Assembly (NCBI GenBank): GCA_049968235.1
Contig: JBMFRC010000009.1
Coordinates: forward strand, 1-64,000
Length of the DNA: 64,000 nucleotides
Direction: 5' to 3'
Source: Candidatus Hydrogenedens sp.
GTDB lineage: Bacteria > Hydrogenedentota > Hydrogenedentia > Hydrogenedentales > Hydrogenedentaceae
The position numbers were made by a program, and so were the translations under genes. The notes beneath the pieces are model-generated. The model was not told the DNA's origin. It searched no databases and saw only the letters and a list, made by a program, of their open reading frames with translations. Below, piece after piece: positions 1-64,000 of the stretch. How positions within the stretch are numbered: position 1 is the first letter of the stretch; every line of letters starts with the position of its first letter.

Positions 1-3000
1 GGTTCCCTGAACAACAATTTCACCACTGACTGGGTATTGTTCAAATACGACGCCTAAGGGATAAGTATTGCATTCTTCTACTACACTTCCAACTTCCAGA
101 TGTGCAGAATGAATTTCGTTGATAGCATTAACGAGTGTATCCCCGACTAAATAAGGAACCGTAGTGCAAAGACCTAATGATACAACGAAATCAATATTTG
201 AAAATCTAGGCAAATCTAAATTTATAGGAGTCTGTTCTACTATTATTCCTGCGGGATATGACCAATCACATCTTTCTGTACTGGATATAAAGTATCCCCC
301 GTTGGAAAGGTTATTGATAAGAGTATTGTAAACTAATCCTCTGAAATCCCCTATGTATGTATAGTAATCGTTTTGTAAGAAGGGATAGGTGACACCTTCA
401 TTTATTTTCCATTTTGATAAGAAGTCCCATGCTGAAAATGTTGTTTCGGACATCATTTCCGCAGTTGTTTTCCCTTCTCCGCCATCAGATGTTTCTATTC
501 CGCTATATTCTTTATCCCAATAACAGAAATCAATAGAGCCACCGACTTCATTAGAAGCACAGAAACCGCCTAAAATTCCTTTATCTACTGTTATCAAAGC
601 TACTGCATAGGAATTCTCAATATAGCCGCGATTATGGCCTATAAACCCGCCTACATTGCCATATCCGTAAACAGTTCCCCAGAAATAGTTATCATGGTTG
701 CTATCCATAAATAATGTTGAACTTATTGTTCCAATAAGTCCGCCAACATTATATGTTCCTCTAACCTGGGCCACACCGAATGATTCATAAATCAGCCCGG
801 CGTTATTGCCTACTAATCCACCTGTAAAACTGTTATTTCCTACAACTGTCCCATGAACACCGCAATTATGTATCACTCCACGATTCTCTCCTGCTAATAT
901 TCCAACAGCACCTCTTCCTGTAATGTTTGCTTTTGATATATACACATCATAGATTCTTCCTGTATCCTCTACAAAACCGAAAAAGCCGACATAATCTTGA
1001 GAGGGTCTGTTAATGTATAAATCGAATATGAGATAACCATTACCTGCAAATATACCTGTAAAGTTTTGTATAGGTTCGAAACCGGCTCCGCTATTCCAGT
1101 TTATAGTGTCCGAAGCATCAATGTTATTTGTTAACGAATAATTTCCATCTATTGGATATACGGGGCTCTTACCAATTTGGGCGAGTTGATTTATTGAATT
1201 TATGCCAATAGGTGGGCAAAGCCCGTTAGCAATAGTCAGAATCACGGGGTCTGGATGAAATACTTTTATCCATTCTTGTGAGGAGACCGATTGGGATATG
1301 ACAAAATCCTCGGGGATAACATTATGGCACTGGGTAACGATGCTACTCGAAAGACCATAGAATGCTAACCAATCTTCAGCTCTTACATAATACCAGTTTT
1401 GAAGATTGGTCATTATAATCAAGTCATTTTTTAACAAGGGATAACTGATAGTTTCGTTTATGTTCCACACATTTGCAAAGTCCCAGCCTGCAAATGTTGA
1501 TGCTTTTTTCATATTCTCCGTTGTTTCCGGTGTTCCTCCACCAAAGGAAGTAGATACACCAGATTTGTCTTTATCCCAGAACGAATTATTTACTGCAATA
1601 GGTGCGTTCCCATCTCCAATAAGTCCACCCGCAGAAGCAGGTGTGGAGAAATCAGAAGCGGAATATGAATTGTCAAGTTCTGTATTTACATCAGCAAAAC
1701 CAATAAGTCCCCCAATATTTCGACTTAATGGATTGGAATTTTGTATTGATGCGTGAGCGTAACAATTATAAATAGTCGGGGTACTTCCACTTGTAGGGTC
1801 TATTGTGGTATATCCTGCTATACCTCCAAAATTATTTCCCCTTCCTGAACGGATAGCGCCCATATATGAAACCCTTGATATGTAGCAACCTACATCATAA
1901 CCACATACACCTCCAAAGTTAGCATAGTCTATTTTAGATTTAGATATTTCTATTGCATTTATATTCGCACGGATAGAACAGTCATACACGGATATTCCAC
2001 CATAAATAATACCTGCCAGCCCCCCTACAGAATTTAAGCCGAATACTTCTCCACTTGTTGCAATATTTTGTAGGGTTGAAGTTATTTCTGGTTCAGGGGG
2101 AGACTCTATTTTACCGGCTAAAACTCCAACAGGTGCATAACCGTATATTTCTACATTCTCTATGATTAAGTTACTCACTCTTCCGAAATCTCCATTAGGT
2201 TTCTTTATGGTACGGAATAATCCTGTTGGTTCACCGGAAATGTCTGATATGTATAAACCCGATATTTTATGCCCATCACCATCAAGGACACCAGAGAATT
2301 CTTCTATAGGAATAAAACCTCTTCCTCCATTCCATCCTCTTGTAGCAGAAGCATCAATATCATTATTTAGTATATATATATTATCTGCGGGGTAATTTGG
2401 GTCGTTACCAATAAGTTGTAGTTGTTCTATCGTTGATATATAGATTGGTGGATATGGTCCTATAGAATATTTTATAGATACTCCACCAGCGTAAGGGAAG
2501 TAACAATCTTTTTCGGGAACAGTCTCGACAACTTGCCCTGGAGGAATTGTATTGTGATATAAAGGAACTAGTTCAACGGGGTTAAATCCGCTTTCTATCA
2601 GGTTTTTGATAGCCGTCGAAACATCATATCTTGTTACATTAGGAATTAAATTTGATAAATCACAAAGGAACGGATAGGAAATTTCTTTATATATAGACCA
2701 TACAGTAGAACAATTTATACAAGGCTCAGTAGATATTTCCCAACCCATATTAATGTATGTATCGGGATTTTTCATTTCTGCTGTATTATATCCTGTACCT
2801 CCTGAGGATTCTGTTTGTCTACTGGTTTTAATATCCCAAACACTGGCATCGACATAATCAGGGTTATTTGCGTATCCAATAAGCCCTCCTATACCTACAG
2901 AACCGTTGGGAACTTCTCCGACGGAATAACATTTTTCTATATATACTTTATTTGCTAATCTTCCTACCAATCCGCCGACATAATTCATATCACTTATGGA

Positions 3001-3687
3001 AGTCACAATATTCATGTGAGAGAAAGAACTCATTACACTTACCGAGGTAGAGCCAGCATCAATAATTCCGGCAAGCCCTCCAAAATTATATTTTGCCGTA
3101 GGGTCAAAATTCTGCCATGTAAGTTGACCTATTGTGTAACACATATCTATTCCCATATCGGTTAATGAAGGATGGATAATACCTGCAATACCTCCACAAT
3201 TTGAAGATGCCTGTATGGAACCGGATACTATACACCCTTCCATTTCTCCTCCTTCAACCAATCCAGATATACCTCCGACTATGGACTTCCCGCTTATGTT
3301 CACATCCAATAATTTTAAATTTTTAATTGAACCTCCCTCTATATAACTAAATAATCCAACATAGGTTTCTCCCGGTCTATCTATGTAAAGATTGGAGATT
3401 ATGTAACCATTACCATCGAAAGAACCTTTAAAATGACCTGTAGCAGTAAAATCTCCGATAGGGTCAAAACCACCGGGCCAGGTTGCTGTGTCAGAAGCGT
3501 CAATATCATCTGTCAGGATATAATCCGCATCTAATGGTGTTAATACGCCTATATTTCCCAAATCATTTAATGTCGAAATGGGAATAGGTGCGGAGTGAGC
3601 AAATAGCGGAGAAAAAATAATTAATAACACACAAAAAAATGTGTAATAATTTAAACCTATCCCTGCTTGAAAAGTTTTGTTTTCCAT
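1..3687 (-). CDS. Giant secreted GLUG-motif repeat protein (N-terminal ~1229 aa; C-terminus lies beyond the window start). Not in the ORF track because the ORF runs off the window.
   Basis: Open minus-strand frame from ATG at 3687-3685 to the window edge. N-terminal signal peptide (MENKTFQAGIGLNYYTFFCVLLIIFSPLFAHS). At least three degenerate ~400-aa repeats, each with a D/NIDASDT..W..G.GF.PI..F.G.F.GNGY.I..LYI..P module, then multiple GLUG-like (VGGLVG/IGGLIG/FGGLAGI) motifs, ending in W(D/E)F...W.INE...YP(F/L)L. Confidence 0.8.
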   Translation of the reverse strand, partial: MENKTFQAGIGLNYYTFFCVLLIIFSPLFAHSAPIPISTLNDLGNIGVLTPLDADYILTDDIDASDTATWPGGFDPIGDFTATGHFKGSFDGNGYIISNLYIDRPGETYVGLFSYIEGGSIKNLKLLDVNISGKSIVGGISGLVEGGEMEGCIVSGSIQASSNCGGIAGIIHPSLTDMGIDMCYTIGQLTWQNFDPTAKYNFGGLAGIIDAGSTSVSVMSSFSHMNIVTSISDMNYVGGLVGRLANKVYIEKCYSVGEVPNGSVGIGGLIGYANNPDYVDASVWDIKTSRQTESSGGTGYNTAEMKNPDTYINMGWEISTEPCINCSTVWSIYKEISYPFLCDLSNLIPNVTRYDVSTAIKNLIESGFNPVELVPLYHNTIPPGQVVETVPEKDCYFPYAGGVSIKYSIGPYPPIYISTIEQLQLIGNDPNYPADNIYILNNDIDASATRGWNGGRGFIPIEEFSGVLDGDGHKISGLYISDISGEPTGLFRTIKKPNGDFGRVSNLIIENVEIYGYAPVGVLAGKIESPPEPEITSTLQNIATSGEVFGLNSVGGLAGIIYGGISVYDCSIRANINAIEISKSKIDYANFGGVCGYDVGCYISRVSYMGAIRSGRGNNFGGIAGYTTIDPTSGSTPTIYNCYAHASIQNSNPLSRNIGGLIGFADVNTELDNSYSASDFSTPASAGGLIGDGNAPIAVNNSFWDKDKSGVSTSFGGGTPETTENMKKASTFAGWDFANVWNINETISYPLLKNDLIIMTNLQNWYYVRAEDWLAFYGLSSSIVTQCHNVIPEDFVISQSVSSQEWIKVFHPDPVILTIANGLCPPIGINSINQLAQIGKSPVYPIDGNYSLTNNIDASDTINWNSGAGFEPIQNFTGIFAGNGYLIFDLYINRPSQDYVGFFGFVEDTGRIYDVYISKANITGRGAVGILAGENRGVIHNCGVHGTVVGNNSFTGGLVGNNAGLIYESFGVAQVRGTYNVGGLIGTISSTLFMDSNHDNYFWGTVYGYGNVGGFIGHNRGYIENSYAVALITVDKGILGGFCASNEVGGSIDFCYWDKEYSGIETSDGGEGKTTAEMMSETTFSAWDFLSKWKINEGVTYPFLQNDYYTYIGDFRGLVYNTLINNLSNGGYFISSTERCDWSYPAGIIVEQTPINLDLPRFSNIDFVVSLGLCTTVPYLVGDTLVNAINEIHSAHLEVGSVVEECNTYPLGVVFEQYPVSGEIVVQGT

Positions 3688-3885
3688 TTATAGCCCTTTC
3701 TCATTTAGTTTAGATTAAAAAACACACAACCCAGACGCAACTTACATTTATAATATAACATATTTATCACAAAAATTTTGCTTTTTTTGTAAATTGAAAA
3801 TTTTTTATATTGCATAATTTATAAAAAAAAGGATTGTAACTAAATGTTTCTTAATTAAAATGTATTATTACTTACTCAGGTTTCT

Positions 3886-3920
3886 AAAAAAAGTGCCGTC
3901 GGTTCTTTTGAACCGACGGC
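3886..3920 (-). terminator. Rho-independent terminator read on the minus strand (11-bp perfect stem GCCGUCGGUUC / GAACCGACGGC, 4-nt loop, then U7 on the minus strand)
   Basis: Plus-strand sequence aaaaaaagtGCCGTCGGTTCttttGAACCGACGGC. Sits ~200 nt upstream of the giant-protein start. Confidence 0.7.
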
Positions 3921-4175
3921 AAGGGTATATTTTATACCCTCTGCACTACCCTCTTAGTTTGGGGAGCGAAATGTAAGGGAAGATGAGATTTTGGTTTGTT
4001 TTGGAATCGGTTGATTTAAAGTGAGGAATGGAAGGGATTATAAAGCCGGAAACACCATTTTAAGAGCCCACTGGGGAGCAAGCCGCAGCCCTTGTTAAAT
4101 TTTACTTGTTCCAGCGGGCTCTTCATTATTAATCAAAACTCCACTCCTTCCTCAGGAGTCCCGCTTATTTTATTC
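3886..4175 (-). ncRNA. Candidate structured RNA / cis-regulatory leader (unclassified) in the divergent intergenic region
   Basis: Several stable hairpins (3895-3920; 3923-3939; 4143-4159). A 13-bp long-range stem 4062-4074/4111-4123 has one G.U wobble only when read on the minus strand. Minus-strand intrinsic terminator at the 3' end. No match I can assert to tmRNA, RNase P, SRP or 6S conserved motifs. Confidence 0.35.
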
Positions 4176-4297
4176 AATTGTTGTATCTTTTAAATAGCAA
4201 TATATATGCCATAGTTATACATAAATTATAATCTATTGTTATTTAGTATCTTATGTAAAAAATATAAATTCTTAAAATTGGAAATATGATATTGTTT

Positions 4298-4333
4298 TCC
4301 CAATTTGGGAATGCCTTGTTTCCCATTTTGGGA
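4298..4333. promoter_or_regulatory. Two copies of an imperfect palindrome TCCCA-N3-TGGGA (4298-4310, 4321-4333), 23 bp centre to centre, upstream of the sigma54-EBP start; candidate operator
   Basis: Direct reading: tCCCAatTTGGGAa and tCCCAtTTTGGGAa. Lies in the non-coding-looking N-terminal extension of the six-frame ORF. Confidence 0.35.
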
Positions 4334-4393
4334 AAAATAAAAATTGATTTATCTATCTTTTTATTGTATTCTATTAATAAAGGATATTTAACC

Positions 4394-6277
4394 ATGTCAT
4401 ATAAAGAAAATGAAAAGAAAATAAGATTTATTATTACAGCGCGTTCAGGATATATAAAAGGGAATGCGTGGGTTATTCCTGAAGATGGGGAATTAAATAT
4501 AGGTCGAGACCCGACATGTTCGATAATTATTGATGACCCACTTATCTCAAGGCATCATTGCCAGTTGTTTATTAGGGGTGATGAACTAATTATTCGTGAT
4601 TTGGGGAGTAGTAATTCAACATTTGTAAATGGGCATCCTATAAAAGAGAAGGTTCTTCATTCTGGAGATGATATAGGCGTGGGTAGTATTGTTTTTTCTG
4701 TGGGGACGGTAATTCCAGAAGGTAGTGTTACGGGAGATGAGACCAAGAAACTTCGAGCAACACGTCCTATAAAGATTGGTGCTCCTGTGTTTATTGAAGG
4801 GTCTCCACAAAATTTATTTGAAACCGGTAATCCACGTACTGCGGAAGACCTTGCAGGACTTTTTTTGCTTGCCCGTCAGTTAAGTCAATTATTTAAGGTG
4901 GAAGATATTATTAACCATGTATTAAAAGTAGTTCAGGAACGATTCAATCCGAATATTTATTGTTTAATTCAATTTACTCAGGACCCTTCCCAAAACTTTA
5001 TTTATCCTAAAAACGCAACACAAGCCATCACTTCAAATCCACAATTAATACAACTATTATCTCAAATTCGTGAGATGCCACGTGGGGTGCTTTATCCTGA
5101 AAGATTTTATAAGAATGGAGAAACGGTTATTCGCAATACAGTAATTGCTCCTATAGCCCTTGGGAAAGAAGTGATTGGTGCGTTAGTAATGATGGCAGAT
5201 ACACCACATCGATTTTATGAAGAAGCGGATTTAGAATACTTGTTAGCAATGGCACATACATTGGCTCCTTACCTTCGTGCTGCAGAGCGTATGCAACAAT
5301 TAGAATGGGAGAATCAAAGGCTAATTTCCGGAGGTATAAATTTTGACCCATTAATAGGGGAAAGCAAAGCCATACAAAAAGTTCGTTCACTTGCACGTGA
5401 TTGTGCCCATTCAGACCTTTGTGTTTTAATTTTGGGAGAGACAGGCACCGGGAAAGAACTGGTTGCTCGTCTTATTCATAATCTTTCTTACCGTTCTCAA
5501 AAAAAATTGGTAGTTGTGAATTGTGCGGCTATTCCTGAGGAACTTTTTGAAAGTGAACTTTTCGGGCATGAAAGAGGTGCTTTTACAGGTGCTCATGCTA
5601 CCAAAATAGGACTGATGGAAGAAGCCAATAATGGAACATTGTTTCTTGATGAAATTGGTGACCTCAGTCTGAATCATCAGGCACGACTCCTCCGTGCTAT
5701 TGAAACAGGAACATTTAGACGCATCGGTGGAAGTTCTGATATTCGTGTGGATGTGCGAGTTTTGTGTGCTACGAACAAAGATTTACCCTCTGAAGTCAAT
5801 GCGGGTCGGTTTAGAAGAGATTTGTTTCATCGATTAAATGCTTTTGTAATATCAATTCCACCTTTACGCGAACGCATTGAGGATATTCCTTTACTTGCAG
5901 ATTATTTCCTGCAACAAGTTCGACGAAAGTATCCTGTTCGGGCTACCCGATTTTCATCGCAATCTTTGAAATGGCTTCAAAATCAACCGTGGCATGGCAA
6001 TGTGCGTGAATTGCGTAATCTTATTGAACGCGCATCCATCGTTGCTAAAAGTGAGGAAATACAACCCCAGGATTTGGTTTCGGAGTTAACTGTCTATATC
6101 CCCGAAAAATTTCCTACCCTGGAAGAACTTGAAAAAGCCCATATTATTAAAGCATTACAACAGGCACAGGGAAATGTCGTTTCTGCGGCAGAAATGTTAG
6201 GCATAGGTAAAAGCACCCTTTATCGCAAACTTGCAGAGTATCGAATTAATTCTTCTACCTATTTAAATATGAAATAA
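4394..6277 (+). CDS. Sigma54-dependent transcriptional activator with N-terminal FHA domain, GAF-like domain, AAA+ sigma54-interaction domain and C-terminal Fis-type HTH
   Basis: FHA signature (NIGRDPTCSIIIDD...SRHHCQLF...IIRDLGSSNSTFVNG). Walker A GETGTGKE. GAFTGA motif. ESELFGHERGAFTGA. C-terminal HTH (QGNVVSAAEMLGIGKSTLYRKL). Start chosen at ATG 4394 (RBS AAAGGA 9 nt upstream); ORF-track codons 4286-4393 look non-coding. Confidence 0.85.
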   Translation: MSYKENEKKIRFIITARSGYIKGNAWVIPEDGELNIGRDPTCSIIIDDPLISRHHCQLFIRGDELIIRDLGSSNSTFVNGHPIKEKVLHSGDDIGVGSIVFSVGTVIPEGSVTGDETKKLRATRPIKIGAPVFIEGSPQNLFETGNPRTAEDLAGLFLLARQLSQLFKVEDIINHVLKVVQERFNPNIYCLIQFTQDPSQNFIYPKNATQAITSNPQLIQLLSQIREMPRGVLYPERFYKNGETVIRNTVIAPIALGKEVIGALVMMADTPHRFYEEADLEYLLAMAHTLAPYLRAAERMQQLEWENQRLISGGINFDPLIGESKAIQKVRSLARDCAHSDLCVLILGETGTGKELVARLIHNLSYRSQKKLVVVNCAAIPEELFESELFGHERGAFTGAHATKIGLMEEANNGTLFLDEIGDLSLNHQARLLRAIETGTFRRIGGSSDIRVDVRVLCATNKDLPSEVNAGRFRRDLFHRLNAFVISIPPLRERIEDIPLLADYFLQQVRRKYPVRATRFSSQSLKWLQNQPWHGNVRELRNLIERASIVAKSEEIQPQDLVSELTVYIPEKFPTLEELEKAHIIKALQQAQGNVVSAAEMLGIGKSTLYRKLAEYRINSSTYLNMK

Positions 6278-6573
6278 ATAAGCCCTGCAACTTGATGCCT
6301 GACAGTTCCCGATTAATGGTAAATGGTGAAAGTGTTTACTTGTTATTTTTAGTTAATTTTTATAAATTAAATAAAAAGGTGTTATGTCAGAGATATTATA
6401 GAATAATGATTATATTATCTGAAATATTGCTATCGTGAATTATCCCATTCTACCGGCGGATTATAGGTTTGGTCATTCTCATATTCGTTTTTAAAAAAAC
6501 AGTCTTATAGAAAGGGAAGGGGAATTTATGATATTCTATTGTAAAATAATGAGATATGAATGAGGAAAATGGC

Positions 6574-6876
6574 ATGTCTAAAAAAAAAATTAGTCGAGAT
6601 GAAATATATCATATTGCGGATTTAGCATATTTGTATCTTGACAATGAACAAGCAGATAGACTGGCTTCTGATTTGTCGGAAATAATAGATTATGTGGAGA
6701 AACTAAATGAACTATCCATAGAAGATGTAGAACCTATGATGCATGCAGTTCCGATGGAAAATATTTTAAGGGAAGATGATGTCCACATAACCATAACAAG
6801 GGAAGATGCTTTGCGTTGTGCTCCTCTACATGATGGCGAATATTTTTTGGTTCCGAAAATTTTGGAGGTGGATTAA
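6574..6876 (+). CDS. gatC: Asp-tRNA(Asn)/Glu-tRNA(Gln) amidotransferase subunit C
   Basis: GatC-like sequence (ISRDEIYHIADLAYLYLDNEQADRLASDLSEIIDYVEKL). Directly precedes gatA. RBS GAGGAAAA before ATG 6574. Confidence 0.85.
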   Translation: MSKKKISRDEIYHIADLAYLYLDNEQADRLASDLSEIIDYVEKLNELSIEDVEPMMHAVPMENILREDDVHITITREDALRCAPLHDGEYFLVPKILEVD

Positions 6877-6877
6877 A

Positions 6878-8356
6878 ATGTCTGAACATTGGTGGCAAAA
6901 AAGTGCTTCTGAAATAAGTGCATATGTAAGGAATAAAGAAGTATCACCGGTTGATGTTGTTCAAAGTTTTCTTGAGAGAATTCAACAGGTGGATAATAAA
7001 ATAGATGCCTTTACGCAGGTCTGGAGCGAGTATGCTATTCAACAAGCAAGAGCATTGGAAGAGAAAATCGTAAAGGATGGAGATTCTGTGGGACCCCTTG
7101 CGGGAGTGCCCGTGTCTATTAAGGAAGTAATTTGCACAAAGGAGGGGTTTACTACATGTGCTTCTAAAATTCTTGCGGGCTATCGTAGTCCTTATGATGC
7201 AACCGTTGTTGAGAAACTTTATAATGCGGATGCCATTTTGATTGGCAAGGTCAATATGGATGAGTTTGCCATGGGCTCATCTACGGAAAATAGTTCCATA
7301 AAATTAACAAGAAATCCATGGAATCTGGAATGTGTCCCCGGTGGATCTAGTGGAGGTTCTGCTGCGTCAGTGTCTGCGGAAGAGTGTGTTATATCATTAG
7401 GAAGTGATACCGGTGGTTCTATTCGCCAACCTGCATCTTTCTGTGGTTGTGTTGGATTAAAACCGACTTATGGGAGGGTATCCCGTTATGGTTTGGTAGC
7501 ATTTGCTTCTTCTTTAGACCAGATAGGTCCTTTAAGTAAAAATGTTATGGATAGTGCAATAACACTATCTATAATTGGTGGAAAAGACGAGCGAGATACT
7601 ACATCGGTTAATTTGCCTTTAACTGATTATGCTGAAAAAATTAAAAGAGGGATGGATAAAGTTTCGTTTCGAATTGGATTGCCTAAAGAATATTTTACAG
7701 AAGATTTAAACAAAGAGGTGAAAGACCTTATTATGGGTGCGGTGAAGGACCTTGAAAAACAGGGAGCGGAAATTGTAGAGGTGTCTTTACCTCATACCGA
7801 ATTTGCAGTTGCTACTTATTATATAATTTGTACCGCGGAAGCGAGTGCAAATTTAGCCCGTTTTGATGGGGTTCGCTATGGTTTCCGCCATACAGATTCA
7901 AAAAACATTATTGATATGTATAAACGAACCCGTAGTGAAGGATTTGGTCCCGAGGTTCAACGGCGGATATTGTTAGGAACTTATGTGTTGTCCAGTGGTT
8001 ATTATGATGCCTATTACTTAAAAGCCCAGAAGGTGCGTAAATTAATTACGCAGGATTTTGAGAAAGCATTTCAAAAATGTGATGTGATTATAGGACCCAC
8101 TTCACCTACCCCAGCTTTCCGTTTTGGTGAAAAGATACAAAATCCGTTAGAGATGTATTTGAGTGATATTTATACCATATCGGTAAATTTATCCGCATTG
8201 CCTGCAATATCTGTTCCGTGTGGGTTAACGCAAAGTGGTTTGCCTGTAGGTTTGCAATTTATTGGCAAACATTTTGATGAAGAATATCTATTACAGGTAG
8301 CGCATTTGTATGAAGTGAACAGAAGTCAAAAACTGGGAACGCCACCTTTAGAATAA
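6878..8356 (+). CDS. gatA: Glutamyl-tRNA(Gln) amidotransferase subunit A (amidase signature family)
   Basis: Amidase signature (GGSSGGSAASVSAEECVISLGSDTGGSIRQPASFCG). Start MSEHWW at 6878, overlapping the gatC stop. Confidence 0.9.
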   Translation: MSEHWWQKSASEISAYVRNKEVSPVDVVQSFLERIQQVDNKIDAFTQVWSEYAIQQARALEEKIVKDGDSVGPLAGVPVSIKEVICTKEGFTTCASKILAGYRSPYDATVVEKLYNADAILIGKVNMDEFAMGSSTENSSIKLTRNPWNLECVPGGSSGGSAASVSAEECVISLGSDTGGSIRQPASFCGCVGLKPTYGRVSRYGLVAFASSLDQIGPLSKNVMDSAITLSIIGGKDERDTTSVNLPLTDYAEKIKRGMDKVSFRIGLPKEYFTEDLNKEVKDLIMGAVKDLEKQGAEIVEVSLPHTEFAVATYYIICTAEASANLARFDGVRYGFRHTDSKNIIDMYKRTRSEGFGPEVQRRILLGTYVLSSGYYDAYYLKAQKVRKLITQDFEKAFQKCDVIIGPTSPTPAFRFGEKIQNPLEMYLSDIYTISVNLSALPAISVPCGLTQSGLPVGLQFIGKHFDEEYLLQVAHLYEVNRSQKLGTPPLE

Positions 8357-8379
8357 TAAAAAGGATACAGGATAAAAAT

Positions 8380-9813
8380 ATGAAGGAATATGAATCTGTT
8401 ATAGGAATGGAGGTGCATGTTGAAATTAATACGCTTTCCAAGGCGTTTTGTTCATGCAGTACAGATTTTCATGCTCCCCCAAATACTCAGGTATGTCCAG
8501 TTTGTTTAGGAATGCCTGGCGTTTTACCTGTTTTAAATAAAGAGTTTGTGAATAAAGCCATAGCAGTGGGACTTGCATTACATTGTTCCATTGCAAGGTG
8601 GTCTAAAATGGACCGAAAGAATTATTTTTATCCAGATTTAGCAAAAAATTATCAAATCAGTCAGTATGATTTGCCTTTATGCTATGATGGATACATGGAT
8701 ATTGAGGTAAAGGGTGAGAAGAAACAGGTGCGGATACTACGGGCACATCTGGAAGAGGATACGGCAAGGAATACCCATGATTTAGGAGGGGGATATAGTG
8801 GTGTGGATTTTAATCGGAGTGGTGTCCCTTTGCTGGAAATTGTAACTTATCCGGATTTGAGGTCATCGGATGAAGTTTTTGTTTTTCTGACAGAATTAAA
8901 ACAATTACTTGAGTATTTAGAAGTGAGTGACTGTAATATGGAAGAAGGGTCTCTTCGAGCAGAAGCCAATGTAAGTGTTCGCGAAAAAGGTGCAGAACAT
9001 TTAGGAGTTAAGACGGAGATAAAAAATGTGGCTTCGTTTAGTGGGGTTGTAAAAGCAATTGAATATGAAATAGAACGTCAAATACAGGTTTTACAATCGG
9101 GGGGCAAGGTAGTGCAGGAAACACGAGGTTGGGACCCTGACCGTGGAATAACTTTTTCACAAAGACAAAAAGAATCCGCTCATGATTATCGTTATTTTCC
9201 AGAACCAGACCTTGTTCCGCTTGCAATATCCAAAGAATGGATAGAACAGGTAAAGCAGACCATGCCTGAATTGCCTCAAATCCGAAGGAAGCGGTTTCAA
9301 GAAGAATATGGCTTATCGCTATACGATGCTAATGTATTGACTTCTTCTAAGGTTATGGCAGATTATTATGAAAAAACAGTTAAATTAGGAGTAGACCCAA
9401 AACAAACCGCCAATTGGATACAGGTAGAACTCCAATCGGTGCTTGCTTATGAGAATACAAGCATAGAAAATTCTCCTATAACACCCGAACATATGGCTCA
9501 ATTAATAACATTGGTTAAGGATGAAGTCATTAGTGGTAAAATTGCTAAAGAGGTTCTGAGAAAAGTTTATAAAACGGGGAAGTCTCCGGAAGAGATTATA
9601 AAAGAAGAAGGTTTATTGCAGATTACCGATATTGAAACAATACGAAAAATAGCACGAGAAGTGATAGAAAAAAATCCATCTCAGGTGGAGCAGTACCGTA
9701 ATGGAAAAGAAAAACTTTTTGGCTTTTTTGTGGGTCAAATCATGCGTGAAACAGAAGGAAAAGCCAATCCGAAGATGGTAAATGATATTTTGAAGGAAGA
9801 ATTAAATAAATAG
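8380..9813 (+). CDS. gatB: Asp-tRNA(Asn)/Glu-tRNA(Gln) amidotransferase subunit B
   Basis: N-terminus (IGMEVHVEINTLSKAFCSCS...CPVCLGMPGVLPVLN) and C-terminal GatB/YqeY domain. Confidence 0.9.
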   Translation: MKEYESVIGMEVHVEINTLSKAFCSCSTDFHAPPNTQVCPVCLGMPGVLPVLNKEFVNKAIAVGLALHCSIARWSKMDRKNYFYPDLAKNYQISQYDLPLCYDGYMDIEVKGEKKQVRILRAHLEEDTARNTHDLGGGYSGVDFNRSGVPLLEIVTYPDLRSSDEVFVFLTELKQLLEYLEVSDCNMEEGSLRAEANVSVREKGAEHLGVKTEIKNVASFSGVVKAIEYEIERQIQVLQSGGKVVQETRGWDPDRGITFSQRQKESAHDYRYFPEPDLVPLAISKEWIEQVKQTMPELPQIRRKRFQEEYGLSLYDANVLTSSKVMADYYEKTVKLGVDPKQTANWIQVELQSVLAYENTSIENSPITPEHMAQLITLVKDEVISGKIAKEVLRKVYKTGKSPEEIIKEEGLLQITDIETIRKIAREVIEKNPSQVEQYRNGKEKLFGFFVGQIMRETEGKANPKMVNDILKEELNK

Positions 9814-9826
9814 AAGGTAGAAGACA

Positions 9827-10252
9827 TTGAGAAAGAAAACATCAACAGTATCAAATGTTAGAAAAACAATACGTTCATCTCTGACAATAGCGAGGGCTAT
9901 AGCCCGAATAGCATCTGAAAAGAAAGCCAAAGATATTAAGGCATATAATCTGGAAGGTTTAACCCTTCTTGCAGATAGTTTTATCCTTTGCACTGTAACA
10001 AGTGAACCGCAACAAAAGGCTGTTTTTAATGCGGTGTATGAAGGATTGAAGACGAAGGGTATTGTCCCTCTATCCACCGAGGGTAGTTTTCAGGATAATT
10101 GGATGGTAATGGACTATGGTTCTGTAGTTTTTCACATCTTCAAACAAAAAGCACGCGATTACTATGACCTCGATGGAATGTGGGGAGATGCCCCTAAAAT
10201 AGAATTAAAATTGAAAGAAGATAAAACAGTGGGAAAAGGGGATAAGGATTGA
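9827..10252 (+). CDS. rsfS: Ribosomal silencing factor RsfS (Iojap family)
   Basis: Iojap-like core (DIKAYNLEGLTLLADSFILCTVTSEPQQKAVFNAVYEGLK...MVMDYGSVVFHIF). TTG start with GAAGG RBS. Confidence 0.8.
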   Translation: MRKKTSTVSNVRKTIRSSLTIARAIARIASEKKAKDIKAYNLEGLTLLADSFILCTVTSEPQQKAVFNAVYEGLKTKGIVPLSTEGSFQDNWMVMDYGSVVFHIFKQKARDYYDLDGMWGDAPKIELKLKEDKTVGKGDKD

Positions 10253-10256
10253 GTAT

Positions 10257-11099
10257 ATGTCGGATTCTTCCTATGCTCCAGACCGTTCACAGTTATATCA
10301 TATTCGACTTGTGAAAATTTTAGGACAGGGAGGAACGGGAATTGTATATCAAGGAATTGATACCAAGAAAGGAAATGCGGTTGCAGTAAAATTATTCCGT
10401 GAGAATTTTTTCAGGAATAGACTGCATCTTATGGACCTTGTCCAGAATGTTAAGAAGTTTAAAAAACTGAAACACCAAAATCTTGTTCAGATATTTGATT
10501 TTATTGATGGGGATGAAGGTCGGTGCATGTTAATGGAGTTCGTAGATGGACCTAACCTCCGATGGTATCTTACAAATCGTCCCTGGAATTTGCAAGAACG
10601 AGTAAATATTATAATTCAAATTTGTATTGGTTTACAGTTTCTTCACGATAATGGTTTTGTCCATCATGATTTTAAACCTGCGAATGTATTATTTACACGG
10701 AGAGGTATTGTTAAGATTGCGGACTACTCTTTGTTCGGGAATAATTTTATATTGGAATTACTGGACCGAAGTGTCAGTCAGCAAATTACACCTATGTTTG
10801 TTGCTCCGGAAGTGATTCGCGGGGAAAGGGTAACTCCTAAATCAGATTTATATTCTCTGGGTGTTACAATGTATATGATGTTTACAGAAAAATTACCTTT
10901 TCCTGTAGATAATTTACAACAATTGTATCATTGCCATTTGAATTTATTGCCTGAACACCCAACAAATGTAAATCCCAAATGTCCATTTGCGTTAGGTAAT
11001 GTAATTATGAAACTCCTCTCTAAAAAACCAGAAAACCGTTATCGTGATTGTGATGAATTACGAATTGCTTTGTCTAATGTAACTCAAAGTAGAATTTAA
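10257..11099 (+). CDS. Minimal Ser/Thr protein kinase (kinase domain only) with variant catalytic motifs (HHD for HRD; DYS for DFG)
   Basis: G-loop GQGGTGIVY, VAVK lysine, HHDFKPANVL catalytic loop, IADYSLFG, APE (VAPEV). No sensor or TM domains. Confidence 0.75.
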   Translation: MSDSSYAPDRSQLYHIRLVKILGQGGTGIVYQGIDTKKGNAVAVKLFRENFFRNRLHLMDLVQNVKKFKKLKHQNLVQIFDFIDGDEGRCMLMEFVDGPNLRWYLTNRPWNLQERVNIIIQICIGLQFLHDNGFVHHDFKPANVLFTRRGIVKIADYSLFGNNFILELLDRSVSQQITPMFVAPEVIRGERVTPKSDLYSLGVTMYMMFTEKLPFPVDNLQQLYHCHLNLLPEHPTNVNPKCPFALGNVIMKLLSKKPENRYRDCDELRIALSNVTQSRI

Positions 11100-11321
11100 T
11101 TAGACCCCTGTAATACCCCCTGTAGTTGTTCCTGTGTCTACATTTGTATTTGTATCTGTTGTTTCTTCGGTAGGTCCTGTTGCTTTCCAAGGTGCCTGTC
11201 TTGGTACAAGGAGAAGTCGGTCAATAATATCTGTTGTGGCTTGCAGTTTAATCTGGAAATTACTCAACTGCGCCAGCGCAGGTGTTATTGTAATCGGTGT
11301 AATATGTCTATCTTTTTTCAT
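11100..11321 (-). CDS. Small hypothetical protein (73 aa) with Thr/Gly-rich C-terminal tail; paralog of the adjacent 42-aa ORF
   Basis: ATG with RBS AAAGGA (8-nt spacer). Shares a P-A-x-x-Q-[VL]-S-N-F-Q ... T-D-x-I motif with the upstream 42-aa ORF. Tail TGPTEETTDTNTNVDTGTTTGGITGV. Its stop abuts the convergent kinase stop. Confidence 0.4.
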   Translation of the reverse strand: MKKDRHITPITITPALAQLSNFQIKLQATTDIIDRLLLVPRQAPWKATGPTEETTDTNTNVDTGTTTGGITGV

Positions 11322-11338
11322 ATATCCAATCCTTTTTA

Positions 11339-11467
11339 TTAGGATGTTTTTATAAAAACAAACTCAACAATTTGGTCTGTCAATCTGACTAAGAAATCTT
11401 TCCATGCCTGGAAATTGCTTACCTGCATCTTTGCAGGTCTTTTTGTTAAAACCTGAACATGTTTCAT
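11339..11467 (-). CDS. Small hypothetical protein (42 aa; below the ORF-track size cutoff)
   Basis: Minus-strand ATG at 11467 preceded by strong RBS AAAGGAG (10-nt spacer) and a sigma70-like promoter. Peptide MKHVQVLTKRPAKMQVSNFQAWKDFLVRLTDQIVEFVFIKTS. Followed 17 nt later by the 73-aa paralog. Confidence 0.4.
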   Translation of the reverse strand: MKHVQVLTKRPAKMQVSNFQAWKDFLVRLTDQIVEFVFIKTS

Positions 11468-11506
11468 TTTAAATTAACTCCTTTTTGTTTCAATAACAAT
11501 ACTAGT

Positions 11507-11536
11507 ATTTTTATCAAAATATTACAGAAATGTCAA
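11507..11536 (-). promoter_or_regulatory. Sigma70-type promoter (TTGACA-N17-TAAAAAT) on the minus strand, driving the two small ORFs
   Basis: Plus-strand tgtcaa at 11531-11536 and attttta at 11507-11513. 17-nt spacer. Confidence 0.5.
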
Positions 11537-11564
11537 GTTTTTATCTAAGTAATTTTTATCTTAT

Positions 11565-13439
11565 CTATTCTATCAATTTTTCCCACTGCGAGTAAAATGA
11601 ATTAAGAAGTTCTTTTTTCGTTTTTAATTCATGACTGAGTGATTGAATTTTTTGAAAATTTTTCGGATTTATTTGAGAAAAGGAAAGTTCTAAATTTTCA
11701 ATTTCACTTTCAAGGTTTTCAATTTGTCTCTCAATATCTTCTATCTTTCGTTCTTTTTTTCTTTGTTCGCGCTTTATTTGTTTTGCTTCTTCAAAGGAGT
11801 TCGGCTTTTGTGCTTTAGAGATAAAAATTGTTTCTGTGTTTTCAACATTGTTTTTTTCTCGCCATAGATAGTGGGAATAATTTCCCCAGATAAGTTCTGT
11901 TTTCCCATCTTTTAATACAATGAGTCGCTCCACGATTTCGTCCAAAAGTTCACGGTCATGTGTTATGAGAATAATCGCACCATCAAAATTAAGCAGGGCA
12001 TTTTCTAAAGCCTCTCGAGAGGCAAGGTCCATGTGATTCGTTGGTTCATCTAAGAAAAGTAAGTTGGGCTTTTGTAGAATTAACTTGGCTAATGCAAGAC
12101 GGCTTTGTTCACCACCACTTAAATTTTTTACCTTTTTGAAAACATCGTCTCCCTGGAAAAGGAAAGCCCCTAAAAAAGAGCGAAGGGAAGTAGGTATTAC
12201 ATCCGGTCGGACAGATAATGCCTCCTGAAGTATTTCGTTTTCGGGATTTAAATTATTATGATGTTGGTCATAATAGGCAATTTTTACATTGTGTCCATAT
12301 CGAATAATGCCATGAGTTCCTTTATGATAACCTAATAAGTGTTTTAAAAGTGTTGTTTTTCCGGAACCATTAGGACCTATAATTCCCAATCGTTCTCCGT
12401 GATACAACTGGAATGACAAATCTTTATATAGAACATGATTATCATATTGCATACACAAATTTTCAGCGTAAACCACCAAAGAATTGCTTCGTTCTTCAGA
12501 TTCAAAGAAAAAGTTGAGTTTTGGATTATATTGTTGGGGTTCTTCTATTCGCACGATTTTGTTTAATTGTTTAATACGGCTTTGAACCTGTTTTGCACGT
12601 GTTTTTTTATAGCGAAATCGTTCAATCCATTCCTCTTGTTTTTTTAATTCTTTTTCCTGTTGTTTATACATATCCTGTTGTTTTTCATATTGCTGTTCTT
12701 TTATTTCTCGAAAACTTTGATAGGAGCCCGGATAGGAAGTAATTTTTCCGTTTTCAAGTTCAAGTATTCTTTGAGGAAAACGGGATAGCAATCTCTGGTC
12801 ATGGGAAATAATTACAATTGTTTTGGGGGATGATATGAGAAATTCTTCAAGATATTCTTTCCCTTCGATGTCGAGATAATTGTCGGGTTCGTCTAAGAGT
12901 AATACATCTGCATCTTGTAATAGGGACAAGACAAGAAGTAGCCTTGTTTGTTGCCCTCCACTGAGTTCGTGAAATTTTTTTGACCAGCTATCGTGCAGGA
13001 ATCCTAAACCAGAAAGCACTTTTTGGGTAAGGGAAGAGTAATGATAGCCTCCATGTACCTGATAATAGGATTGGAGTTTTGAATACTCATTGAGCCATTC
13101 CGTATTACCCTTAGAAATTTGAACTTCGATTTCCTTTAATTTCTTTTCGATTTCTTTCAATTCCTTGAAAGCAGTTTCTGCAATTTCAAGTAAGGTTAAA
13201 TCTGGAGGGAAATGAGGTATTTGTTCGAGATAAGAGATACGGATATTGCGTTGTCGTTCAATAATTCCTCGGTCAGGTTCTATTCGTTGAGTAATTAATT
13301 GAAAAATAGTTGTTTTCCCACAGCCATTTCTTCCTACAAGGGCTATATGCTCCCCTGCTTCTATCTGAAAATTTACTTCATCTAAAATGACCCTACCTGG
13401 GTATGCTTTGCAGATATTTTCAAAACGGATTAAACTCAT
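11565..13439 (-). CDS. ABC-F family ATPase (two ABC domains, no TMD, coiled-coil linker and C-terminal extension; Uup/YbiT-like)
   Basis: Two Walker A motifs (GRNGCGKTT; GPNGSGKTT), two LSGG signatures (LSGGQQ; LSGGEQ), charged linker and K/E-rich coiled-coil C-terminus. 4-nt start/stop overlap with the upstream GT2 gene. Confidence 0.85.
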   Translation of the reverse strand: MSLIRFENICKAYPGRVILDEVNFQIEAGEHIALVGRNGCGKTTIFQLITQRIEPDRGIIERQRNIRISYLEQIPHFPPDLTLLEIAETAFKELKEIEKKLKEIEVQISKGNTEWLNEYSKLQSYYQVHGGYHYSSLTQKVLSGLGFLHDSWSKKFHELSGGQQTRLLLVLSLLQDADVLLLDEPDNYLDIEGKEYLEEFLISSPKTIVIISHDQRLLSRFPQRILELENGKITSYPGSYQSFREIKEQQYEKQQDMYKQQEKELKKQEEWIERFRYKKTRAKQVQSRIKQLNKIVRIEEPQQYNPKLNFFFESEERSNSLVVYAENLCMQYDNHVLYKDLSFQLYHGERLGIIGPNGSGKTTLLKHLLGYHKGTHGIIRYGHNVKIAYYDQHHNNLNPENEILQEALSVRPDVIPTSLRSFLGAFLFQGDDVFKKVKNLSGGEQSRLALAKLILQKPNLLFLDEPTNHMDLASREALENALLNFDGAIILITHDRELLDEIVERLIVLKDGKTELIWGNYSHYLWREKNNVENTETIFISKAQKPNSFEEAKQIKREQRKKERKIEDIERQIENLESEIENLELSFSQINPKNFQKIQSLSHELKTKKELLNSFYSQWEKLIE

Positions 13440-14239
13440 GGAATATTTGTAGGTATATTAGATGTATCGGAATTGTTAGTGCTTTTTCTCTGCAAATCCC
13501 ACAGTTTTGCATACTTTAAAAATACCGAGAAAGCGGATAATCCACATAGGACAAGTCCATGATAGCCATCCAGAAAGCCGTGTCGTAGAATATACATTTT
13601 GATAAAGCGTGAAATAGGTCGAATTGTTAAATCAAACCAATGGGCTCGTTTTCCCTGTTCATAAGCATCTTCTGCTCCCCATGTTGTAAATCGATGGGCT
13701 GTTCTTAAAAATTCATCAAAATTGCGATAGGTATCATGATACATAACTTCATGAATATAACCTATGGGACCTTCTACAACAACATGACTGTGAACACGTT
13801 TCTTTTTATATTTCCCTTTTCGTGTTCGGAATAGTCGCAAATTATAATCTTTGTGCCATCCGCAGTGTTTAATGAGTTTTCCGAAGAAGTAAGACATTCT
13901 GCGAATATTGTAACCATCGAGACTGTTCGGATCTTTTATAATTTCCTGTATTTTTTTCACAAGTTCTGGGGAGACCCATTCATCCGCGTCTAAAACCAGA
14001 GTCCATTCCGTTGTTATTTGTGGGATTGCCCAATTGCGTTGGTCCGCTGCATTGGTATACTCATGAACAACCACATGATTTGTATATTGTTTTACCAATT
14101 CTTCAGACCCATCATTTGTTTTGGGGTCTACAACACAAAAAATATCATCTGCCCAGGATACACTTCCAAGACAGCGGGGAAGACGGTCTCCCGCGTTAGG
14201 AATTAATATTAAGACAGTGATGCCAGGTTTTATACTCAT
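13436..14239 (-). CDS. Family 2 glycosyltransferase (LPS-core WaaE/KdtX-like)
   Basis: GT-A motifs (VLILIPNAGDRL...; DxD LDADEW). Similarity pattern of LPS core GT2 enzymes. Confidence 0.75.
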   Translation of the reverse strand: MSIKPGITVLILIPNAGDRLPRCLGSVSWADDIFCVVDPKTNDGSEELVKQYTNHVVVHEYTNAADQRNWAIPQITTEWTLVLDADEWVSPELVKKIQEIIKDPNSLDGYNIRRMSYFFGKLIKHCGWHKDYNLRLFRTRKGKYKKKRVHSHVVVEGPIGYIHEVMYHDTYRNFDEFLRTAHRFTTWGAEDAYEQGKRAHWFDLTIRPISRFIKMYILRHGFLDGYHGLVLCGLSAFSVFLKYAKLWDLQRKSTNNSDTSNIPTNIP

Positions 14240-14272
14240 TGTTTTTGCTAATTATCCCTTTGTTTTAAATAA

Positions 14273-15352
14273 TTATTGTATCAATTTTTGATAAACCGAT
14301 ATGGTTTCATCAATCATCCTCTGAACTGTAAAATTATCTTCCACATGTTTTCTACCTTTTTCTGCCATTGCCATGGATTCATCAGGATGCGACAACATGT
14401 AAATAATGGCTTCTGCTAATAATTGGGGATTTTTATTGGGAACCAACAAACCTGTCTTATGATTAATTACCATTTCGGATACACCGCCTGCTTCTGTTGC
14501 GACTACGGGTTTTTTACTTGCCAATGCTTCAAGTATTGAGGTTCCTAATCCTTCAGACCAACTGGAAGATACATACAAATCAGATGTCCGAATAAGTCGA
14601 GGGACATCACTTCTATATCCTAAAAGACGGACATGTTGGGATAAATGAAGTTTTTCTATTTCTGTTTGTATATCATTTTGTAAAGGACCGGAACCCGCGA
14701 GGAGTAATACTATATCATTGAATATTTCTTTAACTTTTACAAACGCATGTAATAAAGTGATGTGGTCTTTATGAGGAACGAGGGCACCTGCATTCAAGAG
14801 AATTTTGGTAGTCTCGTCAATTGCGAGTTCACTTTTTTTATAAGGGGGAACATCAATGTGAGATAAATCTATCGAACTTCGAACAACCTGAATTTTGTTT
14901 TCGGCGACACCATGTTCTTTTAATATTTTTGCTACATAATACGATACAGGGATAATAAGGTCAATATGATTATATTTCCATTGTGAGAAAACATTTTTAG
15001 CAGGGGGAAAACTAACCCTTCGAGAAACGACAATTTTAGGAGTAGCGTAGAAAAAGGTAGAAAGGAGTGCTAAAGAGTGAGCGTGACTTGTATGAGCATG
15101 AATAATATCTATTTTGTTTTTCCTAGTAATGGTCGCTATTTTCCATGCGGAGTATAAATCAAGTTCTGAACGGAGGGGTAGAGTAAATGTGTTAATGTTG
15201 GGAATCTTTCTTATTCGGTTTATGAATTCACTATTTTCTTTTCCAATAGCATATACTTGAAAACCGTGAGAACAAAGTCCCTGCATTAACCAGCAGGCTT
15301 GTTGTTCTCCTCCTCTCCAACTCTGTTGTTCATCAATGTGCAGTATTTTCAC
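14273..15352 (-). CDS. Family 4 (GT-B) glycosyltransferase
   Basis: EX7E-type motif (SEGLGTSILEALASKKPVVATEAGGVSEMV). Confidence 0.8.
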   Translation of the reverse strand: MKILHIDEQQSWRGGEQQACWLMQGLCSHGFQVYAIGKENSEFINRIRKIPNINTFTLPLRSELDLYSAWKIATITRKNKIDIIHAHTSHAHSLALLSTFFYATPKIVVSRRVSFPPAKNVFSQWKYNHIDLIIPVSYYVAKILKEHGVAENKIQVVRSSIDLSHIDVPPYKKSELAIDETTKILLNAGALVPHKDHITLLHAFVKVKEIFNDIVLLLAGSGPLQNDIQTEIEKLHLSQHVRLLGYRSDVPRLIRTSDLYVSSSWSEGLGTSILEALASKKPVVATEAGGVSEMVINHKTGLLVPNKNPQLLAEAIIYMLSHPDESMAMAEKGRKHVEDNFTVQRMIDETISVYQKLIQ

Positions 15353-16499
15353 GGTGAAATTCCAATGCTTTGAAGTATGCTTCTAATGTTTTATTAACAA
15401 ACTGTTCTATGCTAAACATTTGGGTTGCCCGTTCGTGAGATTTTTTCCCCATCTCAATCCTTATATTCGGATTTTTTGCAAGTTCCTTGATTGCCTGAGC
15501 TAGCGGTTCTACAGTCCCTGCAGGAACAATTTTACCTTCAATACCATCATTTATAATTTCAGGAAGTCCACCGTAATTTGATGCAATTACAGGTTTTCCT
15601 TCCGCCATGGCTTCTTTTAAACTGAACGATGATGTGTCGCAGTCAATTGAAGGTAGAACTGCAATATCAAAGGACTGTGTGCAATATGCCATATCTTTAC
15701 GATAACCTGCAAAAACAACTTTATCCGAAATACCTAATTCAACAGATAAATTTTTTAATTCTTTATCCAGTGCACCTGCTCCTAAAACAAGTACCTTTAC
15801 CTCCGGACATTCTTCGGAAATCATTTGTAATGCTTTGAAAAGGAATACATGCCCTTTAGCAGGAGATAATCTCGCAGAGATACCACAAACGACATCTGTG
15901 TCTTTGAAACCGAATTCTTTACGAGATTTATTGCGATGTTCATCGTTGTAATAAAATTCCTTTATGTCAACACCATTGTGAATGGAACATATTCGGTTCT
16001 CAGGGAAGTGATTGTCATGAATTAATTTCTGGCGAACCAATTCACAAACAGCAATATGATAATCAGTACATTTTAAGTTTAGCCATCGGTTTAGTATGTG
16101 ATTGCTGAGTGTATATGTATTATGACGGGTTCGCACAAGGCAAAAACGATGATGAAGCAGTTGATTTGTAATTGCGGAAGTCCAATGGTCTTGAGAGCCA
16201 TTTGTATGGATAATATCAGGATTTATTTCTTGAAGGGTTGCTTTAAAGGTAATTATATCTTCAATCCATTTTTTAGGTCGTAAGCCTCCTGAGAAATGGA
16301 ACCTATTCAAAGGTATATACTGAAATGATTGGGCAAGTTCCACAAAAATACTATTTTTTCGGCAAGCCACATATACTTCATGACCTCGTTTCCGAAGTTC
16401 TTTGGCAAGTCTGCAAACATAAGTTATTTGACCACCACCTTTAATATGGGGGTCTGTAATAAGGATTTTTAATCTTGGGTCAGAAGGAAGATTTGTCAT
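15333..16499 (-). CDS. Family 4 (GT-B) glycosyltransferase
   Basis: GT4 C-terminal motif (FSLKEAMAEGKPVIASNYGGLPEII). N-terminal GT4 Rossmann-like region. Confidence 0.8.
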   Translation of the reverse strand: MTNLPSDPRLKILITDPHIKGGGQITYVCRLAKELRKRGHEVYVACRKNSIFVELAQSFQYIPLNRFHFSGGLRPKKWIEDIITFKATLQEINPDIIHTNGSQDHWTSAITNQLLHHRFCLVRTRHNTYTLSNHILNRWLNLKCTDYHIAVCELVRQKLIHDNHFPENRICSIHNGVDIKEFYYNDEHRNKSRKEFGFKDTDVVCGISARLSPAKGHVFLFKALQMISEECPEVKVLVLGAGALDKELKNLSVELGISDKVVFAGYRKDMAYCTQSFDIAVLPSIDCDTSSFSLKEAMAEGKPVIASNYGGLPEIINDGIEGKIVPAGTVEPLAQAIKELAKNPNIRIEMGKKSHERATQMFSIEQFVNKTLEAYFKALEFHRENTAH

Positions 16500-16577
16500 T
16501 ACAGACGGTAATTCCAGGGATTAATAGGGTTTTAATAATTGCTTATCTATTAACGATTCAGATATTATACTTAATTA

Positions 16578-16787
16578 TTACGAATTAATTTCAGGATTGA
16601 TTCCATTTATGTCAATATTTTCGACAGGTTTTTTTTCGGGTTCTATTTCTTCTTTTTGTGATACTTTTAATGTCTCGAGTATTTTCTGATTTACCGAATC
16701 AAGAAATTGAATGGCACTGTTGAGTTCTTGTTCAATAGATTCCAATGCTTCATCTTTATTTAATTTTATATTTCGTTTTTTATTCAT
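16578..16787 (-). CDS. Small hypothetical protein (69 aa, acidic, helical)
   Basis: ORF downstream of the HDOD gene on the same strand. No recognisable domain. Confidence 0.35.
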   Translation of the reverse strand: MNKKRNIKLNKDEALESIEQELNSAIQFLDSVNQKILETLKVSQKEEIEPEKKPVENIDINGINPEINS

Positions 16788-16809
16788 CTTAAAATCCTTT
16801 TTATAGTTT

Positions 16810-17691
16810 TTAAGATAGACTGTCTGGCTCTATTTTGCTTTGAGAAAGGATTGCTTGTTTAGATTTTTTGATTTCTTCCCATAAATCTTTACAATTTTCA
16901 AAAGTACTGCCGAGTATGTTGAAAGATTTTTGTATGATTTCCTCATAGTTAACGGATTCCTGAATTTCAAGCAAGGAATATCGAGCCAAGCGAAGTAATG
17001 CAGATAATTGGGGGTCAATGGCATTATCTATCGGTAGATATTCTATGTCATATTGGCGCCAGATGGTATCACAAAGGACAGGGGGGATGTCCCAGTCTTC
17101 TAAAAAGATATGTGCTATATCTGTTTGTATAAAGCCGAACTGTTGTTGTTCGAGTTCTAACTGTTTTTTATGATTGTTGTGGGATTGATTCATAAGTTCA
17201 AAATATTTTTGAGGTATTTCACTAAGTAAAATGGATGCCCCAATATTAGCAAGAAGTCCTACAAGGAAATCTTCTCCCTCATAAGGTAATTTTAGTGATT
17301 GTGATAATTCTCGGCAGAAGGAAGCCATAAAAAGACTTTCTCGCCATAGTTTTTTGTAAAGTTCCTGATATTGTAAATTTTTAAATTTCATTAGGTCAAG
17401 AACTGCGGACCCGATAAGGATACATCGGAATTCACGAATGCCGAGTATAACAAGAGCCAGTTGGAGGTTTGTAACACGATGTTTAAGTCCATAATAGGGG
17501 GAATTAGCAATACGTAATAAACGCCCGGACAAATTAGGGTCTTGAGATATAATTTTGATGACTTTATCGTAATTTACAGAAGAGTCTGCGGTAATACGGA
17601 GTGCTTCTGACAATACAACAGGTACAGTAGGTAGTCCTTTAAATTTTTGAAGCATTTCTTTTGCTTTTTTCAAGTTAATATGTGTCTCCAT
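16810..17691 (-). CDS. HDOD domain protein (HD-related output domain, signalling)
   Basis: HDOD hallmark (LPTVPVVLSEALRITADSSVNYDKVIKIISQDPNLSGRLLRIANSPYYG). Start at METHINL (ATG 17691) with RBS AAAGGA; this avoids overlap with the USP gene. Confidence 0.75.
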   Translation of the reverse strand: METHINLKKAKEMLQKFKGLPTVPVVLSEALRITADSSVNYDKVIKIISQDPNLSGRLLRIANSPYYGLKHRVTNLQLALVILGIREFRCILIGSAVLDLMKFKNLQYQELYKKLWRESLFMASFCRELSQSLKLPYEGEDFLVGLLANIGASILLSEIPQKYFELMNQSHNNHKKQLELEQQQFGFIQTDIAHIFLEDWDIPPVLCDTIWRQYDIEYLPIDNAIDPQLSALLRLARYSLLEIQESVNYEEIIQKSFNILGSTFENCKDLWEEIKKSKQAILSQSKIEPDSLS

Positions 17692-17702
17692 AAAACATCC
17701 TT

Positions 17703-18542
17703 TTAACCCAGCCTTGTTAAAATTATCGGACATGTAGATGTGTGTATGACAGAAAAAGTATTGCTTCCCAATAGCCATTCGTGAACACGATTTTTTCCGA
17801 AGGCTCCCATAACAATTAATTCAGCGGAAATTTCACGAGCGGTATTTAATATTCCTGTTGAAGGAGAATTTTCATGAATTATGTGTGCTGAAAAGGAAAC
17901 CTCATTGGATTTTAAATATTTTATTGCGTCATTTATAATTTCTTCTTCAGGTTTGTTCGCGACATAAACAACATGACAGGTAACATTCCATTTTTTTGCT
18001 AACTCTGTAGAGATACGAAGGGCTACTTTTGCTGAGGGTGAACCGTCATAAGCAAGAATAAAGGGTCCGCGTCGAAATTCAGACTGATTCGTTATAATAA
18101 CCGGGCGCTTGGAACGACGAATAACTGCCTGTGTTGTCCCTCCTAAGAAACCTTCTGACCAGCGGGAATGTTCACCTGATTTGCCTATAATAATAATGTC
18201 GTATAGTTCGCTTTCTTCTAAAATTGTTCGTGAAATAATTCCCGTCTTTAATACTTTTTCACAAGAAATTTCGTTTTTATGACACTCTGTTTCACACAGG
18301 CTTAAAATTTGTTTCCCGCGTTCTTCTAACAAAGCATGTATCTGATTTTGATAATTGGTCCATGGGGTTACCCCTAAAATACTACTTACATCGCGTAAAA
18401 GAGGACCTTCTAAAAGTTTAATATCAATAACATAGAGAAATGTTAGTCCTCCATGAACATCTTTTGCCCAATGAATGGCATATTTTAGCCCCTTTAATGA
18501 TTGTTCGCTTCCATCTACAGGGACTAATATTCTTCGGAACAT
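17703..18542 (-). CDS. Tandem universal stress protein (2x UspA domains)
   Basis: Two UspA-like halves (ILVPVDGSEQS...; ILAYDGSPSAK...VMGAFG). Confidence 0.8.
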   Translation of the reverse strand: MFRRILVPVDGSEQSLKGLKYAIHWAKDVHGGLTFLYVIDIKLLEGPLLRDVSSILGVTPWTNYQNQIHALLEERGKQILSLCETECHKNEISCEKVLKTGIISRTILEESELYDIIIIGKSGEHSRWSEGFLGGTTQAVIRRSKRPVIITNQSEFRRGPFILAYDGSPSAKVALRISTELAKKWNVTCHVVYVANKPEEEIINDAIKYLKSNEVSFSAHIIHENSPSTGILNTAREISAELIVMGAFGKNRVHEWLLGSNTFSVIHTSTCPIILTRLG

Positions 18543-19174
18543 CAGCGTTTTTTCCTTTTAATAAACTCTCCAAAGTTTTGTAAAATTTGCAATCCAAATT
18601 GTTGGCTCTTTTCCGGATGAAATTGTACACCAAAAACAGAACCATTTCCTACAATACAGGGAAAAGAAACGCCATAATCACAGGTTGCAAGAACAATCGA
18701 TTTGTCAACGGGTTGCGGATAGTAACTGTGAACGAAGTAAGCAAAGCCTCCCTTACCTGATGGAAGTAAAGGATTGGTTTTATCAGGGACAGGTTGAACG
18801 AAATTCCAACCCATGTGAGGCACTTTAAGTCCCGTTTGTTCTGTAGAAGGAAATCGAATTACTCTTCCCTTAAAGATTCCTAATCCTTCAGAGCCACTTC
18901 CTTCTTCTCCATATTCAAAAAGAAGCTGTAGCCCTATACATATTCCCAATAAGGGTTTTCCTGCCTGGACAAACTCTTTAATAGGTTCAATGAATCCTTT
19001 TTGTTTCAATCCTTCGTAACAATCACGAAAAGCCCCTACACCGGGTAATATTCCTGCATCTGCGTTCTTCAGGTCTTTGGGGTTCTCTGTAATTACTGCT
19101 TTACAACCGACTTTTTCCAGTGCTTTCTGTGCACTGCGAAGATTTCCCATCCCGTAATCTATAATTGCAATCAT
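18542..19174 (-). CDS. hisH: Imidazole glycerol phosphate synthase glutamine amidotransferase subunit
   Basis: MIAIIDYGMGNLRS start, catalytic GICIGLQLL and HPEKS motifs. ATGA overlap with hisB. Confidence 0.9.
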   Translation of the reverse strand: MIAIIDYGMGNLRSAQKALEKVGCKAVITENPKDLKNADAGILPGVGAFRDCYEGLKQKGFIEPIKEFVQAGKPLLGICIGLQLLFEYGEEGSGSEGLGIFKGRVIRFPSTEQTGLKVPHMGWNFVQPVPDKTNPLLPSGKGGFAYFVHSYYPQPVDKSIVLATCDYGVSFPCIVGNGSVFGVQFHPEKSQQFGLQILQNFGEFIKRKKR

Positions 19175-19764
19175 GAATCGATTAGTCCTTTTGTCGAAGA
19201 CCCATAACGGGAATAGTTCGTATTTTCTTCTAACGATTGAGCAAGTGCCCGAGCACATGCCTTGAAAATGGCTTCTACACAGTGATGTGTGTTTTTCCCA
19301 TAACGTAATAGGATGTGTAAAGTTATTTTAAAATGATTTGAGAATGCTCTAAAAAATTCTTCGGTAAGTTCTACATCGAATGTTCCTAATTTAACACGGG
19401 GTAAATCTGCGGAAAAATAAAGATAGGGTCTCCCACTAATATCAATAGCAACTTCGGAAAGAGATTCATCCATAGGGATTACTGCATGTCCATAACGATT
19501 TCTTTTTTCTATATCAGGAAAGAGTTGGGCACAGGCTTTACCCAGACAGATTCCGACATCTTCTACTGTATGATGAGCATCCACTTCTAAATCTCCTTTC
19601 GCTTCCAATTCGATATCCATTCCGGAGTGTTTGGAGAAAAGTGTTAACATGTGGTCCAAAAAACCAACACCTGTATTGATTCTTGTTTGCCCGGTCCCCG
19701 GAAAACGGAGCAGTAATTTAATATTGGTTTCTTTAGATTTACGACTAATTTTGGCTTCGGACAT
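19171..19764 (-). CDS. hisB: Imidazoleglycerol-phosphate dehydratase
   Basis: IGPD motifs (DHMLTLFSKHSGMDIELEAKGD...DAHHTVEDVGI). Confidence 0.9.
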   Translation of the reverse strand: MSEAKISRKSKETNIKLLLRFPGTGQTRINTGVGFLDHMLTLFSKHSGMDIELEAKGDLEVDAHHTVEDVGICLGKACAQLFPDIEKRNRYGHAVIPMDESLSEVAIDISGRPYLYFSADLPRVKLGTFDVELTEEFFRAFSNHFKITLHILLRYGKNTHHCVEAIFKACARALAQSLEENTNYSRYGSSTKGLIDS

Positions 19765-19802
19765 AATTGAAAAACCTTACCGCTTTAGTTAAAAATTAAA
19801 GA

Positions 19803-20546
19803 CTATCTTCCGTGTTGTAGTCGTTCCGCAAGGAAAGGATGTAAACTTGCTTCAAGCACTTTTCTTGCGGTAACTTCTATATTATACTCGACCCGAACCT
19901 GTGTGTAAATATTGGTCTCTGTATCTAAAATTCCAAAAGCGGCGCGCGAATCACCATCGCGAGGTTGTCCTACAGAACCCGGATTAATGAAATAGGTTTT
20001 CCCTCGCTTCATCTTAAAGGTTCCATCTTCATCGGGACTATAGGTTCCGTCGGAGGAAAGGATTACAGGTATGTGTGTATGACCATGAAAACACAAATCA
20101 GTATTTTGTTCTTCAAAAAAGTATAAGAAAGGGTGCACATCCTCCCATGTAAAAATGTATGTATTATGATTTTTAGGAGCTCCATGAACGCCTGCAAAAT
20201 CAACAAAATTCAGTGTATCGGGTAGACGTTGTAGCCATTCTTTATTATCTTCAGTTAGTTCTTTTCGTGTCCAGAGAATCGCAGGAAGAGCCACCGCATT
20301 AAACCCCCATGGTTCTTCTAATTCACAGGCAACGGCATCATGATTCCCTAATATTGTAGGTATATTGCGATCCCTTAAAATATCAATGCATTCGTTGGGT
20401 TCTGCATTATAACCTACAACATCACCTAAACAAATTATCTGTTCAATTTTTTCTCTGTCTATTGTATCTAATACAACTTTTAGTGCTTCTGCATTAGCAT
20501 GTATATCAGAAATAACTGCGTAAATCAAAAGAACAACTCCATTCAC
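19803..20546 (-). CDS. Calcineurin-like metallophosphoesterase (YfcE-like)
   Basis: SDIHAN, GDVVGY, GNHD, GHTH motifs. Confidence 0.75.
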   Translation of the reverse strand: MNGVVLLIYAVISDIHANAEALKVVLDTIDREKIEQIICLGDVVGYNAEPNECIDILRDRNIPTILGNHDAVACELEEPWGFNAVALPAILWTRKELTEDNKEWLQRLPDTLNFVDFAGVHGAPKNHNTYIFTWEDVHPFLYFFEEQNTDLCFHGHTHIPVILSSDGTYSPDEDGTFKMKRGKTYFINPGSVGQPRDGDSRAAFGILDTETNIYTQVRVEYNIEVTARKVLEASLHPFLAERLQHGR

Positions 20547-20741
20547 AAAAATATAATAGTTTACAGTAATATATTTTAATTATTTTGAGACCACAAGTTC
20601 TAATTGTAATATTTTGTAATAAACCTTATGTCAGTTTCAAACTTTGAGTGAAAAGGAACTTTTGATGAGTTAAGGTGTTTAGAAATAATGAAGTCTCAAA
20701 TAGAGACAATGAATATTAAAACCAATAGAAGGAGTAGCAAG

Positions 20742-21659
20742 ATGAAAGAGAAACTTGTATTAACACTGGTTGCCGGATTGTGTGTCGTTTTGATGGCACA
20801 ATGGGCTATGGCTCAACCGCCTGAACAACAAGGGCCTCCACCTCCGGGTGCTATGGATAAAAACAGACCCGGACCGCCTCCAGGGCCTCTACCAAATCGT
20901 CCCGCTATGGAAGATGTTTTTAAGCGAGCAGATAAAAATGCGGATGGTAATCTTTCATTAGAAGAATTTTTAGAAATGCATAAGAACCGTCCTCCACGAC
21001 CTCAGGGTCCGCCTCCGAAGGGTATGTCCCCCGATAGACCTCCGAAGATGGAAAAGGGAGATAGACCTTTCCGAGAAGGTGGTTTGCGTAAAGAAAGCGG
21101 CCCTCCCGAAGAAAAGCCCAATCGTCCTGAAAGACAGAGGATTTCTCCTGAAAAGATGAAAAAGCGGGCAGAAGAGGTTTTCAAAGAAGCAGATAAAGAT
21201 GGTGATGGTAAATTAACGCTGGATGAGTTTAAGTCAATCAGACCGCCCCGTGGACCCAAACCTCCTTTACCACCGGACAAACCTGTTCCACCTGAGGGGA
21301 GACAGAGACCCATGGGACAAAGGATAATAGAATTACTGAAAGAAGCGGATACGAATGGTGATGGAAAAGTATCCTTAGAAGAGTTAAAGGCAGTTCGTCC
21401 GCATATGACTGAAGAGCGATTCCAATTGATGGATACCAACAATGATGGTTTTATTACAAAGGAAGATGTCCATGATTGGGCGGAGCGTGCTCAGGAAAGG
21501 TTTAAAGAAGCGGATACGGACAATGATGGCAAACTTTCCCGTGAAGAAGTGAAAAAAATGTTCCCGAATATGAATGATGAGGTATTCAATCGAAAAGATG
21601 ATAATAAGGATGGTTTTCTAACCCTGGATGAACTGAAACCGAAATTTAGGGGAAACTAA
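20742..21659 (+). CDS. Secreted proline-rich calcium-binding protein with six EF-hand loops
   Basis: Signal peptide (MKEKLVLTLVAGLCVVLMAQWAMA). PPGP-rich region. Six DxDxDG-type loops (DKNADGNLSLEEF, DKDGDGKLTLDEF, DTNGDGKVSLEEL, DTNNDGFITKEDV, DTDNDGKLSREEV, DDNKDGFLTLDEL). RBS GAAGGAG before ATG 20742. Confidence 0.8.
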   Translation: MKEKLVLTLVAGLCVVLMAQWAMAQPPEQQGPPPPGAMDKNRPGPPPGPLPNRPAMEDVFKRADKNADGNLSLEEFLEMHKNRPPRPQGPPPKGMSPDRPPKMEKGDRPFREGGLRKESGPPEEKPNRPERQRISPEKMKKRAEEVFKEADKDGDGKLTLDEFKSIRPPRGPKPPLPPDKPVPPEGRQRPMGQRIIELLKEADTNGDGKVSLEELKAVRPHMTEERFQLMDTNNDGFITKEDVHDWAERAQERFKEADTDNDGKLSREEVKKMFPNMNDEVFNRKDDNKDGFLTLDELKPKFRGN

Positions 21660-21694
21660 ACCCTCTTTTTTACCCTTTCTTTTATCAATAACTC

Positions 21695-21730
21695 CCCATC
21701 GGGGATAGAAATATCCCCGATGGTTTATTT
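21695..21730 (+). terminator. Rho-independent terminator after the EF-hand gene (11-bp perfect stem CATCGGGGATA/TATCCCCGATG, then T-rich tail)
   Basis: ccCCATCGGGGATAgaaaTATCCCCGATGgtttatttt. Confidence 0.7.
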
Positions 21731-21895
21731 TAATGTGTTATAAAAATGACCTGACATTTGACAGGCTCAGGAAATAGTAAAGGCAAGTTATGAATGGATT
21801 CTAAGACACCGAGAAAAAATTTTTTATAACAATATAGTATATACCTTTCAGAACAAAAATTTTGCTTAATCCTCTGAGTAATAATGATAGAGATA

Positions 21896-22969
21896 CTATA
21901 AATAATCTTTGAATAAATCAGGTGCTTGGTTCGTAGAGTTAGATATCTTTTTTGCTGAAGGATGTGTTGATAGTTGTTCAATATATATGCAAATAAGACC
22001 TACAACAATAACACTAATAAAATTAGCTCCATGTGCTAATATAGCAATAGCCCGTGCAATATTAATATCTACGGTTGGGACAGTTAAGACTAATCCTCCG
22101 ATAACTCCTGCATGGAACTGTCCGATAAATCCCGGTGCGCCAGGGACACTTATAAGAATAGATAATAATGTAATACTTACTGGAGGAGTATACCATGGGT
22201 ATTGTATATCAAATGCTTTGAAAAGAAAAATATAAGATAACCAAAAAGTTCCCCATGTAAGACAGGAGAAAAAACCTGCTCCTAAAATGGCTTTTGGATT
22301 TTTTATCATACTGATAGCATCGCGTATATTTTCTGAAATTCGTATTATGAAATGAACAATTTTTTCTCCTAAAATTTTGTTACCTTTGTTAATTAGTGTT
22401 ATAAACCTGCGAGAATATATATAAAAAAGAACGCAGGAAATGATAATTAGGAAGATAATTGTCATTGTTAGAAATGCAGTTTTTTGTATTAAATTGGCAG
22501 GTATCGTTATATTAAGAACATCTGGAGGAAGGATAATATCTTGTTTGGGATGGAATCCAATGAGGGCAAAAATCAGAACCATAAGTAATCCCAATAAGTC
22601 AGAAGTCCTATCCAGTGCAACATAGGTAAGGCTTTTCGACAAGGGTATTAGTGTAAATTTTGTTAGCATACCGGCACGGATTGCCTCACCAATTCGACCG
22701 GGTAGCAGAAAGTTTGCCATAAATCCTATTTGTGTGGAAGTGAATAAATGCCGGAATGAGACATTTTCACTACTGTTTACAATAAAATTCCATCGAATTA
22801 CACGAGTAAAAAAACTTATCAGAATTGAAAAAATACATAAGGCAAACCAGCGTAAATGACAGGACTTTATTGCCTTCCATAGTTCTCCGATATCGGTAGT
22901 GCGAAAAATAATCCAAAATAAAAAAAGACCAATAATTGTTGCTATTAAGAAGCGAAAGATTTTCTTCAT
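21896..22969 (-). CDS. Polytopic membrane protein, lysylphosphatidylglycerol-synthase TM region / flippase-like (UPF0104) family
   Basis: ~8 predicted TM helices. N-terminal MKKIFRFLIATIIGLFLFWIIF... pattern typical of this family. Confidence 0.6.
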   Translation of the reverse strand: MKKIFRFLIATIIGLFLFWIIFRTTDIGELWKAIKSCHLRWFALCIFSILISFFTRVIRWNFIVNSSENVSFRHLFTSTQIGFMANFLLPGRIGEAIRAGMLTKFTLIPLSKSLTYVALDRTSDLLGLLMVLIFALIGFHPKQDIILPPDVLNITIPANLIQKTAFLTMTIIFLIIISCVLFYIYSRRFITLINKGNKILGEKIVHFIIRISENIRDAISMIKNPKAILGAGFFSCLTWGTFWLSYIFLFKAFDIQYPWYTPPVSITLLSILISVPGAPGFIGQFHAGVIGGLVLTVPTVDINIARAIAILAHGANFISVIVVGLICIYIEQLSTHPSAKKISNSTNQAPDLFKDYL

Positions 22970-23017
22970 TAGTTTCCTGTAATAAATTTTTCAATAAAGA
23001 ATAACTAAAACTTACAA

Positions 23018-23494
23018 TTAATGCAAATTATACCCTTTAATCCATGTCAACCCCTGAGTGTGAATATGTCGGGAAGGTTCCATTCTTCTTGTAGATGTAT
23101 AAGCATCATAAGCCCATTGAATTTTTTTAGGGGGGATTGATTTTTTTTCAGAAGATAGTTCTTTTGCAGCGGATTGAAATCCTTTGTACATATCTAAGGT
23201 GCAACTCAAACATAAATCACGGTTGGGGAGTGTGGGATATTTCCCACACATGGAGCAAATACGCCTTTTGACTTTTTTTTCTTCAGTACTATTTTCTTTT
23301 TCATCGTTTGTGATGGCTTCATTTTCATCTGGGGGCGTAAGAATTATTTTGTACTGTGTGAGTTCTTCCCTTTGAAGAGGAACGGTTTTTTGTTGTTTCT
23401 CCATACAGCGGGAACAAAGCGTTACCCCTGTGGTTTTAGACATCAATCTACCGCATTCGGAACATCGTATTAAATGGGTATTATCAAGCGACAT
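23018..23494 (-). CDS. Hypothetical double zinc-ribbon protein
   Basis: Two CxxC...CxxC clusters (CSECGR...CSRC; CSMCGK...CLSC). 11-nt overlap with coaE. Confidence 0.5.
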   Translation of the reverse strand: MSLDNTHLIRCSECGRLMSKTTGVTLCSRCMEKQQKTVPLQREELTQYKIILTPPDENEAITNDEKENSTEEKKVKRRICSMCGKYPTLPNRDLCLSCTLDMYKGFQSAAKELSSEKKSIPPKKIQWAYDAYTSTRRMEPSRHIHTQGLTWIKGYNLH

Positions 23495-24083
23495 TTGAAA
23501 TTTCCTTAATTATTTTTTCTGTTTCTTCTTCTAATTTTAGAAGGTTACCATCATTATGAATTACCCATTGGGCGATAAATTGTTTCTCTTCGGGTATTCT
23601 TTGTGATTGAATTCGTAATCTGGCGTCTTCGTATGAAAGTTTTCGCAGATTCATAAGTCGTTGTATTCTTATTTCTTCCGGGCAAATAACCAGTATAATT
23701 CCATTGAACCACTCCAGCAAACGATTATTATCTTCTCCTATAAGTGCTGATTCAATAACAACTATATTCTGCCCTTGTTGTTGGGCTTGTTGTATCCTAT
23801 TCATTATATCGGCAATAACCAGTGGGTGTATAAGTTCATTGATTCGTTTTCTTTCTTCGGGTTTGGAAAAGACAATTCGTCCTAATTTATCTCGGTCTAT
23901 CTTACCGTCCTTTAATATGGATTCTCCGTAGATACTGATGATTTTTTCTTTAATTTCCGAATTTGCGAGGAAATAATGTCCGATTTCATCTGAATTTATA
24001 ACATAAATTCCATGTCTCTTAAATATTTTTGCGACTTCTGTTTTACCACTGGCTATTCCGCCCGTAAGTCCTATTATTTGCAT
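23484..24083 (-). CDS. coaE: Dephospho-CoA kinase
   Basis: MQIIGLTGGIASGKTEVAKIF P-loop. ATG 24083 with AGGTG RBS (alternative GTG at 24092). Confidence 0.85.
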   Translation of the reverse strand: MQIIGLTGGIASGKTEVAKIFKRHGIYVINSDEIGHYFLANSEIKEKIISIYGESILKDGKIDRDKLGRIVFSKPEERKRINELIHPLVIADIMNRIQQAQQQGQNIVVIESALIGEDNNRLLEWFNGIILVICPEEIRIQRLMNLRKLSYEDARLRIQSQRIPEEKQFIAQWVIHNDGNLLKLEEETEKIIKEISNVA

Positions 24084-24232
24084 AATACACACCTATTTAA
24101 AGAATAACACATTTCCAAGGGGAAAAAATATTCATCTCTCATGATTTTATCAAATAAAGATAATTTGTATCATAAAGGTAAAATATTTTAAGGGAAATTT
24201 AATACAGGTATAATAATAAAAAGAAATTATTT

Positions 24233-25021
24233 TTGATTGAGGGCAAATATATGATTTGTTTATCTGGCTTATTTTCTTATGAAGCAGTTCCTCTAATTCG
24301 TGCGGTTAAAAGAATTTCTTCTATTCAATTTGAATGGTTAACTTTACCTGCTTTGTGTGATAGTTTTATTCAGAAAAAAGTAGATGCAATTTTGTGTCCT
24401 CCATTAATGGCTGTTATTTTCCCTGAAGGTATGATTGTTCCCGGAGTAGGAATTGCTACATCAGGGAGGATCCCTGCACCTGTTTTGTATTCCAAAAAAC
24501 CGATTTATGAAATAAAAACTATTTTTATTAATGACCAATATAAGCACTGGGAAAATTGGTTCAAAGTTGTATGGAGCCTTTTAAATCGGAATTCTATTGA
24601 AAAATTGCTAAGTTTTAATAGGAAAGAGAGTGGAGATGAAGATGCATATCTTGTTGATTTTATTAAGGAAAAGAAAGAACAAGAGGGTATGTATTGTTAT
24701 AATATAGGCGAATTATGGAAACAGGTAAGCATTTATCCTATGGTATGCTGGGTATGGTTGTGTCGTGGTGATTCTGACTATAGACAGATTCGGAATGTTC
24801 TCGGTCATATATGGGATGGCGCCAAAGAAAACTTGACAGAACTGAAACGAGGGATATTAAAAAGTGATGAGATACCTGAAGAGTTCATAACACAAATAGA
24901 TGGTATTAGAGAAATATACTACAATCTTGCCTCATTAGAATTTGAGGGGATACATTGGTTTGTTGAACAGGCACGAAATTGTGGTGTTATTCCGCAAGAT
25001 GCAGAGATACATATTTGTTGA
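24233..25021 (+). CDS. MqnA/MqnD-family protein (futalosine-pathway menaquinone biosynthesis-like periplasmic-binding fold); tentative
   Basis: Size (~260 aa) and motif pattern (LSYxxxPL-like N-terminus, C-terminal YPMVCWVWLCR resembling PFVFAVW of MqnA). Cannot confirm without a search. Confidence 0.4.
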   Translation: MIEGKYMICLSGLFSYEAVPLIRAVKRISSIQFEWLTLPALCDSFIQKKVDAILCPPLMAVIFPEGMIVPGVGIATSGRIPAPVLYSKKPIYEIKTIFINDQYKHWENWFKVVWSLLNRNSIEKLLSFNRKESGDEDAYLVDFIKEKKEQEGMYCYNIGELWKQVSIYPMVCWVWLCRGDSDYRQIRNVLGHIWDGAKENLTELKRGILKSDEIPEEFITQIDGIREIYYNLASLEFEGIHWFVEQARNCGVIPQDAEIHIC

Positions 25022-25528
25022 TTAAATATCTTTTTTATCCAATTCATCTTCTAAATACCGTACCATTAGCACCGCATTTTCCCGTGTCCTTGCGTAATAA
25101 CCCACTCTTATGCCAATTGTATGAAATCCCATTTTTTCATAAAGGAGGCGTGCTGGATGATTCATCTCTCGCACTTCTAATATAATTCGTTGTGCTCCTT
25201 CTTTTTTAACCTGTTCAAAAAGGTAATTCATAAAGAATGTTCCCAGTCCCTTTCTCCGATGTGGAGGAGCAACAGTAAATTTTGTTATATGTGCTTCTTC
25301 TTCTCCTAACCAATAACCTGCATAGCCTATGAGAGAATCTTCAATAAAAAAAACGAAGAATTTTCCTGCTCTATTATTAATTTCAGGCAGAAATAATTCT
25401 CTCGACCATGCGTCTGGGTAAGACTCTACTTCCATAGCATGAACGCTGTCGATATGCTTTTCTTCCAGTAAAAAAACTTTAATTTTAATATTTTGTGGAC
25501 TAATTATTATGTCGTAAGGTTCGGACAT
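25022..25528 (-). CDS. rimI: Ribosomal-protein-alanine N-acetyltransferase (GNAT)
   Basis: GNAT motifs (HRRKGLGTFFMNYL). Overlaps tsaB, the typical tsaB-rimI arrangement. Confidence 0.8.
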   Translation of the reverse strand: MSEPYDIIISPQNIKIKVFLLEEKHIDSVHAMEVESYPDAWSRELFLPEINNRAGKFFVFFIEDSLIGYAGYWLGEEEAHITKFTVAPPHRRKGLGTFFMNYLFEQVKKEGAQRIILEVREMNHPARLLYEKMGFHTIGIRVGYYARTRENAVLMVRYLEDELDKKDI

Positions 25529-26220
25529 TTTTTTCTTTTTTCTTCGGGTTGAGATAAACGCAAATAAATAGGAAGAATCTCATCAATTTCCTTTTTATAG
25601 CCTTTTTGCCACAAAGATAGTGCTTCTATTCCCACTGCAGAAGCCCGTGGATGACTCCACCATGGTTCTCCAAATTTAGCATGGGGAAAGTATTCTGCAA
25701 GGATTTGCTTATATAATAAAGCACCTTCCCCCAGAAACATAATTGCGTAAGTATTGGTATATCCTTTTAATAATTTAATAAAGTCCTCAACACTTCCTAA
25801 AAAATTCTCATAAATTGTTTTACGCTGATTTTCTTCAAAAAAGTAAATTCCTGCAAATATTTCTTTCATTCGGGCATCCAGGATAGGACATACAACGAAG
25901 TTGTTAAAGGGTGCCAATTGGGTCATAGCGTCTAAGGAAGGTACACCAACGAGAGGTAGTCCTTTAGCAAGAGCAATTCCTTTCCATGTAGATAATCCTA
26001 CTCGTAAACCTGTAAATGAACCGGGTCCTATAGAAATTGCTAATAAATGGATGTCATCGATAGAAATCTGAACTTCAGTAAGTAAAGTATCTATTAGTGA
26101 GACGAGTCTTTCAGAATGTCTTTTTCCTGCATTAATAGATATTTCTCCTAATAATTCATTATCGGATAGTATAGCAACGGTATTAACATCGGTGCTTGTA
26201 TCTGCAGACAAAACTCTCAT
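25507..26220 (-). CDS. tsaB: tRNA threonylcarbamoyladenosine biosynthesis protein TsaB (YeaZ)
   Basis: ISIGPGSFTGLRVGLSTWKGIALAKGLPLVGVPSLDAM. Confidence 0.85.
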   Translation of the reverse strand: MRVLSADTSTDVNTVAILSDNELLGEISINAGKRHSERLVSLIDTLLTEVQISIDDIHLLAISIGPGSFTGLRVGLSTWKGIALAKGLPLVGVPSLDAMTQLAPFNNFVVCPILDARMKEIFAGIYFFEENQRKTIYENFLGSVEDFIKLLKGYTNTYAIMFLGEGALLYKQILAEYFPHAKFGEPWWSHPRASAVGIEALSLWQKGYKKEIDEILPIYLRLSQPEEKRKKCPNLTT

Positions 26221-26279
26221 TTTAGTAAGTAATATTGATTGGTTTAATAGATATTTATTAGATATCCTGCAACAAAAGA

Positions 26280-26654
26280 CTATTGCGGTTCTGAGTCAGA
26301 AGATGTTGCATTTATATTTTTAGATAAATCAACCAGGAGTTTTTTAAGTTCTTTACCTGCTTTAAATGTAACTACATATCTATGAGGTACATCTACGACA
26401 ACACCAGTTTTAGGATTTCTTCCTTTACGCGGGGCTCTCTTTTTCACTTCAAATACACCGAAATTGCGTATTTCCCAGCGTTTCCCTTCGCCTAATTTCC
26501 TAGTGATAATTTCCAGTGCTTTCTCAATTGTTTTAGCAACATCGCTTTGTGTGAACCCTAAATCCTCGGATATTTGATTTACGAGGTCTCTCTTCGTTAG
26601 CGTGTTTGCTTGAACTTCTTTTTCCGGTTCCATAGTATGAACTCCTTTATTCAA
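26280..26654 (-). CDS. HU/IHF-family DNA-binding protein
   Basis: RDLVNQISEDLGFTQSDVAKTIEKALEIITRKL...GRNPKTGVVVDVPHRYVVTFKAGKELK. Confidence 0.85.
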   Translation of the reverse strand: MNKGVHTMEPEKEVQANTLTKRDLVNQISEDLGFTQSDVAKTIEKALEIITRKLGEGKRWEIRNFGVFEVKKRAPRKGRNPKTGVVVDVPHRYVVTFKAGKELKKLLVDLSKNINATSSDSEPQ

Positions 26655-26772
26655 GGTTGTTTTTTTCTAAATCCTTTTGTAAAATGTATTTAATCATTAA
26701 TCATAGCCTTTATGCAAGTTTTACTTCGACTAAAAAATATTTTTAATGAAATTTTTTAATGGAGATTTTATT

Positions 26773-27492
26773 ATGGGGAAGAAAAAACTTACTTTATTAG
26801 TGCTTTTAGTTTTGATTTTAGGGATTTATATAGGTGCAAATTTTTTTAATTGGGTAGATAAGATTTACAAAAAACCTATCCCGATTGGAGAGATAACGAA
26901 AGTCCCTGAGGGAGAAGGATGGATAGATTTGCTCTCCTCTGAAAATAGGAGTTATTGGAAAAATGTTACTGATGACATGCATATTTTTGAAATTCAAGAT
27001 GATGGTATCTTACACATATTGGGTAAAACGTGGTATCCACTAAGATATGTGGGGTTTTCTCAAAGAACGTTTACTGATTTTCAGTTACATCTAGAATTTA
27101 AACTTACAAAAAGAGCCAATAGTGGCGTTTTCTTGCGTTCACAGATTAATGACCCTGTGTATCGTGGATTTGAAGTTCAAGTCCTTGAAGATTATGGAAA
27201 ACCACCAAATAAAAACAGTTGCGGTGCTATTTATGATATTACCACGCCTATGTATAACATGTCTTTTCCGGTAGGACAATGGAATTCTTACGATATTACT
27301 GTTCAAGGTTCTGAAATACAGGTTGTGATGAATGGTTGGCTGATAGTTCATACTTTTTTAGATAAAATGACTACACCATTAGGGAAATTTCCAGTGGCAT
27401 ACGCATCATTACCTAGAGAAGGGTATTTATTATTACAAGACCATGGGGGAGAGGTATGGTACCGAAACATTCGTATAAAACCGATGAAGTAA
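26773..27492 (+). CDS. DUF1080 (3-keto-disaccharide hydrolase-like) domain protein, exported
   Basis: N-terminal TM/signal. Conserved SGVFLR, LQDHGGEVWYRNIRIK motifs. Confidence 0.75.
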   Translation: MGKKKLTLLVLLVLILGIYIGANFFNWVDKIYKKPIPIGEITKVPEGEGWIDLLSSENRSYWKNVTDDMHIFEIQDDGILHILGKTWYPLRYVGFSQRTFTDFQLHLEFKLTKRANSGVFLRSQINDPVYRGFEVQVLEDYGKPPNKNSCGAIYDITTPMYNMSFPVGQWNSYDITVQGSEIQVVMNGWLIVHTFLDKMTTPLGKFPVAYASLPREGYLLLQDHGGEVWYRNIRIKPMK

Positions 27493-27903
27493 ATTGGCGA
27501 GTTATTTTGGGAACATCAAAATTTAGTAATCGTGTTTCAATGTAGAAAAAAAGAACAATATTATTACGAATCCGTATTTAAGAATGGGTATTGAGTTTTT
27601 TGATTACAGATGTTGGTAATCCTCCTATAACATCACACGGGGTAAGTGGAGATATCTATTATTATATTGAGTTTGCAGTTTGAACAGATTTGTTTACTTC
27701 CAATCATGTTGCTGGGGAGAATGCTTTTTTATAATCAACATGTAGAATTTTCAGATGAATATATTAAGTTCTATAAACCTATTAATATTTCAGTTTCATT
27801 TTTGTTCTAATTACACTTTATAATCGTATAATTGCTATGCTGATATGAAAAGTATCAGTATTTTTTGTTTTCATGAAATCTCGAATGATAAAGGGATGCT
27901 TCT

Positions 27904-29547
27904 ATGTTAGAGTTTTTAAAAGAGAAAGATGTTCGTTCTCGTTTTAACTTATTGCCTGTCCGTGTTGTGTGGAAAAGTAAATCGTTACAAAATGTTGATT
28001 TGGATGGGTTATTTTCCAACCCTCAGAAACACATTTCTATTAAATTTGATGGGGAAGAACCACCGTCATTTGTTTTGGATTTTGGCAGAGAAATTTATGG
28101 AGGGATTCAATTAGGTCAGGGGATGGTCAAAGATAAAACTCCACTACCTTTGAAAGTCACTTTCGGTGAATCCGTAGTTGAGGCAATGGGAGAACCTGAC
28201 CAGGATCATGCTATCCATAATAGCACCGTTTTACTCCCCTGGTATGGATATAATGAAGTAGGTACAACAGGCTTTCGTTTTGTTCGAATAGAAATGGCAA
28301 AGCCTAAAACAGAATGGCTTTGCACGGGGGTTAAGGCGATTGTTTTAATTCAAGATATAGAGTATTTAGGTAGTTTTAATTCAAGTGATGAGTTCCTAAA
28401 CAAGATATGGAAAACAGGTGCCTACACAGTTCATTTATGCTTACAGGATTATTTATGGGATGGGATAAAAAGAGACCGTCTGGTATGGATTGGCGATATG
28501 CATGTGGAGACAGTGGTATTAAGTCATCTTTTTGGATATAATGCCACTATTGAAAAAAGTCTGGATTTTGTGCGGGATAATACACCTTTGCCTGGCTGGA
28601 TGAATGGTATTAGTTCCTATTCGCTATGGTGGGTGATTATTCAGGAATACTGGTATTTTATGTTTTCCAGGAAAGATTATTTAGAACAGCAGAGAGGTTA
28701 TTTAAAGGGACTGGTTCAACAAATGGTAAAATGTGTTGACGAAAGTGGCAAGGAGATTTTACCGGAAACGAGGTTTTTAGATTGGAGTACAGCAGATAAT
28801 AAAGATGCGATTCATTCGGGACTCCAATCTTTATTGTATTGGGCATTTACTTGTGCAGAGAATTTATTACGAGAGTTAAATGAGACGGAGTGGGTTGCTC
28901 AATGTTCAAAGATAAAAGAACAAATGAGAAAATATCATGCTCCTGAACATCTGGTAAAACAGTCGCGTGCATTAGGAGTTATTGCAGGATTAGAAAATCC
29001 TGTTCGGGTAAATGATGAATGTTTTAAAAAAGAACCTTTGTCCGGATTATCCACTTTCTACGGTTTTTATGTATTGCAGGCAAAGGCAATGGCAGGAGAT
29101 TTATCCGGCGGATTAGACCTAATCCGTAATTATTGGGGTCCAATGTTAAAGATGGGTGCGACAACTTTCTGGGAACATTTTGATATTCGCTGGTTAGAAG
29201 ATTCTGTTCCGGTAGATGAGGTTGTTCCTCAGGGGCGAAAAAGTATTCATAAAGATTTTGGAGAACATTGTTATGTGGGATTGAGACATAGCCTTTGTCA
29301 TGGATGGGCTTCGGGTCCCACAGCATGGTTAATGCAATATATTCTTGGAATTCGCCCTATGGCTCCCTCATGTAAAAAAATACAGATAGTGCCTTATTTA
29401 GGAGATACATTAAATTATGCAGAGGGAACGATGCCTACACCTTTTGGATTGGTTTCAGTTCGTCATGAGAAAGACAAAGAAGGGAAGATAAAAACGCAAT
29501 TTAAAGCACCAAAAGAAGTAGAAATAATCATAGTAGGAAGTAAATAG
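27904..29547 (+). CDS. Six-hairpin glycoside hydrolase, alpha-L-rhamnosidase (GH78)-like
   Basis: DGIKRDRLVWIGDMHVE motif typical of the GH78 catalytic domain. Confidence 0.65.
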   Translation: MLEFLKEKDVRSRFNLLPVRVVWKSKSLQNVDLDGLFSNPQKHISIKFDGEEPPSFVLDFGREIYGGIQLGQGMVKDKTPLPLKVTFGESVVEAMGEPDQDHAIHNSTVLLPWYGYNEVGTTGFRFVRIEMAKPKTEWLCTGVKAIVLIQDIEYLGSFNSSDEFLNKIWKTGAYTVHLCLQDYLWDGIKRDRLVWIGDMHVETVVLSHLFGYNATIEKSLDFVRDNTPLPGWMNGISSYSLWWVIIQEYWYFMFSRKDYLEQQRGYLKGLVQQMVKCVDESGKEILPETRFLDWSTADNKDAIHSGLQSLLYWAFTCAENLLRELNETEWVAQCSKIKEQMRKYHAPEHLVKQSRALGVIAGLENPVRVNDECFKKEPLSGLSTFYGFYVLQAKAMAGDLSGGLDLIRNYWGPMLKMGATTFWEHFDIRWLEDSVPVDEVVPQGRKSIHKDFGEHCYVGLRHSLCHGWASGPTAWLMQYILGIRPMAPSCKKIQIVPYLGDTLNYAEGTMPTPFGLVSVRHEKDKEGKIKTQFKAPKEVEIIIVGSK

Positions 29548-29569
29548 AGCAATGAGAGGATAAAAAGTT

Positions 29570-30379
29570 ATGTTGCAGGATATGGTTAATGCTACATTAC
29601 TCGCAATTGTTGAAGGGATAACCGAGTTTTTGCCAATAAGCAGTACAGGACATTTAATACTTGCGGAAAATTGGTTTCCTTTGCAAGGAGATAAGACTTT
29701 TCAAGACACTTTTCTTGTTGTCATTCAGTTCCCTGCTATATTTGCAGTATTGCTTTACTTTTATAAAACACTACTACCCCCGTTGAATAATAGGGATGAG
29801 ATGAAACAATGGTTTTTTCTCTGGGTTAAAATAGGGATTGCATTTATTCCTGCAGGAATTTTCGGTTTTTTATTGGATGATGTTATTGATTATTACCTTT
29901 TCAATACGACAACGGTGTTTATATCACTTATTATAGGAGGAATTGTTTTAATAGGGATAGAAAGATTACAAATTGGGAATAAAGGATATACTCAAGTAGC
30001 AGAATTAACAATAGTATTCTGTCTCGTAATAGGGTTATTCCAATGCATTGCAATGATACCCGGTGTGTCAAGGTCTGCTGCGACAATTATAGGTGCCATG
30101 ATAATAGGTGCTACACGAAGTGTTGCAGTTGAATTCTCTTTTTATTTAGCTATCCCTACTTTATTAGGTGCCGGTGGATTAAAATTATTAAAACATGGAT
30201 TACATTTTAATTCCAATGAATGGGCTTTATTATTTTTGGGTTCGATAGTTTCCTTTATTACGGCTTTTCTTGTTATTGCTTTTTTCTTGAAATATATAAA
30301 GACACATGATTTTAAGATTTTTGGTATTTATCGGATTTGTTTGGGAATTGTGATTTTTGCACTTTTTTATATACTATAA
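29570..30379 (+). CDS. uppP: Undecaprenyl-diphosphatase
   Basis: EGITEFLPISSTGHLIL signature plus the second conserved AMIIGATRSVAVEFSFYLAIP block. Confidence 0.9.
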   Translation: MLQDMVNATLLAIVEGITEFLPISSTGHLILAENWFPLQGDKTFQDTFLVVIQFPAIFAVLLYFYKTLLPPLNNRDEMKQWFFLWVKIGIAFIPAGIFGFLLDDVIDYYLFNTTTVFISLIIGGIVLIGIERLQIGNKGYTQVAELTIVFCLVIGLFQCIAMIPGVSRSAATIIGAMIIGATRSVAVEFSFYLAIPTLLGAGGLKLLKHGLHFNSNEWALLFLGSIVSFITAFLVIAFFLKYIKTHDFKIFGIYRICLGIVIFALFYIL

Positions 30380-30380
30380 A

Positions 30381-30415
30381 AAACACCTTTTTCTTTCTTA
30401 TCGAAAAAGGTGTTT
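30381..30415. terminator. Bidirectional intrinsic terminator between convergent uppP and the 626-aa gene
   Basis: AAACACCTTTTT-ctttcttatcg-AAAAAGGTGTTT (12-bp stem, A/T runs on both flanks). Confidence 0.6.
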
Positions 30416-30442
30416 AAATTAACTAATTCAGGGAAAGATTCG

Positions 30443-32323
30443 CTATTGAAGGGAACTATATAGTTTTTGTATTGTTGATTTTGGTTCAGAGGAGAGTTGT
30501 TTTTCGGCGAGTTTTACGACAACCTGTTCAAAGTCCGCAGGTCTTGCAGAGGTGATTTCCTGTTCAATCTGGGCTATGACGTTGGGGGGAAGTCCTTCTT
30601 GAAATCCCCAAACAGGCGTAATGGCTTGAGGTTTTAAATTCTGGAATACACCGATATTTTTACCATCAAGTGTTCTGTAATAAACACCCCATGAGCCTTT
30701 CATGAGACATTCTGCCCATTTGTTCACAGGAGTTCCTAATGAGTCCTTTACATTAATTTTTGCATAAAAATATTCCTGTATTTTTCCTATCTCAATTTCA
30801 TCCAGATAAAGTCTTGTAAATTCATTTTGTAGTTCAGGTGTTATCCAGTTGGAAGATTCAGCCCTCTGCCGTAATGATTCTGCTCGTGTTAATCGTTCAT
30901 GGACAGAATATTTTTCTGGAGTTAAGGGTAATGATTCCTTAATCTGGATGATGAGTTTATCAAGGTCAAGTAAAAAGGATTCTTTAATAGCAAGACTTCT
31001 TGCATTGGCCTCTTCAAGTTGTCCTACCTGATTGGTAAGTCGTTCTATCTCTGCTAAAAGCCCTGTTTGACGGGCTTTGATAATCTCCGTTTCATTAAGC
31101 AAATTATCGTATGCTTCTTGAGCCGAAACATATTGCTCATTTTTTGCTGCGATATCTGCTTCAACCGCCTGTAATGCGGATTGCCGTTCCGTTATTTTTG
31201 CGTTTACTCCTTCAAGTTCTTGCTGGGCAGATTTTACTTTATTTGTAATTTCATTTAGTTCACCTTGCAATCGTTGGATTTCCGCAGGGTCTAACTTTGT
31301 TCCGGGCGCACTTTCTTGCATTTGAGTATATTTTTTAATAATTTCGTCTCTTTGGTTTATTTGATTCTGTAAAGAGATGACTTCCTGTTTCGCTGGGTTC
31401 GGAATAGGTAGGTAATTGGAAAGGAATGGACCTGCGAGAATGCCAATAAGCAATGCAATAATTGCAGCAATAGGTGCCATCGGAATTTTAAATTTCCTTT
31501 TCTTTGCTGAAGGAACGGGTTCGCCTGTATCAGTAGGAGGCTGAGTAGAAGTCGTAGGAGCAATCGGTGGTGTGACAGCAACACCTGACCCTGCTGTGAA
31601 TTCCGGAATAGGTGTTTCTAAACCGGGACCTATAGGTGCTCCAAAAATATCCGTTCCTAAACCTCCACCACCGGCAGGAGCAGACACTCCTCCTCCCGGA
31701 ACACCACCAAAGCCCATGTCTGGTGAGCCAAAATCAGGTGACGGGGTTTGAGTACTTCCAAAAATAGGTGTTTCTATAATTTGTGTAGGTGCTGTGGCTA
31801 TCGTTTCAGAAGGAGGTGCAGATTTTAGGTCGAATACGCCCCCTTTGCTACCACTACCAAAAGCACTATCACCTAATGGAGTTTCCAAACCTGATTCAAG
31901 ACTGATAGGACCTGGACCTATTTCTGGAGTTTCAGGAGAGAAGTCACTATCTGCAGCAAGGTCCTGGAATGAGGATTTTTTGACTCCGGGTTGTGAAGGT
32001 GTCGGAATGGAACCTGATGCAGAACCACTTAATTTATCAAATTCTGTTAGGGATGTTTTAATATTCCCACCCGTTGGTTCAGGCACCACAATATCTATAT
32101 CACTTATGGGTGGCAGTCCACCTTCAAAATCATCACTCCCCTGTGATTTTTTGAAAGCGTCAGAATCGAAAGAAGATAGCGGTGGAAGTTGACTACTTAT
32201 GTCAGAAACTTCCCCTGTATCAAAATCGCTCAAAGGAGGAAGATTTCCTAATCCGGAATCTGCACTGGGAATTTCTTCCTTTTTCTTTTTTTCTTCGGAA
32301 GGGTTGTTTTTAAATTCAGCCAT
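30443..32323 (-). CDS. Hypothetical bitopic membrane protein: acidic Pro/Gly/Ser-rich disordered N-terminus with repeated LPP(L/I)S(D/S)FD motifs, one TM helix, long coiled coil, C-terminal globular domain
   Basis: Motifs GLGNLPPLSDFD / QLPPLSSFD / GLPPISDID. TM (MAPIAAIIALLIGILAGPFL). Heptad-rich 330-470 region. No recognisable catalytic motif. Confidence 0.6.
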   Translation of the reverse strand: MAEFKNNPSEEKKKKEEIPSADSGLGNLPPLSDFDTGEVSDISSQLPPLSSFDSDAFKKSQGSDDFEGGLPPISDIDIVVPEPTGGNIKTSLTEFDKLSGSASGSIPTPSQPGVKKSSFQDLAADSDFSPETPEIGPGPISLESGLETPLGDSAFGSGSKGGVFDLKSAPPSETIATAPTQIIETPIFGSTQTPSPDFGSPDMGFGGVPGGGVSAPAGGGGLGTDIFGAPIGPGLETPIPEFTAGSGVAVTPPIAPTTSTQPPTDTGEPVPSAKKRKFKIPMAPIAAIIALLIGILAGPFLSNYLPIPNPAKQEVISLQNQINQRDEIIKKYTQMQESAPGTKLDPAEIQRLQGELNEITNKVKSAQQELEGVNAKITERQSALQAVEADIAAKNEQYVSAQEAYDNLLNETEIIKARQTGLLAEIERLTNQVGQLEEANARSLAIKESFLLDLDKLIIQIKESLPLTPEKYSVHERLTRAESLRQRAESSNWITPELQNEFTRLYLDEIEIGKIQEYFYAKINVKDSLGTPVNKWAECLMKGSWGVYYRTLDGKNIGVFQNLKPQAITPVWGFQEGLPPNVIAQIEQEITSARPADFEQVVVKLAEKQLSSEPKSTIQKLYSSLQ

Positions 32324-32379
32324 GTTTCATCTCCATAATTATAATTCGTTTGTAATCTTCTATTTTAGTTTATTTTTAA

Positions 32380-32408
32380 ATTCTATCATTTTTTATATCT
32401 TTTGTCAA
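32380..32408 (-). promoter_or_regulatory. Near-consensus sigma70 promoter (TTGACA-N17-TAGAAT) with a second TTGACA 12 nt upstream, on the minus strand
   Basis: Plus strand: attcta (32380-32385) ... tgtcaa (32403-32408), second tgtcaa at 32415-32420. ~50-nt leader to ATG 32323. Confidence 0.55.
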
Positions 32409-32484
32409 GAAAATTGTCAACAATTAATAATATATTATTAGTCTATTTTAACAAAAATTGCAATCTATAAACGAATAATTAAAT

Positions 32485-32907
32485 TTAGGGTTTTACTACG
32501 CCAATAGTCAACAATATATTTGCATAAAGGCGTTGGTCCCCTGTAACAATTTGCAGACAGGTATCTGATGAGGATGCACAATCATAAAAGTCAAATCTTT
32601 CTAATTTAATCAATGATAAATGAGGCAGAGATTGACGAAATGCTTTGTAAATTTCAGGTTCGTCTCCGGTATTCGGTGTCATTACATACGCTTCTTCTAT
32701 TTCTACTGCAGTAAGTAAAGTATCAAGAACCTCAGTTACTTTAACGAGTCCCGGAGCTAGGTTCAAGTAGACAGTTTCTGCGGATACCCCTTCTTTTGTA
32801 CTGGCAGGGTAATTACCATCTGTGATTAAAATTTTTGAGCCATGACCAGCACCCGCAATAGCGTAAAGAATTTCAGGATGTAAAAGTCTGTGTTTAAGCA
32901 TATCCAT
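32485..32907 (-). CDS. RbsD/FucU family sugar mutarotase/pyranase
   Basis: HPEILYAIAGAGHGSKILITDGNYP ... YANILLTIGVV. Confidence 0.75.
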   Translation of the reverse strand: MDMLKHRLLHPEILYAIAGAGHGSKILITDGNYPASTKEGVSAETVYLNLAPGLVKVTEVLDTLLTAVEIEEAYVMTPNTGDEPEIYKAFRQSLPHLSLIKLERFDFYDCASSSDTCLQIVTGDQRLYANILLTIGVVKP

Positions 32908-32925
32908 TCCTTTTATTTTATGGTT

Positions 32926-34743
32926 TTAGTTTTCAATAGGCATATATGAAGATACTGACAATTTTCCACCTACAGAAATTTTTTGTATCTCTTTTAATAA
33001 TTTTTTGTCTGCAGTTTGTATTCTGGAAGAAATCATTTGATATGTTTTTATATCGCCTAAGGCAAGGGAAGACTGGGCAATATACCACAATGCTTCAATT
33101 CCATAAGGAACGAAGTTCTTCTGTTTTACCAGAAAACTTACGGGTGTTAGATGTTCGATGGATTCATTAAATTTTCCCATATAAAACAAAGTTTTGCCAG
33201 ATGAAAGCCATGTCTCGATTTCTTCTTCATTCATAAAGGAGATTTGCTTCTCTGAAATTCCAGTTTTTTTCTTAATCCTATCATAAGTTTTTATCAATTC
33301 CTGATATTCCCTTTTTGCTCCGGGATAGTTTTTCATTATTTCTTCGTAAGTTACCGCGAGGTTATATCGAACGCGCGTTGTATTGGGATTATAATGCAAT
33401 GTACTGCGGAATATAGTCTCATTATCTTTCCAGTCCTGATTGCGGAGATAGGTTAGATAAAAATAGGATAGGGTTAGAATAATGAGTAAAATATTCATCA
33501 CAGGCAACATATATTTTGTGTGAGAATTTTGAAAGGATAAAGATTTTATAAAATAGTGAATTAATTCAAAAACACACCACCAGAAACCAATCATCGGTGT
33601 ATACATCCAATGTTCTGCCTGGGGTGCGTTCAATGTGAAAAAACCGGAGATAGGAAACCATGTGATTAAAAACCATAGAATACCTGTCAATATCTGATAA
33701 AGGTTATTTTTCCATGCCCAGTAGCCAATAATACCAATAATTATTAAAAAAGAATATCCAGGTAGTGCTGTCCAATAAGGAGTGTTTTCAAGCGTTTGTT
33801 CCATATGTAAGCCAAAAGGAAAAAAAAGAATTCGAATATAAAAGGCGAAAGATTGTCCAATTTCTACAACTTTATCGCTCCATGTTTTTATAATAGAAAC
33901 CGATTTTTCAGAAAAGTTTAATATGGACATTCGAAGTAGAATATAGATTGTAGAAACTATTATAGAAAGTAAAAGGGGAAACCACTTTTTTATCTGATAC
34001 CCTGTTGCCGGCTGAGAATTCTGGATACGGGATGTTAGGGGTATTATGAACAAAATTAAAAGAGGAAAAATATTGCTGGATTCTTTGCTGAGTAGTCCCA
34101 GAGCAAAAAATAATGGACAGGCAATTAAATATAAATTTTTTCGTAATCTTTTTTCTTCCTGTAAATATTGAATGCATGAAAGAACCCCTCCTAAGAGGAA
34201 AACTGCGGACATCATATCTGCTCTACCACTGATATAAGTAACCGCTTCGGTAGGGATGGGATGAACAGCATAAACTACACTTGTCCAGAAAGAGACAAAA
34301 AAAGGTGCTTTTAATTTGCTTAATAGTAAAAATACAAGGATAACTACACACGCATGCCATAGACTATTTGTGATATGGAAAATTAAAGGAGAAATAACAG
34401 GAATTGAAGAATTTTCTTGTTCATGCTTATAGGATAACAGGTAATCTACCATAAAAGAAACAGAAACCAGAGGACGATAAAAATTGCCCTTCCCTCTTCC
34501 GAATGCATGTTGGTCTTCGAGAAAAAGCTGGAAAATTTTCTCAGGATTCTGCACATGTTTATGCATAAGTACTGACGAAGCATCATCCCAGACCCAGTCA
34601 TTATTTAGTGTATTTGCATAAGCGAGAAATGTTATACAGATTAAAAGAAAACAATAAAAAATCTTTTCATATAAGGAAAGAACTATACCTTCTTTTGTTT
34701 GTTCAAAATGGTTACAAGTCTCTTTCGACAAATCATCAGTCAT
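32926..34743 (-). CDS. Polytopic membrane protein with C-terminal TPR-like region, TMTC/PMT (GT39/ArnT-like, DUF1736-type) family; tentative
   Basis: ~11 TM helices followed by a soluble helical repeat region. Start at MTDDL (ATG 34743); alternative upstream ATG 34806 would overlap the lipoprotein gene by 34 nt. Confidence 0.5.
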   Translation of the reverse strand: MTDDLSKETCNHFEQTKEGIVLSLYEKIFYCFLLICITFLAYANTLNNDWVWDDASSVLMHKHVQNPEKIFQLFLEDQHAFGRGKGNFYRPLVSVSFMVDYLLSYKHEQENSSIPVISPLIFHITNSLWHACVVILVFLLLSKLKAPFFVSFWTSVVYAVHPIPTEAVTYISGRADMMSAVFLLGGVLSCIQYLQEEKRLRKNLYLIACPLFFALGLLSKESSNIFPLLILFIIPLTSRIQNSQPATGYQIKKWFPLLLSIIVSTIYILLRMSILNFSEKSVSIIKTWSDKVVEIGQSFAFYIRILFFPFGLHMEQTLENTPYWTALPGYSFLIIIGIIGYWAWKNNLYQILTGILWFLITWFPISGFFTLNAPQAEHWMYTPMIGFWWCVFELIHYFIKSLSFQNSHTKYMLPVMNILLIILTLSYFYLTYLRNQDWKDNETIFRSTLHYNPNTTRVRYNLAVTYEEIMKNYPGAKREYQELIKTYDRIKKKTGISEKQISFMNEEEIETWLSSGKTLFYMGKFNESIEHLTPVSFLVKQKNFVPYGIEALWYIAQSSLALGDIKTYQMISSRIQTADKKLLKEIQKISVGGKLSVSSYMPIEN

Positions 34744-34772
34744 CTTTAAAATGTGTTTTCTAATCGATTTTA

Positions 34773-35513
34773 TTAACCTTTGTTTTTGGGTCCGGGAACA
34801 ACCCATGTATCATTTGCAGGAATGTAAAGTAGCTCGACGGATTGTTGGTCGCCGATTACCCGAACTATACGAAGTTTCGCTGATTCTTTTTGTTTTGTCT
34901 GTGGATTTACAGGCTCATAAAATTCTTCACCTTCACGGACTTTAAAATTTTCTGTTTTATTTGTTTTTGTATCCGTTACAGTAAGGAATACATATAAATC
35001 ATTTTCTGCTTGAAGAAAACCTGTAACTTCGACACGAGGTCGAGAGAGCATAAGTTCTGCCCGTTCTTTTAATCGAGCATATTTCCCATCCGGTGCTGAC
35101 GCGCCAGGCCTCAAAACATCATAAATATTTATTCCAGCGATAACTAATGCCCATCTCTGTTTGTCCCTTGCCTGCCTTATTGTTTCTTCAATGTCCGGCG
35201 CAATTCGACTCATGGCTATTTTGCCATTCTCAATGGCAGAATATTTCGCTTTGATACCGCGGAAATTATTTACAATTGTATCCTGCTGGTCCTGTGGAAG
35301 ACGGCTATTATTCACAACCGCATCTATCCATGGTTGAATTGCAGAACGCATTTCAGATTGTATTTGTTCTGGACTTGGGGGGGGAGGTTCTTGTGGAGGA
35401 GGGGGGGGAGGTGGTGGTTTAGAGCAGTTTATAGTAGAAAGAGAAATAATTCCAATTGTAATAAGTATAAATGCATAAGAAAATCGTTTTAAAGACAGAT
35501 TCCTTTTCTTCAT
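34773..35513 (-). CDS. Hypothetical lipoprotein with poly-proline stretch (PPPPPPPPQEPPPPSP)
   Basis: Signal peptide with Cys (LSTINCSK). Contains two G8/C8 homopolymer tracts in the Pro-coding region. Confidence 0.55.
   Translation of the reverse strand: MKKRNLSLKRFSYAFILITIGIISLSTINCSKPPPPPPPPQEPPPPSPEQIQSEMRSAIQPWIDAVVNNSRLPQDQQDTIVNNFRGIKAKYSAIENGKIAMSRIAPDIEETIRQARDKQRWALVIAGINIYDVLRPGASAPDGKYARLKERAELMLSRPRVEVTGFLQAENDLYVFLTVTDTKTNKTENFKVREGEEFYEPVNPQTKQKESAKLRIVRVIGDQQSVELLYIPANDTWVVPGPKNKG
35377..35408. repeat. Two G8 (coding-strand C8) homopolymeric tracts within the lipoprotein poly-Pro codons
   Basis: gggggggg at 35377-35384 and 35401-35408. Unusual in a ~40% GC genome. Confidence 0.6.
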
Positions 35514-35733
35514 ATTTTGTCAATCCTCTATTGAAGTTTTTTTCTTCTATTTAATGTTATCATAGAAAAATGTTATATCACAAAATATGAATTGAATTTA
35601 GTAATGAAAGAATTGTATTGGGAATAAATAAACTTAACAAAAAATGATTTTATTATGTATAATTTTGTAAAATCATATGTATTTATAAGTCTTAATTATT
35701 TTTTAATTTAAGATAATTAAAGAAAGGGAACAA

Positions 35734-36666
35734 ATGAGGATTTTAGTTGTTGATGACGATTTCGACTTAGCAGAATTGATAAAGACAAAACTACAAAGTG
35801 AAGGACATCAGGTCGATGTCATAAACACCGGGGAAGGGGCTTTTGAACGGGCGAAAAGTTTTAAGCCTGATGTAGTGCTTCTGGATATCATGCTCCCCGG
35901 TGTGACGGGTTATCAGGTATGTCGTAAAATCCGGAGAGACCCCGAAATTTACAAAACCGCTATACTTATTTTAACAGCATTAGGGGAAGAACCTGAAGTT
36001 TTGCATGGATTGGAACAGGGGGCAGATGATTATCTGGTTAAACCATTTAAATTAGAACGATTAATGGATAAGATTTCATCCTTAGGTGTATTAATAGCCT
36101 CTGTAAATAGTCGAAATCAAATAACAAATTTTCCCGGTACAGATGCAATCAAAAGGGAAATTAACCACAAATTAGCAAGGGGAGAACAAATAGCGGTTAT
36201 ATATATAAACATGACAGGATTTAAACCTTATTGTGTTTCACGGGGTCCGGAAGGACAGAAACGAGCATTAACTTTCCTTTCAGAACTTTTGATAGAGGTT
36301 AAAAAGAGTCTGGGTATATATGAATCTTTTGTGGCACATATGGGAGGAGAACATTTTGTTATATTATTAAATGCTTCGGATGCAGAAAAGTTTTGTGAAG
36401 CCTTAATTTCATATTTTGACCAGAAGAAGAAAGACTTATATACTTCGCAAGAATATGAACATGGATATATTCTCGCAGTAGATAGAAATGGAATGGAAAT
36501 AAAATGCCCGTTGATGGCACTATCGTTAGGGGTTGTACACAACCAATTCCGTCCCTTCCGAAATGCGAAAAAAATGTTTGAAGTCCTTGCACAGGTTCGA
36601 CAAAAAGCTCAGCCTGTAAATGGGAAAAGTGTCTATTTTATAGACCGCAGACATACAGACCGGTAA
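35734..36666 (+). CDS. Response regulator: receiver domain + degenerate GGDEF (GGEHF) domain
   Basis: REC (MRILVVDDDFDLAEL...DVVLLDIMLPGVTG, phospho-acceptor Asp). C-terminal FVAHMGGEHFVILL = GG(D/E)EF site altered to GGEHF. Confidence 0.75.
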   Translation: MRILVVDDDFDLAELIKTKLQSEGHQVDVINTGEGAFERAKSFKPDVVLLDIMLPGVTGYQVCRKIRRDPEIYKTAILILTALGEEPEVLHGLEQGADDYLVKPFKLERLMDKISSLGVLIASVNSRNQITNFPGTDAIKREINHKLARGEQIAVIYINMTGFKPYCVSRGPEGQKRALTFLSELLIEVKKSLGIYESFVAHMGGEHFVILLNASDAEKFCEALISYFDQKKKDLYTSQEYEHGYILAVDRNGMEIKCPLMALSLGVVHNQFRPFRNAKKMFEVLAQVRQKAQPVNGKSVYFIDRRHTDR

Positions 36667-36712
36667 ATAATCTACATATAACTACTAAATACATCAGGAG
36701 AAAACACTTTTT

Positions 36713-37321
36713 GTGTTGAATATCAGAGAAATTCGGGAAGCAGATATAGACAAAGCAGTAGAATCTTTAGTCTATGCTTTTTTTGATGATGGATTGGTTT
36801 GTTATATGTTTCCCGAAGAGAAATTTCGCAAAGAATTTATAACATGGACATATGAGCGTTGGCTTCGACTTTTAATGATATTTAACTCAGTATTTGTAGA
36901 TGAAAATGTCCAAGGTGTTGCAGGTTGTATCCCACCCTCTCTATATCCCCATATCCCTTTTCGCTATATTATGCGGGCAGGATTTTTCCGGGCTATTCCT
37001 AAATTAATATGTCGAAACTTCTGGCGACCTTTGCGTGCCTATTGGGATAATCAGAACAGGACACGAAGTGAAGTAAAAGAACCTGCATGGATTTTGGACA
37101 TTCTGGGAGTTCATCCCTCTGCACAGGGAAAAGGAATTGGTAGTGCTTTGGTTCAGCATGTAATTTCCTGTGCAAATCGGGATAAGGTTCCTGCTTATGT
37201 GATTACTCATAAAGAAAAAAATATTATCTTTTACGAAAAAAATGGGTTCAAACTTCTAAATAAGAAAAATTTCCTCCCTGGGGGTCCTCCCACCTGCTCC
37301 CTGATTTACAAACCTTTCTAA
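36713..37321 (+). CDS. GNAT family N-acetyltransferase
   Basis: QGKGIGSALVQHVI acetyl-CoA binding motif. GTG start with AGGAGA RBS. Confidence 0.65.
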   Translation: MLNIREIREADIDKAVESLVYAFFDDGLVCYMFPEEKFRKEFITWTYERWLRLLMIFNSVFVDENVQGVAGCIPPSLYPHIPFRYIMRAGFFRAIPKLICRNFWRPLRAYWDNQNRTRSEVKEPAWILDILGVHPSAQGKGIGSALVQHVISCANRDKVPAYVITHKEKNIIFYEKNGFKLLNKKNFLPGGPPTCSLIYKPF

Positions 37322-37461
37322 GAATATTTGCGAATTTATTAGACCGCAGAAAAGAAAAAATTTCCTTTGAAAAGGGAAAAAAATATCTTTGTTTTCAAAT
37401 ATGAAAAAAGTGAGTTTGATTAAGTAATTGATTTTTAAGTAGATATGAAAACTTATCTATG

Positions 37462-37477
37462 TGGCATATCATTTGCT
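37462..37477 (+). promoter_or_regulatory. Sigma54 (RpoN) promoter: TGGCAT-N5-TTGCT (GG-N10-GC) ~37 nt upstream of flgB
   Basis: tGGcatatcatTTGCt matches the -24/-12 consensus TGGCAC-N5-TTGCW in 10/11 positions. Confidence 0.65.
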
Positions 37478-37513
37478 AAATAAAAAAACAAAACCGAAAG
37501 GTAATTACAATAA

Positions 37514-37915
37514 ATGGTCAATGGAATAGGAAAAATAAGTGCCGAAACAATGCTAATTTCTGCAATGAAAGTAGCAGAGATTAATCATCGGTATATTGCT
37601 AATAATATAGCCAATGCGGATACCCCTGGATATACGCAAAAGGAATTAGATTTTCAGAAATCTCTCAACGCCGTATTGCAAGGGCGAGGGGGTATCGTTC
37701 TCCGCACGAACCACCCTCGCCATATCCAGGTAGAAAAAGAAGGAGTTGTTGTAGAAAAGAGAAAGAATGTACTGAAAAACGATTTTAATTCTGTGGACAT
37801 TGATGAACAAATTACAAAACTAACAGAGAATACAGGAAAAGTTACTGTTTATACTGCATTGTTAGCCAAGAGATTTAATCAGTTAACAACCATTATTAAC
37901 GACTTGAAGAGATAA
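37514..37915 (+). CDS. flgB: Flagellar basal-body rod protein FlgB
   Basis: ANNIANADTPGYTQKELDF. Confidence 0.9.
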   Translation: MVNGIGKISAETMLISAMKVAEINHRYIANNIANADTPGYTQKELDFQKSLNAVLQGRGGIVLRTNHPRHIQVEKEGVVVEKRKNVLKNDFNSVDIDEQITKLTENTGKVTVYTALLAKRFNQLTTIINDLKR

Positions 37916-37924
37916 GATAATAGT

Positions 37925-38350
37925 ATGCGAGTTGAAGGAATTTCTGCATGGGATATAGCCCTTAGTGGTATACGGGCTCAACGGCTGAGAATGAATATTA
38001 TTTCAAATAATATTGCTAATGCGGAAACAACCCGAACTGAAAAAGGAGGTGGTCCATTTCGCAGGCAGATGGTTCTGTTAAAGGGTTATGAATTAGGCAA
38101 GAATGTAACATCAAAACAAGCAGGAGTAGAAGTAAAGTCTGTAATTTATGATATGTCCCCATTTAAAGAAGTGTATGAACCAGAACATCCCGATGCTAAT
38201 AAACAAGGTATTGTAAAATATCCGAATGTCCAACTTGCGAATGAAATGGCAGACCTTGTGTCTGCACAACGAGCATACGAGGCCAATATTGCGGTTTTTG
38301 TGGCAAATCGGCAAATACGACAAAGAGCATTAGAAATTTTACAAAGATGA
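37925..38350 (+). CDS. flgC: Flagellar basal-body rod protein FlgC
   Basis: ALSGIRAQRLRMNIISNNIANAETTRT ... SAQRAYEAN. Confidence 0.9.
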   Translation: MRVEGISAWDIALSGIRAQRLRMNIISNNIANAETTRTEKGGGPFRRQMVLLKGYELGKNVTSKQAGVEVKSVIYDMSPFKEVYEPEHPDANKQGIVKYPNVQLANEMADLVSAQRAYEANIAVFVANRQIRQRALEILQR

Positions 38351-38439
38351 GTAATATAAGATTTTTTTATGATAAAATAATGATATGATATAGAGTAGAA
38401 ACAAAAAATAAAAAGGAAATAATAACGAGGTAGTATCCC

Positions 38440-38757
38440 GTGGATAATATTGATTCTATTCACCAAATAGGTCCGGTAAAACCTAAAGTAGATATACCCT
38501 CTGTAAGTCCTATTAGGACTACACCGGTTGAAAATAAAACTTCTTTTAAGGATATATTAGTTGATGCTGTATCTGAAGTTCAGAAATTACAGGATGAAGC
38601 AGATACAACTATTAAAAAATTAGTTTCGGGCGAGATAAAAGATGTAACTGAAGTAATGGTGGCGGTTCAACGGGCAGATACTGCTTTTCAAACCCTGATG
38701 GCAGTTCGAAATAAAGTAATAACGGCGTACGAAGAGATAATGCGAATGCAAATTTAG
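38440..38757 (+). CDS. fliE: Flagellar hook-basal body complex protein FliE
   Basis: C-terminal VMVAVQRADTAFQTLMAVRNKVITAYEEIMRMQI. Confidence 0.85.
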   Translation: MDNIDSIHQIGPVKPKVDIPSVSPIRTTPVENKTSFKDILVDAVSEVQKLQDEADTTIKKLVSGEIKDVTEVMVAVQRADTAFQTLMAVRNKVITAYEEIMRMQI

Positions 38758-38859
38758 TATTTGACATGAGGTCAATACCCTGTGATTTGAAAAATCAAAT
38801 CCAGGAAAGAGCGGAGGTAAAAATTGAATAATTTCCCTAAAAAAATTTATTAAAAATTC

Positions 38860-38888
38860 TTGACATGATACACTATATATTGTATTAT
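38860..38888 (+). promoter_or_regulatory. Consensus sigma70 promoter (TTGACA-N17-TATTAT) internal to the flagellar cluster, upstream of fliF
   Basis: TTGACAtgatacactatatattgTATTAT. Confidence 0.5.
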
Positions 38889-38988
38889 ATAAACAAAAGT
38901 GATCTATTAGTTTGGTTTTGTTTGTTGTGTTACATTAAAATATATACAATAAGTTGATGAAAAATAAAAAGAAATATATAGTGTATTT

Positions 38989-40545
38989 ATGGAAACGATT
39001 TTACAATTCATAAATGGAATAAGAGAATTCTGGGCTAAGTTAACACTCAGTGCTAAAGTTATTATCGGGGTTTCTTTCTTTATAGTTTTTTTAGGTCTGT
39101 TATTAATTATATTCATTGGAGCACAGCCCCAATATACGGTTTTATCTGCGGGACTTTCGCCTCAAGAGATTTCTAAAATAACAGATGTATTATCCCGTCA
39201 GGGGATTCGATACCAGTTAGGAGACAACAATACAAGTGTATTAGTTCCCGTAAATGAAAGAAGTAATGCACAATTATTACTGGCACAGAGCGACTTGCCT
39301 GTTGGAAGACCTGTTCCTCCGGGCTGGGAATTATTTTCCACAACGGAATTAATGACCAATCAGTGGTTGCAGAATGTAAAATTTATGAGGGCTCTTCAAG
39401 GAGAGATACAAAAGCAGTTAAATGCTTTTGATTTTGTAAATGATAGTTATGTTCTTATCCGTGAAGCAAAAGAAGAGTTATTTGTGTCGGAACAAAAACC
39501 GTCAGAAGCGGCAGTTACGCTTGATATAAATAGACCCCTAACCAAACAGGAAATAAAGGCTATAGTTAGTATTGTAGACCATGCTGGCGGAGCCAATCTT
39601 CACCCTGGGAACATTACCATAGTGAGCACAAAAGGAGATGTTTTATACTTACCTCCCCAGTCTGGATTTGCTTCTCTTGCAAGTTCCAAATTGGAATTAT
39701 TGACCGAATGGGAGAAACAGCGAGAGATGAAAGTAATGAATAAATTGCGGGAATTAGGAGTTCGGGGGACTGTCTCCGTGAGTGCTAAGATAAACTTTGA
39801 TAGTTCTGAAGAGATAGAAGAAAAAGTAAGTGAAGGAACTGAAATAAGCACTTCAACGACAGAGACAAGCAGTGAGACGAACGAAAAACCACCTGAAGGT
39901 GCTCCGGGTGTAGTTGCTAATGTCCCTGAAGCCACAGTTCCTGGGGCTACTTCTACTAAAGAGACGACGACAGAGGAAATTGCAAACTATGAACCCTCTC
40001 GTTTAACGAGAAAAAAGAAGAAAGAAGGAGGAAATGTTGAGAAATTCCTTGTGACTGTTATTGTGGAAGGAGATTATCAAGAAACACAGGATGAGCAGGG
40101 TAATAAGAAGCGAAATTATATAGGTCTTTCCGAAGAGCGGAAGAAGATGTTTCAAGATTTTGTGATGTCTGCAGTAGGTGAAGGAGAAGTCCCCACAGAG
40201 GTATTGGTTTACGACCAGCCTTTTGGCATTTCGGAATTAGAGACCGGAATTCCCAAATCGGAAGAAATGCCATTCCAGTGGAGAACATGGCTGACACCCG
40301 TTACAGTCATTATTCAACTATTCGTTATTTTTGTAGTCTTTCTATTATTAAGGTCGTTTTTAAGGAGTACAGTAGTGGAGAAGAAAGAAATAGAAGAAGA
40401 AGAGGAACCGGTTGAGTTACCGGGTGTTTCCAAAGAAGATTTACGAAGACAAGAAGTGGCTCGGGAAGTGGCTCGGGTATCTATCGAGGAACCCGAAACC
40501 GCAGCTGCTTTAATTCGTTCATGGTTATCAGAAGGAGAAGAGTAA
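38989..40545 (+). CDS. fliF: Flagellar M-ring protein FliF
   Basis: N-terminal TM, YscJ/FliF fold motifs, charged S/T/E-rich linker, C-terminal TM and FliG-binding tail. Confidence 0.85.
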   Translation: METILQFINGIREFWAKLTLSAKVIIGVSFFIVFLGLLLIIFIGAQPQYTVLSAGLSPQEISKITDVLSRQGIRYQLGDNNTSVLVPVNERSNAQLLLAQSDLPVGRPVPPGWELFSTTELMTNQWLQNVKFMRALQGEIQKQLNAFDFVNDSYVLIREAKEELFVSEQKPSEAAVTLDINRPLTKQEIKAIVSIVDHAGGANLHPGNITIVSTKGDVLYLPPQSGFASLASSKLELLTEWEKQREMKVMNKLRELGVRGTVSVSAKINFDSSEEIEEKVSEGTEISTSTTETSSETNEKPPEGAPGVVANVPEATVPGATSTKETTTEEIANYEPSRLTRKKKKEGGNVEKFLVTVIVEGDYQETQDEQGNKKRNYIGLSEERKKMFQDFVMSAVGEGEVPTEVLVYDQPFGISELETGIPKSEEMPFQWRTWLTPVTVIIQLFVIFVVFLLLRSFLRSTVVEKKEIEEEEEPVELPGVSKEDLRRQEVAREVARVSIEEPETAAALIRSWLSEGEE

Positions 40546-40546
40546 T

Positions 40547-41584
40547 ACGGCACCGAAAAAAGATACAAAAGAACCTGAGAAACTAACAGGTCGAAAAAAA
40601 GCGGCAATTCTGCTGGCATGTTTGGGTCCAGAACATGCGAGTAATATTCTTGCTCATTTAAGAGATGCTGAAATTGACCGCCTCACGCTGGATATTGCTT
40701 CTCTGGGAACTATTGACCCGGAGATTAAGGCAAAAATATTTGATGAGTTTTTCCAGATGGTAGAGGCAAAACGGTTCGTAGCAGAGGGAGGAATTGAATT
40801 AGCCAAGGAATTATTAGAGAAATCCTTTGGTGCACAAAAAGCGGTAGAAATATTGAGTCGTTTACAAAGTTCCTTGCAGGAAGTTCCTTTTCAATTTTTA
40901 AAGAAAGCAGACCCATCACAAATCAGTAGTTTTATTCAGGAGGAACACCCTCAAACCATTGCATTAATATTAGCCCACCTCGACCCTAAAGTTTCTGCTC
41001 TGGCTCTCTCTTCATTACCTCCTGAGACACAAACCGATGTAATTTATCGTATTGCCACGATGGATCGAACCGCTCCTGAAATTATTCATGAGGTAGAACG
41101 GGTTCTGGAAAGAAAAATGGCAGCGGTTTTCACACAAGGATTTACTTTTGCTGGAGGTGTGAAAGAAGTAGCAGAGATACTCAATCTTGTTGAACGGTCT
41201 GCTGAAAAGAGTATTATGGAAAAATTGCAAGAAAAGGACCCGGATTTAGCAAATGAAATCAATAAATTAATGTTTACTTTTGATGATTTGATTTATGTTG
41301 ACGATGCAGGTATTCAAAAGGCATTGAGAGAAATTGATTCTAAGGATTTGGCTTTAGCTTTGAAATCATCTACGGATGAAGTCAAAGACAAAATATTTAA
41401 AAATATGTCAGAACGTGCTCGGGAAATGTTGAAAGAAGAGATAGAATTTATGGGTCCTGTTCGACTTAAAAATGTGGAAGAGGCTCAACAACGAATTGTG
41501 GCAGTAATACGCCGATTAGAAGAAGCAGGTGACCTTATTATCACAGGAAGAGGAGAAGGTGGAGGCGAAGAAATTCTTGTTTAA
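40547..41584 (+). CDS. fliG: Flagellar motor switch protein FliG (apparent non-ATG start: ACG at 40547 after RBS AAGGAG; conservative alternative TTG 40622)
   Basis: Conserved FliG N-terminus (APKKDTKEPEKLTGRKKAAILLACLGPEHASNILAHL) is in frame upstream of the ORF-track start, with no ATG/GTG/TTG available. Middle and C-terminal FliG motifs (MFTFDDL, EFMGPVRLK). Confidence 0.8.
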   Translation, partial: TAPKKDTKEPEKLTGRKKAAILLACLGPEHASNILAHLRDAEIDRLTLDIASLGTIDPEIKAKIFDEFFQMVEAKRFVAEGGIELAKELLEKSFGAQKAVEILSRLQSSLQEVPFQFLKKADPSQISSFIQEEHPQTIALILAHLDPKVSALALSSLPPETQTDVIYRIATMDRTAPEIIHEVERVLERKMAAVFTQGFTFAGGVKEVAEILNLVERSAEKSIMEKLQEKDPDLANEINKLMFTFDDLIYVDDAGIQKALREIDSKDLALALKSSTDEVKDKIFKNMSERAREMLKEEIEFMGPVRLKNVEEAQQRIVAVIRRLEEAGDLIITGRGEGGGEEILV

Positions 41585-41592
41585 CAATCAGG

Positions 41593-42303
41593 ATGGATAT
41601 ATTTATGTCTAAGGTTAAGAAAACACAAAAAGTTATTACTGAAAATACAGAAATAAAGTTTCTATCTCGTAATGATTTGAAAGAATTTCCGAAAGAAAAA
41701 GAGATTTCTGACGACCCTTTAAGCATGTATTCTCCGGAGGAATTGCGTGCTTTAGTGCTAGAACAGGCTCAACTGGAAGCGGAGGAAATGAAACGGAAAG
41801 CCTATGAAGAAGGATACAATGCAGGCAAATTACATGCTGAAAAGGAATTCCAACAATTCCTTGAGGAGATGAATAAAATTGTTCAAGAAAGTATAAAAAC
41901 AATTACTCAAGCAAGAACCAGCTTCCTTGAGCAATTGACTCCTCAAATCCTTAAAATGGTTTTTCAAATTTCTGAACAGGTAATCTCTGCTCAAATCCAA
42001 ATAAAGTCAGATATTGTTGAGGTTATTATAAGAGAAACATTAGAGGAATTAATAGATAGTCAGGAGATATATTTACATATTCATCCGGATGATTATGCAT
42101 TAATTGAAGCGGAAATCAAATCGCAATTGGAGGGTGGTAGCATAATGCAAAAGGTTATTTTTGTCCCGGATGAAACAATAGAAAGGAGTGGATGTATTGC
42201 GGAAACTAAAACACAATTTATAGATAATCAAATTTCTTCACGATTAAAACTAATCATTGAGAAGATAGTTAACCTTGCGAGGGAAAATGGTGTTGACATT
42301 TAA
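41593..42303 (+). CDS. fliH: Flagellar assembly protein FliH
   Basis: Position between fliG and fliI. FliH-like E-rich N-terminus (EAEEMKRKAYEEGYNAGK). Confidence 0.75.
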   Translation: MDIFMSKVKKTQKVITENTEIKFLSRNDLKEFPKEKEISDDPLSMYSPEELRALVLEQAQLEAEEMKRKAYEEGYNAGKLHAEKEFQQFLEEMNKIVQESIKTITQARTSFLEQLTPQILKMVFQISEQVISAQIQIKSDIVEVIIRETLEELIDSQEIYLHIHPDDYALIEAEIKSQLEGGSIMQKVIFVPDETIERSGCIAETKTQFIDNQISSRLKLIIEKIVNLARENGVDI

Positions 42304-43597
42304 GCCTTATATCGATATTGTTCAAGGGACAAAGCCATTTCAAATTTGTGGCAAGGTTAAAAATATTACGGGGTTAACTATTGAAGTTACGGGTCCAGAA
42401 ATGAGAGTTGGGGACCTATGCTATATATCATCAAGGGACAGAAAAAATCTGATACCTGTGGAAGTGGTTGGTTTTAGAAATGACCATTATCTTGTAATGC
42501 CTCTGGATGAGATTCAAGGGTTAGGACCGGGCTATATTTTAATTCCAACTTTTCAGTCACGAAATGTCCCTGTTGGAGATGCCTTTTTGGGAAGGGTTAT
42601 TGATGCTCTCGGTAATCCTATGGATGGAAAGCCTTTCCCTAAAGTTAGTGAAAAGAGGTCGCTATATACATGCCCTCCATCTGCAGTGTTTCGTCCTCGA
42701 ATAACAGAACCATTAGCGACAGGGATAAAATCCATTGATGGATGTACTACCTGTGGTAAAGGACAGCGTGTAGCAATTCTTTCCGGAAGTGGTGTGGGAA
42801 AAAGCAAATTGATTGGGATGATTGCACGGAACACCAATGCGGATATAAATGTAATCGCTCTTGTAGGAGAACGAGGGAAAGAAGTTCGTGAGTTTATCGA
42901 TTTAGATTTAGGAGAAGAAGGACTGAAAAGGTCTGTGGTTGTTGTGGCAACATCACACGAGTCTGCATTAAGACGAATTAGCGCTGGCTATGTAGCAACA
43001 ACAATTGCAGAATATTTTCGTGACCAGGGTGCAGATGTATTGTTGATGATGGATTCTATAACAAGGTTTGCTATGGCACAACGCGAAATAGGTTTATCTA
43101 TTGGAGAGCCTCCAACAACGAAAGGATATACACCGTCCGTGTTCAGTCTTTTGCCCCGTCTATTGGAACGGGTAGGGACATCAAAGAAAGGAACTATAAC
43201 AGGTTTTTATACAGTTCTTGTAGAAGCAGATGATTTGAATGACCCCATAGGCGATGCTGTTCGTAGTATTACGGATGGGCATATTTCTTTATCACGGAGT
43301 TTAGCATCTCGTGGACATTATCCTCCGGTAGATGTTCTGGAAAGTATTAGCCGTTCCATGCTGGAAATTACATCGTCGGAACATCGTGTACTATCAAATA
43401 AAATACGAAGTATTCTGGCTATTTATCGTGATGCCGAAGATCTGGTAAATATTGGGGCTTATGTTACAGGGTCAAATAAGGAGATTGATGAGGCGTTACG
43501 GCTTATGCCGAAAATAAGAAAATTTTTAATCCAGGATTTGTATGAAAAGGTTTCCTGGGACCAAATTTTACCCTTAATGAAGGAGGCACTTGGTTAA
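42275..43597 (+). CDS. fliI: Flagellum-specific ATP synthase FliI
   Basis: Walker A GSGVGKS, Walker B LLMMDS, F1/T3SS ATPase fold. Confidence 0.9.
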   Translation: MRGKMVLTFKPYIDIVQGTKPFQICGKVKNITGLTIEVTGPEMRVGDLCYISSRDRKNLIPVEVVGFRNDHYLVMPLDEIQGLGPGYILIPTFQSRNVPVGDAFLGRVIDALGNPMDGKPFPKVSEKRSLYTCPPSAVFRPRITEPLATGIKSIDGCTTCGKGQRVAILSGSGVGKSKLIGMIARNTNADINVIALVGERGKEVREFIDLDLGEEGLKRSVVVVATSHESALRRISAGYVATTIAEYFRDQGADVLLMMDSITRFAMAQREIGLSIGEPPTTKGYTPSVFSLLPRLLERVGTSKKGTITGFYTVLVEADDLNDPIGDAVRSITDGHISLSRSLASRGHYPPVDVLESISRSMLEITSSEHRVLSNKIRSILAIYRDAEDLVNIGAYVTGSNKEIDEALRLMPKIRKFLIQDLYEKVSWDQILPLMKEALG

Positions 43598-43602
43598 TTG
43601 TC

Positions 43603-44061
43603 ATGAATCCGAGAGAGTATCAACGATATGACCCTTTATTAAGAATTCGTAAAACACAAGAACAACTGTGTGCACAGAAATTGGCAGAAACAATGATGAA
43701 AATAAAAAACATTGAACAGGAAATTAAAAACACGGAGCAATTGCAAAAGGACTATATGTCGCAGGTTCAGACCATGCAAAAAAAATCGCATAAAGTAAAA
43801 GAAATATCAGATTCATTTGAATATATAGTATTTTTAGGGAAGCAAAAGGAGTTGCTAGATAAAAAGAAAGGGGAATTGGAAGATATAGCCCAAAAGCAGA
43901 GAAAAGAATTAGAGCAAATTATGATAGAAGAAAAAATGCTCCAAAAACTAAGAGATAATAGAGAAAGAGTTTTCCGTAATTGGGTGAGAAAGGAAATACA
44001 AAAGGACACAGATGATTTAAGTGGAACACGATTTTCAATGAAGAATAAAGAAGCCATATGA
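43603..44061 (+). CDS. fliJ: Flagellar export chaperone FliJ-like coiled-coil protein
   Basis: Position after fliI, ~150 aa, heptad-rich. Confidence 0.65.
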   Translation: MNPREYQRYDPLLRIRKTQEQLCAQKLAETMMKIKNIEQEIKNTEQLQKDYMSQVQTMQKKSHKVKEISDSFEYIVFLGKQKELLDKKKGELEDIAQKQRKELEQIMIEEKMLQKLRDNRERVFRNWVRKEIQKDTDDLSGTRFSMKNKEAI

Positions 44062-44099
44062 TTATAAATATATGGTATTGAAACATAGGAAACGAGAAT

Positions 44100-44675
44100 A
44101 TGCGATTTCTCTTGATTATTATATTAGCAATTATATCTTTTGTGGGGACACTGGTAGGAATATTAGCCGTTACAGGAAATCTATCCGGAGAATCTCTCCA
44201 GAAATTAGTTGCCCCTTCTCCTGCTACCCCAAAGGTAACAATACCCCAGCACAATATTCATGAAGATTCCATTGCTACATTGATTGAGCAGATTCAGAAG
44301 AAGGAATCTTTATTAAAGCAAAAGGAAGAGGAAATAAAGAAAAAAGAGGAAGAGATAAATGCAAAATCTCAAGAATTGCAACAAATGCAAACGAAAATAG
44401 AGTCCATACAAAAAGAACTGAGTTCCAAATTAGGGGAGGATAAAAAAGAAAAGGCAGTGCAAATGCAAGCCATTGCAGTTACGCTTAGTGGTATGAAGCC
44501 GGATAAGGCGGCAGAACGATTGAAAACAATGAATCCAGATGAAATTGCAGAAATTCTTTCTTATGTCAAACCTAAGGAAAGAGGGAAAATTGTAGAAGCC
44601 TTAGATGCTCAATTAGCAGCACAGGTACTTCAAGCTCTGCAAAAAGTGCAACCTCCTTCTCCTCCCTCCTCATAA
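44100..44675 (+). CDS. YlxF/MotE-like flagellar-operon protein (N-terminal TM, coiled coil, MgtE-N-like C-terminus)
   Basis: Same position and size as B. subtilis ylxF between fliJ and fliK. TM + K/E-rich coiled coil. Confidence 0.55.
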   Translation: MRFLLIIILAIISFVGTLVGILAVTGNLSGESLQKLVAPSPATPKVTIPQHNIHEDSIATLIEQIQKKESLLKQKEEEIKKKEEEINAKSQELQQMQTKIESIQKELSSKLGEDKKEKAVQMQAIAVTLSGMKPDKAAERLKTMNPDEIAEILSYVKPKERGKIVEALDAQLAAQVLQALQKVQPPSPPSS

Positions 44676-44767
44676 AATTCATTCCTTAATAAACTAATCT
44701 AATTCGAATTCAAAACTTATTCCTTGATTTGGTTGAAATATTAACTCTTTTTTTAAGGAGAGGATTT

Positions 44768-46264
44768 ATGATTGATAATATAATGAATGTTCTTTTCCCT
44801 GTAGTGTCCGGGGAAATCACAAAAACAGAACCAGGTGCTCAGGAGAATACAAACCCTAATGGGAGCAATTTCGGGCAGGTCCTGAGTATATTGATGGCTC
44901 AAATGGGATTAATAGCAATACCCGTTCAACAGGATGGTAATACTTCTTTGTCAGAAACAGAAATCCATTCAGATGCACAGGTAAATAATGTCTCTTCATT
45001 TATTACAAACCCGAATAATATAGAATTGCCTTCTACCATAGAAGGTACGGTTACTCAGGAACTAGTTCAATTACCGGATTCTGGTATCGAAATTGATTCT
45101 ATTACAGGACAGGAAGATGTGCAAAACAAAAGTTTACCTGTTGTGGATACAGATGCAAAACAAGATAATCCTATTATTTATGAGTGTCAGGATGAATTGT
45201 TATTGCAATTAGGTACTAATATAGAACAGAGAATTGCAAAAGTACAATCTGGACAACCTAAGACAAAACAATCGGGTGTGGGAATAAAAACTTTAACATC
45301 TCTTAATTCCTCACAAAAAGGAAATTCATCCATTGGTAGTGAAAATGTAATTACACCGATGGATACAGAACAAATGGGCAAAATAGAGACGGTAGAATTA
45401 CCTCAAATTACAGAAAAATTACACATTAAGAATATAGGATTATCTACCATTTTGAATCCTGAAGAACAGCAAGAACAGGTCCTCTTAAAATCAGGACAGG
45501 TATCAAATGATAAAAACATTCAGAATGGTGTGATGGGGACCCCGTCAAATACACAACAAAAATATACAGATATACTGGCAGATTTAAAACACGATTTACC
45601 AGAAAATATGGATGTAGAAATGAAAGGAAATATATTTTCTAAAGTTCCGGAAACGAAATTAATTTCTAATTCCGGTGAACAAACCAATTCAAGCTCTCAA
45701 CATAAATCTGATTTGCCAAACTCAAATCCTCAATTAGGAATTTTCACCGAAAAGTACATGAAGATAGGAAGTGAAGGAGCCTCTGCTAAAACACCTTCTG
45801 TAATCCCGGCAGAATCCAAAGATGTTGTTGCTACATTATCCTCATTGAGGGCTGTTCTGACAGAACAGATAAAGTTTGCAGTTCGCTCAGAGACAAAAAC
45901 GATTACTGTAAGATTAGAACCTGAGTCGTTAGGGCTCATGGAGGTTAAAGTTCAGGAATATTCCGGTAAAATTGGAATTCAACTTACTACTTCTAACAAT
46001 GAAGTCCATAAAATTCTAACACAAGGTCTACCTCAATTAAGGGAAGCCCTGAAACAGGAAGGTATTTTTGTTAAGGATGTACAGGTTATTTCCACAGGGA
46101 CAGCAAGCCTTATGTTAAATCAGGATTTCAGTTCACATTCCTTTTCAAGGGAACTTCACATAGAACCTGTCTTATCTCATTTTAATAGTAACACGCAACA
46201 AATAACAGAGGAAATAAAACCCTTAACAGATTACCATAATGGAACATTAAGTTTATGGGTATAG
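44768..46264 (+). CDS. fliK: Flagellar hook-length control protein FliK
   Basis: C-terminal Flg_hook domain (ITVRLEPESLGLMEVKVQEYSGKIGIQLTTSNNEVHKILTQGLPQLREALKQEGIFVKDVQV). Start ATG 44768 after RBS AAGGAGAGG. Confidence 0.75.
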   Translation: MIDNIMNVLFPVVSGEITKTEPGAQENTNPNGSNFGQVLSILMAQMGLIAIPVQQDGNTSLSETEIHSDAQVNNVSSFITNPNNIELPSTIEGTVTQELVQLPDSGIEIDSITGQEDVQNKSLPVVDTDAKQDNPIIYECQDELLLQLGTNIEQRIAKVQSGQPKTKQSGVGIKTLTSLNSSQKGNSSIGSENVITPMDTEQMGKIETVELPQITEKLHIKNIGLSTILNPEEQQEQVLLKSGQVSNDKNIQNGVMGTPSNTQQKYTDILADLKHDLPENMDVEMKGNIFSKVPETKLISNSGEQTNSSSQHKSDLPNSNPQLGIFTEKYMKIGSEGASAKTPSVIPAESKDVVATLSSLRAVLTEQIKFAVRSETKTITVRLEPESLGLMEVKVQEYSGKIGIQLTTSNNEVHKILTQGLPQLREALKQEGIFVKDVQVISTGTASLMLNQDFSSHSFSRELHIEPVLSHFNSNTQQITEEIKPLTDYHNGTLSLWV

Positions 46265-46276
46265 AGGAGAAATACT

Positions 46277-46903
46277 ATGAATGCAATGGTGCAATTTAAA
46301 TCAAATGTTTTGGGGATAAATTCTCCGACATCTGCTCAACGAACGGAAGTAATCAAAGAAATGAGTTCTTTGTATCAAGCGAAAAGAAAAGGATTACTTC
46401 AAAATTACCTAAAGAAAGTTATTGAATCAACAGATGCAAAAACTTTATCGGTTGCAAAGTCTGTTGATACGCCGTCCACCAGTAATAATACAGGGACAAT
46501 TCGAACTCCATCAAGAGAATTAAGTTCAGATACATTTTTACAATTACTTGTTATGCAAATGCAATATCAAGACCCATTGGAACCTGTTCAAAATACAGAA
46601 ATGCTTGCCCAATTAGCTCAATTTTCAGCACTGGAACAAACCATTAAAACAAATACAAATATAGCATTATTACAGCAAGAAATCCAGACTTTATCCCAGA
46701 ATGTGCAATTTATGTCTATGAACGCCAGTCAACAGATGATTGGTAGATACATTGAAGGTTCTTCACAAGATGGAACATCTGTAAAAGGGAAAGTGGATGC
46801 GGTATCCATTGAGAATGGGACAGTCTTTTTAAATGTAGGTTCGGATAAAGTTCCTATTACTCAGGTTCAAAGTGTCCGAGTAGAACAACCCAATACAAAG
46901 TGA
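46277..46903 (+). CDS. flgD: Flagellar hook capping/assembly protein FlgD
   Basis: FLQLLVMQMQYQDPLEPVQNTEMLAQLAQFSALEQ. Confidence 0.85.
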   Translation: MNAMVQFKSNVLGINSPTSAQRTEVIKEMSSLYQAKRKGLLQNYLKKVIESTDAKTLSVAKSVDTPSTSNNTGTIRTPSRELSSDTFLQLLVMQMQYQDPLEPVQNTEMLAQLAQFSALEQTIKTNTNIALLQQEIQTLSQNVQFMSMNASQQMIGRYIEGSSQDGTSVKGKVDAVSIENGTVFLNVGSDKVPITQVQSVRVEQPNTK

Positions 46904-46977
46904 CGAAACATTCATCTGAAATGAAAAGAAGAGTCCTAAATATAAATTAAACCAATAAACCATAAGGAGATATAACT

Positions 46978-48237
46978 ATGGGAATGGCAATGTTAACAGC
47001 AGTAACAGGCTTACAGTCGCATCAACGACGGTTGGATGTAATTGCAAACAATATTGCAAATGTAAACACTGTAGGTTACCGTTCTTCTCGTGTTCTTTTT
47101 CAGGATTTGTTTTCTCAATTGTTAAGAGGTGGTTCTGCTCCGGTAGGGAATTTTGGAGGTTCCAATCCGCAACAGGTGGGGTTGGGTGTGCGTATCGCAA
47201 GTATTGATGTCAATCATCAACAAGGGTCACTTTTGTCTACCGGAGTTTCTTCGGATTTGGCAATACAGGGCAATGGTTTTTTTGTGTTGAGTGATGGACA
47301 AAAAATTGCTTTTACGCGGGATGGCTCCTTTGATTTAAACTCTAATGGGTTGCTTATTGACCCTGCTACTGGTATGCGCGTGCAAGGATATATTGCAGAT
47401 GATACCGGTGTTGTCAATACAGACCAGCCAGCACAGGATATTTCCATCCCCATTGGAAGTGCAGGGATTGTTCGTTCTACTACCAATGTGTATCTTATTG
47501 GAAATCTAAATGCGAATGCTCCTACGACTCCTACTCCAACTACAGTAACAAGGACAGTAGAGGTTTACGATTCTTTAGGTACTGCACAATTGGTAACTTT
47601 ATCATTTACGAAACAGGCAACCCCTGCAAACCAGTGGACATGGGAAGCTTCATACGACGGAAATACTGTAGGTAGTGGAGCATTAACATTTAGTACTTCT
47701 GGCACATTACCATCAGGCACTACAGGAACGATAACAATTCCTGGTGCATTAATGAATACAACAGGTTCTCAACCCAATGATTTAACATTCAATATTGATT
47801 TTAGTGAAATCACTCAATTGGCAACAGATAGTAGCACAGGTAGTGATGTTACAGTTCGTTCACAGGATGGTTTTCCAAGAGGTGTCCTTGAAAGTTTTAA
47901 TATCGGTGCCAATGGTGAAATTGTAGGAGTATTCAGCAACGGACTTACCCGCGTTTTTGCTCAGGTAGCCCTGGCAACATTTTCCAATGTAGGGGGATTG
48001 GTTCGCGATGGGAATAACATGTTCCTTGAAACCCCTGCATCCGGGGTCGCTCAAGTAGGTCCTCCCCGTTCTGGTAGTAGGGGAACTGTTTCCGGTGGTG
48101 TTCTGGAAAGTTCCAATGTAGATTTAGGTACAGAATTTAGTTCTTTAATTGTAACACAACGCGGATTTCAAGCAAATGCCCGAACCATAACTGCTGCGGA
48201 TACACTTCTTCAAGAGACCGTTAATTTAGGTAGATAA
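46978..48237 (+). CDS. flgE: Flagellar hook protein FlgE
   Basis: N-terminal LQSHQRRLDVIANNIANVNTVGYR and C-terminal SNVDLGTEFSSLIVTQRGFQANARTITAAD. Confidence 0.9.
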   Translation: MGMAMLTAVTGLQSHQRRLDVIANNIANVNTVGYRSSRVLFQDLFSQLLRGGSAPVGNFGGSNPQQVGLGVRIASIDVNHQQGSLLSTGVSSDLAIQGNGFFVLSDGQKIAFTRDGSFDLNSNGLLIDPATGMRVQGYIADDTGVVNTDQPAQDISIPIGSAGIVRSTTNVYLIGNLNANAPTTPTPTTVTRTVEVYDSLGTAQLVTLSFTKQATPANQWTWEASYDGNTVGSGALTFSTSGTLPSGTTGTITIPGALMNTTGSQPNDLTFNIDFSEITQLATDSSTGSDVTVRSQDGFPRGVLESFNIGANGEIVGVFSNGLTRVFAQVALATFSNVGGLVRDGNNMFLETPASGVAQVGPPRSGSRGTVSGGVLESSNVDLGTEFSSLIVTQRGFQANARTITAADTLLQETVNLGR

Positions 48238-48286
48238 TCTTAATACATGATTTCATTAACAAAAAAATCCTACTAATTCCAAATAA

Positions 48287-48320
48287 GGCTGAGGCTTGAA
48301 AACCTCAGCCTATTTTTTTA
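48287..48320 (+). terminator. Rho-independent terminator after flgE (GGCTGAGG-cttgaaaa-CCTCAGCC followed by T7)
   Basis: aaGGCTGAGGcttgaaaaCCTCAGCCtattttttt. Confidence 0.75.
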
Positions 48321-48438
48321 GTAGAATTGTAATAGCAAAGAGAGATTAAATCATGTTAAAATCAGAGACGAAGAGGTGTTTTATGTTGATGAAAAGAAAT
48401 GAAAATTTCTATATGAATAACATAGAAAAGGGAGTTCT

Positions 48439-49212
48439 ATGGATTTAGCAACTGTAATAGGACTGATTGCAGGTATATCTTTGACACTTATATCTATTCT
48501 GATGGGAGGGTCCATTACAATCTTTATAAATATACCTTCTTTCATTCTCGTTGTGGGAGGGACTATTGCATCTACACTAATTAATTATCCATTGAGCGAT
48601 GTGTTAAAGGTCTTTAATACAGTAAAGAATTCATTCATTCAGAAACTTACACCTGTCGAAACTTTGATTGAAAAGATTATTGAATTTGCCACTATTGCAC
48701 GAAGAGAGGGTATCCTTGCTCTCGAAGGACCTGCATCGGAATTAGACGACGAGTTTTTGCAACGAGGTATACAACTTGCGATTGATGGAACCGCACCCGA
48801 ATTGCTTAAAGACATTCTTACGACAGAATTGGCGTTTATGGAAGATAGACATGCGTTGGGGCAATCAGTTCTTTCTGCGATGGCTGCTTATGCTCCTGCC
48901 TTCGGAATGATAGGAACATTAATTGGTTTGGTGCAAATGCTTGCTACAATGGAAGACCCATCTCAAATTGGTATTGGTATGGCTGTTGCAATCTTAACTA
49001 CATTGTATGGAGCATTAATCGCTAACTTAATTATGTTGCCTCTTGCAGGAAAATTAAAAGTCAGAACCGCAGAAGAACTCCTTTTAAGGGAACTTATTAT
49101 TGAAGGTATTTTATCAATTCAATCAGGAGATAATCCTCGTGTTGTGGAACAGAAGTTAAAAGCATTTATTGCTCCTGAATTGCGAAAACGGATTGTAACA
49201 GGGAAAAAGTAG
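48439..49212 (+). CDS. motA: Flagellar motor stator protein MotA
   Basis: Four TM segments with MotA/TolQ/ExbB channel motifs (AAYAPAFGMIGTLIGLVQML). Confidence 0.85.
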   Translation: MDLATVIGLIAGISLTLISILMGGSITIFINIPSFILVVGGTIASTLINYPLSDVLKVFNTVKNSFIQKLTPVETLIEKIIEFATIARREGILALEGPASELDDEFLQRGIQLAIDGTAPELLKDILTTELAFMEDRHALGQSVLSAMAAYAPAFGMIGTLIGLVQMLATMEDPSQIGIGMAVAILTTLYGALIANLIMLPLAGKLKVRTAEELLLRELIIEGILSIQSGDNPRVVEQKLKAFIAPELRKRIVTGKK

Positions 49213-49218
49213 GACATT

Positions 49219-49956
49219 ATGGCAAAGGAAAGAAAAAAGCAACCTGAAGGAGAAGGGGGAGCCCCTGGATGGGTAGTTACTTACGGAGATATGATGAGCC
49301 TATTACTAACTTTCTTTATTCTCCTCGTATCATTTTCGTCTATTAGTGAAGAAGACTTTAAGAAAGCAATGGGCTCATTGGAAGGCGCTTTAAGTGTGCT
49401 TCCAAAGAATGCAGGTGTTTTAGATTTACAAATGTTGAATCGGAGAGAACAGCAAAGAAAAATGCAGCAGGCAGCACAAAAAATAGCGGAAGAATTACAA
49501 ATTTTGGGACAAGATAAACAGGTCAAGGTAGAATATGATGCAAAAGGAGGAATCAAGATAACCTTTCCTGATTCTGTCTTATTTGATAGAGGAAGTGCAG
49601 ACCTGAAACCCGAGTCTTTTCCTATTATTGAAAGTGTGTCAAAGACATTAGAAGAACTTACGGATGTCTTTGTAGAAATAAAGGGGCATACAGATAATAC
49701 CCCTATAGTGAATAATCCTCGATATAGAGATAACTATGACCTGAGTTATTACCGCTCCGACCAGGTTATGCGTAAAATGCTTTCTATTAGTTCTCTTACT
49801 CCGGAGATGTTTGAAATTACTGCTTGTGGTTCAAGCCAGCCTATATCAACAAATTTAACTGAGGAAGGAAGAAAAGAAAATCGTCGTGTTGAGATTTTCG
49901 TGCGAGGTTTTGTGAGTGAGGAAAAGATGGAAATGATACAAAAGGGTATGCCTTGA
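49219..49956 (+). CDS. motB: Flagellar motor protein MotB (OmpA-like C-terminal domain)
   Basis: N-terminal TM plus OmpA-like HTDN...NRRVEI. Confidence 0.85.
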   Translation: MAKERKKQPEGEGGAPGWVVTYGDMMSLLLTFFILLVSFSSISEEDFKKAMGSLEGALSVLPKNAGVLDLQMLNRREQQRKMQQAAQKIAEELQILGQDKQVKVEYDAKGGIKITFPDSVLFDRGSADLKPESFPIIESVSKTLEELTDVFVEIKGHTDNTPIVNNPRYRDNYDLSYYRSDQVMRKMLSISSLTPEMFEITACGSSQPISTNLTEEGRKENRRVEIFVRGFVSEEKMEMIQKGMP

Positions 49957-50022
49957 TTTTATTTTTCAGAATGTGTTTTTCTATTATTACAATGGATATA
50001 AACAGAATAAGGAATAATTTTT

Positions 50023-50571
50023 ATGGCAGATGAAAAACCACCGGAACAACAGGAACAAAAGAAATCATCATCAAGCCTTATAAAATTGCTCCTGATAGGG
50101 GGGGCGAGCGTGCTAATTCCAGCAATTAGTGCAATTGTTGTATTTATGTTTGTTTTACGCCCTATGCTATTAACAGATGACACAGAAGGGAAAGATACAC
50201 CTGCAACTGTTGATACTACTGATGCGATACCTGCAACGGCAGTGATAGTAAAGTTTGATGAGACACAGGCAACGGTAATTACACAAAAGTCAGATGCACC
50301 TGCACCCTTGCTAATTTATCAAGTTGCAATGTCCTGCTCCGGACCCGAGGTATCTGCTGTAATTGAGGGGAAAAAAGAATATTTTACAGCATTGATTAAT
50401 AAAATACATCGGAATCGTTCACGAACCGAACTTAATGACCCCGGTGTCCAGGAAGCATTATTAAGACAGACAAAAAATGAGGCAAATCAATTGTTAAATA
50501 AGTTATCTCCCGGTATTCAGGGGTCTATTCTCGAAGTAATGTATATTAAATATACGATTGTGGACTTATAA
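50023..50571 (+). CDS. fliL: Flagellar basal body-associated protein FliL
   Basis: Single TM then FliL-like periplasmic domain. Position after motB. Confidence 0.7.
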   Translation: MADEKPPEQQEQKKSSSSLIKLLLIGGASVLIPAISAIVVFMFVLRPMLLTDDTEGKDTPATVDTTDAIPATAVIVKFDETQATVITQKSDAPAPLLIYQVAMSCSGPEVSAVIEGKKEYFTALINKIHRNRSRTELNDPGVQEALLRQTKNEANQLLNKLSPGIQGSILEVMYIKYTIVDL

Positions 50572-50573
50572 TA

Positions 50574-50906
50574 ATGGCTATACAAAATCCCGAAAATATA
50601 TCTGATTTTGTTCCTGATGAAGATTTGGAAAAGGAAACGTCTCCTTCCGCTGTTCATCTAACTCTAAATGATTTAGCAATGATTCCTATTAAGGTGAGTG
50701 CGGAGTTGGGAAGATGCTCTATAAAAATAAAAGATATTCTGAAATTAGATAAGGGGTCTATTGTTACATTAAATAAACAAGCAGGTGAATTGGCAGATAT
50801 ATTTTTTAATGGCATCCTTATAGGTAGAGGAGAGATGATAGTTTTAGCGGACACTTTACATATACGTATAGTTGAAATAGAGGGTTTTAAAAGAGATGAA
50901 GAATAG
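50574..50906 (+). CDS. fliN: Flagellar motor switch protein FliN (SpoA domain only)
   Basis: LNDLAMIPIKVSAELGRCSIKIKDILKLDKGSIVTLNKQAGELADIFFNGILIGRGEMIV. Confidence 0.85.
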   Translation: MAIQNPENISDFVPDEDLEKETSPSAVHLTLNDLAMIPIKVSAELGRCSIKIKDILKLDKGSIVTLNKQAGELADIFFNGILIGRGEMIVLADTLHIRIVEIEGFKRDEE

Positions 50907-51705
50907 AAAAAATTTTTTTAGCGTAGTTTTCTTTTTATTCCTGCTATTCTATGGTGTTTATATTTTTGCAGAAAACAATTTTTCATCTGGGAATGACAGT
51001 GTTCTTGACAAATTAAAAGACCCTAAGCAATATGTCGAAAAAAATAATGAAGGCGGTGCCATGTCCACAAAAAATACGGAAGCAGTTCCGGAAAAGGAGA
51101 ATAACCCCTCTAATACGAATACATGGTTTTCCCAACATCAGAAGGTTTGGAGTTCCGAGCAAACAACCACTGGGAATACAGAAGGAGAAAATGTATCTTC
51201 AAATAGTTCCAATACAACGGAGACTTCCTGGATATATTATTTCTTTAGAACACTTGTTGCTCTTATCTTTGTCATCGGTTTAATACTGGTATTATTAGGA
51301 GTACTTCGTTACTTTTCAAACAAAACACATCGAGGGATGAAATCTATTGGAAAAATTGTAGGTGTTCTTTATTTATCTCCGCGTACACGGATTTATTATG
51401 TTCAGGGTGCTGGGAAAGTGTTTGTTCTAGGAGTTTCGGGAGACCAGATGAATTTGTTATTTGTCTTTTCAGAGGATGAATTTTTCGCATCTATTGCAAA
51501 TGAAGATAGTACAGAGTCTTCTTATTCTCAAAAAACATTTAAGAAGGTTCTGGATGATGTAGAAACGAGGATACAATCACAAAGTTCTTCTAAAATGCCC
51601 GAAGTATCAGAGAATATAGACGATGAATTGGCTTCTTTGAAAGTAAATATACAAAGATTACAGCAAGCGATACGAGAAGAAACAAATAATGCATCAGACC
51701 AGTAG
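50896..51705 (+). CDS. fliO: Flagellar biosynthesis protein FliO/FliZ-like (with extended N-terminal secreted region)
   Basis: TM helix (LVALIFVIGLILVLLGVLRYF) followed by FliO-family block (IGKIVGVLYLSPRTRIYYVQGAGKVFVLGVSGDQMNLL). Position before fliP. Confidence 0.65.
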   Translation: MKNRKNFFSVVFFLFLLFYGVYIFAENNFSSGNDSVLDKLKDPKQYVEKNNEGGAMSTKNTEAVPEKENNPSNTNTWFSQHQKVWSSEQTTTGNTEGENVSSNSSNTTETSWIYYFFRTLVALIFVIGLILVLLGVLRYFSNKTHRGMKSIGKIVGVLYLSPRTRIYYVQGAGKVFVLGVSGDQMNLLFVFSEDEFFASIANEDSTESSYSQKTFKKVLDDVETRIQSQSSSKMPEVSENIDDELASLKVNIQRLQQAIREETNNASDQ

Positions 51706-52513
51706 AATTTTTAATATGAGGATAAAAAAAAAGAGTATTTTAAACAATAAAAAAATGGGATTTTTTTTTGTTTGTTTTTCCGTTTTATTGCTATTCGATT
51801 CCTTTGCGCAACCTTCTCGAAATTCAATAACCAATCCCACAGGCATAAATATTGTCGGAACAGCACAGCAAGCAATAGACCCTGAAAATCTATCTACCAC
51901 ATTAACACTGGTAATACTTATTACCGCACTTACATTAGCACCTGCAATTCTCGTATTAACCACATCTTTTACGAGGATAATCGTAGTTCTTGCTTTCCTT
52001 CGACAGGCATTAGCAATACAACAGACCCCTCCCAATCAAGTTTTAATTGGCTTATCTCTATTTTTAACTATGTTTATTATGATGCCAACCTATGAGCGAG
52101 TTAATCGTGAATCGATACAACCTTATATTCAACAGCAAATTAGCCAATCGGAAGCATTTAATCGTGCTTTAATTCCTATCCGCGAATTTATGTTCAAACA
52201 AACAAAGCCTCAGGAACTCAAAACGATGTTGCAAATATCAGGAAGGGGTAGACCCAATACCCCGGATGATGTCCCCACACATGTTCTTATACCTGCTTTT
52301 GTTTTGAGTGAACTTAAAACGGCTTTTATGATAGGTTTTTTATTATATATTCCCTTTTTAATTATTGATATGGTAGTAGCAAGTACATTAATGTCTATGG
52401 GCATGATGATGCTACCTCCAATTTTCGTCTCGTTACCTTTTAAGATAATTCTTTTCGTTCTTGTAGATGGATGGACATTAGTTGTAGGCAATTTGGTAAA
52501 AAGTTTCCAATAG
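51689..52513 (+). CDS. fliP: Flagellar biosynthesis protein FliP
   Basis: FTRIIVVLAFLRQALAIQQTPPNQVLIGLSLFLTMFIMMP and C-terminal FliP motifs. True start may be an internal ATG (51716 or 51755). Confidence 0.85.
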   Translation: MHQTSRIFNMRIKKKSILNNKKMGFFFVCFSVLLLFDSFAQPSRNSITNPTGINIVGTAQQAIDPENLSTTLTLVILITALTLAPAILVLTTSFTRIIVVLAFLRQALAIQQTPPNQVLIGLSLFLTMFIMMPTYERVNRESIQPYIQQQISQSEAFNRALIPIREFMFKQTKPQELKTMLQISGRGRPNTPDDVPTHVLIPAFVLSELKTAFMIGFLLYIPFLIIDMVVASTLMSMGMMMLPPIFVSLPFKIILFVLVDGWTLVVGNLVKSFQ

Positions 52514-52525
52514 AAGGACTATTTT

Positions 52526-52975
52526 ATGGATTTAGCGAAAATAGTTAAAATATTTATAATTTTAGGGATAATTATCATTGGTGTCCCTATTTTAATTCAA
52601 TTTCTCCCTGCTCCACTGAGTATGGAACGTATTATAGAAGGATTTAAAAAATCCGATTTAGGAGTGGTAGAAATACAGAATATTAATCCCCCAATGAATG
52701 AGGCAATTGCTCAAATAAGTTTTAAGGTAGGCGATGCTTTTGTGAATGTGTATCAGTATGATAATGAAGGAACTATTGCACGATATGCGGAGATGTATAA
52801 AAAAGACCCGGGTACTGCAATCGTTGAAGCATGGGGGTTGGCTCAATCATTAGGTGCAGCTCCTTCAAAAAACAAGCCGGAACGCGTAGCACGGCGCAAG
52901 ATGTTTCTTTTAGTTGCACAGGGAGAAGATAAATCGCTATTAGAACATATCGTTAAAATTTTTACAAGTCTGTAA
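52526..52975 (+). CDS. Hypothetical membrane-anchored protein (149 aa) where fliQ would be expected
   Basis: Strong RBS GAAGGA (7-nt spacer). N-terminal TM helix then soluble domain. Not FliQ-like (too long, single TM). Confidence 0.55.
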   Translation: MDLAKIVKIFIILGIIIIGVPILIQFLPAPLSMERIIEGFKKSDLGVVEIQNINPPMNEAIAQISFKVGDAFVNVYQYDNEGTIARYAEMYKKDPGTAIVEAWGLAQSLGAAPSKNKPERVARRKMFLLVAQGEDKSLLEHIVKIFTSL

Positions 52976-53000
52976 AATTGTATCAACAAAATTGTTTTAA

Positions 53001-55040
53001 TTATTCATTCCCCGCTTCACGGGATTTTTCATAGGCAGAGATAATATCTTTCGCAATAAATTCAGGAACTTCATCATAATGGCTGAATTTCAGGTCAAAA
53101 GTCCCTCTACCGCCGGTCATACTTCTTAAATCTGTTGCATAACGGAGAATTTCTGATTCAGGGACCAATGCCCGTATCTGCTGTAGACCACCTCCGATAG
53201 GTTCCATACCTAATATTCTTCCACGACGACTATTTAAATCACCTGTAATATCGCCCATGAACTCTTCAGGAACAGTTACGGAAATCTCCATAATAGGTTC
53301 TAATATACATGGATTTGCTTCACGAACACCCTTTTGTATAGCAAGAGAAGCTGCGATTTTGAAAGCAAGTTCCGAAGAGTCAACCGTGTGATAAGAACCG
53401 AAAAACAAATCAACGACGATATCTACAACAGGATGTCCCGAAATTACACCTTTTGCCAGTGCCTCCTGAGCCCCTTTATCAACAGCAGGAATGTATTGCT
53501 TCGGTACAACACCTCCTACAATGCTATCAACAAATTTATAACCGGCTCCGCGTTCATTCGGTGAAAGTCGAAGATGAACATCGCCATATTGTCCGTGTCC
53601 ACCGGTCTGTTTTTTGTATTTTCCCTGAACTTCTGCTTTACCACGAATGGTTTCTTTGTAGGCAACCTTAGGGAGACGGGTTTCTGCTTCTACATTGTAT
53701 TTCCGTTTCATTCGATTTAATAAAATTTCAATCTGTAAATCGCCCATCCCACGGATTACATGTTCCCCGGTTTCATTATCTCTATAGTGACTGAAGGTAG
53801 GGTCTTCTTCTGCCATACGGTTTAGCGCTTCACCAATACGGTCTTCATCGTTTCTTGATTTAGGAGAAATGGCTAATTTAACCATAGAACGCGGTAATTC
53901 AATTGTAGGAAGTTTTATCTCATTTCCCGAAACAGTCAAAGTATCCCCAAAATGAGTATTCTTCAATTTTGTCATTGCTGCAATATCTCCGGGACCCACT
54001 TCGGCTACCTGCTTTTGTTCCTTTCCTATTAACATTACAATTTTACCAGAACGCTCTTTTGTCTGTGTAGAACTGTTATAAAAATCGGAATCTGACCGTA
54101 GAGTGCCGGAAAATACACGGAAATAAGTAAGATGTCCTACAAATGGGTCCACCATGGAGCGGAATACCTGAGCCACGAAGGGACCATCAGGGTTAGGCGT
54201 TATAACTACATCTTCACCAGCAGAATTCTTCGCCACAACAGTCCGTTCTAATGGATTGGGGAATGAGTTAGCTATAATGTCCAACAATTCTTCATGACCA
54301 ATTCCTTTGGTAACACTGCCTGCGATAATGGGTATAATTTTTCCTGTGCTAATTCCTTTTTGAAGTCCTTTGTCAAATTCCTCCTGAGATAACTCAAAAG
54401 TTTCCAGATATTTTTCCATGAGTGCTTCATCTGTTTCAGCAACCACTTCTACGATGGCTTCTTTTGCCTTTTCTGCTTCAGCACCTAAAACAGATGCATC
54501 TCCTGTAACGATATTAACAACACCACTCAAATTTGCAGATTGTCCTATGGGCATTACAATTGGAACACAGTGTTTACCATAAGCATTCTGAATTTTTTCT
54601 ACAACCTCATTAAAATTGGTATGTTCGCGGTCTAATTTATTAATAAAGATAGCCCGGGGAATTTGTCTCTTTTCTGCATATTTCCATGCTATATCAGTTC
54701 CTACCTGAACACCTGTAGTTGCATCTACTAAAATGACCAATGCATCAAGGACTGTGGAAGATGCACATAATTCCCCGATAAAATCTGTATAACCGGGATG
54801 GTCAATAATATGTATCCGTGTCCCTTTCCAGTCTAAATGAACTAATTTCATAGCAATGGAACACTTGCGTTCTTTTTCATCTTCCAGATAATCACAAACG
54901 GTGTTCCCATCTTCAATGCTTCCTAAACGACTGGTTAATCCTGCGGAATACAATATTCGTTCAATTAACATTGTTTTCCCAACACCACCATGTCCTGCAA
55001 AACCAACATTACGAACTTTTCTCGGGTCAAACTGTGCCAT
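53001..55040 (-). CDS. Elongation factor G-family GTPase paralog (non-canonical G1 motif)
   Basis: EF-G five-domain layout. G1 AGHGGVGKT instead of AHIDAGKTT, DxxG and NKxD (INKLD) motifs present. Confidence 0.8.
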   Translation of the reverse strand: MAQFDPRKVRNVGFAGHGGVGKTMLIERILYSAGLTSRLGSIEDGNTVCDYLEDEKERKCSIAMKLVHLDWKGTRIHIIDHPGYTDFIGELCASSTVLDALVILVDATTGVQVGTDIAWKYAEKRQIPRAIFINKLDREHTNFNEVVEKIQNAYGKHCVPIVMPIGQSANLSGVVNIVTGDASVLGAEAEKAKEAIVEVVAETDEALMEKYLETFELSQEEFDKGLQKGISTGKIIPIIAGSVTKGIGHEELLDIIANSFPNPLERTVVAKNSAGEDVVITPNPDGPFVAQVFRSMVDPFVGHLTYFRVFSGTLRSDSDFYNSSTQTKERSGKIVMLIGKEQKQVAEVGPGDIAAMTKLKNTHFGDTLTVSGNEIKLPTIELPRSMVKLAISPKSRNDEDRIGEALNRMAEEDPTFSHYRDNETGEHVIRGMGDLQIEILLNRMKRKYNVEAETRLPKVAYKETIRGKAEVQGKYKKQTGGHGQYGDVHLRLSPNERGAGYKFVDSIVGGVVPKQYIPAVDKGAQEALAKGVISGHPVVDIVVDLFFGSYHTVDSSELAFKIAASLAIQKGVREANPCILEPIMEISVTVPEEFMGDITGDLNSRRGRILGMEPIGGGLQQIRALVPESEILRYATDLRSMTGGRGTFDLKFSHYDEVPEFIAKDIISAYEKSREAGNE

Positions 55041-55214
55041 CGGATAACTCCATTCTTATTAGGGTTATAGGATTAAAAATTGAATTTAAAAAGAAAAAAC
55101 TGCACGATTATCCATTTTCATTTAAAATCATAGAGTATGTATTATACTTATTACATATACTAATCCTCAAATTCACAAGCAATTAAAAATTTATAATAAA
55201 TAAGGTATAAAAAT

Positions 55215-56237
55215 ATGTCTTCACCTTTTGTTTTAAGAAGAAATACAAAATCAATACTTTGTGTTGCTTCCCTTCTGATGGTATTCCTTACCCCGTTAGG
55301 ATTTTCTGCTGAAAAAATACGACGACCTAATTTTGCCGAGACATTATATCCGGGAGACCCACCGGTACTGAAAGAAACCATTGAAAAATATTTTGCACAG
55401 GTTCCACCATCTCCGAACACAAATCAAAAACTGGTTGCCTGTATTGTTCCGCACTCGGGGTGGGGATTATGTGGAAACCTCATTGCACGTGCTTTTGCAG
55501 AAATTAAAGAAGAGGAATTTGATGATGTGATTATTCTAGCTCCTTCTCATACTGTCAAATTCGGAGGTTGTTCTTTACCTTCTGTGCAGGGTTTTGCTAC
55601 GCCCTTAGGTGTTATTCGCGTTGATTATGGAAAATTAGAGCAGATGGCTCTATCTCCTTACATTGTGATGCAAGCATTGCAAAAAACATTTCGTCAGGGA
55701 AAGACTGCTATTCATGAAAATGAGTATTCTGTAGAAGTCATTTTACCTATGTTACAGTATAAACTAAAATCTACAAAGATTATGCCTGTTCTCGTCGGAG
55801 AATTTATTGATACTTATGGGAAGAAAAGTGAAAATGTTTTTAGAAATATCGTAGAGACTGTGCGGAGATTTATTACCGGGAAAACACTGCTAATTTTAAG
55901 TACGGATTTAACATCGTGGGGTGCATCATTCAATTATACCCCAGCACCTGCAGAACAAATGCTTGAAACTCAAGAGAAACTGGATAAGGAATTAATTGAA
56001 CTCCTGATGAAAAAAGACCTATCAGGTTTGCAAGATTATTTTGAAAGAACAAAGAACCATGTATGTGGGAAAAATGCAATGTATTTATTTGTCGCCCTTT
56101 TGCCTAAGGATGCTCAAGGGACCTTTTTAGGTTATGAACAGTCCGGAAAAAAATTAAATGTCAAAGATACTTCAATAGGATTTACCGCTATTAATTATTA
56201 TCGTTCTATTTCATCCGAAGTGCCTAACAACTATTAA
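55215..56237 (+). CDS. MEMO1-family protein (AmmeMemoRadiSam system protein B-like) with N-terminal signal peptide
   Basis: Memo-like blocks (RRPNFAETLYPGDP; CIVPHSGWGLCGNLIARAF; VIILAPSH). Confidence 0.65.
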   Translation: MSSPFVLRRNTKSILCVASLLMVFLTPLGFSAEKIRRPNFAETLYPGDPPVLKETIEKYFAQVPPSPNTNQKLVACIVPHSGWGLCGNLIARAFAEIKEEEFDDVIILAPSHTVKFGGCSLPSVQGFATPLGVIRVDYGKLEQMALSPYIVMQALQKTFRQGKTAIHENEYSVEVILPMLQYKLKSTKIMPVLVGEFIDTYGKKSENVFRNIVETVRRFITGKTLLILSTDLTSWGASFNYTPAPAEQMLETQEKLDKELIELLMKKDLSGLQDYFERTKNHVCGKNAMYLFVALLPKDAQGTFLGYEQSGKKLNVKDTSIGFTAINYYRSISSEVPNNY

Positions 56238-56258
56238 TCTATGGGTAAATGTGCAATA

Positions 56259-56960
56259 TCAACTGTTAAAAAATTCTTTTATAAGTATATTTCGGAATAT
56301 CTGTTCAAAATGAGAGCATGCTTTCTGAGCATTTGCAACGACCTGTTCATGAGTTAAGGGGAAGGATGCAAAACAATTATTCGTAACACAGGAAAACATG
56401 GATGTTTTTATTCCCAATTGTATAGCCCAATATAACTCCGGTCCTCCGCTCATACCGATAATATCACCCCCTAAAGATGTAAATAAGCGGAGTTCAGATT
56501 CCGTTTCGTAACACGGACCTGTTACCCAGATATAAGTGCCTTTGGGTTCGTAGAAATTAAATACCCACGACGGATACAGTATTGATGGGATTGGGAAAGA
56601 GTTATATTGAATAGAAATAAGTTTTTCGACTAAAACGAAATTTCCCACAGGTATATCTTTGTTCAATCCACCCACAGTATTTATTGAGACTAAATGTGTT
56701 ATCCCTTGTTCTTGAAAATAACTCAAAAAGGATTTAAATTTTTCAAATGTATATCCCTCATAAGCATGTATCCTGCCACTACATAATATTGTAGGTATCG
56801 AACCTATAAAACCGTCAATGATTTGATATTTATGTCCTGCTATTTGTGTGTTGATATCCGGAAACACATCAAACAAGGATTTTTCGTGATAACGAACATC
56901 CAGAATGTTTGTAAAATCCAAACCAGAGCCTGTTATGATTCCTAATTTTATATGTGCCAT
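56259..56960 (-). CDS. Purine nucleoside / 5'-methylthioadenosine phosphorylase family (PNP_UDP_1)
   Basis: LGIITGSGL N-terminus and family fold. Confidence 0.6.
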   Translation of the reverse strand: MAHIKLGIITGSGLDFTNILDVRYHEKSLFDVFPDINTQIAGHKYQIIDGFIGSIPTILCSGRIHAYEGYTFEKFKSFLSYFQEQGITHLVSINTVGGLNKDIPVGNFVLVEKLISIQYNSFPIPSILYPSWVFNFYEPKGTYIWVTGPCYETESELRLFTSLGGDIIGMSGGPELYWAIQLGIKTSMFSCVTNNCFASFPLTHEQVVANAQKACSHFEQIFRNILIKEFFNS

Positions 56961-57988
56961 GGAGAAGGTAAAAACAATTCTTGATATTTATTTAATGCAT
57001 ATTCATCTGTCATACCAGCAAGAAAATCGACAATATTTCTTTCCAGATAATCTTGTGTAGGTTCTTGTTCATTTTTGAATATTTCTTTGGGAGGATTACT
57101 CATAAAATAGTGGAACAATTCTTGAATAATTCTTTGGGCTTTATTAATCTCTCTTACTATTGGTTCTGACGGGTAAAGTTTTTCAAATAAATAGGTTCTT
57201 AATTCAACAATGGCATTCAATACATCAGGAACAATCTGTATATTATCCTGTGTTGAACCTTCAATAACTCCATGAACCATAGTATCAATTTGTTCGGATG
57301 TGGTTTTACCGAGAACGGAAATGGCTTTTGAAGGTAGTTGGTCAATTCTCAAAATTTTTGCACGAATTGCATCATCAATGTCATGGGTAATATAAGCAAT
57401 AACATCGCTTAAACTAACAACAAGAGCCTCATAACTTATATTTTCCGGACAGGGTTGCCCGGAAAGAATGCATTTTCCCCGAGAATGATTTCGAATCCCT
57501 TCTCGAACCTCATAAGTTAGATTTAGCCCTTTTTTACCCTGTCGTCTTTGTTCAAGAACATCCACAACACGCAAACTCTGTTCTGCATGGTTAAAACCCG
57601 ATGATGATAATTCATGAAGCGCCCGTTCCCCTGCATGTCCAAAGGGTGTATGCCCCAAATCATGCCCTAAGGCAATGGCTTCGGTTAAATCTTCGTTTAA
57701 TCTCAGCACACGAGATATAGTACGAGCAATTTGGACGACTTCTAATGTGTGCGTGAGTCGCGTTCGGTAATGGTCTCCTAAAGGGGCAAGAAATACCTGT
57801 GTTTTCCGTTTTAATCGACGGAATGCTTTGGAATGGATTATGCGGTCACGGTCTCGCTGAAAACAGGTGCGAAAAGGGTCTTCCTTTTCCGGTATTTGTC
57901 TTCCTTTTGAATTGATAGCGAGACATGCTGAGGGTGATAGCCATTCTTTTTCTCTTGCTTCATATAATTCACGAAAAAGGAAAGTCAT
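56948..57988 (-). CDS. dGTP triphosphohydrolase-like HD-domain phosphohydrolase
   Basis: HTRLTHTLEVVQIARTISRVL...LGHDLGHTPFGHAGE. Confidence 0.8.
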   Translation of the reverse strand: MTFLFRELYEAREKEWLSPSACLAINSKGRQIPEKEDPFRTCFQRDRDRIIHSKAFRRLKRKTQVFLAPLGDHYRTRLTHTLEVVQIARTISRVLRLNEDLTEAIALGHDLGHTPFGHAGERALHELSSSGFNHAEQSLRVVDVLEQRRQGKKGLNLTYEVREGIRNHSRGKCILSGQPCPENISYEALVVSLSDVIAYITHDIDDAIRAKILRIDQLPSKAISVLGKTTSEQIDTMVHGVIEGSTQDNIQIVPDVLNAIVELRTYLFEKLYPSEPIVREINKAQRIIQELFHYFMSNPPKEIFKNEQEPTQDYLERNIVDFLAGMTDEYALNKYQELFLPSPWHI

Positions 57989-58010
57989 AGAAAATAGTCC
58001 TGTTCAAGAA

Positions 58011-59363
58011 TTAGTTTATATATGAAGCGGAAGGAGATGTTTCAACAATGAACATTCCCTGAGCGGAAGAGAGTCCTAAATATTTTTGATAATATTGTTT
58101 TTCAACATGTTCCATAAAATAATCTACCTTTTCACGCGGAACAAGGTTAACAGTGCATCCTCCAAAACCTGCACCTGTAAGACGCGAACCAATAGCACCA
58201 TATTTACGAGCAATCTGGGTAAGCACGTCCAGTTCAGGGATGCTTATTTCGTAATTTTTCGCACAACTGGAATGAGATTCATTCATCAATCTGCCAAAAG
58301 CATATACATCATTTGCCAATAATGCATCTCGGGATTGTTCTACCCGTCTATGTTCTGTTATGACATGTTGAATTCGCAACCTCAAAGGGAAACCCTTTTC
58401 AGGTTCTTCAATCTCACCTAACCACAACTCACGAACATCCTGAGGGGAAATATCCAGAAGATAGGCAATTTCTTTCAGCGAGAGATAGTCTTTAGGAATA
58501 GCCTGTTCGGTAACATCTAAAATTTCTTTGAAGGTAAGGCAGAGATTACCTGACCACAGGTCCCCCAGTCGTTTGATATGCAAGTCATTACCAAATTCAT
58601 TTTGTAAATGCTTTTCTAAAATAGCACATGCCAGAGAACACATACGCGGTCCTGCATTATACCGATGCAGACAAGTTCCTGTTTTTTGAGCGCGTATGGT
58701 AGAATCGCAAACAATAAAAACATGGTCTTCAAATAAAGGAATAAGAGCAGTTCGAATAGGGAAAAAATCAATTTTACAGGCATGTCCCTTTTCCCCGTTC
58801 AATATAACTGTTTGGTCCATTCCTCCACCTTTAGTCCCTACAAAATGTTCGCCTTCCGCCATGAGTTCTGCCAATTCCAAACGTGATATATCTCTACCCA
58901 ATTCCTTCCTCAATATTTTCAAGTACGCAAGTGATGCAGTAATAACAAGAGCGGATGAAGAACTTAAGCCCGTTGCAATTGGTAAAGTGCTATTTATAAA
59001 CAAATTAAACCCCGGAAATGTCCGAACATTAAATTTTTTATTTAAAGCAGTAACTCCTGCTTTAATATAGTTATCCCATGAGCCTGTAGGTGAAGGTGAA
59101 ATTTTAGGTTGATTTAAAAAAGACAGGGGTTGAAATCGAGGGTCTTCATTGAAGAGATGTATTTCGTTATCATCTCGTCGGGAAAAGGCACAATGAACCT
59201 CTTTTTTGATAGTTACAGGAAGCACAGAAAAACCATTGTAATCTGTATGTTCCCCAATCAGATTAACCCTTCCCGGAACTCTACAGAAACCAATATTTTC
59301 AGAATTAAATAAATGACCTGGTAATTTATTTATCATCATTGTTGTTGTTAAAGTATCTGACAT
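58011..59363 (-). CDS. galK: Galactokinase (GHMP kinase family)
   Basis: GRVNLIGEHTDYNGFSVLP galactokinase signature. GHMP motif PIATGLSSSSAL. Confidence 0.8.
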   Translation of the reverse strand: MSDTLTTTMMINKLPGHLFNSENIGFCRVPGRVNLIGEHTDYNGFSVLPVTIKKEVHCAFSRRDDNEIHLFNEDPRFQPLSFLNQPKISPSPTGSWDNYIKAGVTALNKKFNVRTFPGFNLFINSTLPIATGLSSSSALVITASLAYLKILRKELGRDISRLELAELMAEGEHFVGTKGGGMDQTVILNGEKGHACKIDFFPIRTALIPLFEDHVFIVCDSTIRAQKTGTCLHRYNAGPRMCSLACAILEKHLQNEFGNDLHIKRLGDLWSGNLCLTFKEILDVTEQAIPKDYLSLKEIAYLLDISPQDVRELWLGEIEEPEKGFPLRLRIQHVITEHRRVEQSRDALLANDVYAFGRLMNESHSSCAKNYEISIPELDVLTQIARKYGAIGSRLTGAGFGGCTVNLVPREKVDYFMEHVEKQYYQKYLGLSSAQGMFIVETSPSASYIN

Positions 59364-59530
59364 AAAGGACTCTTCTCTTATAGAAAAATTTGTTATATTT
59401 TTGTTACGAAATGTATTCTTATATGAATATAGAAACTAATTATACAATTTTTTTAAAAGTAAAATTATTATTTTCTTTTGTCCATCCATAGAGAATTGTA
59501 AACAAAGATATTTTATAAGGTAAATATTAG

Positions 59531-60517
59531 TTGAAAAAAAAATTATATATCATTAGCCCCTTTCGTCTGATAGAGTATCCATGGAATTGGAAAGTATATT
59601 ATTGTGTGGAACTTTTTTCAACTTTATTTCAGCAAGGCTACATTATTAATTGGATACAGCCCGGGAAGAACCTTATCAATTTTAGTTTGTTCCCCTCTCT
59701 TTCTCATTGGAAAAATTTTTTTGTGATTAATATTGGAAATTTTTTGACCTATCGCTGGCTAATGCCTTTTTTCCTGTCAAGGTTAAAACAGGTAAGCAAG
59801 GATATAAAACCATTTATGCTGATTGAAATTATCGATGGAAGCCCGTTTCCATTAAATATAGATGAGTCCTTTGTAAATATACCTATTATTTTCTCACTAA
59901 AAAAACAATGGATTGCATCGAACAATTTTCCAGGACCTGTTATTATTCCCGAAAAAAAAATGTTAGAAGATTTAGTCCTCAGGGGAGTACCCGAAAAATA
60001 TTTGAATTATATTCCGATGGGTGTATGTTCTCATAAAAATGAAATAGAACACACAGAAAAACAACTTCAGAAAAGAATACTTATCTTCGATAAAGACCCT
60101 GGAAGACGGTTAAAGCCACTTGCAAAGCAAATAGAAAAGGACAAATCCGATTACGAAGTTGTTTATTTCGGTAATAAAGATTTAAATACTATCCCTGCAG
60201 ATGAATTTTATGTCTGGTTGCATGAGATTATTAAGGATAGAAAAATTATTGTAGTACTAAGTAGAAATATGGAGCATATAGGGATGGAATTTATATCGCA
60301 AGGAGCTATCGTATTTGTTCCCGGGTCCGGATTCTTAGTGAAAGAAGAGAACAAAAATCTATTTTTTTATAACAATCCAATGGACATTCAAGAACAGATT
60401 TATAACTTAATAGAAACACAATCCACATTACTATCTAATAATAAAATATCTTTTCCAACATGGAAAGAACTGTCTATAGAATTGAGCCGGTTATTCGCAG
60501 AATGGATTAACGAATAA
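59531..60517 (+). CDS. Hypothetical protein with GT-B glycosyltransferase-like C-terminal half
   Basis: EX7E-like segment (MEHIGMEFISQGAIVFVPGSG). N-terminal half unrecognised. Confidence 0.45.
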   Translation: MKKKLYIISPFRLIEYPWNWKVYYCVELFSTLFQQGYIINWIQPGKNLINFSLFPSLSHWKNFFVINIGNFLTYRWLMPFFLSRLKQVSKDIKPFMLIEIIDGSPFPLNIDESFVNIPIIFSLKKQWIASNNFPGPVIIPEKKMLEDLVLRGVPEKYLNYIPMGVCSHKNEIEHTEKQLQKRILIFDKDPGRRLKPLAKQIEKDKSDYEVVYFGNKDLNTIPADEFYVWLHEIIKDRKIIVVLSRNMEHIGMEFISQGAIVFVPGSGFLVKEENKNLFFYNNPMDIQEQIYNLIETQSTLLSNNKISFPTWKELSIELSRLFAEWINE

Positions 60518-61535
60518 AAACTTTTTGGTTGGTATGTGCAGATTGATAAATAGCGTCCAATACCTCCATATATCTTAGTCCATCTTCAAAATTGGGATGG
60601 TATTCTCTACCCATAGACACGGCTTCAATGAAATCTTTTTCCACACACCAATTTTTTACATCGTAAAAGTCTTCTTCTTGAGGAATTATAATTTTTCTTT
60701 CCCCATTTTTGTTTAATTCATAAAGTTTATCTTCAATTACATCATAATAAAGTGTTTTATTCTGGCTATGAATTTCGACACTTTCCTGTGGATAGTTCGA
60801 CATACCAGATATCGTTATTTGGACTGTGGCTCCGCAAACAAGTTCTAATTGAGCCTGTACCTGGTCTGGAATCTGTACAACAATAATTTCTCCTTCTGAT
60901 GTTTTTCGCGTGGGAGTAAAAATCTGGTAACTTCCCCAAACACTCTTTGTCCACCCAAACCAGCGATGTATTAATTCAATATACATACCTAAAGTTAGCA
61001 CATTCTGTCCAGATAACCGATGGTCTTTACGCCAGTGTAAAGGTTTAGTAGGGTCAAGATTGAAATCATTAAAACTATTTACCTTTACAAAATAGATTTC
61101 TCCAAGTATTCCTTCTCGCCTCATTCGAGCAATTGTCTTATCAAAAGTCATCCCGAATGGCACCGGACACAACCCAGCCACTTTACCCGTTCGAGAAGCA
61201 GTTTCATACATTTGTTGTGCTTCCAAAAGATTCATTGCCATACGAGCCTGACAAAATACATGTTTCCCTGCTTTTAATGCGGAAATACTCACCGGTGCAT
61301 GAAGATAAGGCCAGGTACCAACCCAAACTATATCTATTTCCGGGTCGTTTACTAATTGTTCCCATGACGAATATACACGAGAAATTTTATACTCCTGAGC
61401 CACTTTTTTACTTGACTGTTCTGTGCGATTTATAACGCCGATAATGTTTACATGTGGTAATTTCATTAATCCGGGGATATGTCTCTCTCTGCAAATATTC
61501 CCCAGACCTACAAAAGCAACATTAAATTTTCTCAT
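60507..61535 (-). CDS. Gfo/Idh/MocA family NAD(P)-dependent oxidoreductase
   Basis: N-terminal Rossmann VAFVGLGNICRERHIPG. Family-typical central EKP-like region. Confidence 0.75.
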   Translation of the reverse strand: MRKFNVAFVGLGNICRERHIPGLMKLPHVNIIGVINRTEQSSKKVAQEYKISRVYSSWEQLVNDPEIDIVWVGTWPYLHAPVSISALKAGKHVFCQARMAMNLLEAQQMYETASRTGKVAGLCPVPFGMTFDKTIARMRREGILGEIYFVKVNSFNDFNLDPTKPLHWRKDHRLSGQNVLTLGMYIELIHRWFGWTKSVWGSYQIFTPTRKTSEGEIIVVQIPDQVQAQLELVCGATVQITISGMSNYPQESVEIHSQNKTLYYDVIEDKLYELNKNGERKIIIPQEEDFYDVKNWCVEKDFIEAVSMGREYHPNFEDGLRYMEVLDAIYQSAHTNQKVFIR

Positions 61536-61559
61536 AGATTAAATTCTCAATAGATACAT

Positions 61560-62369
61560 TTAGTTCCTTTTATTCATTAAAAATTCAGATAACCGTTTTG
61601 GAAAATCTGTATTCAAAAAATCCACGCCTTCATTATACAGAACTTCCCAACATTCCAGAGTTTGATGGGCTCCCCAAAAACGGACTTTTCTGCCTTGTTC
61701 ATGTGATTTTGAGACAATCTCTTTTAATGTATTCAATTCCTGTGGAGGAATTTCTCCTTTGCCTTTCCATGAAAAAATAGATGACCAGTTATTACTTATC
61801 CAGGGAACAAGGTCATTAGAAGGATTTATTTCTAAATCCTGCAACCTCCCGTCAATAAAAACATAACGGTTCTTTTCTTTTTGTATCATTTCTCGCGGAA
61901 CAGCACCAGAAATGACAATGGTTACTGCACCATCCACTTTTTTCCCATTTTCTATGCGAGTAAGGTATTTCTTATAAGGTAATAATTGTTCTTTTAAAAG
62001 GGTATATGTGCTTTCTGGCTCACTTTTTATATCTATCAATAACCAGAATTCAGAAGGGCTTACATACACATGTCCGTTATTTTTCTGGACACGCTTAAAA
62101 ACGGGGTTTAAATACATATTAACAAGGTTCTTTTCGGGTTTGCACTTATCTAAATCATGAGCAACCAATAAATCACCATTAACGATATGTATATCCGCTT
62201 CAACACTACAAAAACCGTTATTTAATGCATCAAAAAGAGGTTGCGGGCGTAAATAATCATTATGTGAATGTGCCCGTTTTAAAGGAACAACATTTTTGTC
62301 CGCAGAACTGGTGAAGGGTATATACAAAAGGATAGAAATAAAAAAATGGATTAATATTTTTTTTTGCAT
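61560..62369 (-). CDS. Secreted PLC-like phosphodiesterase (PI-PLC X / GDPD superfamily)
   Basis: Signal peptide. Catalytic-type block KRAHSHNDYLRPQPLFDALNNGFCSVEADIHIV. Confidence 0.55.
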   Translation of the reverse strand: MQKKILIHFFISILLYIPFTSSADKNVVPLKRAHSHNDYLRPQPLFDALNNGFCSVEADIHIVNGDLLVAHDLDKCKPEKNLVNMYLNPVFKRVQKNNGHVYVSPSEFWLLIDIKSEPESTYTLLKEQLLPYKKYLTRIENGKKVDGAVTIVISGAVPREMIQKEKNRYVFIDGRLQDLEINPSNDLVPWISNNWSSIFSWKGKGEIPPQELNTLKEIVSKSHEQGRKVRFWGAHQTLECWEVLYNEGVDFLNTDFPKRLSEFLMNKRN

Positions 62370-62389
62370 AATATTCTTTTTGTTGTTTG

Positions 62390-62848
62390 TTATTCTGAGG
62401 TGTTTGAAACAGAATAAGGAGTTACAATTGCATTCGCAAGAGCATGCACTTTCTCACGATAATTCTTGGCTTTTCCCATAAGTAATAATAATTTTCGACT
62501 TTTTGCCGATATAGAGATTTCAAGAGTGAGGGAAGATGAATTGATTGGAATAGGATTAATTAAAGAAAAATTTGTTTGAATGGGAATACATGGACGATTT
62601 GCAAGAGAAAAAGCAAAGCAATAGAAGGCTTCAGTAAATGCAAAGGATAAATATCCCGGATGTAAAAAACCCATGCAATCTTGAAAATGAGGATTGCATG
62701 GTAGAATAAATGAAATACTTTTTCCTACTTGAACTCCAGCCACACTCATTTTCATTTCTAAAAAAGAATGTGATGGCCATTTCAAACTAAGCCCTTCAAC
62801 TTGATATTGGTCAAGAGCCTTAAAAAATTGTTCACTTAAATTATCCAC
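62390..62848 (-). CDS. Hypothetical protein (152 aa), GTG start
   Basis: ORF only. Weak resemblance to hotdog-fold thioesterases; not assertable. Confidence 0.3.
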   Translation of the reverse strand: MDNLSEQFFKALDQYQVEGLSLKWPSHSFLEMKMSVAGVQVGKSISFILPCNPHFQDCMGFLHPGYLSFAFTEAFYCFAFSLANRPCIPIQTNFSLINPIPINSSSLTLEISISAKSRKLLLLMGKAKNYREKVHALANAIVTPYSVSNTSE

Positions 62849-62927
62849 ATCTCATATCCCATATTCAATATTTTAATTTTACTATGAGATGTAATTATAA
62901 TCTATTTTTACACATTTGTCAAATATT

Positions 62928-64000
62928 TTATATCTTAGTTATATCAACCTCAGGAGCATCTATTTGTTCATAAACGGGCAAGGGTCCAATTAAAGGACGG
63001 AGATAATTGATATATTCCGCTGTTACTCCATTACCGGTTTCATTAATAAATGCATCGCTCATATATTTGGTCTTATTTGCAATCTCTTCTAATGCTTTTA
63101 ATTCATAGCGAACGACATAATCTGCTATTCGTTGAATAGAGACGGAACCTGTTTTGTTTTGTCCTGCAGAGAATTGCACTGCTTTTTCACCAACTTCTCG
63201 GGCTTCTCGCTGGTCTACTTCACTTACACAGCCTAAGAAACTTCTCTGAGGATAGCCTAATGTATCTGCACGGGCTCTGACTTTCTCGATTTTTAATTCT
63301 TTAAATCTTTCTTTCAAATATATGACCAGGTCATCTCCTAATGCTCCTGTTCCTGATAATTGAACATGTCCAAAGGAATCCATTTCTCCTTTTGTAAAGC
63401 GTTCTGCAATTGTTGTTCCACTTTCATCGTGAACACCTTCAGAAACTGCAACTAAACAACGCCCTAAACGGTCATATACTTCTTTAACATCTTTAAAGAA
63501 CTGGTCAAGTTTTAAGGGTCTTTCTGGTAGGTAAACTAAATGAGGACCATCGTCATTATACTTCTTGGCGTAAGCAGAAGCGGCGGTCAAAAATCCTGAA
63601 TGTCGTCCCATAACTACAACAATGTGAATACCTGGCAGTGCTTTGTTATCCAGATTAATTCCTGCAAATGCTTGTGCCACATATTTCGCCGCAGAAGGGA
63701 AACCGGGACAATGGTCATTAAGGACGAGGTCATTATCAATTGTTTTAGGAACATGGATGAGTCTTAAGTCATAATTTTCACTTTTGGCAGATTCGTCGAT
63801 AATTCTGCATGTCTCAGAACTATCATTTCCGCCGATGTAACAAAAATAACGTATATTATATTTTTTGAATACATTAAAAATTTTTTTACAAAATTCGGCA
63901 TCAGGTTTCTTACGGGTCGATAACAAAGCAGAAGAAGGAGTTTTTGCCACTGCTTCTAATTGATAAGAGGGTAATTCCGTTAAGTCTAATAATTTTTCAT
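62928..64000 (-). CDS. pfk: Pyrophosphate-dependent / ATP 6-phosphofructokinase (N-terminus beyond window end)
   Basis: GGDGS-type motif (YIGGNDSSET), MGRHSGFLTAASA, PFK family blocks. Reading frame stays open to the window edge. Confidence 0.8.
   Translation of the reverse strand, partial: EKLLDLTELPSYQLEAVAKTPSSALLSTRKKPDAEFCKKIFNVFKKYNIRYFCYIGGNDSSETCRIIDESAKSENYDLRLIHVPKTIDNDLVLNDHCPGFPSAAKYVAQAFAGINLDNKALPGIHIVVVMGRHSGFLTAASAYAKKYNDDGPHLVYLPERPLKLDQFFKDVKEVYDRLGRCLVAVSEGVHDESGTTIAERFTKGEMDSFGHVQLSGTGALGDDLVIYLKERFKELKIEKVRARADTLGYPQRSFLGCVSEVDQREAREVGEKAVQFSAGQNKTGSVSIQRIADYVVRYELKALEEIANKTKYMSDAFINETGNGVTAEYINYLRPLIGPLPVYEQIDAPEVDITKI

What the first reader, a model, noticed from the sequence alone, without database searches (positions are those of the whole stretch)
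3886..4175. ~300-nt highly structured non-coding element with minus-strand intrinsic terminator, 200 nt upstream of the giant GLUG-protein gene
The divergent intergenic region contains a perfect 11-bp terminator hairpin followed by U7 when read on the minus strand, a 7-bp hairpin beside it, a 6-bp hairpin at 4143-4159, and a 13-bp long-range helix (4062-4074 with 4111-4123). The single non-Watson-Crick position in that helix is an A-C mismatch on the plus strand but a G.U wobble on the minus strand. This argues that the functional molecule is a minus-strand RNA. It could be a riboswitch or attenuator leader controlling the giant secreted protein, or an independent sRNA. I could not match it to tmRNA, RNase P, SRP, 6S or common riboswitch consensus motifs from memory.
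Basis: seen in the sequence. Interest (0 to 1): 0.55.

Follow-up and report, generated by a model that had tools for sequence, protein, structure and literature searches.

The report
Sigma-54-driven small RNA beside its activator
The structured element is real and is most likely a new ~300-nt regulatory small RNA of the uncultured bacterium Candidatus Hydrogenedens. It appears to be transcribed from a sigma-54 promoter switched on by the activator protein encoded next door, and it is not a leader of the giant GLUG-protein gene.

Summary

- **Promoter.** A canonical sigma-54 promoter, TGGCAT-N5-TTGCT (4211..4196, minus), lies about 12 nt upstream of where conservation begins.
- **Activator sites.** Two perfect palindromes, TTCCCA-N3-TGGGAA (4297-4311 and 4320-4334), are centred about 100 and 123 bp upstream of the promoter. 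They lie directly in front of a divergent gene for an FHA/GAF-like sigma-54 activator (4394-6277).
- **Conservation.** Promoter, palindromes, RNA and activator gene co-occur in all 14 related Hydrogenedens loci (10 distinct sequences).
- **Downstream gene.** The gene after the RNA switches between a GLUG protein and ATP sulfurylase, and the GLUG gene has its own conserved promoter.
- **Selection and structure.** The RNA is better conserved (75-90%) than third-codon positions of the activator gene (48-64%). Base pairs covary in the long-range helix and the terminator, and there is no conserved ORF and no Rfam match.

The best reading is an independent small RNA that depends on sigma-54 and the neighbouring activator, with the same architecture as Qrr/LuxO or CrcZ/CbrB. 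It is a new RNA family of a known kind. Its targets remain unknown.

The parts
4320..4334 (.). Distal upstream activator site: perfect palindrome TTCCCATTTTGGGAA, centred about 123 bp upstream of the sigma-54 promoter centre.
   Evidence: The half-sites TTCCCA/TGGGAA are invariant in all 14 related loci, with a constant 23-bp spacing to the proximal site. These are the only two matches in 64 kb, even with up to 1 mismatch allowed.
4297..4311 (.). Proximal upstream activator site: perfect palindrome TTCCCAATTTGGGAA, centred about 100 bp upstream of the promoter.
   Evidence: The distance from the promoter to this site is constant (84-86 bp edge to edge) in all loci, although the spacer sequence itself is only 49-77% identical.
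4196..4211 (-). Sigma-54 promoter, -24/-12 type: TGGCATATATATTGCT (GG-N10-GC).
   Evidence: 2 matches in the window against 0.08 expected. The other match sits directly upstream of flgB-flgC-fliE. TGGCAT and TTGCT are invariant in all 14 loci while the N5 varies.
3886..4185 (-). Predicted ~300-nt non-coding RNA, from the inferred start (about 12 nt after the -12 GC) to the end of the terminator U-run.
   Evidence: The block of conservation begins at ACAACAATTGAATAAA, right at the predicted start, and ends at the T-run. There is one copy per locus, no conserved ORF and no Rfam match. Identity is 75-90%, against 48-64% at third-codon positions of the neighbouring gene.
4169..4184 (-). 5' tail ACAACAAUUGAAUAAA, nearly invariant (one substitution, in L011) and predicted to be single-stranded.
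   Evidence: one substitution in 11 sequences; mean unpaired probability 0.64-0.92.
4161..4166 (-). P1 5' strand, AAGCGG. It pairs with CCGMUU at 4005-4010 and closes the 5' domain.
   Evidence: the duplex is present in all homologues at -5.7 to -10 kcal/mol. C-G becomes U.G in L003, L014 and L015. The window copy has one mismatch (-4.5 kcal/mol).
4143..4159 (-). Hairpin H1, ACUCCU-GAGGA-AGGAGU. The stem is invariant and the loop differs only in L005. Its 3' half belongs to the GA-rich stretch GAGGAAGGAGUGGAG (4153-4139).
   Evidence: 6 pairs that never vary, so there is no covariation evidence either way.
4111..4123 (-). 5' strand of the long-range helix H2 (AAGAGCCCGCUGG).
   Evidence: One pair shows UA/AU/CG, two independent compensatory changes. 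One pair alternates between G.U and A-U. The remaining pairs are invariant.
4062..4074 (-). 3' strand of the long-range helix H2 (CCAGUGGGCUCUU). The enclosed apical region, 4075-4110, is nearly invariant: AACAAGUAAAAUUUAACAAGGGCUGCGGCUUGCUCC.
   Evidence: -27.8 kcal/mol.
4021..4038 (-). CU-rich linker (AUCCCUUCCAUUCCUCAC). It can pair with the GA-rich 5' stretch (helix P2) as an alternative to H1.
   Evidence: The P2 duplex is -11 to -20 kcal/mol in every homologue, against -8.1 kcal/mol for H1 computed in the same way. The linker sequence varies but stays complementary.
3969..4006 (-). Conserved, accessible single-stranded region UUCCAAAACAAACCAAAAUCUCAUCUUCCCUUACAUUU. This is the candidate seed for pairing with targets.
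   Evidence: nearly invariant in 10 of 11 sequences, diverged in L011; mean unpaired probability 0.60-0.87 against 0.41-0.50 overall. UCCC motifs number 4-7 per RNA against about 1 expected in 9 of 11 sequences.
3944..3968 (-). Hairpin H3: CGCUCCCC...GGGUAGUG.
   Evidence: 6 invariant pairs including a constant G.U. It is weak on its own (-2.8 kcal/mol).
3921..3941 (-). Hairpin H4: GAGGGUAUA-AAA-UAUACCCUU.
   Evidence: 97.5% of cells paired, with G.U/G-C alternation at the closing pair.
3886..3920 (-). Intrinsic terminator: GCCGUCGGUUC-AAAA-GAACCGACGGC, then CAC and U7.
   Evidence: -23.1 kcal/mol; three pairs carry compensatory double changes (UA/CG, GC/AU/GU, UA/CG). A U-run is present in all homologues.
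4394..6277 (+). Divergent gene for the sigma-54 activator. Domains: FHA, a GAF-like region, an AAA+ sigma-54 interaction domain with the GAFTGA motif, and a Fis-type HTH.
   Evidence: translation, GAFTGA present. Pfam Sigma54_activat 4e-68, FHA 1e-20, HTH_8 1e-14. GAF_2 at 1e-5, below the Pfam cut-off; no NCBIfam equivalog reached. It lies next to the RNA in 14 of 14 loci.
3752..3760 (-). Extended -10 promoter-like element TGTTATATT for the GLUG gene (ATG at 3687). It shows that the GLUG gene has its own promoter and is not part of the RNA.
   Evidence: TGnTATAaT is conserved upstream of the GLUG orthologues in the window, L009, L011 and L004/L012, whichever side of the module the gene sits on.

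Best explanation
The region encodes an independent, non-coding RNA of about 300 nt on the minus strand (about 4185 to 3886).

**Transcription.** The RNA is made by sigma-54 RNA polymerase from the -24/-12 promoter TGGCAT-N5-TTGCT at 4211-4196. Sigma-54 promoters are silent unless an AAA+ enhancer-binding protein acts on them. Here the activator is almost certainly the FHA / GAF-like / AAA+ / HTH protein encoded divergently at 4394-6277. It would bind as dimers to the two palindromes TTCCCA-N3-TGGGAA, centred 100 and 123 bp upstream, and loop over to the promoter.

**Termination.** Transcription ends at a strong intrinsic terminator (12-bp stem plus U7).

**Architecture.** The RNA has a single-stranded conserved 5' tail, then a 5' domain closed by P1. 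That domain contains a GA-rich segment that can form hairpin H1 or pair with a CU-rich linker, and the covarying long-range helix H2 with a nearly invariant apical region. Next comes a roughly 40-nt conserved accessible CU/CA-rich stretch, then two small hairpins and the terminator.

**Inferred, not shown.**
- The input signal reaches the activator through its FHA domain (phospho-threonine, Ser/Thr kinase) and/or its GAF-like domain.
- The RNA then acts in trans. It most likely base-pairs through its exposed C-rich (UCCC) motifs and 5' tail with ribosome-binding regions of target mRNAs.

**Shown here.** The sequence features, their conservation, the covariation and the synteny. Transcription, activator binding and targets were not tested.
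For: **Promoter.**
- The strict sigma-54 pattern occurs twice in 64 kb against 0.08 expected.
- The second copy precedes flgB-flgC-fliE, a classical sigma-54 operon, which validates the consensus for this organism.
- GG and GC are invariant in all 14 related loci while the N5 varies.
- Sequence between the -12 element and the predicted start is variable. Conservation resumes exactly at the predicted +1.

**Activator sites.**
- The two perfect palindromes are the only ones in the window.
- They are invariant in their half-sites, 23 bp apart, and 84-86 bp from the promoter in every locus.
- The spacer between them and the promoter is only 49-77% identical.
- Tandem palindromic sites about 100 bp upstream are the norm for these activators (PMC6296734, PMC11407668).

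**Activator.** Pfam finds Sigma54_activat, FHA and HTH_8, and the GAFTGA motif is present.

**Synteny.**
- The RNA and the activator gene are adjacent in 14 of 14 loci spanning 76-95% activator identity.
- Neither flank beyond them is conserved: the downstream gene is GLUG or sat, and gatCAB follows the activator only in the closest relatives.

**RNA.**
- Fold z-score is -5.4 on the minus strand.
- 98.9% of cells are paired against about 45% for slid controls.
- Four pairs carry compensatory double changes, and the covariation score was reached by 0 of 500 shuffles.
- G.U pairs occur only when the minus strand is read.
- Identity of 75-90% exceeds the 48-64% at third-codon positions of the neighbouring gene.
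- Indels are not multiples of three and no ORF is conserved.

**Terminator.** -23.1 kcal/mol with a U-run in all homologues.

**GLUG gene.** It has its own conserved promoter.
Against: - There are no expression data: the start site, the 3' end and the existence of the transcript are all inferred from sequence.
- Covariation is limited. Only 10 distinct sequences from one genus-level clade were available, and helices H1, H3 and the inner H2 stem never vary, so they are unsupported either way.
- rpoN was not seen in the 64-kb window, although two sigma-54-type promoters and an activator with GAFTGA imply it exists in the genome.
- No target could be identified. Complementarity to translation-initiation regions in the window, to the activator mRNA and to the GLUG leader is no better than for shuffled sequences.
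- The putative seed region is substantially diverged in one homologue, L011.
- Read-through of the terminator into the downstream gene cannot be excluded.
Confidence: 0.72

Rival explanations
1. The element is a cis-acting 5' leader or attenuator. The sigma-54 promoter would really drive the downstream protein gene (GLUG here), and the structured RNA with its terminator would be a riboswitch-like or protein-controlled attenuator that decides on read-through.
For: - The terminator lies 199 nt upstream of the GLUG ATG on the same strand.
- A gene always follows on the same strand in the relatives.
- A GLUG-family gene is nearly always within one gene of the module.
- The GA-rich segment has two mutually exclusive pairings, H1 and P2.
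Against: - The downstream gene is not conserved. It is GLUG in the window, L009 and L001/7/8, and ATP sulfurylase in L002-L005 and L010-L015.
- The distance from terminator to gene varies from about 80 to about 355 nt.
- GLUG orthologues keep their own extended -10 promoter and leader even when they sit on the other side of the activator gene.
- No sequence able to compete with the terminator stem was found. Only a 4-6 nt ACCG/CGGU match exists, and it is already used by P1.
- There is no riboswitch hit in Rfam.
Confidence: 0.1
2. The transcription unit is the same (a sigma-54/activator-driven small RNA), but the RNA works as a protein sponge rather than by base pairing. It would titrate an RNA-binding regulator, as CrcZ does for Hfq/Crc or RsmZ/CsrB for CsrA.
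For: - There are four AACAA-type A-rich motifs in predicted single-stranded places: the 5' tail ACAACAA, the H2 loop GAACAAG and UAACAAG, and AAACAAACC.
- GGA motifs cluster in the 5' part (GAGGAAGGAGUGGAG, CUGGAAC), and one sits in the invariant H1 loop GAGGA.
- Conservation of unpaired nucleotides is higher than that of the stems.
- CrcZ sets a precedent as a sigma-54/CbrB-dependent sponge (PMC6296734).
Against: - Only one GGA is presented in a hairpin loop, and there is no repeated stem-loop array as in CsrB or RsmZ.
- The A-rich motifs do not match the AAnAAnAA repeat strictly.
- No hfq or csrA gene lies in the window (uninformative for the whole genome).
- No Rfam hit to CrcZ, RsmY/Z or CsrB.
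Confidence: 0.15
3. The element is not an RNA at all. The conservation would reflect DNA-level regulatory sites or a small protein-coding gene.
For: - The region is intergenic and next to a regulator gene.
- The window copy contains a 36-codon ATG ORF.
Against: - 300 nt of continuous conservation is bounded exactly by a promoter and a terminator.
- There are compensatory changes and a strand-specific G.U pattern.
- The 36-codon ORF loses its start or its frame in most homologues, and indels of 1-2 nt occur.
Confidence: 0.03

Closest known systems
Qrr small RNAs with LuxO (Vibrio)
   Same: - The small-RNA gene is transcribed from a sigma-54 promoter.
- It is activated by an NtrC-family enhancer-binding protein bound at paired sites about 100 bp upstream (PMC11407668, PMC4878744).
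- From my own knowledge, qrr1 lies next to and divergent from luxO, and the qrr genes are essentially the only LuxO targets. That mirrors the finding that the palindromes occur only here in the window.
   Different: - Qrr RNAs are about 100 nt with four stem-loops and are Hfq-dependent; this RNA is about 300 nt with a different fold.
- There is no match to the Rfam Qrr model.
- LuxO is a phospho-accepting response regulator, whereas this activator has FHA and GAF-like sensor domains.
- The binding-site sequence differs.
CrcZ/CrcY with CbrB (Pseudomonas)
   Same: - A small RNA of several hundred nt, directly activated by a sigma-54 activator (PMC6296734).
- From my own knowledge, crcZ lies next to cbrB.
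- A-rich unpaired motifs are present in both.
   Different: - CbrB sites are non-palindromic sub-sites (PMC6296734), whereas here there are perfect palindromes.
- CrcZ has 5-6 strict AAnAAnAA motifs and sponges Hfq/Crc. That function is untested here and the motifs are looser.
- No Rfam CrcZ match.
GlmY/GlmZ with GlrR, NrsZ with NtrC, Pxr (Myxococcus): other sigma-54-dependent small RNAs (from my own knowledge)
   Same: - Sigma-54 promoter plus a cognate activator, often encoded nearby.
- A discrete terminated transcript.
   Different: - All the known activators are two-component response regulators.
- There is no sequence or structure similarity and no Rfam hit.
C-rich (UCCC-motif) base-pairing small RNAs of Firmicutes such as RsaE/RoxS (from my own knowledge)
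   Same: Several exposed UCCC/CCCUU motifs could pair with G-rich Shine-Dalgarno sequences. UCCC is enriched 4-7-fold in 9 of 11 homologues.
   Different: - No homology: the Rfam RsaE model does not match.
- Promoter type and size differ.
- The targeting mechanism is not tested here.

Membership tests
Sigma-54 (RpoN)-dependent transcription unit | A -24/-12 promoter with GG-N10-GC (consensus TGGCAC-N5-TTGCW) correctly placed upstream of the transcript. | tested here: met
   TGGCATATATATTGCT at 4211-4196. The pattern occurs twice against 0.08 expected. It is invariant in 14 loci. Conservation of the RNA starts about 12 nt after the GC.
Sigma-54 (RpoN)-dependent transcription unit | A cognate AAA+ enhancer-binding protein with the GAFTGA motif and a DNA-binding HTH. 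| tested here: met
   The adjacent gene at 4394-6277 has Sigma54_activat (4e-68), HTH_8 and FHA. GAFTGA is present in the translation.
Sigma-54 (RpoN)-dependent transcription unit | Upstream activator sites (usually tandem palindromes) about 80-150 bp upstream. | tested here: met
   Two TTCCCA-N3-TGGGAA palindromes, centred about 100 and 123 bp upstream, are conserved with fixed spacing. Actual binding is not testable here.
Sigma-54 (RpoN)-dependent transcription unit | Transcription abolished without RpoN or without the activator. | not testable with these tools
   Needs genetics or in-vitro transcription. rpoN is not in the 64-kb window.
Rho-independent (intrinsic) terminator | A G+C-rich stem-loop followed directly by a U-run on the transcribed strand. 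| tested here: met
   A 12-bp stem with 8 G-C pairs and U7, at -23.1 kcal/mol. Three pairs covary.
Qrr (RF00378), CrcZ, GlmY/GlmZ, NrsZ, Pxr, RsmY/Z, CsrB, RsaE, 6S RNA and any other Rfam 15 family | A match to the family covariance model at or near its gathering score. | tested here: not met
   No hit at gathering thresholds in the whole window. At E<=10 in 3600-4450, and E<=5 in four homologous loci, only chance-level hits to unrelated families appear.
CsrB/RsmZ-type CsrA sponges | Many (at least 5-20) GGA motifs presented in the loops of repeated hairpins. | tested here: not met
   Five GGA motifs cluster in the 5' 80 nt, but only one is in a hairpin loop (H1, GAGGA). There is no repeated hairpin array.
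CrcZ-type Hfq/Crc sponges | Several unpaired AAnAAnAA (CA) motifs. | tested here: inconclusive
   Four AACAA-containing unpaired stretches are conserved, but they do not fit the strict repeat, and presence of the protein partner is unknown.
Riboswitch or transcription-attenuator leader | Constant association with the regulated downstream gene, and an alternative antiterminator pairing. | tested here: not met
   The downstream gene alternates between GLUG and sat. GLUG has its own promoter. No competing pairing with the terminator arm was found.
Trans-acting base-pairing small RNA | A conserved accessible seed and demonstrable conserved complementarity to target mRNAs. | tested here: inconclusive
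   A conserved unpaired tail and a roughly 40-nt region exist. No target scored above shuffled controls in the 64-kb window or the fetched loci. Whole genomes are needed.

The most novel reading that the evidence does not exclude
The RNA would be the sole direct output of a signalling pathway in which a eukaryote-like Ser/Thr kinase acts on an FHA-domain sigma-54 activator. That would be the first small RNA whose transcription is wired to phospho-threonine/FHA signalling rather than to a two-component response regulator. It would control cell-surface or motility functions in an uncultured phylum; candidates are the giant secreted GLUG protein that always travels with the module, or the sigma-54 flagellar regulon.
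Probability: 0.25. Interest if true: 0.65.

Novelty: new member of a known kind. Interest (0 to 1): 0.5.

Why it matters
- **A new RNA family.** It adds a family absent from Rfam 15, in Candidatus Hydrogenedens (Hydrogenedentota, former NKB19). A full-text search for small-RNA work on this phylum found nothing relevant.
- **An unusually complete predicted circuit.** Sensor-activator, enhancer sites, sigma-54 promoter, RNA and terminator are all identifiable, and the circuit can be rebuilt and tested in a heterologous host.
- **Wider reach for a known design.** The design of a sigma-54 activator with a dedicated small RNA encoded next door would extend beyond Proteobacteria.
- **A different kind of input.** As far as I know, every other sigma-54-dependent small RNA depends on a two-component response regulator. 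This activator instead senses through FHA and GAF-like domains.
- **A practical annotation marker.** The fixed motifs TGGCAT-N5-TTGCT and TTCCCA-N3-TGGGAA can be used to annotate this lineage.

Tried and rejected
1. **Rfam.** Gathering and permissive E-value searches of the window and four homologous loci gave only chance hits: rli38, Ref84 and AfaR, which match the terminator or the palindromes, plus mir-576 and rox1.
2. **Sigma-70 promoter for the RNA.** The scan found TTTAAA-16-TAAAAT at 4194..4167. Neither hexamer is conserved in the relatives, so it was rejected in favour of the sigma-54 promoter.
3. **Coding potential.** The 36-codon ORF in the window copy is not conserved.
4. **Target prediction.**
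   - The best duplex in the window (-40 kcal/mol at 35376-35421) is a G-rich run antisense to a Pro-rich coding stretch, and shuffled seeds do as well.
   - Seed k-mers are not enriched in translation-initiation regions.
   - There is no conserved pairing with the activator mRNA or with the GLUG leader.
   - A 9-nt match between the window's GLUG leader (AAAUGUAAG) and the RNA's CUUACAUUU is not conserved in the other GLUG leaders.
5. **Paralogues.** nhmmer found a single copy per locus and none elsewhere in the window.
6. **Distant FHA-GAF sigma-54 activators.** P0006 and P0031, fetched as loci L016 and L017, have no comparable RNA, promoter or palindromes.
7. **Looking up the window's GatB** to find the source contig: not on record.
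8. **Viral contigs.** A scan for an invariant 20-mer found nothing.
9. **Hfq, CsrA and RpoN.** tblastn found none in the window, which says nothing about the whole genome.
Full report
**Observation.**
- On the minus strand there is a 12-bp G+C-rich stem (3921..3894) with a 4-nt loop followed by seven U (3892-3886), at -23.1 kcal/mol.
- A neighbouring hairpin lies at 3941-3921, and a 6-bp hairpin, ACUCCU-GAGGA-AGGAGU, at 4159-4143.
- A 13-bp long-range helix pairs 4123-4111 with 4074-4062. Its only non-Watson-Crick pair is G.U on the minus strand and A.C on the plus strand.
- The minus strand folds far better than dinucleotide shuffles (z = -5.4). The plus strand gives z = -2.95.
- The element is a G+C island (0.40-0.44) in a spacer of 0.21-0.27 G+C.
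- The neighbours are a secreted GLUG/PASTA protein gene that starts at 3687 on the minus strand and runs off the window, and a plus-strand gene at 4394-6277.

Three things define the unit.
- *Promoter.* Reading the minus strand upstream of the element gives TGGCATATATATTGCT (4211..4196), a textbook sigma-54 promoter (GG-N10-GC). The strict pattern TGGCAY-N5-TTGCW occurs only twice in the window, against 0.08 expected. The other copy (37462-37477, plus strand) sits immediately upstream of flgB-flgC-fliE. That operon class is sigma-54-dependent in many bacteria, so the consensus is independently validated for this organism.
- *Activator sites.* Centred about 100 and 123 bp upstream of the promoter are two perfect palindromes, TTCCCAATTTGGGAA (4297-4311) and TTCCCATTTTGGGAA (4320-4334). 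They are the only matches in 64 kb. Tandem palindromes about 100 bp upstream are the usual binding architecture of sigma-54 activators (PMC6296734, PMC11407668).
- *Activator gene.* The divergent gene at 4394-6277 encodes such an activator. It has an FHA domain, a GAF-like region below the Pfam threshold, an AAA+ sigma-54 interaction domain with the GAFTGA motif, and a Fis-type HTH. It does not reach the cut-off of any named NCBIfam equivalog.

**Relatives.** The N-terminal part of the activator retrieved 5 loci from genomes and 9 from metagenomes.
- Four of the five genome records carry only generic MAG or Nitrospirales labels or a bare genus name; the first is titled Candidatus Hydrogenedens terephthalaticus.
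- Activator identity ranges from 76 to 95%.
- All 14 loci carry a homologue of the element in the same place and orientation, giving 10 distinct sequences.
- In every one the TGGCAT and TTGCT blocks and both palindromes are intact. The palindromes are 23 bp apart and 84-86 bp from the promoter. The spacer between them is only 49-77% identical to the window.
- The 9-10 nt after the -12 element vary freely. Conservation resumes at ACAACAATTGAATAAA, exactly where a sigma-54 transcript should start (about 4185), and runs without interruption to the terminator U-run.
- The RNA region is 75-90% identical to the window. Third-codon positions of the adjacent activator gene are 48-64% identical, so the RNA region is under purifying selection.
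- Indels of 1-2 nt occur and no ORF is conserved, which rules out a small protein.

**Structure.** RNAalifold and pair counting support the following.
- *Long-range helix H2.* One pair is seen as U-A, A-U and C-G, and one alternates between G.U and A-U.
- *Terminator.* Three pairs carry compensatory double changes.
- *Overall.* 98.9% of cells are paired against about 45% when partners are slid. The covariation score was reached by 0 of 500 shuffles.
- *Strand.* 39 cells are G.U on the minus strand and would be A.C on the plus strand. This agrees with the positions of the promoter and terminator.
- *Unvarying helices.* H1, H3 and the inner H2 stem never vary, so comparative data neither support nor contradict them.
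- *Additional pairings.* Per-sequence folding suggests two more. P1 (AAGCGG with CCGCUU) closes the 5' domain and is present in all homologues. The GA-rich stretch GAGGAAGGAGUGG can also pair with a variable but always complementary CU-rich linker, as a more stable alternative to H1.
- *Unpaired conserved regions.* These are the 5' tail, the A-rich apical loop of H2, and a roughly 40-nt CU/CA-rich region (3969-4006) with unpaired probability 0.60-0.87. UCCC motifs occur 4-7 times per RNA against about 1 expected in 9 of 11 sequences.

**Leader or independent RNA?**
- The gene after the terminator is a GLUG protein in the window, L009 and L001/7/8, but ATP sulfurylase in all other loci.
- In most of those other loci a GLUG-family gene lies downstream of the activator gene instead.
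- GLUG orthologues carry the same extended -10 promoter (TGnTATAaT), a conserved leader motif (YAGGGYTGTGTGT) and the same ribosome-binding site, whichever side they are on. They are therefore transcribed on their own.
- The only constant partner of the RNA is the activator gene.
- I found no antiterminator alternative to the terminator stem.
- A dedicated riboswitch or attenuator of the GLUG gene is therefore unlikely.
- The persistent proximity of a GLUG gene to the module is unexplained and may hint at a functional link.

**Mechanism.**
- *Supported by sequence and comparison.* The unit is an enhancer-dependent sigma-54 transcription unit whose product is a terminated, structured, non-coding RNA of about 300 nt.
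- *Inferred.* The neighbouring FHA/GAF-like activator binds the palindromes and switches the RNA on in response to a phospho-threonine or small-ligand signal. A Ser/Thr kinase gene lies at 10257-11099. The RNA then acts in trans.
- *Mode of action.* The conserved accessible C-rich stretch and 5' tail favour base pairing with ribosome-binding regions. The A-rich and GGA motifs leave a protein-sponge role open.
- *Targets.* None could be found with the sequence available.

**Comparison with known systems.**
- The architecture matches Qrr/LuxO, CrcZ/CbrB, GlmY/GlrR and NrsZ/NtrC: a sigma-54-dependent small RNA controlled by, and often encoded beside, its activator.
- It is not a member of any of those RNA families or of any other Rfam 15 family.
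- The RNA is longer than Qrr and folds differently.
- Its activator senses through FHA/GAF-like domains instead of a receiver domain.
- A full-text search for small-RNA work on Hydrogenedentes found nothing relevant.

**Verdict.**
- The strand assignment and the small-RNA alternative are supported. The GLUG-leader reading is not.
- This is a new RNA family belonging to a known kind of regulatory unit, currently seen only in one genus-level clade.
- Interest is moderate. The circuit is unusually complete and testable, but transcription, activator binding and targets all remain to be shown.

Noticed in passing
window 37462-37477 (+), with 37363-37381: A second strict sigma-54 promoter, TGGCATATCATTTGCT, lies about 40 nt upstream of flgB. 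It is followed by flgC, fliE and what appears to be a flagellar gene cluster reaching to about 52 kb; only flgB, flgC and fliE were read, and the later ORFs were not checked. An inverted repeat, TTTCCTTTGAAAAGGGAAA, lies about 90 bp upstream of it. That repeat could be an activator site or the terminator of the preceding GNAT gene.
   Followed up: partly
window 3721-3760 (-); L009, L011, L004 and L012 upstream of their GLUG genes: GLUG orthologues share a conserved extended -10 promoter (TGnTATAaT), a 5'-UTR motif YAGGGYTGTGTGT and the ribosome-binding site GAAAGGG. The function of the leader motif is unknown, and no convincing pairing with the small RNA was found.
   Followed up: partly
L003/L010, L004/L012, L011, L014/L015 compared with the window, L009 and L001/L007/L008: A GLUG-family gene is almost always within one gene of the RNA-activator module but changes sides. 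It is downstream of the RNA in the window's clade and downstream of the activator gene in the others, where ATP sulfurylase follows the RNA.
   Followed up: partly
L001 (AWNW01000066.1) compared with L008: In L001, gatA-gatB-rsfS and the kinase gene lie on the RNA side. In L008, which is identical across the RNA region and has the same activator identity to the window (95%), gatC-gatA follow the activator gene as in the window. This is either a rearrangement or a chimeric contig.
   Followed up: no
window 4366-4374 (+), GTATTCTAT; equivalent positions in L001-L005: A conserved block lies just upstream of the activator ATG, with TTGATT (4344-4349) 17 nt before TATTCT (4367-4372). It is probably the activator gene's own sigma-70 promoter, abutting the palindromes, which would suggest autoregulation. 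In L001, L009, L005 and L014 the block is also complementary to the small RNA's 5' end AUACAACAAU, but not in the window copy.
   Followed up: partly
L017 1400-1910: A distant FHA-GAF sigma-54 activator (P0031) has three TATCC-N5-GGATA palindromes upstream of its own gene. This is an analogous but different set of enhancer-like sites.
   Followed up: no
window 10257-11099 (+): A Ser/Thr protein kinase gene lies on the same strand, about 4 kb downstream of the FHA-domain activator gene and after gatCAB and rsfS. It is a candidate source of the phospho-threonine signal. This linkage is seen only in the closest relatives.
   Followed up: partly
window 35376-35421 (+): A G-rich run (GGGGGGGGAGG...GGAGGAGGGGGGGGAGGTGGTGG) lies antisense to a proline-rich stretch of the minus-strand ORF 34773-35513. 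It produces spurious strong duplexes with any C-rich RNA.
   Followed up: yes

What the first reader, a model, noticed from the sequence alone, without database searches (positions are those of the whole stretch)
4394..11099. FHA-domain sigma54 activator and a stand-alone Ser/Thr kinase in one neighbourhood, plus a sigma54 flagellar promoter: possible phospho-Thr to EBP to RpoN circuit
The enhancer-binding protein carries an N-terminal FHA domain (a phospho-threonine reader) instead of a receiver domain, plus a GAF domain. About 4 kb downstream, the last gene of the gatCAB-rsfS operon is a minimal Hanks-type kinase with no sensory domains. A near-consensus sigma54 promoter precedes the flagellar rod operon at 37462-37477. 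It is a plausible inference that the kinase modulates the FHA-EBP, which in turn drives sigma54-dependent flagellar genes. Co-transcription of a kinase with translation-fidelity genes (gatCAB, rsfS) is itself unusual.
Basis: inference. Interest (0 to 1): 0.5.

Follow-up and report, generated by a model that had tools for sequence, protein, structure and literature searches.

The report
Three separate modules, not one circuit
The regulator, the kinase and the flagellar promoter all exist, but comparison with related genomes shows they are three independently conserved units: the regulator most likely switches on an unannotated small RNA gene right beside it, and the kinase belongs to a translation operon.

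Summary
The window comes from a Candidatus Hydrogenedentota genome.
- an FHA–(GAF-like)–AAA+–HTH sigma54 activator (EBP) at 4394-6277;
- a gatC-gatA-gatB-rsfS-kinase gene string at 6556-11099;
- a sigma54 promoter before flgB at 37462-37476.

The proposed wiring is not supported.
- **EBP–kinase proximity is species-specific.** It occurs only in relatives with 94% identical EBPs. EBP orthologues of 52-87% identity sit in other contexts. None of 12 kinase loci has an FHA or EBP gene within 10 kb.
- **The kinase is locked behind rsfS.** It follows rsfS in 12 of 12 loci across the phylum.
- **The EBP carries its own conserved target.** Two palindromes (TTCCCA-N3-TGGGAA, 4297-4334) lie upstream of a divergent sigma54 promoter (4211-4197, minus strand). 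That promoter drives a ~300-nt transcript (4186→3886) that ends in a terminator, has no conserved ORF and has no Rfam match. The layout resembles luxO–qrr1.
- **The flgB promoter is conserved but has a different upstream palindrome.** Its motif is TTCCYT-N3-5-ARGGAA. Its activator is unidentified.

Some Ser/Thr kinase probably gates the EBP. Nothing singles out this one.

The parts
3886..4186 (-). Candidate sigma54-dependent small RNA, about 300 nt. The start is inferred about 12 nt after the −12 GC.
   Evidence: Conserved next to EBP orthologues. No conserved ORF. The fold has z = −4.0. A covariance model of the 5' domain hits window 4062-4188 at 151 bits, plus 6 related loci. No Rfam family matches.
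3894..3921 (-). Intrinsic terminator of the small RNA: a 12-bp stem followed by a T7 run.
   Evidence: Strongest terminator in 3600-11700. Compensatory changes occur in its stem across loci.
4197..4211 (-). Sigma54 (−24/−12) promoter, TGGCATATATATTGC, divergent from the EBP gene.
   Evidence: The same element sits at the same place in L082, L084, L085, L087, L089, L090, L092, L093, L094, L104 and L105. A weaker copy is in L100.
4297..4334 (.). Two tandem palindromes, TTCCCAATTTGGGAA and TTCCCATTTTGGGAA, 23 bp apart. They are putative enhancer (UAS) sites of the EBP.
   Evidence: These are the only exact matches in 64 kb. The pair is conserved in all close-clade loci. The proximal site centre lies 92-93 bp from the −24 element.
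4394..6277 (+). FHA–(GAF-like)–AAA+–HTH sigma54 enhancer-binding protein. Approximate domain coordinates: FHA 4424-4711, GAF-like 4841-5326, AAA+ 5351-5851, HTH 6116-6241.
   Evidence: Pfam; orthologue family; AlphaFold model and fold search; PDB profile search.
6556..9813 (+). gatC, gatA and gatB (Glu-tRNA(Gln) amidotransferase).
   Evidence: Pfam. Conserved upstream of rsfS-kinase in related loci.
9827..10252 (+). rsfS (ribosome silencing factor).
   Evidence: Pfam RsfS. NCBIfam TIGR00090 scores 97 bits against a cut-off of 57.
10257..11099 (+). Stand-alone Hanks-type Ser/Thr kinase, 280 aa. It is a non-RD kinase (HHD, with DYS in place of DFG) and is the last gene of the gatCAB-rsfS operon.
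   Evidence: Pfam; alignment A1; directly follows rsfS in 12 of 12 loci; PknB/StkP-like by sequence.
11421..11438 (+). First convincing terminator-like hairpin downstream of the kinase gene.
37362..37378 (.). Conserved palindrome TTCCTTTGAAAAGGGAA, about 93 bp upstream of the flgB −24 element. It is a putative enhancer for an unidentified activator.
   Evidence: Related palindromes lie at the same distance in L157, L158 and L159. The motif occurs twice in the window against 0.14 expected.
37462..37476 (+). Sigma54 promoter of the flagellar operon, TGGCATATCATTTGC.
   Evidence: Conserved with the −24 element 43-66 nt upstream of the flgB start codon in L157-L160, whose FlgB is 57-84% identical.
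37514..52513 (+). Flagellar operon from flgB to fliP.
   Evidence: Pfam.

Best explanation
The region holds three independently conserved units that happen to lie on one contig.

**(A) A self-contained regulatory cassette.** The FHA–GAF-like–AAA+–HTH activator binds the two TTCCCA-N3-TGGGAA palindromes just upstream of its own gene. From there it activates the divergent sigma54 promoter, producing a ~300-nt, terminator-ended, non-coding RNA. Its long C/U-rich single-stranded stretch contains motifs such as CCCUUCC/CCCUCCC, so it probably acts as a base-pairing regulator. Activator activity is presumably gated through the FHA domain by a phospho-threonine ligand made by some Ser/Thr kinase, and perhaps also by a ligand of the GAF-like domain.

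**(B) The operon gatC-gatA-gatB-rsfS-kinase.** The 280-aa kinase is co-transcribed with translation genes throughout the phylum. It most likely acts on the translation apparatus (RsfS, the ribosome, GatCAB or an elongation factor), not on the EBP.

**(C) A sigma54-dependent flagellar operon.** It has its own conserved upstream palindrome, and the activator for it is not encoded in this window.

**Status of each step**
- Shown: domain content, conservation of each unit, and non-conservation of the A–B adjacency.
- Inferred: EBP binding to the palindromes, the RNA being a regulator, and the kinase's substrates.
For: **(A) EBP and small-RNA cassette**
- Palindrome pair, sigma54 promoter and terminated transcript recur beside EBP orthologues in the window, L082/83/91, L084, L087/88, L089, L090 and L092. 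L093 has them too but is cut.
- With diverged RNA sequence, they also recur in L085, L094 and L100. L104 and L105 keep the promoter and palindromes.
- The genes on either side differ between loci: sat, SpoU, mraZ, clpP or GLUG-protein genes. The cassette therefore moves as a unit.
- The exact palindrome is unique to this spot in 64 kb.
- The RNA has no conserved ORF, fold z = −4.0 and a 12-bp terminator.
- The arrangement matches luxO with a divergent qrr gene, which is conserved in 20 of 21 Vibrionaceae (PMC10162802).

**(B) Kinase operon**
- The kinase follows rsfS in 12 of 12 loci, and gatB-rsfS-kinase is present in 10 of 10 loci long enough to show it.
- Kinase identity across these loci (52-88%) is comparable to GatA (59-86%) and GatB (60-84%).
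- Orthologues have a fixed length of about 280 aa. Identity drops sharply from 52% to 34% outside the phylum.
- None of 68 non-orthologous kinase loci has rsfS or gat genes nearby.

**(C) Flagellar promoter**
- The flgB promoter is conserved in L157-L160.
- A distinct palindrome lies 92-94 bp upstream in 4 of 5 loci.

**Window census**
- There is no other EBP or kinase in the window.
- No further FHA domain, PP2C phosphatase or rpoN turned up among the ORFs put through Pfam; about a dozen ORFs of 100 aa or more were not scanned.
Against: - No transcript data exist, so the RNA is inferred only from promoter, terminator and conservation.
- Covariation support for its structure is weak: 2 compensatory pairs in 7 similar sequences, no better than shuffles.
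- The covariance model does not recognise the transcripts of more distant cassettes, so RNA homology across the phylum is unproven.
- The flgB palindrome shares the outer TTCC…GGAA bases with the EBP's proximal site. It also shares the same 92-94 bp distance to the −24 element. The same EBP, or a close paralogue, binding there is therefore not excluded.
- In GCA_017880035.1 the EBP and flgB also lie about 41 kb apart on one contig. The window's spacing is 33 kb.
- No terminator was detected between the EBP gene and gatC, so read-through in this species cannot be ruled out.
- The kinase's substrates are entirely unknown.
Confidence: 0.6

Rival explanations
1. The rsfS-linked kinase phosphorylates the FHA-EBP or its FHA ligand, and the EBP then activates the sigma54 flgB promoter to control motility.
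For: - The FHA pThr-binding residues are intact.
- This is the only Hanks kinase and the only EBP in 64 kb.
- The flgB promoter needs some EBP.
- The flgB palindrome shares its outer half-site bases and its distance with the EBP's site.
- FHA-containing EBPs were linked to Ser/Thr kinase signalling in Myxococcus. That rests on my own knowledge of Jelsbak et al. 2005 PNAS 102:3010; the reference is listed but the paper was not readable here.
Against: - Adjacency is confined to relatives with 94% identical EBPs.
- No kinase locus has an FHA or EBP gene nearby.
- The exact EBP palindrome is absent at flgB in 5 loci. flgB has a single site with different inner bases and variable spacing.
- Other kinases exist in these genomes. 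L009 has a second one 9 kb away.
Confidence: 0.07
2. The FHA-EBP has two targets. It activates both the adjacent small RNA and the flagellar operon, binding the flgB palindrome as a weaker variant site. It is gated by an unidentified kinase elsewhere in the genome.
For: - Both promoters place a TTCC…GGAA palindrome 92-94 bp upstream of the −24 element.
- No flagellum-specific EBP is found in the flagellar cluster or elsewhere in the window (Pfam scans of the cluster).
- EBP and flgB lie 33-41 kb apart on one contig in two distantly related genomes.
Against: - The inner CCCA/TGGG bases are invariant in the EBP's sites across orthologues of 45-95% identity, yet they are replaced at flgB (TTCCTT or TTCCCT).
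- Spacing between the half-sites varies from 3 to 5 bases at flgB.
- L160 has no such site.
- The flgB-type motif recurs inside the flagellar cluster at 46138 but not near the EBP. That suggests a separate flagellar regulator.
Confidence: 0.2
3. The divergent sigma54 transcript is not a stand-alone regulatory RNA. It is instead a long 5' leader, an attenuator, or a small-protein gene for whatever lies downstream.
For: - In L082 and L084 the next gene on that strand is ATP sulfurylase.
- In the window and L087/88 the next gene is a GLUG/PASTA surface protein.
- In L105 no terminator was found.
- The window has a 36-codon ORF at 4016-4126.
Against: - Strong terminators end the transcript in the window, L082, L084, L085, L087, L089, L090, L092, L094 and L100.
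- The downstream gene differs between loci, and in L085 it is convergent.
- The 36-codon ORF loses its start codon in L082 and L087, and its frame in L084.
Confidence: 0.13

Closest known systems
LuxO–Qrr1 (Vibrionaceae): a sigma54 activator gene with a divergently encoded sigma54-dependent small RNA
   Same: - The activator gene and an sRNA gene are back to back.
- Tandem upstream activator sites lie between them.
- The sRNA has a −24/−12 promoter and a terminator.
- The cassette is conserved as a unit (PMC10162802).
   Different: - The input domain is FHA plus a GAF-like domain, not a receiver domain fed by a phosphorelay.
- The RNA is about 300 nt, against about 100 nt for Qrr (Qrr length from my own knowledge).
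- The RNA has no Rfam match, including to Qrr.
- The phylum is different.
FHA-domain enhancer-binding proteins of Myxococcus xanthus (Jelsbak, Givskov & Kaiser 2005)
   Same: An N-terminal FHA domain replaces the receiver domain on a sigma54 AAA+ activator. This implies Ser/Thr-kinase input. That reading rests on my own knowledge; the citation was seen.
   Different: - The Hydrogenedentota family adds a GAF-like domain between FHA and AAA+.
- It has a fixed adjacent target, the divergent small-RNA gene.
- No partner kinase has been identified, and none is linked to it.
GarA/OdhI and Bdellovibrio DgcB: FHA proteins switched by a phosphorylated threonine in their own tail
   Same: - The FHA domain is closest in sequence and fold to GarA/OdhI.
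- DgcB shows an FHA domain gating an enzymatic output domain through a phosphorylated N-terminal peptide (PDB 6hc1 title).
   Different: - No phospho-acceptor tail has been demonstrated here.
- The conserved PRT149AE[DE]L motif may simply be a helix cap.
- The output here is a AAA+ transcription activator.
PknB/StkP-type Hanks kinases
   Same: - The catalytic domain is homologous, E about 1e-36 to StkP and 1e-32 to PknB.
- K45, D138, K140, N143 and D156 are invariant.
   Different: - There are no transmembrane or PASTA/sensor domains.
- It is a non-RD kinase (HHD) with DFS/DYS in place of DFG.
- It has a fixed 280-aa length and a conserved C-terminal R-I.
- It is embedded in a gatCAB-rsfS operon. 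No paper mentioning gatCAB together with a Hanks kinase was found in the searchable library.
Sigma54-dependent flgBC/rod-hook operons of Vibrio, Pseudomonas, Campylobacter and Helicobacter
   Same: A conserved −24/−12 promoter lies directly before flgB, with an upstream palindrome about 90 bp away.
   Different: No FlrA/FleQ/FlrC/FlgR-type activator is encoded in or near the cluster within this window. Instead, a REC–degenerate-GGDEF protein and a GNAT are conserved just upstream.

Membership tests
Bacterial enhancer-binding protein (sigma54 activator) | AAA+ Sigma54_activat domain with the GAFTGA loop and Walker A/B motifs | tested here: met
   PF00158, E 4e-68. GETGTGKE, LFLDEIG and GAFTGA can be read in the translation.
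Bacterial enhancer-binding protein (sigma54 activator) | C-terminal Fis-type HTH, and a cognate −24/−12 promoter with upstream activator sites | tested here: met
   HTH_8, E 1e-14. A conserved divergent sigma54 promoter with paired palindromes lies next to the gene in at least 12 distinct loci.
FHA (phospho-threonine-binding) domain | FHA beta-sandwich fold | tested here: met
   PF00498, E 1.4e-20. AlphaFold pLDDT is about 85-94 over residues 11-106. Foldseek finds GarA/OdhI with rmsd about 1 Å and TM(target) 0.86-0.92.
FHA (phospho-threonine-binding) domain | Conserved pThr-contacting residues (Gly-Arg, Ser-x-x-His, Asn) | tested here: met
   G37, R38, S52, H55 and N74 are invariant in 13 diverse orthologues.
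FHA (phospho-threonine-binding) domain | Actual binding of a phosphopeptide | not testable with these tools
   Needs ITC or a pull-down with phosphopeptides.
GAF domain | Match to a GAF profile above threshold, or a GAF fold | tested here: inconclusive
   GAF_2 scores 22.7 bits against a cut-off of 28.6. Orthologues carry GAF hits. No PDB sequence hit covers this part. The model has a confident alpha/beta domain, but the fold-search list was filled with FHA hits.
Hanks-type Ser/Thr protein kinase | Pkinase domain with the catalytic Lys, catalytic-loop Asp and Asn, and Mg-binding Asp | tested here: met
   PF00069 scores 154 bits. K45, D138, N143 and D156 are invariant in 23 orthologues.
Hanks-type Ser/Thr protein kinase | Canonical HRD and DFG motifs (RD kinase regulated through the activation loop) | tested here: not met
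   The motifs are HHD, and DYS or DFS, in all orthologues. This makes it a non-RD kinase, but it does not argue against catalysis.
Cognate FHA protein / Ser-Thr kinase pair | Conserved gene neighbourhood of kinase and FHA protein across relatives | tested here: not met
   None of 12 kinase loci has FHA or EBP sequence within 10 kb. Adjacency occurs only in relatives with 94% identical EBPs. By contrast, several unrelated kinases in other phyla do have FHA genes next to them (L017, L023, L033, L042, L061).
Cognate FHA protein / Ser-Thr kinase pair | Phosphotransfer or physical interaction | not testable with these tools
   Needs a kinase assay or two-hybrid experiment.
LuxO/Qrr-type activator–sRNA cassette | Divergent sRNA gene with a sigma54 promoter and activator sites beside the activator gene | tested here: met
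LuxO/Qrr-type activator–sRNA cassette | Receiver-domain activator, and an RNA belonging to the Qrr family | tested here: not met
   The N-terminus is an FHA domain. No Rfam hit is found at the gathering threshold or at E up to 10. It works like the family but is not a member.
Structured or regulatory small RNA | Covariation-supported secondary structure | tested here: inconclusive
   97.9% of cells are paired, but only 2 pairs have compensatory changes. 72-75 of 500 shuffles do as well. There are too few sequences and they are too similar.
Sigma54-dependent flagellar operon | Conserved −24/−12 element directly upstream of the first flagellar gene | tested here: met
   TGGCA[CT]-N5-TTGC lies with its −24 element 43-66 nt upstream of the flgB start codon in 5 of 5 loci.
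RsfS (ribosome silencing factor) | Equivalog model above its cut-off | tested here: met
   TIGR00090 scores 97.3 bits against a cut-off of 56.9.

The most novel reading that the evidence does not exclude
The phylum-wide kinase in the gatCAB-rsfS operon reports translational status. It may phosphorylate RsfS, the ribosome or GatCAB. Its phospho-threonine output is also what the FHA-EBP reads. Together these would form a chain from translation status to pThr to sigma54 to small RNA, and perhaps on to flagella. That chain would link Hanks-kinase signalling, ribosome silencing and riboregulation in an uncultivated phylum.
Probability: 0.08. Interest if true: 0.7.

Novelty: new variant of a known kind. 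Interest (0 to 1): 0.42.

Why it matters
For genome annotation, the result shows that proximity within one genome was misleading here. The comparative data separate three units.

Two of them may deserve follow-up.
- **An FHA-gated sigma54 activator with a fixed, adjacent small-RNA target.** This would be a compact, testable example of Ser/Thr-phosphorylation signalling feeding into riboregulation. The RNA family is absent from Rfam.
- **A stand-alone Hanks kinase conserved like a housekeeping gene behind rsfS and gatCAB across a whole candidate phylum.** This points to kinase control of translation or ribosome hibernation. I found no described precedent in the searchable literature.

Both rest on sequence inference only, in an uncultivated lineage. 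FHA-containing sigma54 activators and activator genes paired with a small-RNA gene are both already known as kinds.

Tried and rejected
1. **sRNA target prediction.**
   - I ran RNAduplex of the C/U-rich region against the translation-initiation regions of 62 window genes.
   - The best hit was the kinase start region at −28.8 kcal/mol.
   - Shuffled seeds reached this value in 58 of 100 trials, so it is rejected as non-significant.
2. **Rfam.** There are no matches at the gathering threshold in the window or in six related loci. Only chance-level hits appear at E up to 10.
3. **Covariance model R1 of the RNA 5' domain.**
   - It recovers only the 7 close-clade copies it was built from.
   - It finds nothing in L085, L094, L100, L104 or L105, and no extra copies in the kinase or flagellar loci.
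4. **Covariation test of the RNA structure.** The result is not significant.
5. **Conserved PRT149AE[DE]L motif as a phospho-acceptor.**
   - The motif is attractive because it has an acidic residue at pT+3.
   - However, the AlphaFold model places T149 at the N-cap of the first helix.
   - A structural capping box explains it equally well, so it is not claimed.
6. **flgB palindrome as a terminator of the upstream GNAT gene.** Rejected: it is an AT-rich stem with no T-run on the + strand, and its distance to the promoter is conserved.
7. **Second flgB-type palindrome at 46138.** No sigma54 promoter follows it.
8. **ORF starting at 4286 as the EBP start.** Rejected, because orthologues start at the 4394 equivalent and the extension would cover the palindromes.
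9. **Literature searches.** The searchable library holds no paper that mentions gatCAB together with a Hanks kinase, and a search on RsfS with threonine kinases turned up nothing relevant among the papers listed. The Jelsbak 2005 paper could not be read.

Full report
**Origin and observation**

Close homologues of the window's proteins are annotated as Candidatus Hydrogenedentes/Hydrogenedentota or Hydrogenedens sp..

- The ORF at 4394-6277 encodes a 627-aa protein with four Pfam domains:
  - FHA, E 1.4e-20;
  - Sigma54_activat, E 4e-68;
  - AAA_lid_14;
  - HTH_8.
- The GAF assignment is only sub-threshold: GAF_2 scores 22.7 bits against a cut-off of 28.6. Orthologues carry GAF hits. An AlphaFold model shows a confident alpha/beta domain at residues 150-311.
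- Downstream lie gatC, gatA, gatB, rsfS and a 280-aa protein consisting only of a Pkinase domain. They are separated by 1, 23, 13 and 4 nt.
- No terminator-like site falls in any gap between these genes, and the only + strand candidates inside the string are weak 5-6-pair stems within gatA, gatB and rsfS. The first convincing one lies after the kinase, at 11421-11438.
- TGGCATATCATTTGC at 37462-37476 lies with its −24 TGG 52 nt upstream of flgB. flgB opens a flagellar operon that runs from flgB to fliP.

**Is the kinase linked to the EBP?**

The kinase has tightly conserved orthologues of about 280 aa. In 12 species-representative genome loci they are 52-88% identical to it. The next-best kinases are at most 34% identical.

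- In all 12 loci the kinase directly follows rsfS.
- gatB-rsfS-kinase is present in all 10 loci long enough to show it.
- The kinase is about as conserved as GatA and GatB.
- None of the 12 loci contains any FHA or EBP sequence within ±10 kb. This includes L013, whose kinase is 88% identical and whose gatC is preceded by unrelated genes.

EBP orthologues sit in varied contexts:

| EBP identity | Downstream neighbour |
|---|---|
| 94% (L087/L088) | gatC, as in the window |
| 87%, 80%, 79% | GLUG-protein genes |
| 81% | mraZ / dcw cluster |
| 60% | clpP-tig |
| 52% | unrelated genes |

So the 4-kb proximity is a recent, species-level rearrangement and not evidence of partnership. In other phyla, several unrelated kinases fetched in the same scan do have FHA genes beside them. 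Genuine pairs can therefore show such linkage.

**What the EBP does have next to it**

Upstream of and divergent from every close orthologue is a fixed arrangement.

- **Palindromes.** Two TTCCCA-N3-TGGGAA sites lie 23 bp apart, at window 4297-4311 and 4320-4334. These are the only exact copies in 64 kb.
- **Promoter.** A near-consensus sigma54 promoter lies on the minus strand, 92-93 bp from the centre of the proximal palindrome (window 4211-4197).
- **Transcript.**
  - It is a conserved region of 250-330 nt ending in a strong intrinsic terminator. In the window the terminator is at 3921-3894 and is the best in the region.
  - In the window it would run from about 4186 to 3886.
  - It has no conserved ORF.
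  - It folds with z = −4.0.
  - It contains a conserved 11-bp hairpin and a long C/U-rich unpaired stretch.
  - It matches no Rfam family.

More distant orthologues keep the palindromes and the promoter. L085, L094 and L100 also have a terminated transcript of 310-415 nt, but with unrecognisably diverged sequence. In L104 and L105 the transcript could not be delimited: L104 is cut and no terminator was found in L105. More distant FHA-EBP paralogues lack the arrangement.

The flanking genes differ from locus to locus, so the activator gene, enhancer, promoter and RNA gene travel as a cassette. The closest known analogue is luxO with its divergent qrr gene (PMC10162802). Here the input domain is an FHA domain, not a receiver.

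Structural covariation is not significant with only seven similar sequences. No expression data exist. The RNA therefore remains a well-supported prediction, not a demonstrated gene.

**The flagellar promoter**

The −24/−12 element before flgB is conserved in four further loci whose FlgB is 57-84% identical. It is very likely functional.

About 93 bp upstream, four of the five loci carry a palindrome of the form TTCCYT-N3-5-ARGGAA. In the window this motif occurs twice against 0.14 expected. The second copy is also inside the flagellar cluster.

- It shares the outer TTCC/GGAA bases and the distance with the EBP's proximal site.
- It lacks the CCCA/TGGG core, which is invariant in the EBP's own sites.
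- It is single, not tandem, and its spacing varies.

I read this as the site of a different, possibly paralogous, activator. Binding by the FHA-EBP is not excluded, and I put it at roughly 0.2.

The window encodes no other EBP or kinase. No further FHA protein, PP2C phosphatase or rpoN turned up among the ORFs scanned with Pfam, which left about a dozen ORFs of 100 aa or more unscanned.

**The kinase itself**

- It is PknB/StkP-like and no NCBIfam equivalog passes its cut-off.
- K45, D138, K140, N143 and D156 are invariant.
- It has HHD in place of HRD, and DFS/DYS in place of DFG. It is therefore a probably active, non-RD kinase that would not need activation-loop phosphorylation.
- Its fixed operon position behind a ribosome silencing factor and the tRNA-dependent amidotransferase suggests a translation-related substrate. 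That step is inference only.
- The searchable library held no paper that mentions gatCAB together with a Hanks kinase. A search on RsfS with threonine kinases showed nothing relevant among the papers listed.

**FHA input**

- The pThr-contact residues are invariant.
- The domain is most like GarA/OdhI.

Gating by a phospho-threonine ligand is therefore plausible. FHA-bearing sigma54 activators were described in Myxococcus; the Jelsbak 2005 reference was seen, and what I say about its content is from my own knowledge. Which kinase provides the signal cannot be determined here.

**Verdict**

- The specific circuit (this kinase to this EBP to flgB) is not supported. I put the whole chain at about 0.07.
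- What is really there is three separately conserved modules. Two have some novelty: an FHA-gated activator with an adjacent small-RNA gene unknown to Rfam, and a gatCAB-rsfS-kinase operon conserved across the phylum.

Noticed in passing
window 7341-7435 (+): ARAGORN calls a 95-nt tRNA-Arg (anticodon gcg) inside the gatA coding sequence. It is almost certainly a false positive. Rfam finds no tRNA in the window.
   Followed up: partly
window 1-3687 (-): A very large secreted protein of more than 1229 aa runs off the window start. It has GLUG and PASTA domains and internal repeats. Homologues flank the EBP cassette on one side or the other in L087-L090 and L092. Whether this reflects function or a multi-copy gene family is unknown.
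   Followed up: partly
window 35734-37321 (+); L157-L159: A receiver-domain protein with a weak, probably degenerate GGDEF domain, followed by a GNAT acetyltransferase, is conserved directly upstream of the flgB promoter in four loci. It may be a motility-linked regulator.
   Followed up: no
window 46138-46153 (+): A second copy of the flgB-type palindrome, TTCCTTTTCAAGGGAA, lies in the 3' end of fliK, about 125 nt before flgD. No sigma54 promoter follows it.
   Followed up: partly
L009 18964-19734; L106 9-422: L009 has a second Hanks kinase 9 kb downstream of the rsfS-linked one. L106, which holds a paralogous FHA-EBP 43% identical to the window's, has a kinase-like fragment just upstream of the EBP gene. 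So these genomes hold several kinases, and some FHA-EBP paralogues may have a neighbouring one.
   Followed up: no
window 4832-4858 (EBP residues 147-155): The motif P-R-T149-A-E-[DE]-L between the FHA and GAF-like domains is nearly invariant. It fits an FHA-ligand pattern with an acidic residue at pT+3. The model places T149 at a helix N-cap, so a structural capping box is an equally good explanation.
   Followed up: partly
L007 and L011: gatA is missing between gatC and gatB in L007. In L011 it is separated from gatB by about 2.2 kb. gatB-rsfS-kinase stays intact in both.
   Followed up: no
L006 and L008: Two orthologous gatB-rsfS-kinase contigs are labelled Nitrospiraceae in their MAG records. 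Their proteins are 58-63% identical to the window's, and the contigs are short (4.6 and 6.9 kb). Mis-binning is likely.
   Followed up: no
window 20688-21659 (+) and 53001-55040 (-): The first gene encodes a protein with several EF-hand motifs and a dockerin-like match. The second encodes an EF-G-like GTPase and lies immediately after the flagellar operon.
   Followed up: no

What the first reader, a model, noticed from the sequence alone, without database searches (positions are those of the whole stretch)
11100..11536. Self-contained two-gene unit of tiny paralogous proteins (42 aa and 73 aa) with consensus promoter and strong RBSs, next to an ABC-F/glycosyltransferase operon
A well-formed sigma70 promoter (TTGACA-N17-TAAAAAT) and an AAAGGAG RBS precede a 42-aa ORF; 17 nt later an AAAGGA RBS precedes a 73-aa ORF. 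The two peptides share an aligned ~30-residue region: P-A-x-x-Q-[VL]-S-N-F-Q ... T-D-x-I-[VI]-[DE]-x-[LV]-[LF]-[LI]. That similarity is unlikely by chance and suggests tandem duplication of a leader-like N-terminal region. The longer one has a Thr/Gly-rich low-complexity tail (TGPTEETTDTNTNVDTGTTTGGITGV), which is potentially O-glycosylatable. The unit sits immediately downstream of an ABC-F ATPase translationally coupled to GT2 and GT4 glycosyltransferases, so a glycosylated-peptide (glycocin/RiPP-like) or small regulatory-protein system is conceivable. The 42-aa ORF is below typical annotation cutoffs and would normally be missed.
Basis: partly seen in the sequence, partly recalled or inferred. 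Interest (0 to 1): 0.65.

Follow-up and report, generated by a model that had tools for sequence, protein, structure and literature searches.

The report
Conserved pair of tiny paralogous proteins
Two tiny neighbouring genes (42 and 73 codons) are real and related to each other, have their own strong promoter, and are kept as a pair throughout the uncultured phylum Hydrogenedentota; they form a protein family with no known relatives or function, and nothing supports the suggested glycosylated-peptide (RiPP) reading.

Summary
On the minus strand, A (42 aa, 11339-11467) and B (73 aa, 11100-11321) lie 17 nt apart behind TTGACA-N17-TGnTAAAAA and AAAGGAG/AAAGGA ribosome-binding sites. Both genes are real. 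The A-then-B pair was found in all ~45 related loci examined (25 Hydrogenedentota species genomes plus metagenome contigs, 35-69% GC), with pN/pS of 0.08 (A), 0.10 (B core) and 0.19 (B tail). They are paralogues (profile-profile E 1.8e-10). A perfect TTGACA-17-TGn promoter precedes A in 28 of 29 distinct loci.

Each protein is a conserved basic N-terminal arm with an invariant His, followed by one amphipathic helix. B adds RQxPWK and a disordered, lysine/arginine-free, mostly acidic Thr/Gly tail that usually ends in a hydrophobic residue. The helix N-cap residues co-vary between A and B without codon identity, which suggests the two proteins act together.

Nothing matches in Pfam, NCBIfam, PADLOC, PDB, phages, plasmids or the literature. 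The neighbours vary between lineages (ABC-F, glycosyltransferases, kinase, PEPCK, cydAB, SecA, Wzy_C). No maturase, peptidase or exporter is ever linked. ABC-F has no membrane domain, and some tails lack Ser/Thr. The RiPP/glycocin reading is therefore not supported.

Best reading: a new, phylum-specific, probably highly expressed two-subunit small-protein module. Its function is unknown.

The parts
11507..11536 (-). Promoter of the A-B unit: -35 TTGACA (11536-11531), a 17-nt spacer ending in TGa (TG at 11516-11515), and -10 TAAAAA(T) (11513-11507).
   Evidence: Sequence and consensus scan. The block is conserved in AT-rich relatives. TTGACA-N17 with an extended -10 is present in 28/29 distinct loci.
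11478..11484 (-). Shine-Dalgarno sequence AAAGGAG for gene A, 10 nt before the ATG.
   Evidence: GGAG-type sites lie upstream of A in all loci.
11339..11467 (-). Gene A: a 42-aa protein, MKHVQVLTKRPAKMQVSNFQAWKDFLVRLTDQIVEFVFIKTS. It has an N-terminal arm (MKH..[ILV][TS][KR]xP..Q) followed by one amphipathic helix (residues 15-41).
   Evidence: ORF. The family has 112 clusters. Alignments A2 and A3. pN/pS 0.077. AlphaFold2 predicts a helix at 15-41 with pLDDT about 95.
11330..11335 (-). Shine-Dalgarno sequence AAAGGA for gene B, 8 nt before the ATG.
11172..11321 (-). Gene B, conserved core (residues 1-50): an N-terminal arm with invariant His6, an SNFQ capping box, a helix at 19-38 (IKLQATTDIIDRLLL), then PRQAPWKATGP.
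   Evidence: Alignment A1. Profile search. AlphaFold2 helix at 19-38. pN/pS 0.098.
11100..11171 (-). Gene B, disordered tail (residues 51-73, TEETTDTNTNVDTGTTTGGITGV) plus the stop codon (11100-11102). The stop abuts the stop codon of the convergent kinase gene (11097-11099).
   Evidence: pLDDT below 50. Family-wide tail composition: T 27%, G 24%, D 10%, K+R 0.4%; the last residue is L/I/V/F in 88/106. pN/pS 0.19. No terminator found.

Best explanation
This is an independently transcribed, probably strongly expressed two-gene operon. It encodes two paralogous single-helix proteins of a previously undescribed family that is restricted to Hydrogenedentota; the window is closest to Candidatus Hydrogenedens terephthalaticus.

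Shown: both are real genes under strong purifying selection. They are always adjacent in the order A then B. They are paralogues. They keep a near-consensus sigma-70 promoter with an extended -10. They have no signal peptide, membrane segment or known domain.

Inferred: A and B act together as a parallel hetero-oligomer. Their helices pack in register, so the two helix N-caps and the two conserved basic N-terminal arms (H-x-[KR]-x-[ILV]-[ST]-[KR]-x-P-x2-[AS]-Q) lie side by side and form one composite binding surface for an unidentified partner. That partner may be a polyanion such as nucleic acid or the ribosome, or another protein. B adds a flexible tail that is free of positive charge, usually acidic and rich in Thr/Gly, and ends in a hydrophobic residue. 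The tail would act as a tethered element, either folding back on the basic core or docking elsewhere, in the manner of the acidic tails of SSB or the ribosomal stalk proteins. In lineages where the tail is rich in Thr it could additionally be phosphorylated or glycosylated. The role is most likely a vertically inherited housekeeping or structural one, not a secreted natural product.
For: - **Real genes.** The pair is present in all fetched loci across 35-69% GC. pN/pS is 0.077 for A, 0.098 for the B core and 0.19 for the B tail.
- **Paralogy.**
- **Autonomy and expression signals.** A perfect TTGACA-N17-TGn promoter is present in 28/29 distinct loci, and Shine-Dalgarno sites precede both genes. 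The neighbours change while the pair stays.
- **Single copy.** One locus per species genome and one per window.
- **Architecture.** AlphaFold2 predicts one helix in each protein plus coil arms, and a disordered tail in B.
- **Acting together.** The N1 residue of the helix capping box co-varies between A and B: N/N in 26 pairs; G/G, P/P and A/P in one locus each; S/S in three. The next residue changes F to L in B in all six of those divergent loci and in A in five of them (L040 A keeps F). Codons for the shared residues differ, so gene conversion is not the cause.
- **Tail properties.** The core carries +4.4 and the tail -3.75 on average. K/R is absent from 106/107 tails. The terminal residue is hydrophobic in 83%.
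- **Restricted and undescribed.** Only 56 hits among 1.84 billion representative proteins; 55 are small proteins with the same architecture and one is a spurious eukaryotic coiled-coil repeat. All named members but one come from Hydrogenedentota MAGs. Nothing was found in Pfam, NCBIfam, PADLOC, PDB, plasmids, phages, IMG/VR or the literature.
Against: - No direct evidence of expression, abundance, interaction or location.
- The hetero-oligomer rests on co-variation at two positions, drawn from a modest number of partly related lineages, and on obligate co-occurrence. A shared third partner would give the same signal. No complex model could be run.
- The binding partner is a guess: context gives no stable clue.
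- The B model has only moderate confidence (mean pLDDT 62).
- Three members have almost no tail, so the tail is not essential everywhere.
- Three distant members carry a CxxxxxC right after the core, which could hint at an oxidising, extracytoplasmic location.
Confidence: 0.5

Rival explanations
1. B, and perhaps A, is a ribosomally made precursor peptide with a conserved leader and a variable core. It would be O-glycosylated by the neighbouring GT2/GT4 enzymes and exported, making it a glycocin or RiPP-like product.
For: B has a conserved N-terminal region of about 50 residues and a C-terminal part that varies strongly between lineages. GT4-GT4-GT2 genes lie upstream in many lineages, including deep ones. 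Other contexts carry Wzy_C-domain proteins. Three distant members have a CxxxxxC motif.
Against: - No RiPP maturase, RRE protein, leader peptidase or peptidase-containing ABC exporter is linked in any context.
- ABC-F has no membrane domain and matches EttA/Uup-type translation factors.
- The GT2 is 267 aa and scores 25 bits on the SunS model against a cutoff of 350.
- There is no Cys and no double-glycine site.
- A has no variable part at all.
- The unit is single-copy, phylum-wide and vertically inherited.
- The tail is under purifying selection, not diversifying (pN/pS 0.19).
- 15/104 tails have at most one Ser/Thr, and three members have almost no tail.
- The GT genes are absent from the neighbourhood in about half of the species.
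Confidence: 0.06
2. A-B is the substrate or regulatory partner of the convergent 280-aa Hanks-type Ser/Thr kinase. Phosphorylation of the Thr-rich tail, or of the conserved Ser/Thr in the N-terminal arm, would switch the module.
For: The kinase gene is convergent and directly adjacent in 13 of 25 species loci and in deep-branching relatives. It retains the catalytic motifs VAVK, HHDFKPAN and APE, read directly from the translation. Other contexts place Kdo/WaaP/RIO-type kinase-fold genes next to the unit. The [ST] residue in the arm is conserved in nearly every member of both families shown. An FHA-domain sigma-54 activator lies 5 kb away in the window.
Against: Kinase adjacency is lost in 11 of 25 species, so it may be inherited synteny with the gatCAB-rsfS operon. 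L031 keeps the kinase although its tail has no Ser/Thr. The FHA gene is near the unit only in the closest relatives. There are no phosphorylation data.
Confidence: 0.15
3. B's Thr/Asp/Gly tail is glycosylated in the cytoplasm by the adjacent GT4-GT4-GT2 enzymes, as SdgA/SdgB modify Ser-Asp repeats or GtfA/B modify serine-rich repeat adhesins. No RiPP-type processing would be involved.
For: Thr-Asp and Thr-Gly repeats resemble SD repeats. Two tandem GT4 genes plus a GT2 lie on the same strand upstream, and they stay nearby even when the intervening gene differs: ABC-F, PEPCK or none (L005, L021, L027-30). The GT2 is unusually conserved, at 69-90% identity across the phylum.
Against: The GT4 hits to SdgA/B are generic (42-66 bits against a cutoff of 800), and their best matches are polysaccharide GTs. 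The GTs are missing from the locus in many species. Many tails have few or no Ser/Thr.
Confidence: 0.1
4. The region is non-coding (the 3' UTR of the kinase mRNA), or the plus-strand ORF 11134-11355 is the real gene.
For: An equally long 73-aa ORF exists on the plus strand. The kinase gene ends at 11099 with no terminator.
Against: The amino-acid sequences of the minus-strand frames are conserved across genomes of 35-69% GC, and differences between close relatives are mostly synonymous. The antisense stop-free stretch varies widely in length between relatives (46-103 aa) and is much shorter in several of them. No Rfam family matches.
Confidence: 0.01

Closest known systems
RiPP precursor peptides with long conserved leaders and variable cores (for example Nif11/NHLP-type precursors such as the prochlorosins)
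   Same: A small gene product with a conserved N-terminal part of about 50 residues followed by a C-terminal part that differs strongly between lineages.
   Different: No homology to Nif11/NHLP leaders. No linked or recurrent modifying enzyme, protease or exporter. One copy per genome rather than many. The variable part is low-complexity and under purifying selection. The partner protein A has no variable part.
Glycocins (sublancin SunA with the SunS glycosyltransferase, SunT exporter and Bdb oxidoreductases)
   Same: A small peptide encoded near a family-2 glycosyltransferase and an ABC-type ATPase.
   Different: There is no Cys-stabilised helical hairpin. The GT2 is half the size of SunS and far below its model cutoff. 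The ABC protein is a soluble ABC-F, not a peptidase-containing exporter. No thiol-disulfide oxidoreductases are present.
Acidic C-terminal tails ending in a hydrophobic residue: bacterial SSB (..DDDIPF), phage T7 gp2.5, and the ribosomal stalk P1/P2 heterodimer. This comparison rests on my own knowledge.
   Same: A basic or oligomerising N-terminal part, a Gly-rich disordered linker, and an acidic tip with a hydrophobic last residue. Some B tails even end in ..DIPTF or ..IPTF. P1/P2 are also a pair of small paralogues that dimerise through N-terminal helices.
   Different: No sequence or fold relationship. The core is a single helix, not an OB fold or a stalk domain. The tail tip is not conserved as a motif, and only B carries a tail. 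The resemblance is one of organisation only and has not been tested.
Small paralogous single-helix subunit pairs that each contribute one His (cytochrome b559 PsbE/PsbF; light-harvesting alpha/beta peptides). This comparison rests on my own knowledge.
   Same: Two tandem paralogous genes of about 40 and about 75 codons, each product having one helix and one invariant His.
   Different: The helices of A and B are amphipathic with charged residues, not membrane-spanning. The His lies in the N-terminal arm, outside the helix. There is no evidence of a cofactor.

Membership tests
RiPP biosynthetic gene cluster | Precursor peptide with a leader and a core region. | tested here: inconclusive
   B has a conserved N-terminal part and a variable tail. 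However, the tail is low-complexity, under purifying selection and nearly absent in three members. A is conserved to its C-terminus.
RiPP biosynthetic gene cluster | A modifying enzyme (YcaO, LanB/C/M/KC, radical SAM, RRE-containing protein and similar) encoded with the precursor. | tested here: not met
   None lies next to the unit in any context. A radical SAM/SPASM gene about 5.5 kb away in L037 occurs in that context only.
RiPP biosynthetic gene cluster | Leader peptidase and/or dedicated exporter. | tested here: not met
   The only ABC protein is an ABC-F (ABC_tran, ABC_tran_Xtn and ABC_tran_CTD domains; EttA/Uup-type models) with no membrane or C39 domain. In other lineages it is replaced by PEPCK or is absent.
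Glycocin (SunA/SunS type) | SunS-family peptide glycosyltransferase. | tested here: not met
   GT2 (13436-14239) scores 25.4 bits on TIGR04195 against a cutoff of 350. It is 267 aa, whereas the model covers about 421.
Glycocin (SunA/SunS type) | Helix-loop-helix peptide held by two nested disulfides, with the glycosylated Cys/Ser/Thr in the loop. | tested here: not met
   A and B in the window contain no Cys. Each protein is predicted to have a single helix.
Class IIb two-peptide bacteriocins | Double-glycine leader, GxxxG helix-packing motifs, and adjacent immunity and ABC-exporter genes. | tested here: not met
   There is no GG cleavage motif after a short leader, no GxxxG in the helices and no exporter or immunity gene. 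The family is absent from plasmids and phages.
Known protein families and structures (Pfam, NCBIfam, PADLOC, PDB) | Significant profile match. | tested here: not met
   There were no hits for the window proteins. Scans of 83 A-family and 36 B-family members gave only scattered hits below threshold. The best PDB profile search E-value was 1.2 for A, and B had no hit.
Ribbon-helix-helix DNA-binding proteins (considered because the N-terminal arm alternates polar and hydrophobic residues) | An N-terminal strand followed by two helices separated by a turn, and a match to RHH profiles. | tested here: not met
   AlphaFold2 gives one uninterrupted helix at 15-41 with pLDDT about 95. No RHH family appeared among the weak Pfam hits.
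Hanks-kinase substrate | Phosphorylation by the adjacent kinase. | not testable with these tools
   Only gene adjacency could be assessed: it holds in 13/25 species.

The most novel reading that the evidence does not exclude
A-B is a phylum-specific, abundant heterodimeric small-protein machine of a kind not yet described. Two parallel helices would present a pair of conserved His/Thr-containing basic arms to a core cellular target such as the nucleoid, the ribosome or the envelope-synthesis machinery. B's acidic, hydrophobic-tipped tail would act as a built-in competitor or recruiter. The module might be tuned by the neighbouring Ser/Thr kinase or glycosyltransferases in the lineages that keep them.
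Probability: 0.3. Interest if true: 0.65.

Novelty: categorically new. Interest (0 to 1): 0.5.

Why it matters
Small proteins under 50-80 residues are the least charted part of bacterial proteomes, and Hydrogenedentota has no cultured model organism. Here a 42-aa and a 73-aa gene are kept as a pair behind an almost invariant consensus promoter in every lineage examined of an entire phylum. They are under strong purifying selection and resemble nothing known. That pattern suggests a core, probably abundant, cellular component that has been overlooked. The work also removes a tempting misreading: a small peptide next to 'ABC' and 'GT' genes here is not a natural-product cluster. If the heterodimer with a tethered acidic tail is confirmed, it would add a compact new architecture to the catalogue of small-protein modules and provide a clean phylum marker. 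The novelty label refers to the family matching no known kind. The function is unknown, so the interest score stays moderate.

Tried and rejected
- **Known families.** Pfam, NCBIfam and PADLOC scans of A and B gave nothing, including scans of all family members at E <= 10.
- **Solved structures.** PDB sequence-profile searches gave nothing.
- **Fold search.** Not run. Both models are single helices, so any match would be meaningless.
- **Structured RNA.** Rfam found nothing in the window region or in 11 related loci. The 5' UTR length ranges from about 32 to about 245 nt, so no conserved leader RNA is expected.
- **Mobile elements.** No matches in plasmids, phages or IMG/VR.
- **Literature.** Searches for the family's sequence motifs returned 0 papers. 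A search on the phylum name listed nothing relevant.
- **More distant loci.** The third attempt returned 4 loci, all with the A-B pair.
- **A-family structure with locus-derived sequences.** It was redone with database proteins.
- **P0089.** This 1316-aa hit to the B profile is a eukaryotic coiled-coil repeat and is spurious.
- **ATCUN metal site (NH2-X-X-His).** Considered because A always starts MKH. Rejected as a general explanation because the His of B sits at positions 3-7 from the N-terminus while keeping a fixed distance to the downstream motif.
- **Ribbon-helix-helix fold.** Rejected; see the membership test.
- **Readthrough or frameshift fusing A to B.** Rejected because the A-B gap (11-112 nt) has no consistent phase.
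- **A as a regulatory leader peptide (uORF) for B.** Rejected because A is conserved along its whole length, with pN/pS 0.08 and a confidently predicted helix.
- **Gene conversion as the cause of A/B co-variation.** Rejected because the codons differ.
- **Terminator after B in the window.** None found.

Full report
**What is in the sequence**

On the minus strand there are two ATG-initiated ORFs. A runs 11339-11467 (42 aa) and B runs 11100-11321 (73 aa), 17 nt apart. Upstream lies TTGACA (11536-11531), a 17-nt spacer that ends in TGa, and TAAAAA(T) (11513-11507). This is a -35 box with an extended -10 box. AAAGGAG precedes A and AAAGGA precedes B. In this AT-rich DNA, promoter-like matches are frequent (11 found against 7.1 expected), so the single sequence proves little and comparison had to decide.

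Upstream on the same strand are an ABC-F ATPase (11565-13439), a GT2 whose stop overlaps the ABC-F start, and two GT4 genes. Downstream, convergent and abutting the stop codon of B, is a 280-aa Hanks-type Ser/Thr kinase. That kinase closes a gatC-gatA-gatB-rsfS-kinase operon.

**Are the genes real and related?**

- B has 35 close database relatives of 68-86 aa. All the named ones come from Candidatus Hydrogenedens or Hydrogenedentes MAGs.
- A scan of one genome per GTDB species returned 25 loci, most from MAGs labelled Hydrogenedentota and the remainder carrying generic or other labels. The best locus, 94% identical, is Ca. Hydrogenedens terephthalaticus.
- In every locus fetched (the 25 species, contigs found through database proteins, and 4 metagenome contigs) an A homologue lies 11-112 nt upstream of a B homologue. 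The genomes range from 35% to 69% GC.
- A profile search with A found 112 clusters of proteins, mostly 41-50 aa.
- Over 12 pairs of close relatives, pN/pS is 0.077 for A, 0.098 for the B core and 0.19 for the B tail. The alternative plus-strand ORF is not conserved.
- The two families are related. BLASTP gives E 2e-5. hhalign gives 96.9% probability and E 1.8e-10. In a six-frame scan of the whole window, each family HMM finds only its own gene and the other gene.

**Promoter**

The block aaaaacTTGACA...TTTTGnTAAAAAT is conserved among AT-rich relatives even where the flanks and the upstream gene differ. A perfect TTGACA, a 17-nt spacer and a TGn extended -10 are found 68-281 nt upstream of A in 28 of 29 distinct loci. 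The unit therefore carries its own near-consensus promoter throughout the phylum. Strong expression is an inference from this. No Rfam family matches the leader, and the leader length is variable.

**Anatomy**

Both proteins begin with a shared motif: M-K-(0-3 residues)-H-x-[KR]-x-[ILV]-[ST]-[KR]-x-P-x2-[AS]-Q, then a capping box [ST]-N-F-[QE]. The His is invariant; it is the only invariant column in a 62-member alignment of diverse B proteins.

AlphaFold2 predicts a coil arm and one helix in each protein: residues 15-41 in A (pLDDT about 95) and 19-38 in B. The B tail has pLDDT below 50. After its helix, B has the near-invariant RQxPWK and a P-x-G boundary.

The tail of B is 3-51 residues long. 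Its composition is 27% Thr, 24% Gly, 10% Asp and 0.4% Lys+Arg. Its mean charge is -3.75 against +4.4 for the core. The last residue is L, I, V or F in 88 of 106 members. Fifteen of 104 long tails have at most one Ser/Thr, and three members have almost no tail.

**Evidence that A and B work together**

Besides obligate adjacency, the capping-box residue co-varies between A and B. It is N/N in 26 pairs, G/G in L031, S/S in L032, L040 and L042, P/P in L043 and A/P in L033. The following residue changes from F to L in B in all six of these loci and in A in five of them; L040 A keeps F. The codons for the shared residues mostly differ, so recent gene conversion does not explain the pattern. This fits helices packed in parallel and in register with their N-caps together. 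It would also fit both arms binding equivalent sites on one shared partner.

**Context**

The arrangement GT4-GT4-GT2-ABC-F, then A-B, then convergent kinase-rsfS-gatBAC is found in the window's clade and in deep-branching relatives. Elsewhere it changes:

- ABC-F is replaced by PEPCK or is missing.
- In 11 of 25 species the kinase/gat operon is not downstream.
- Other neighbours include Kdo/WaaP-type kinases with a TPR/Wzy_C protein, cydAB and a T2SS ATPase, GH28 and SecA.
- One contig, binned as Phycisphaerae, carries three tandem paralogues.

No modifying enzyme, peptidase or exporter recurs. Envelope-glycan genes and kinase-fold genes do recur in different forms. This is suggestive but not decisive.

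**Interpretation**

The RiPP/glycocin reading fails its defining tests, as set out in the membership table. The best-supported account is a new, phylum-restricted, autonomously and probably strongly expressed two-subunit small-protein module that is most likely cytoplasmic. Paired basic arms would form a binding surface, and B's flexible tail, free of positive charge and tipped with a hydrophobic residue, would act as a tethered element. This organisation is reminiscent of SSB or ribosomal stalk-protein tails. That comparison rests on my own knowledge and is not homology. Phosphorylation by the neighbouring kinase or glycosylation by the neighbouring GTs remain possible lineage-specific additions. 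The physiological function is unknown.

**Known or new**

The profile search over 1.84 billion representative proteins found 56 hits. Fifty-five are small proteins with the same architecture and one is spurious. There are no matches in Pfam, NCBIfam, PADLOC, PDB, plasmids, phages, IMG/VR or the searched literature. Database entries are all labelled 'hypothetical protein'. As a family it belongs to no known kind. I score interest as moderate (0.5) because there is still no functional evidence.

Noticed in passing
window 11097-11102: The stop codons of the convergent kinase gene (ends 11099) and of B (ends 11100) abut with no intergenic base, and no terminator is detectable on either strand. Transcripts from the strong A-B promoter probably run antisense into the 3' end of the kinase gene. 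GC-rich relatives instead have a gap of about 75 nt with a clear hairpin terminator (L001).
   Followed up: partly
window 4286-6277 (+): A sigma-54 enhancer-binding protein with an N-terminal FHA domain and a weak, sub-threshold GAF match lies just upstream of gatCAB-rsfS-kinase. This puts a phosphothreonine-reading domain and a Hanks kinase in one neighbourhood. It is near the A-B unit only in the closest relatives.
   Followed up: partly
window 13436-14239 (-): The 267-aa GT2 is unusually conserved across the phylum, at 69-90% identity. That is comparable to the kinase and much higher than ABC-F (41-45% in distant lineages). It has only weak generic family matches. Its substrate is unknown.
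   Followed up: no
window 20688-21659 (+): A 323-aa protein with five EF-hand calcium-binding motifs and a weak dockerin-like match, which is uncommon in bacteria.
   Followed up: no
window 6556-6876 and 6806-8356 (+): The longest ORFs of gatC and gatA overlap by 71 nt. The true gatA start is probably a downstream start codon.
   Followed up: no
L044 1978-2714: A 3.2-kb contig binned as Phycisphaerae, with PEPCK upstream as in several Hydrogenedentota loci, carries three tandem members of the family. The A-like member has a poly-Ser tail (GSDGSSSSSSSSSSGTTTN). This shows lineage-specific expansion and shows that tails are not confined to B. The contig may be mis-binned.
   Followed up: partly
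P0058, P0078, P0081 (distant B homologues): Three distant members carry a CxxxxxC motif immediately after the conserved WK, followed by a Gly-rich tail. This could be a disulfide loop or a metal site. It is the only hint of a non-cytoplasmic location.
   Followed up: no
L035 61-864, L039 5044-6758, L014: In lineages that lack the Hanks kinase next to A-B, one or two Kdo/WaaP/RIO-type kinase-fold genes sit divergently upstream of the unit or of ABC-F-A-B. A recurrent kinase-fold neighbour from two different families may be meaningful.
   Followed up: partly
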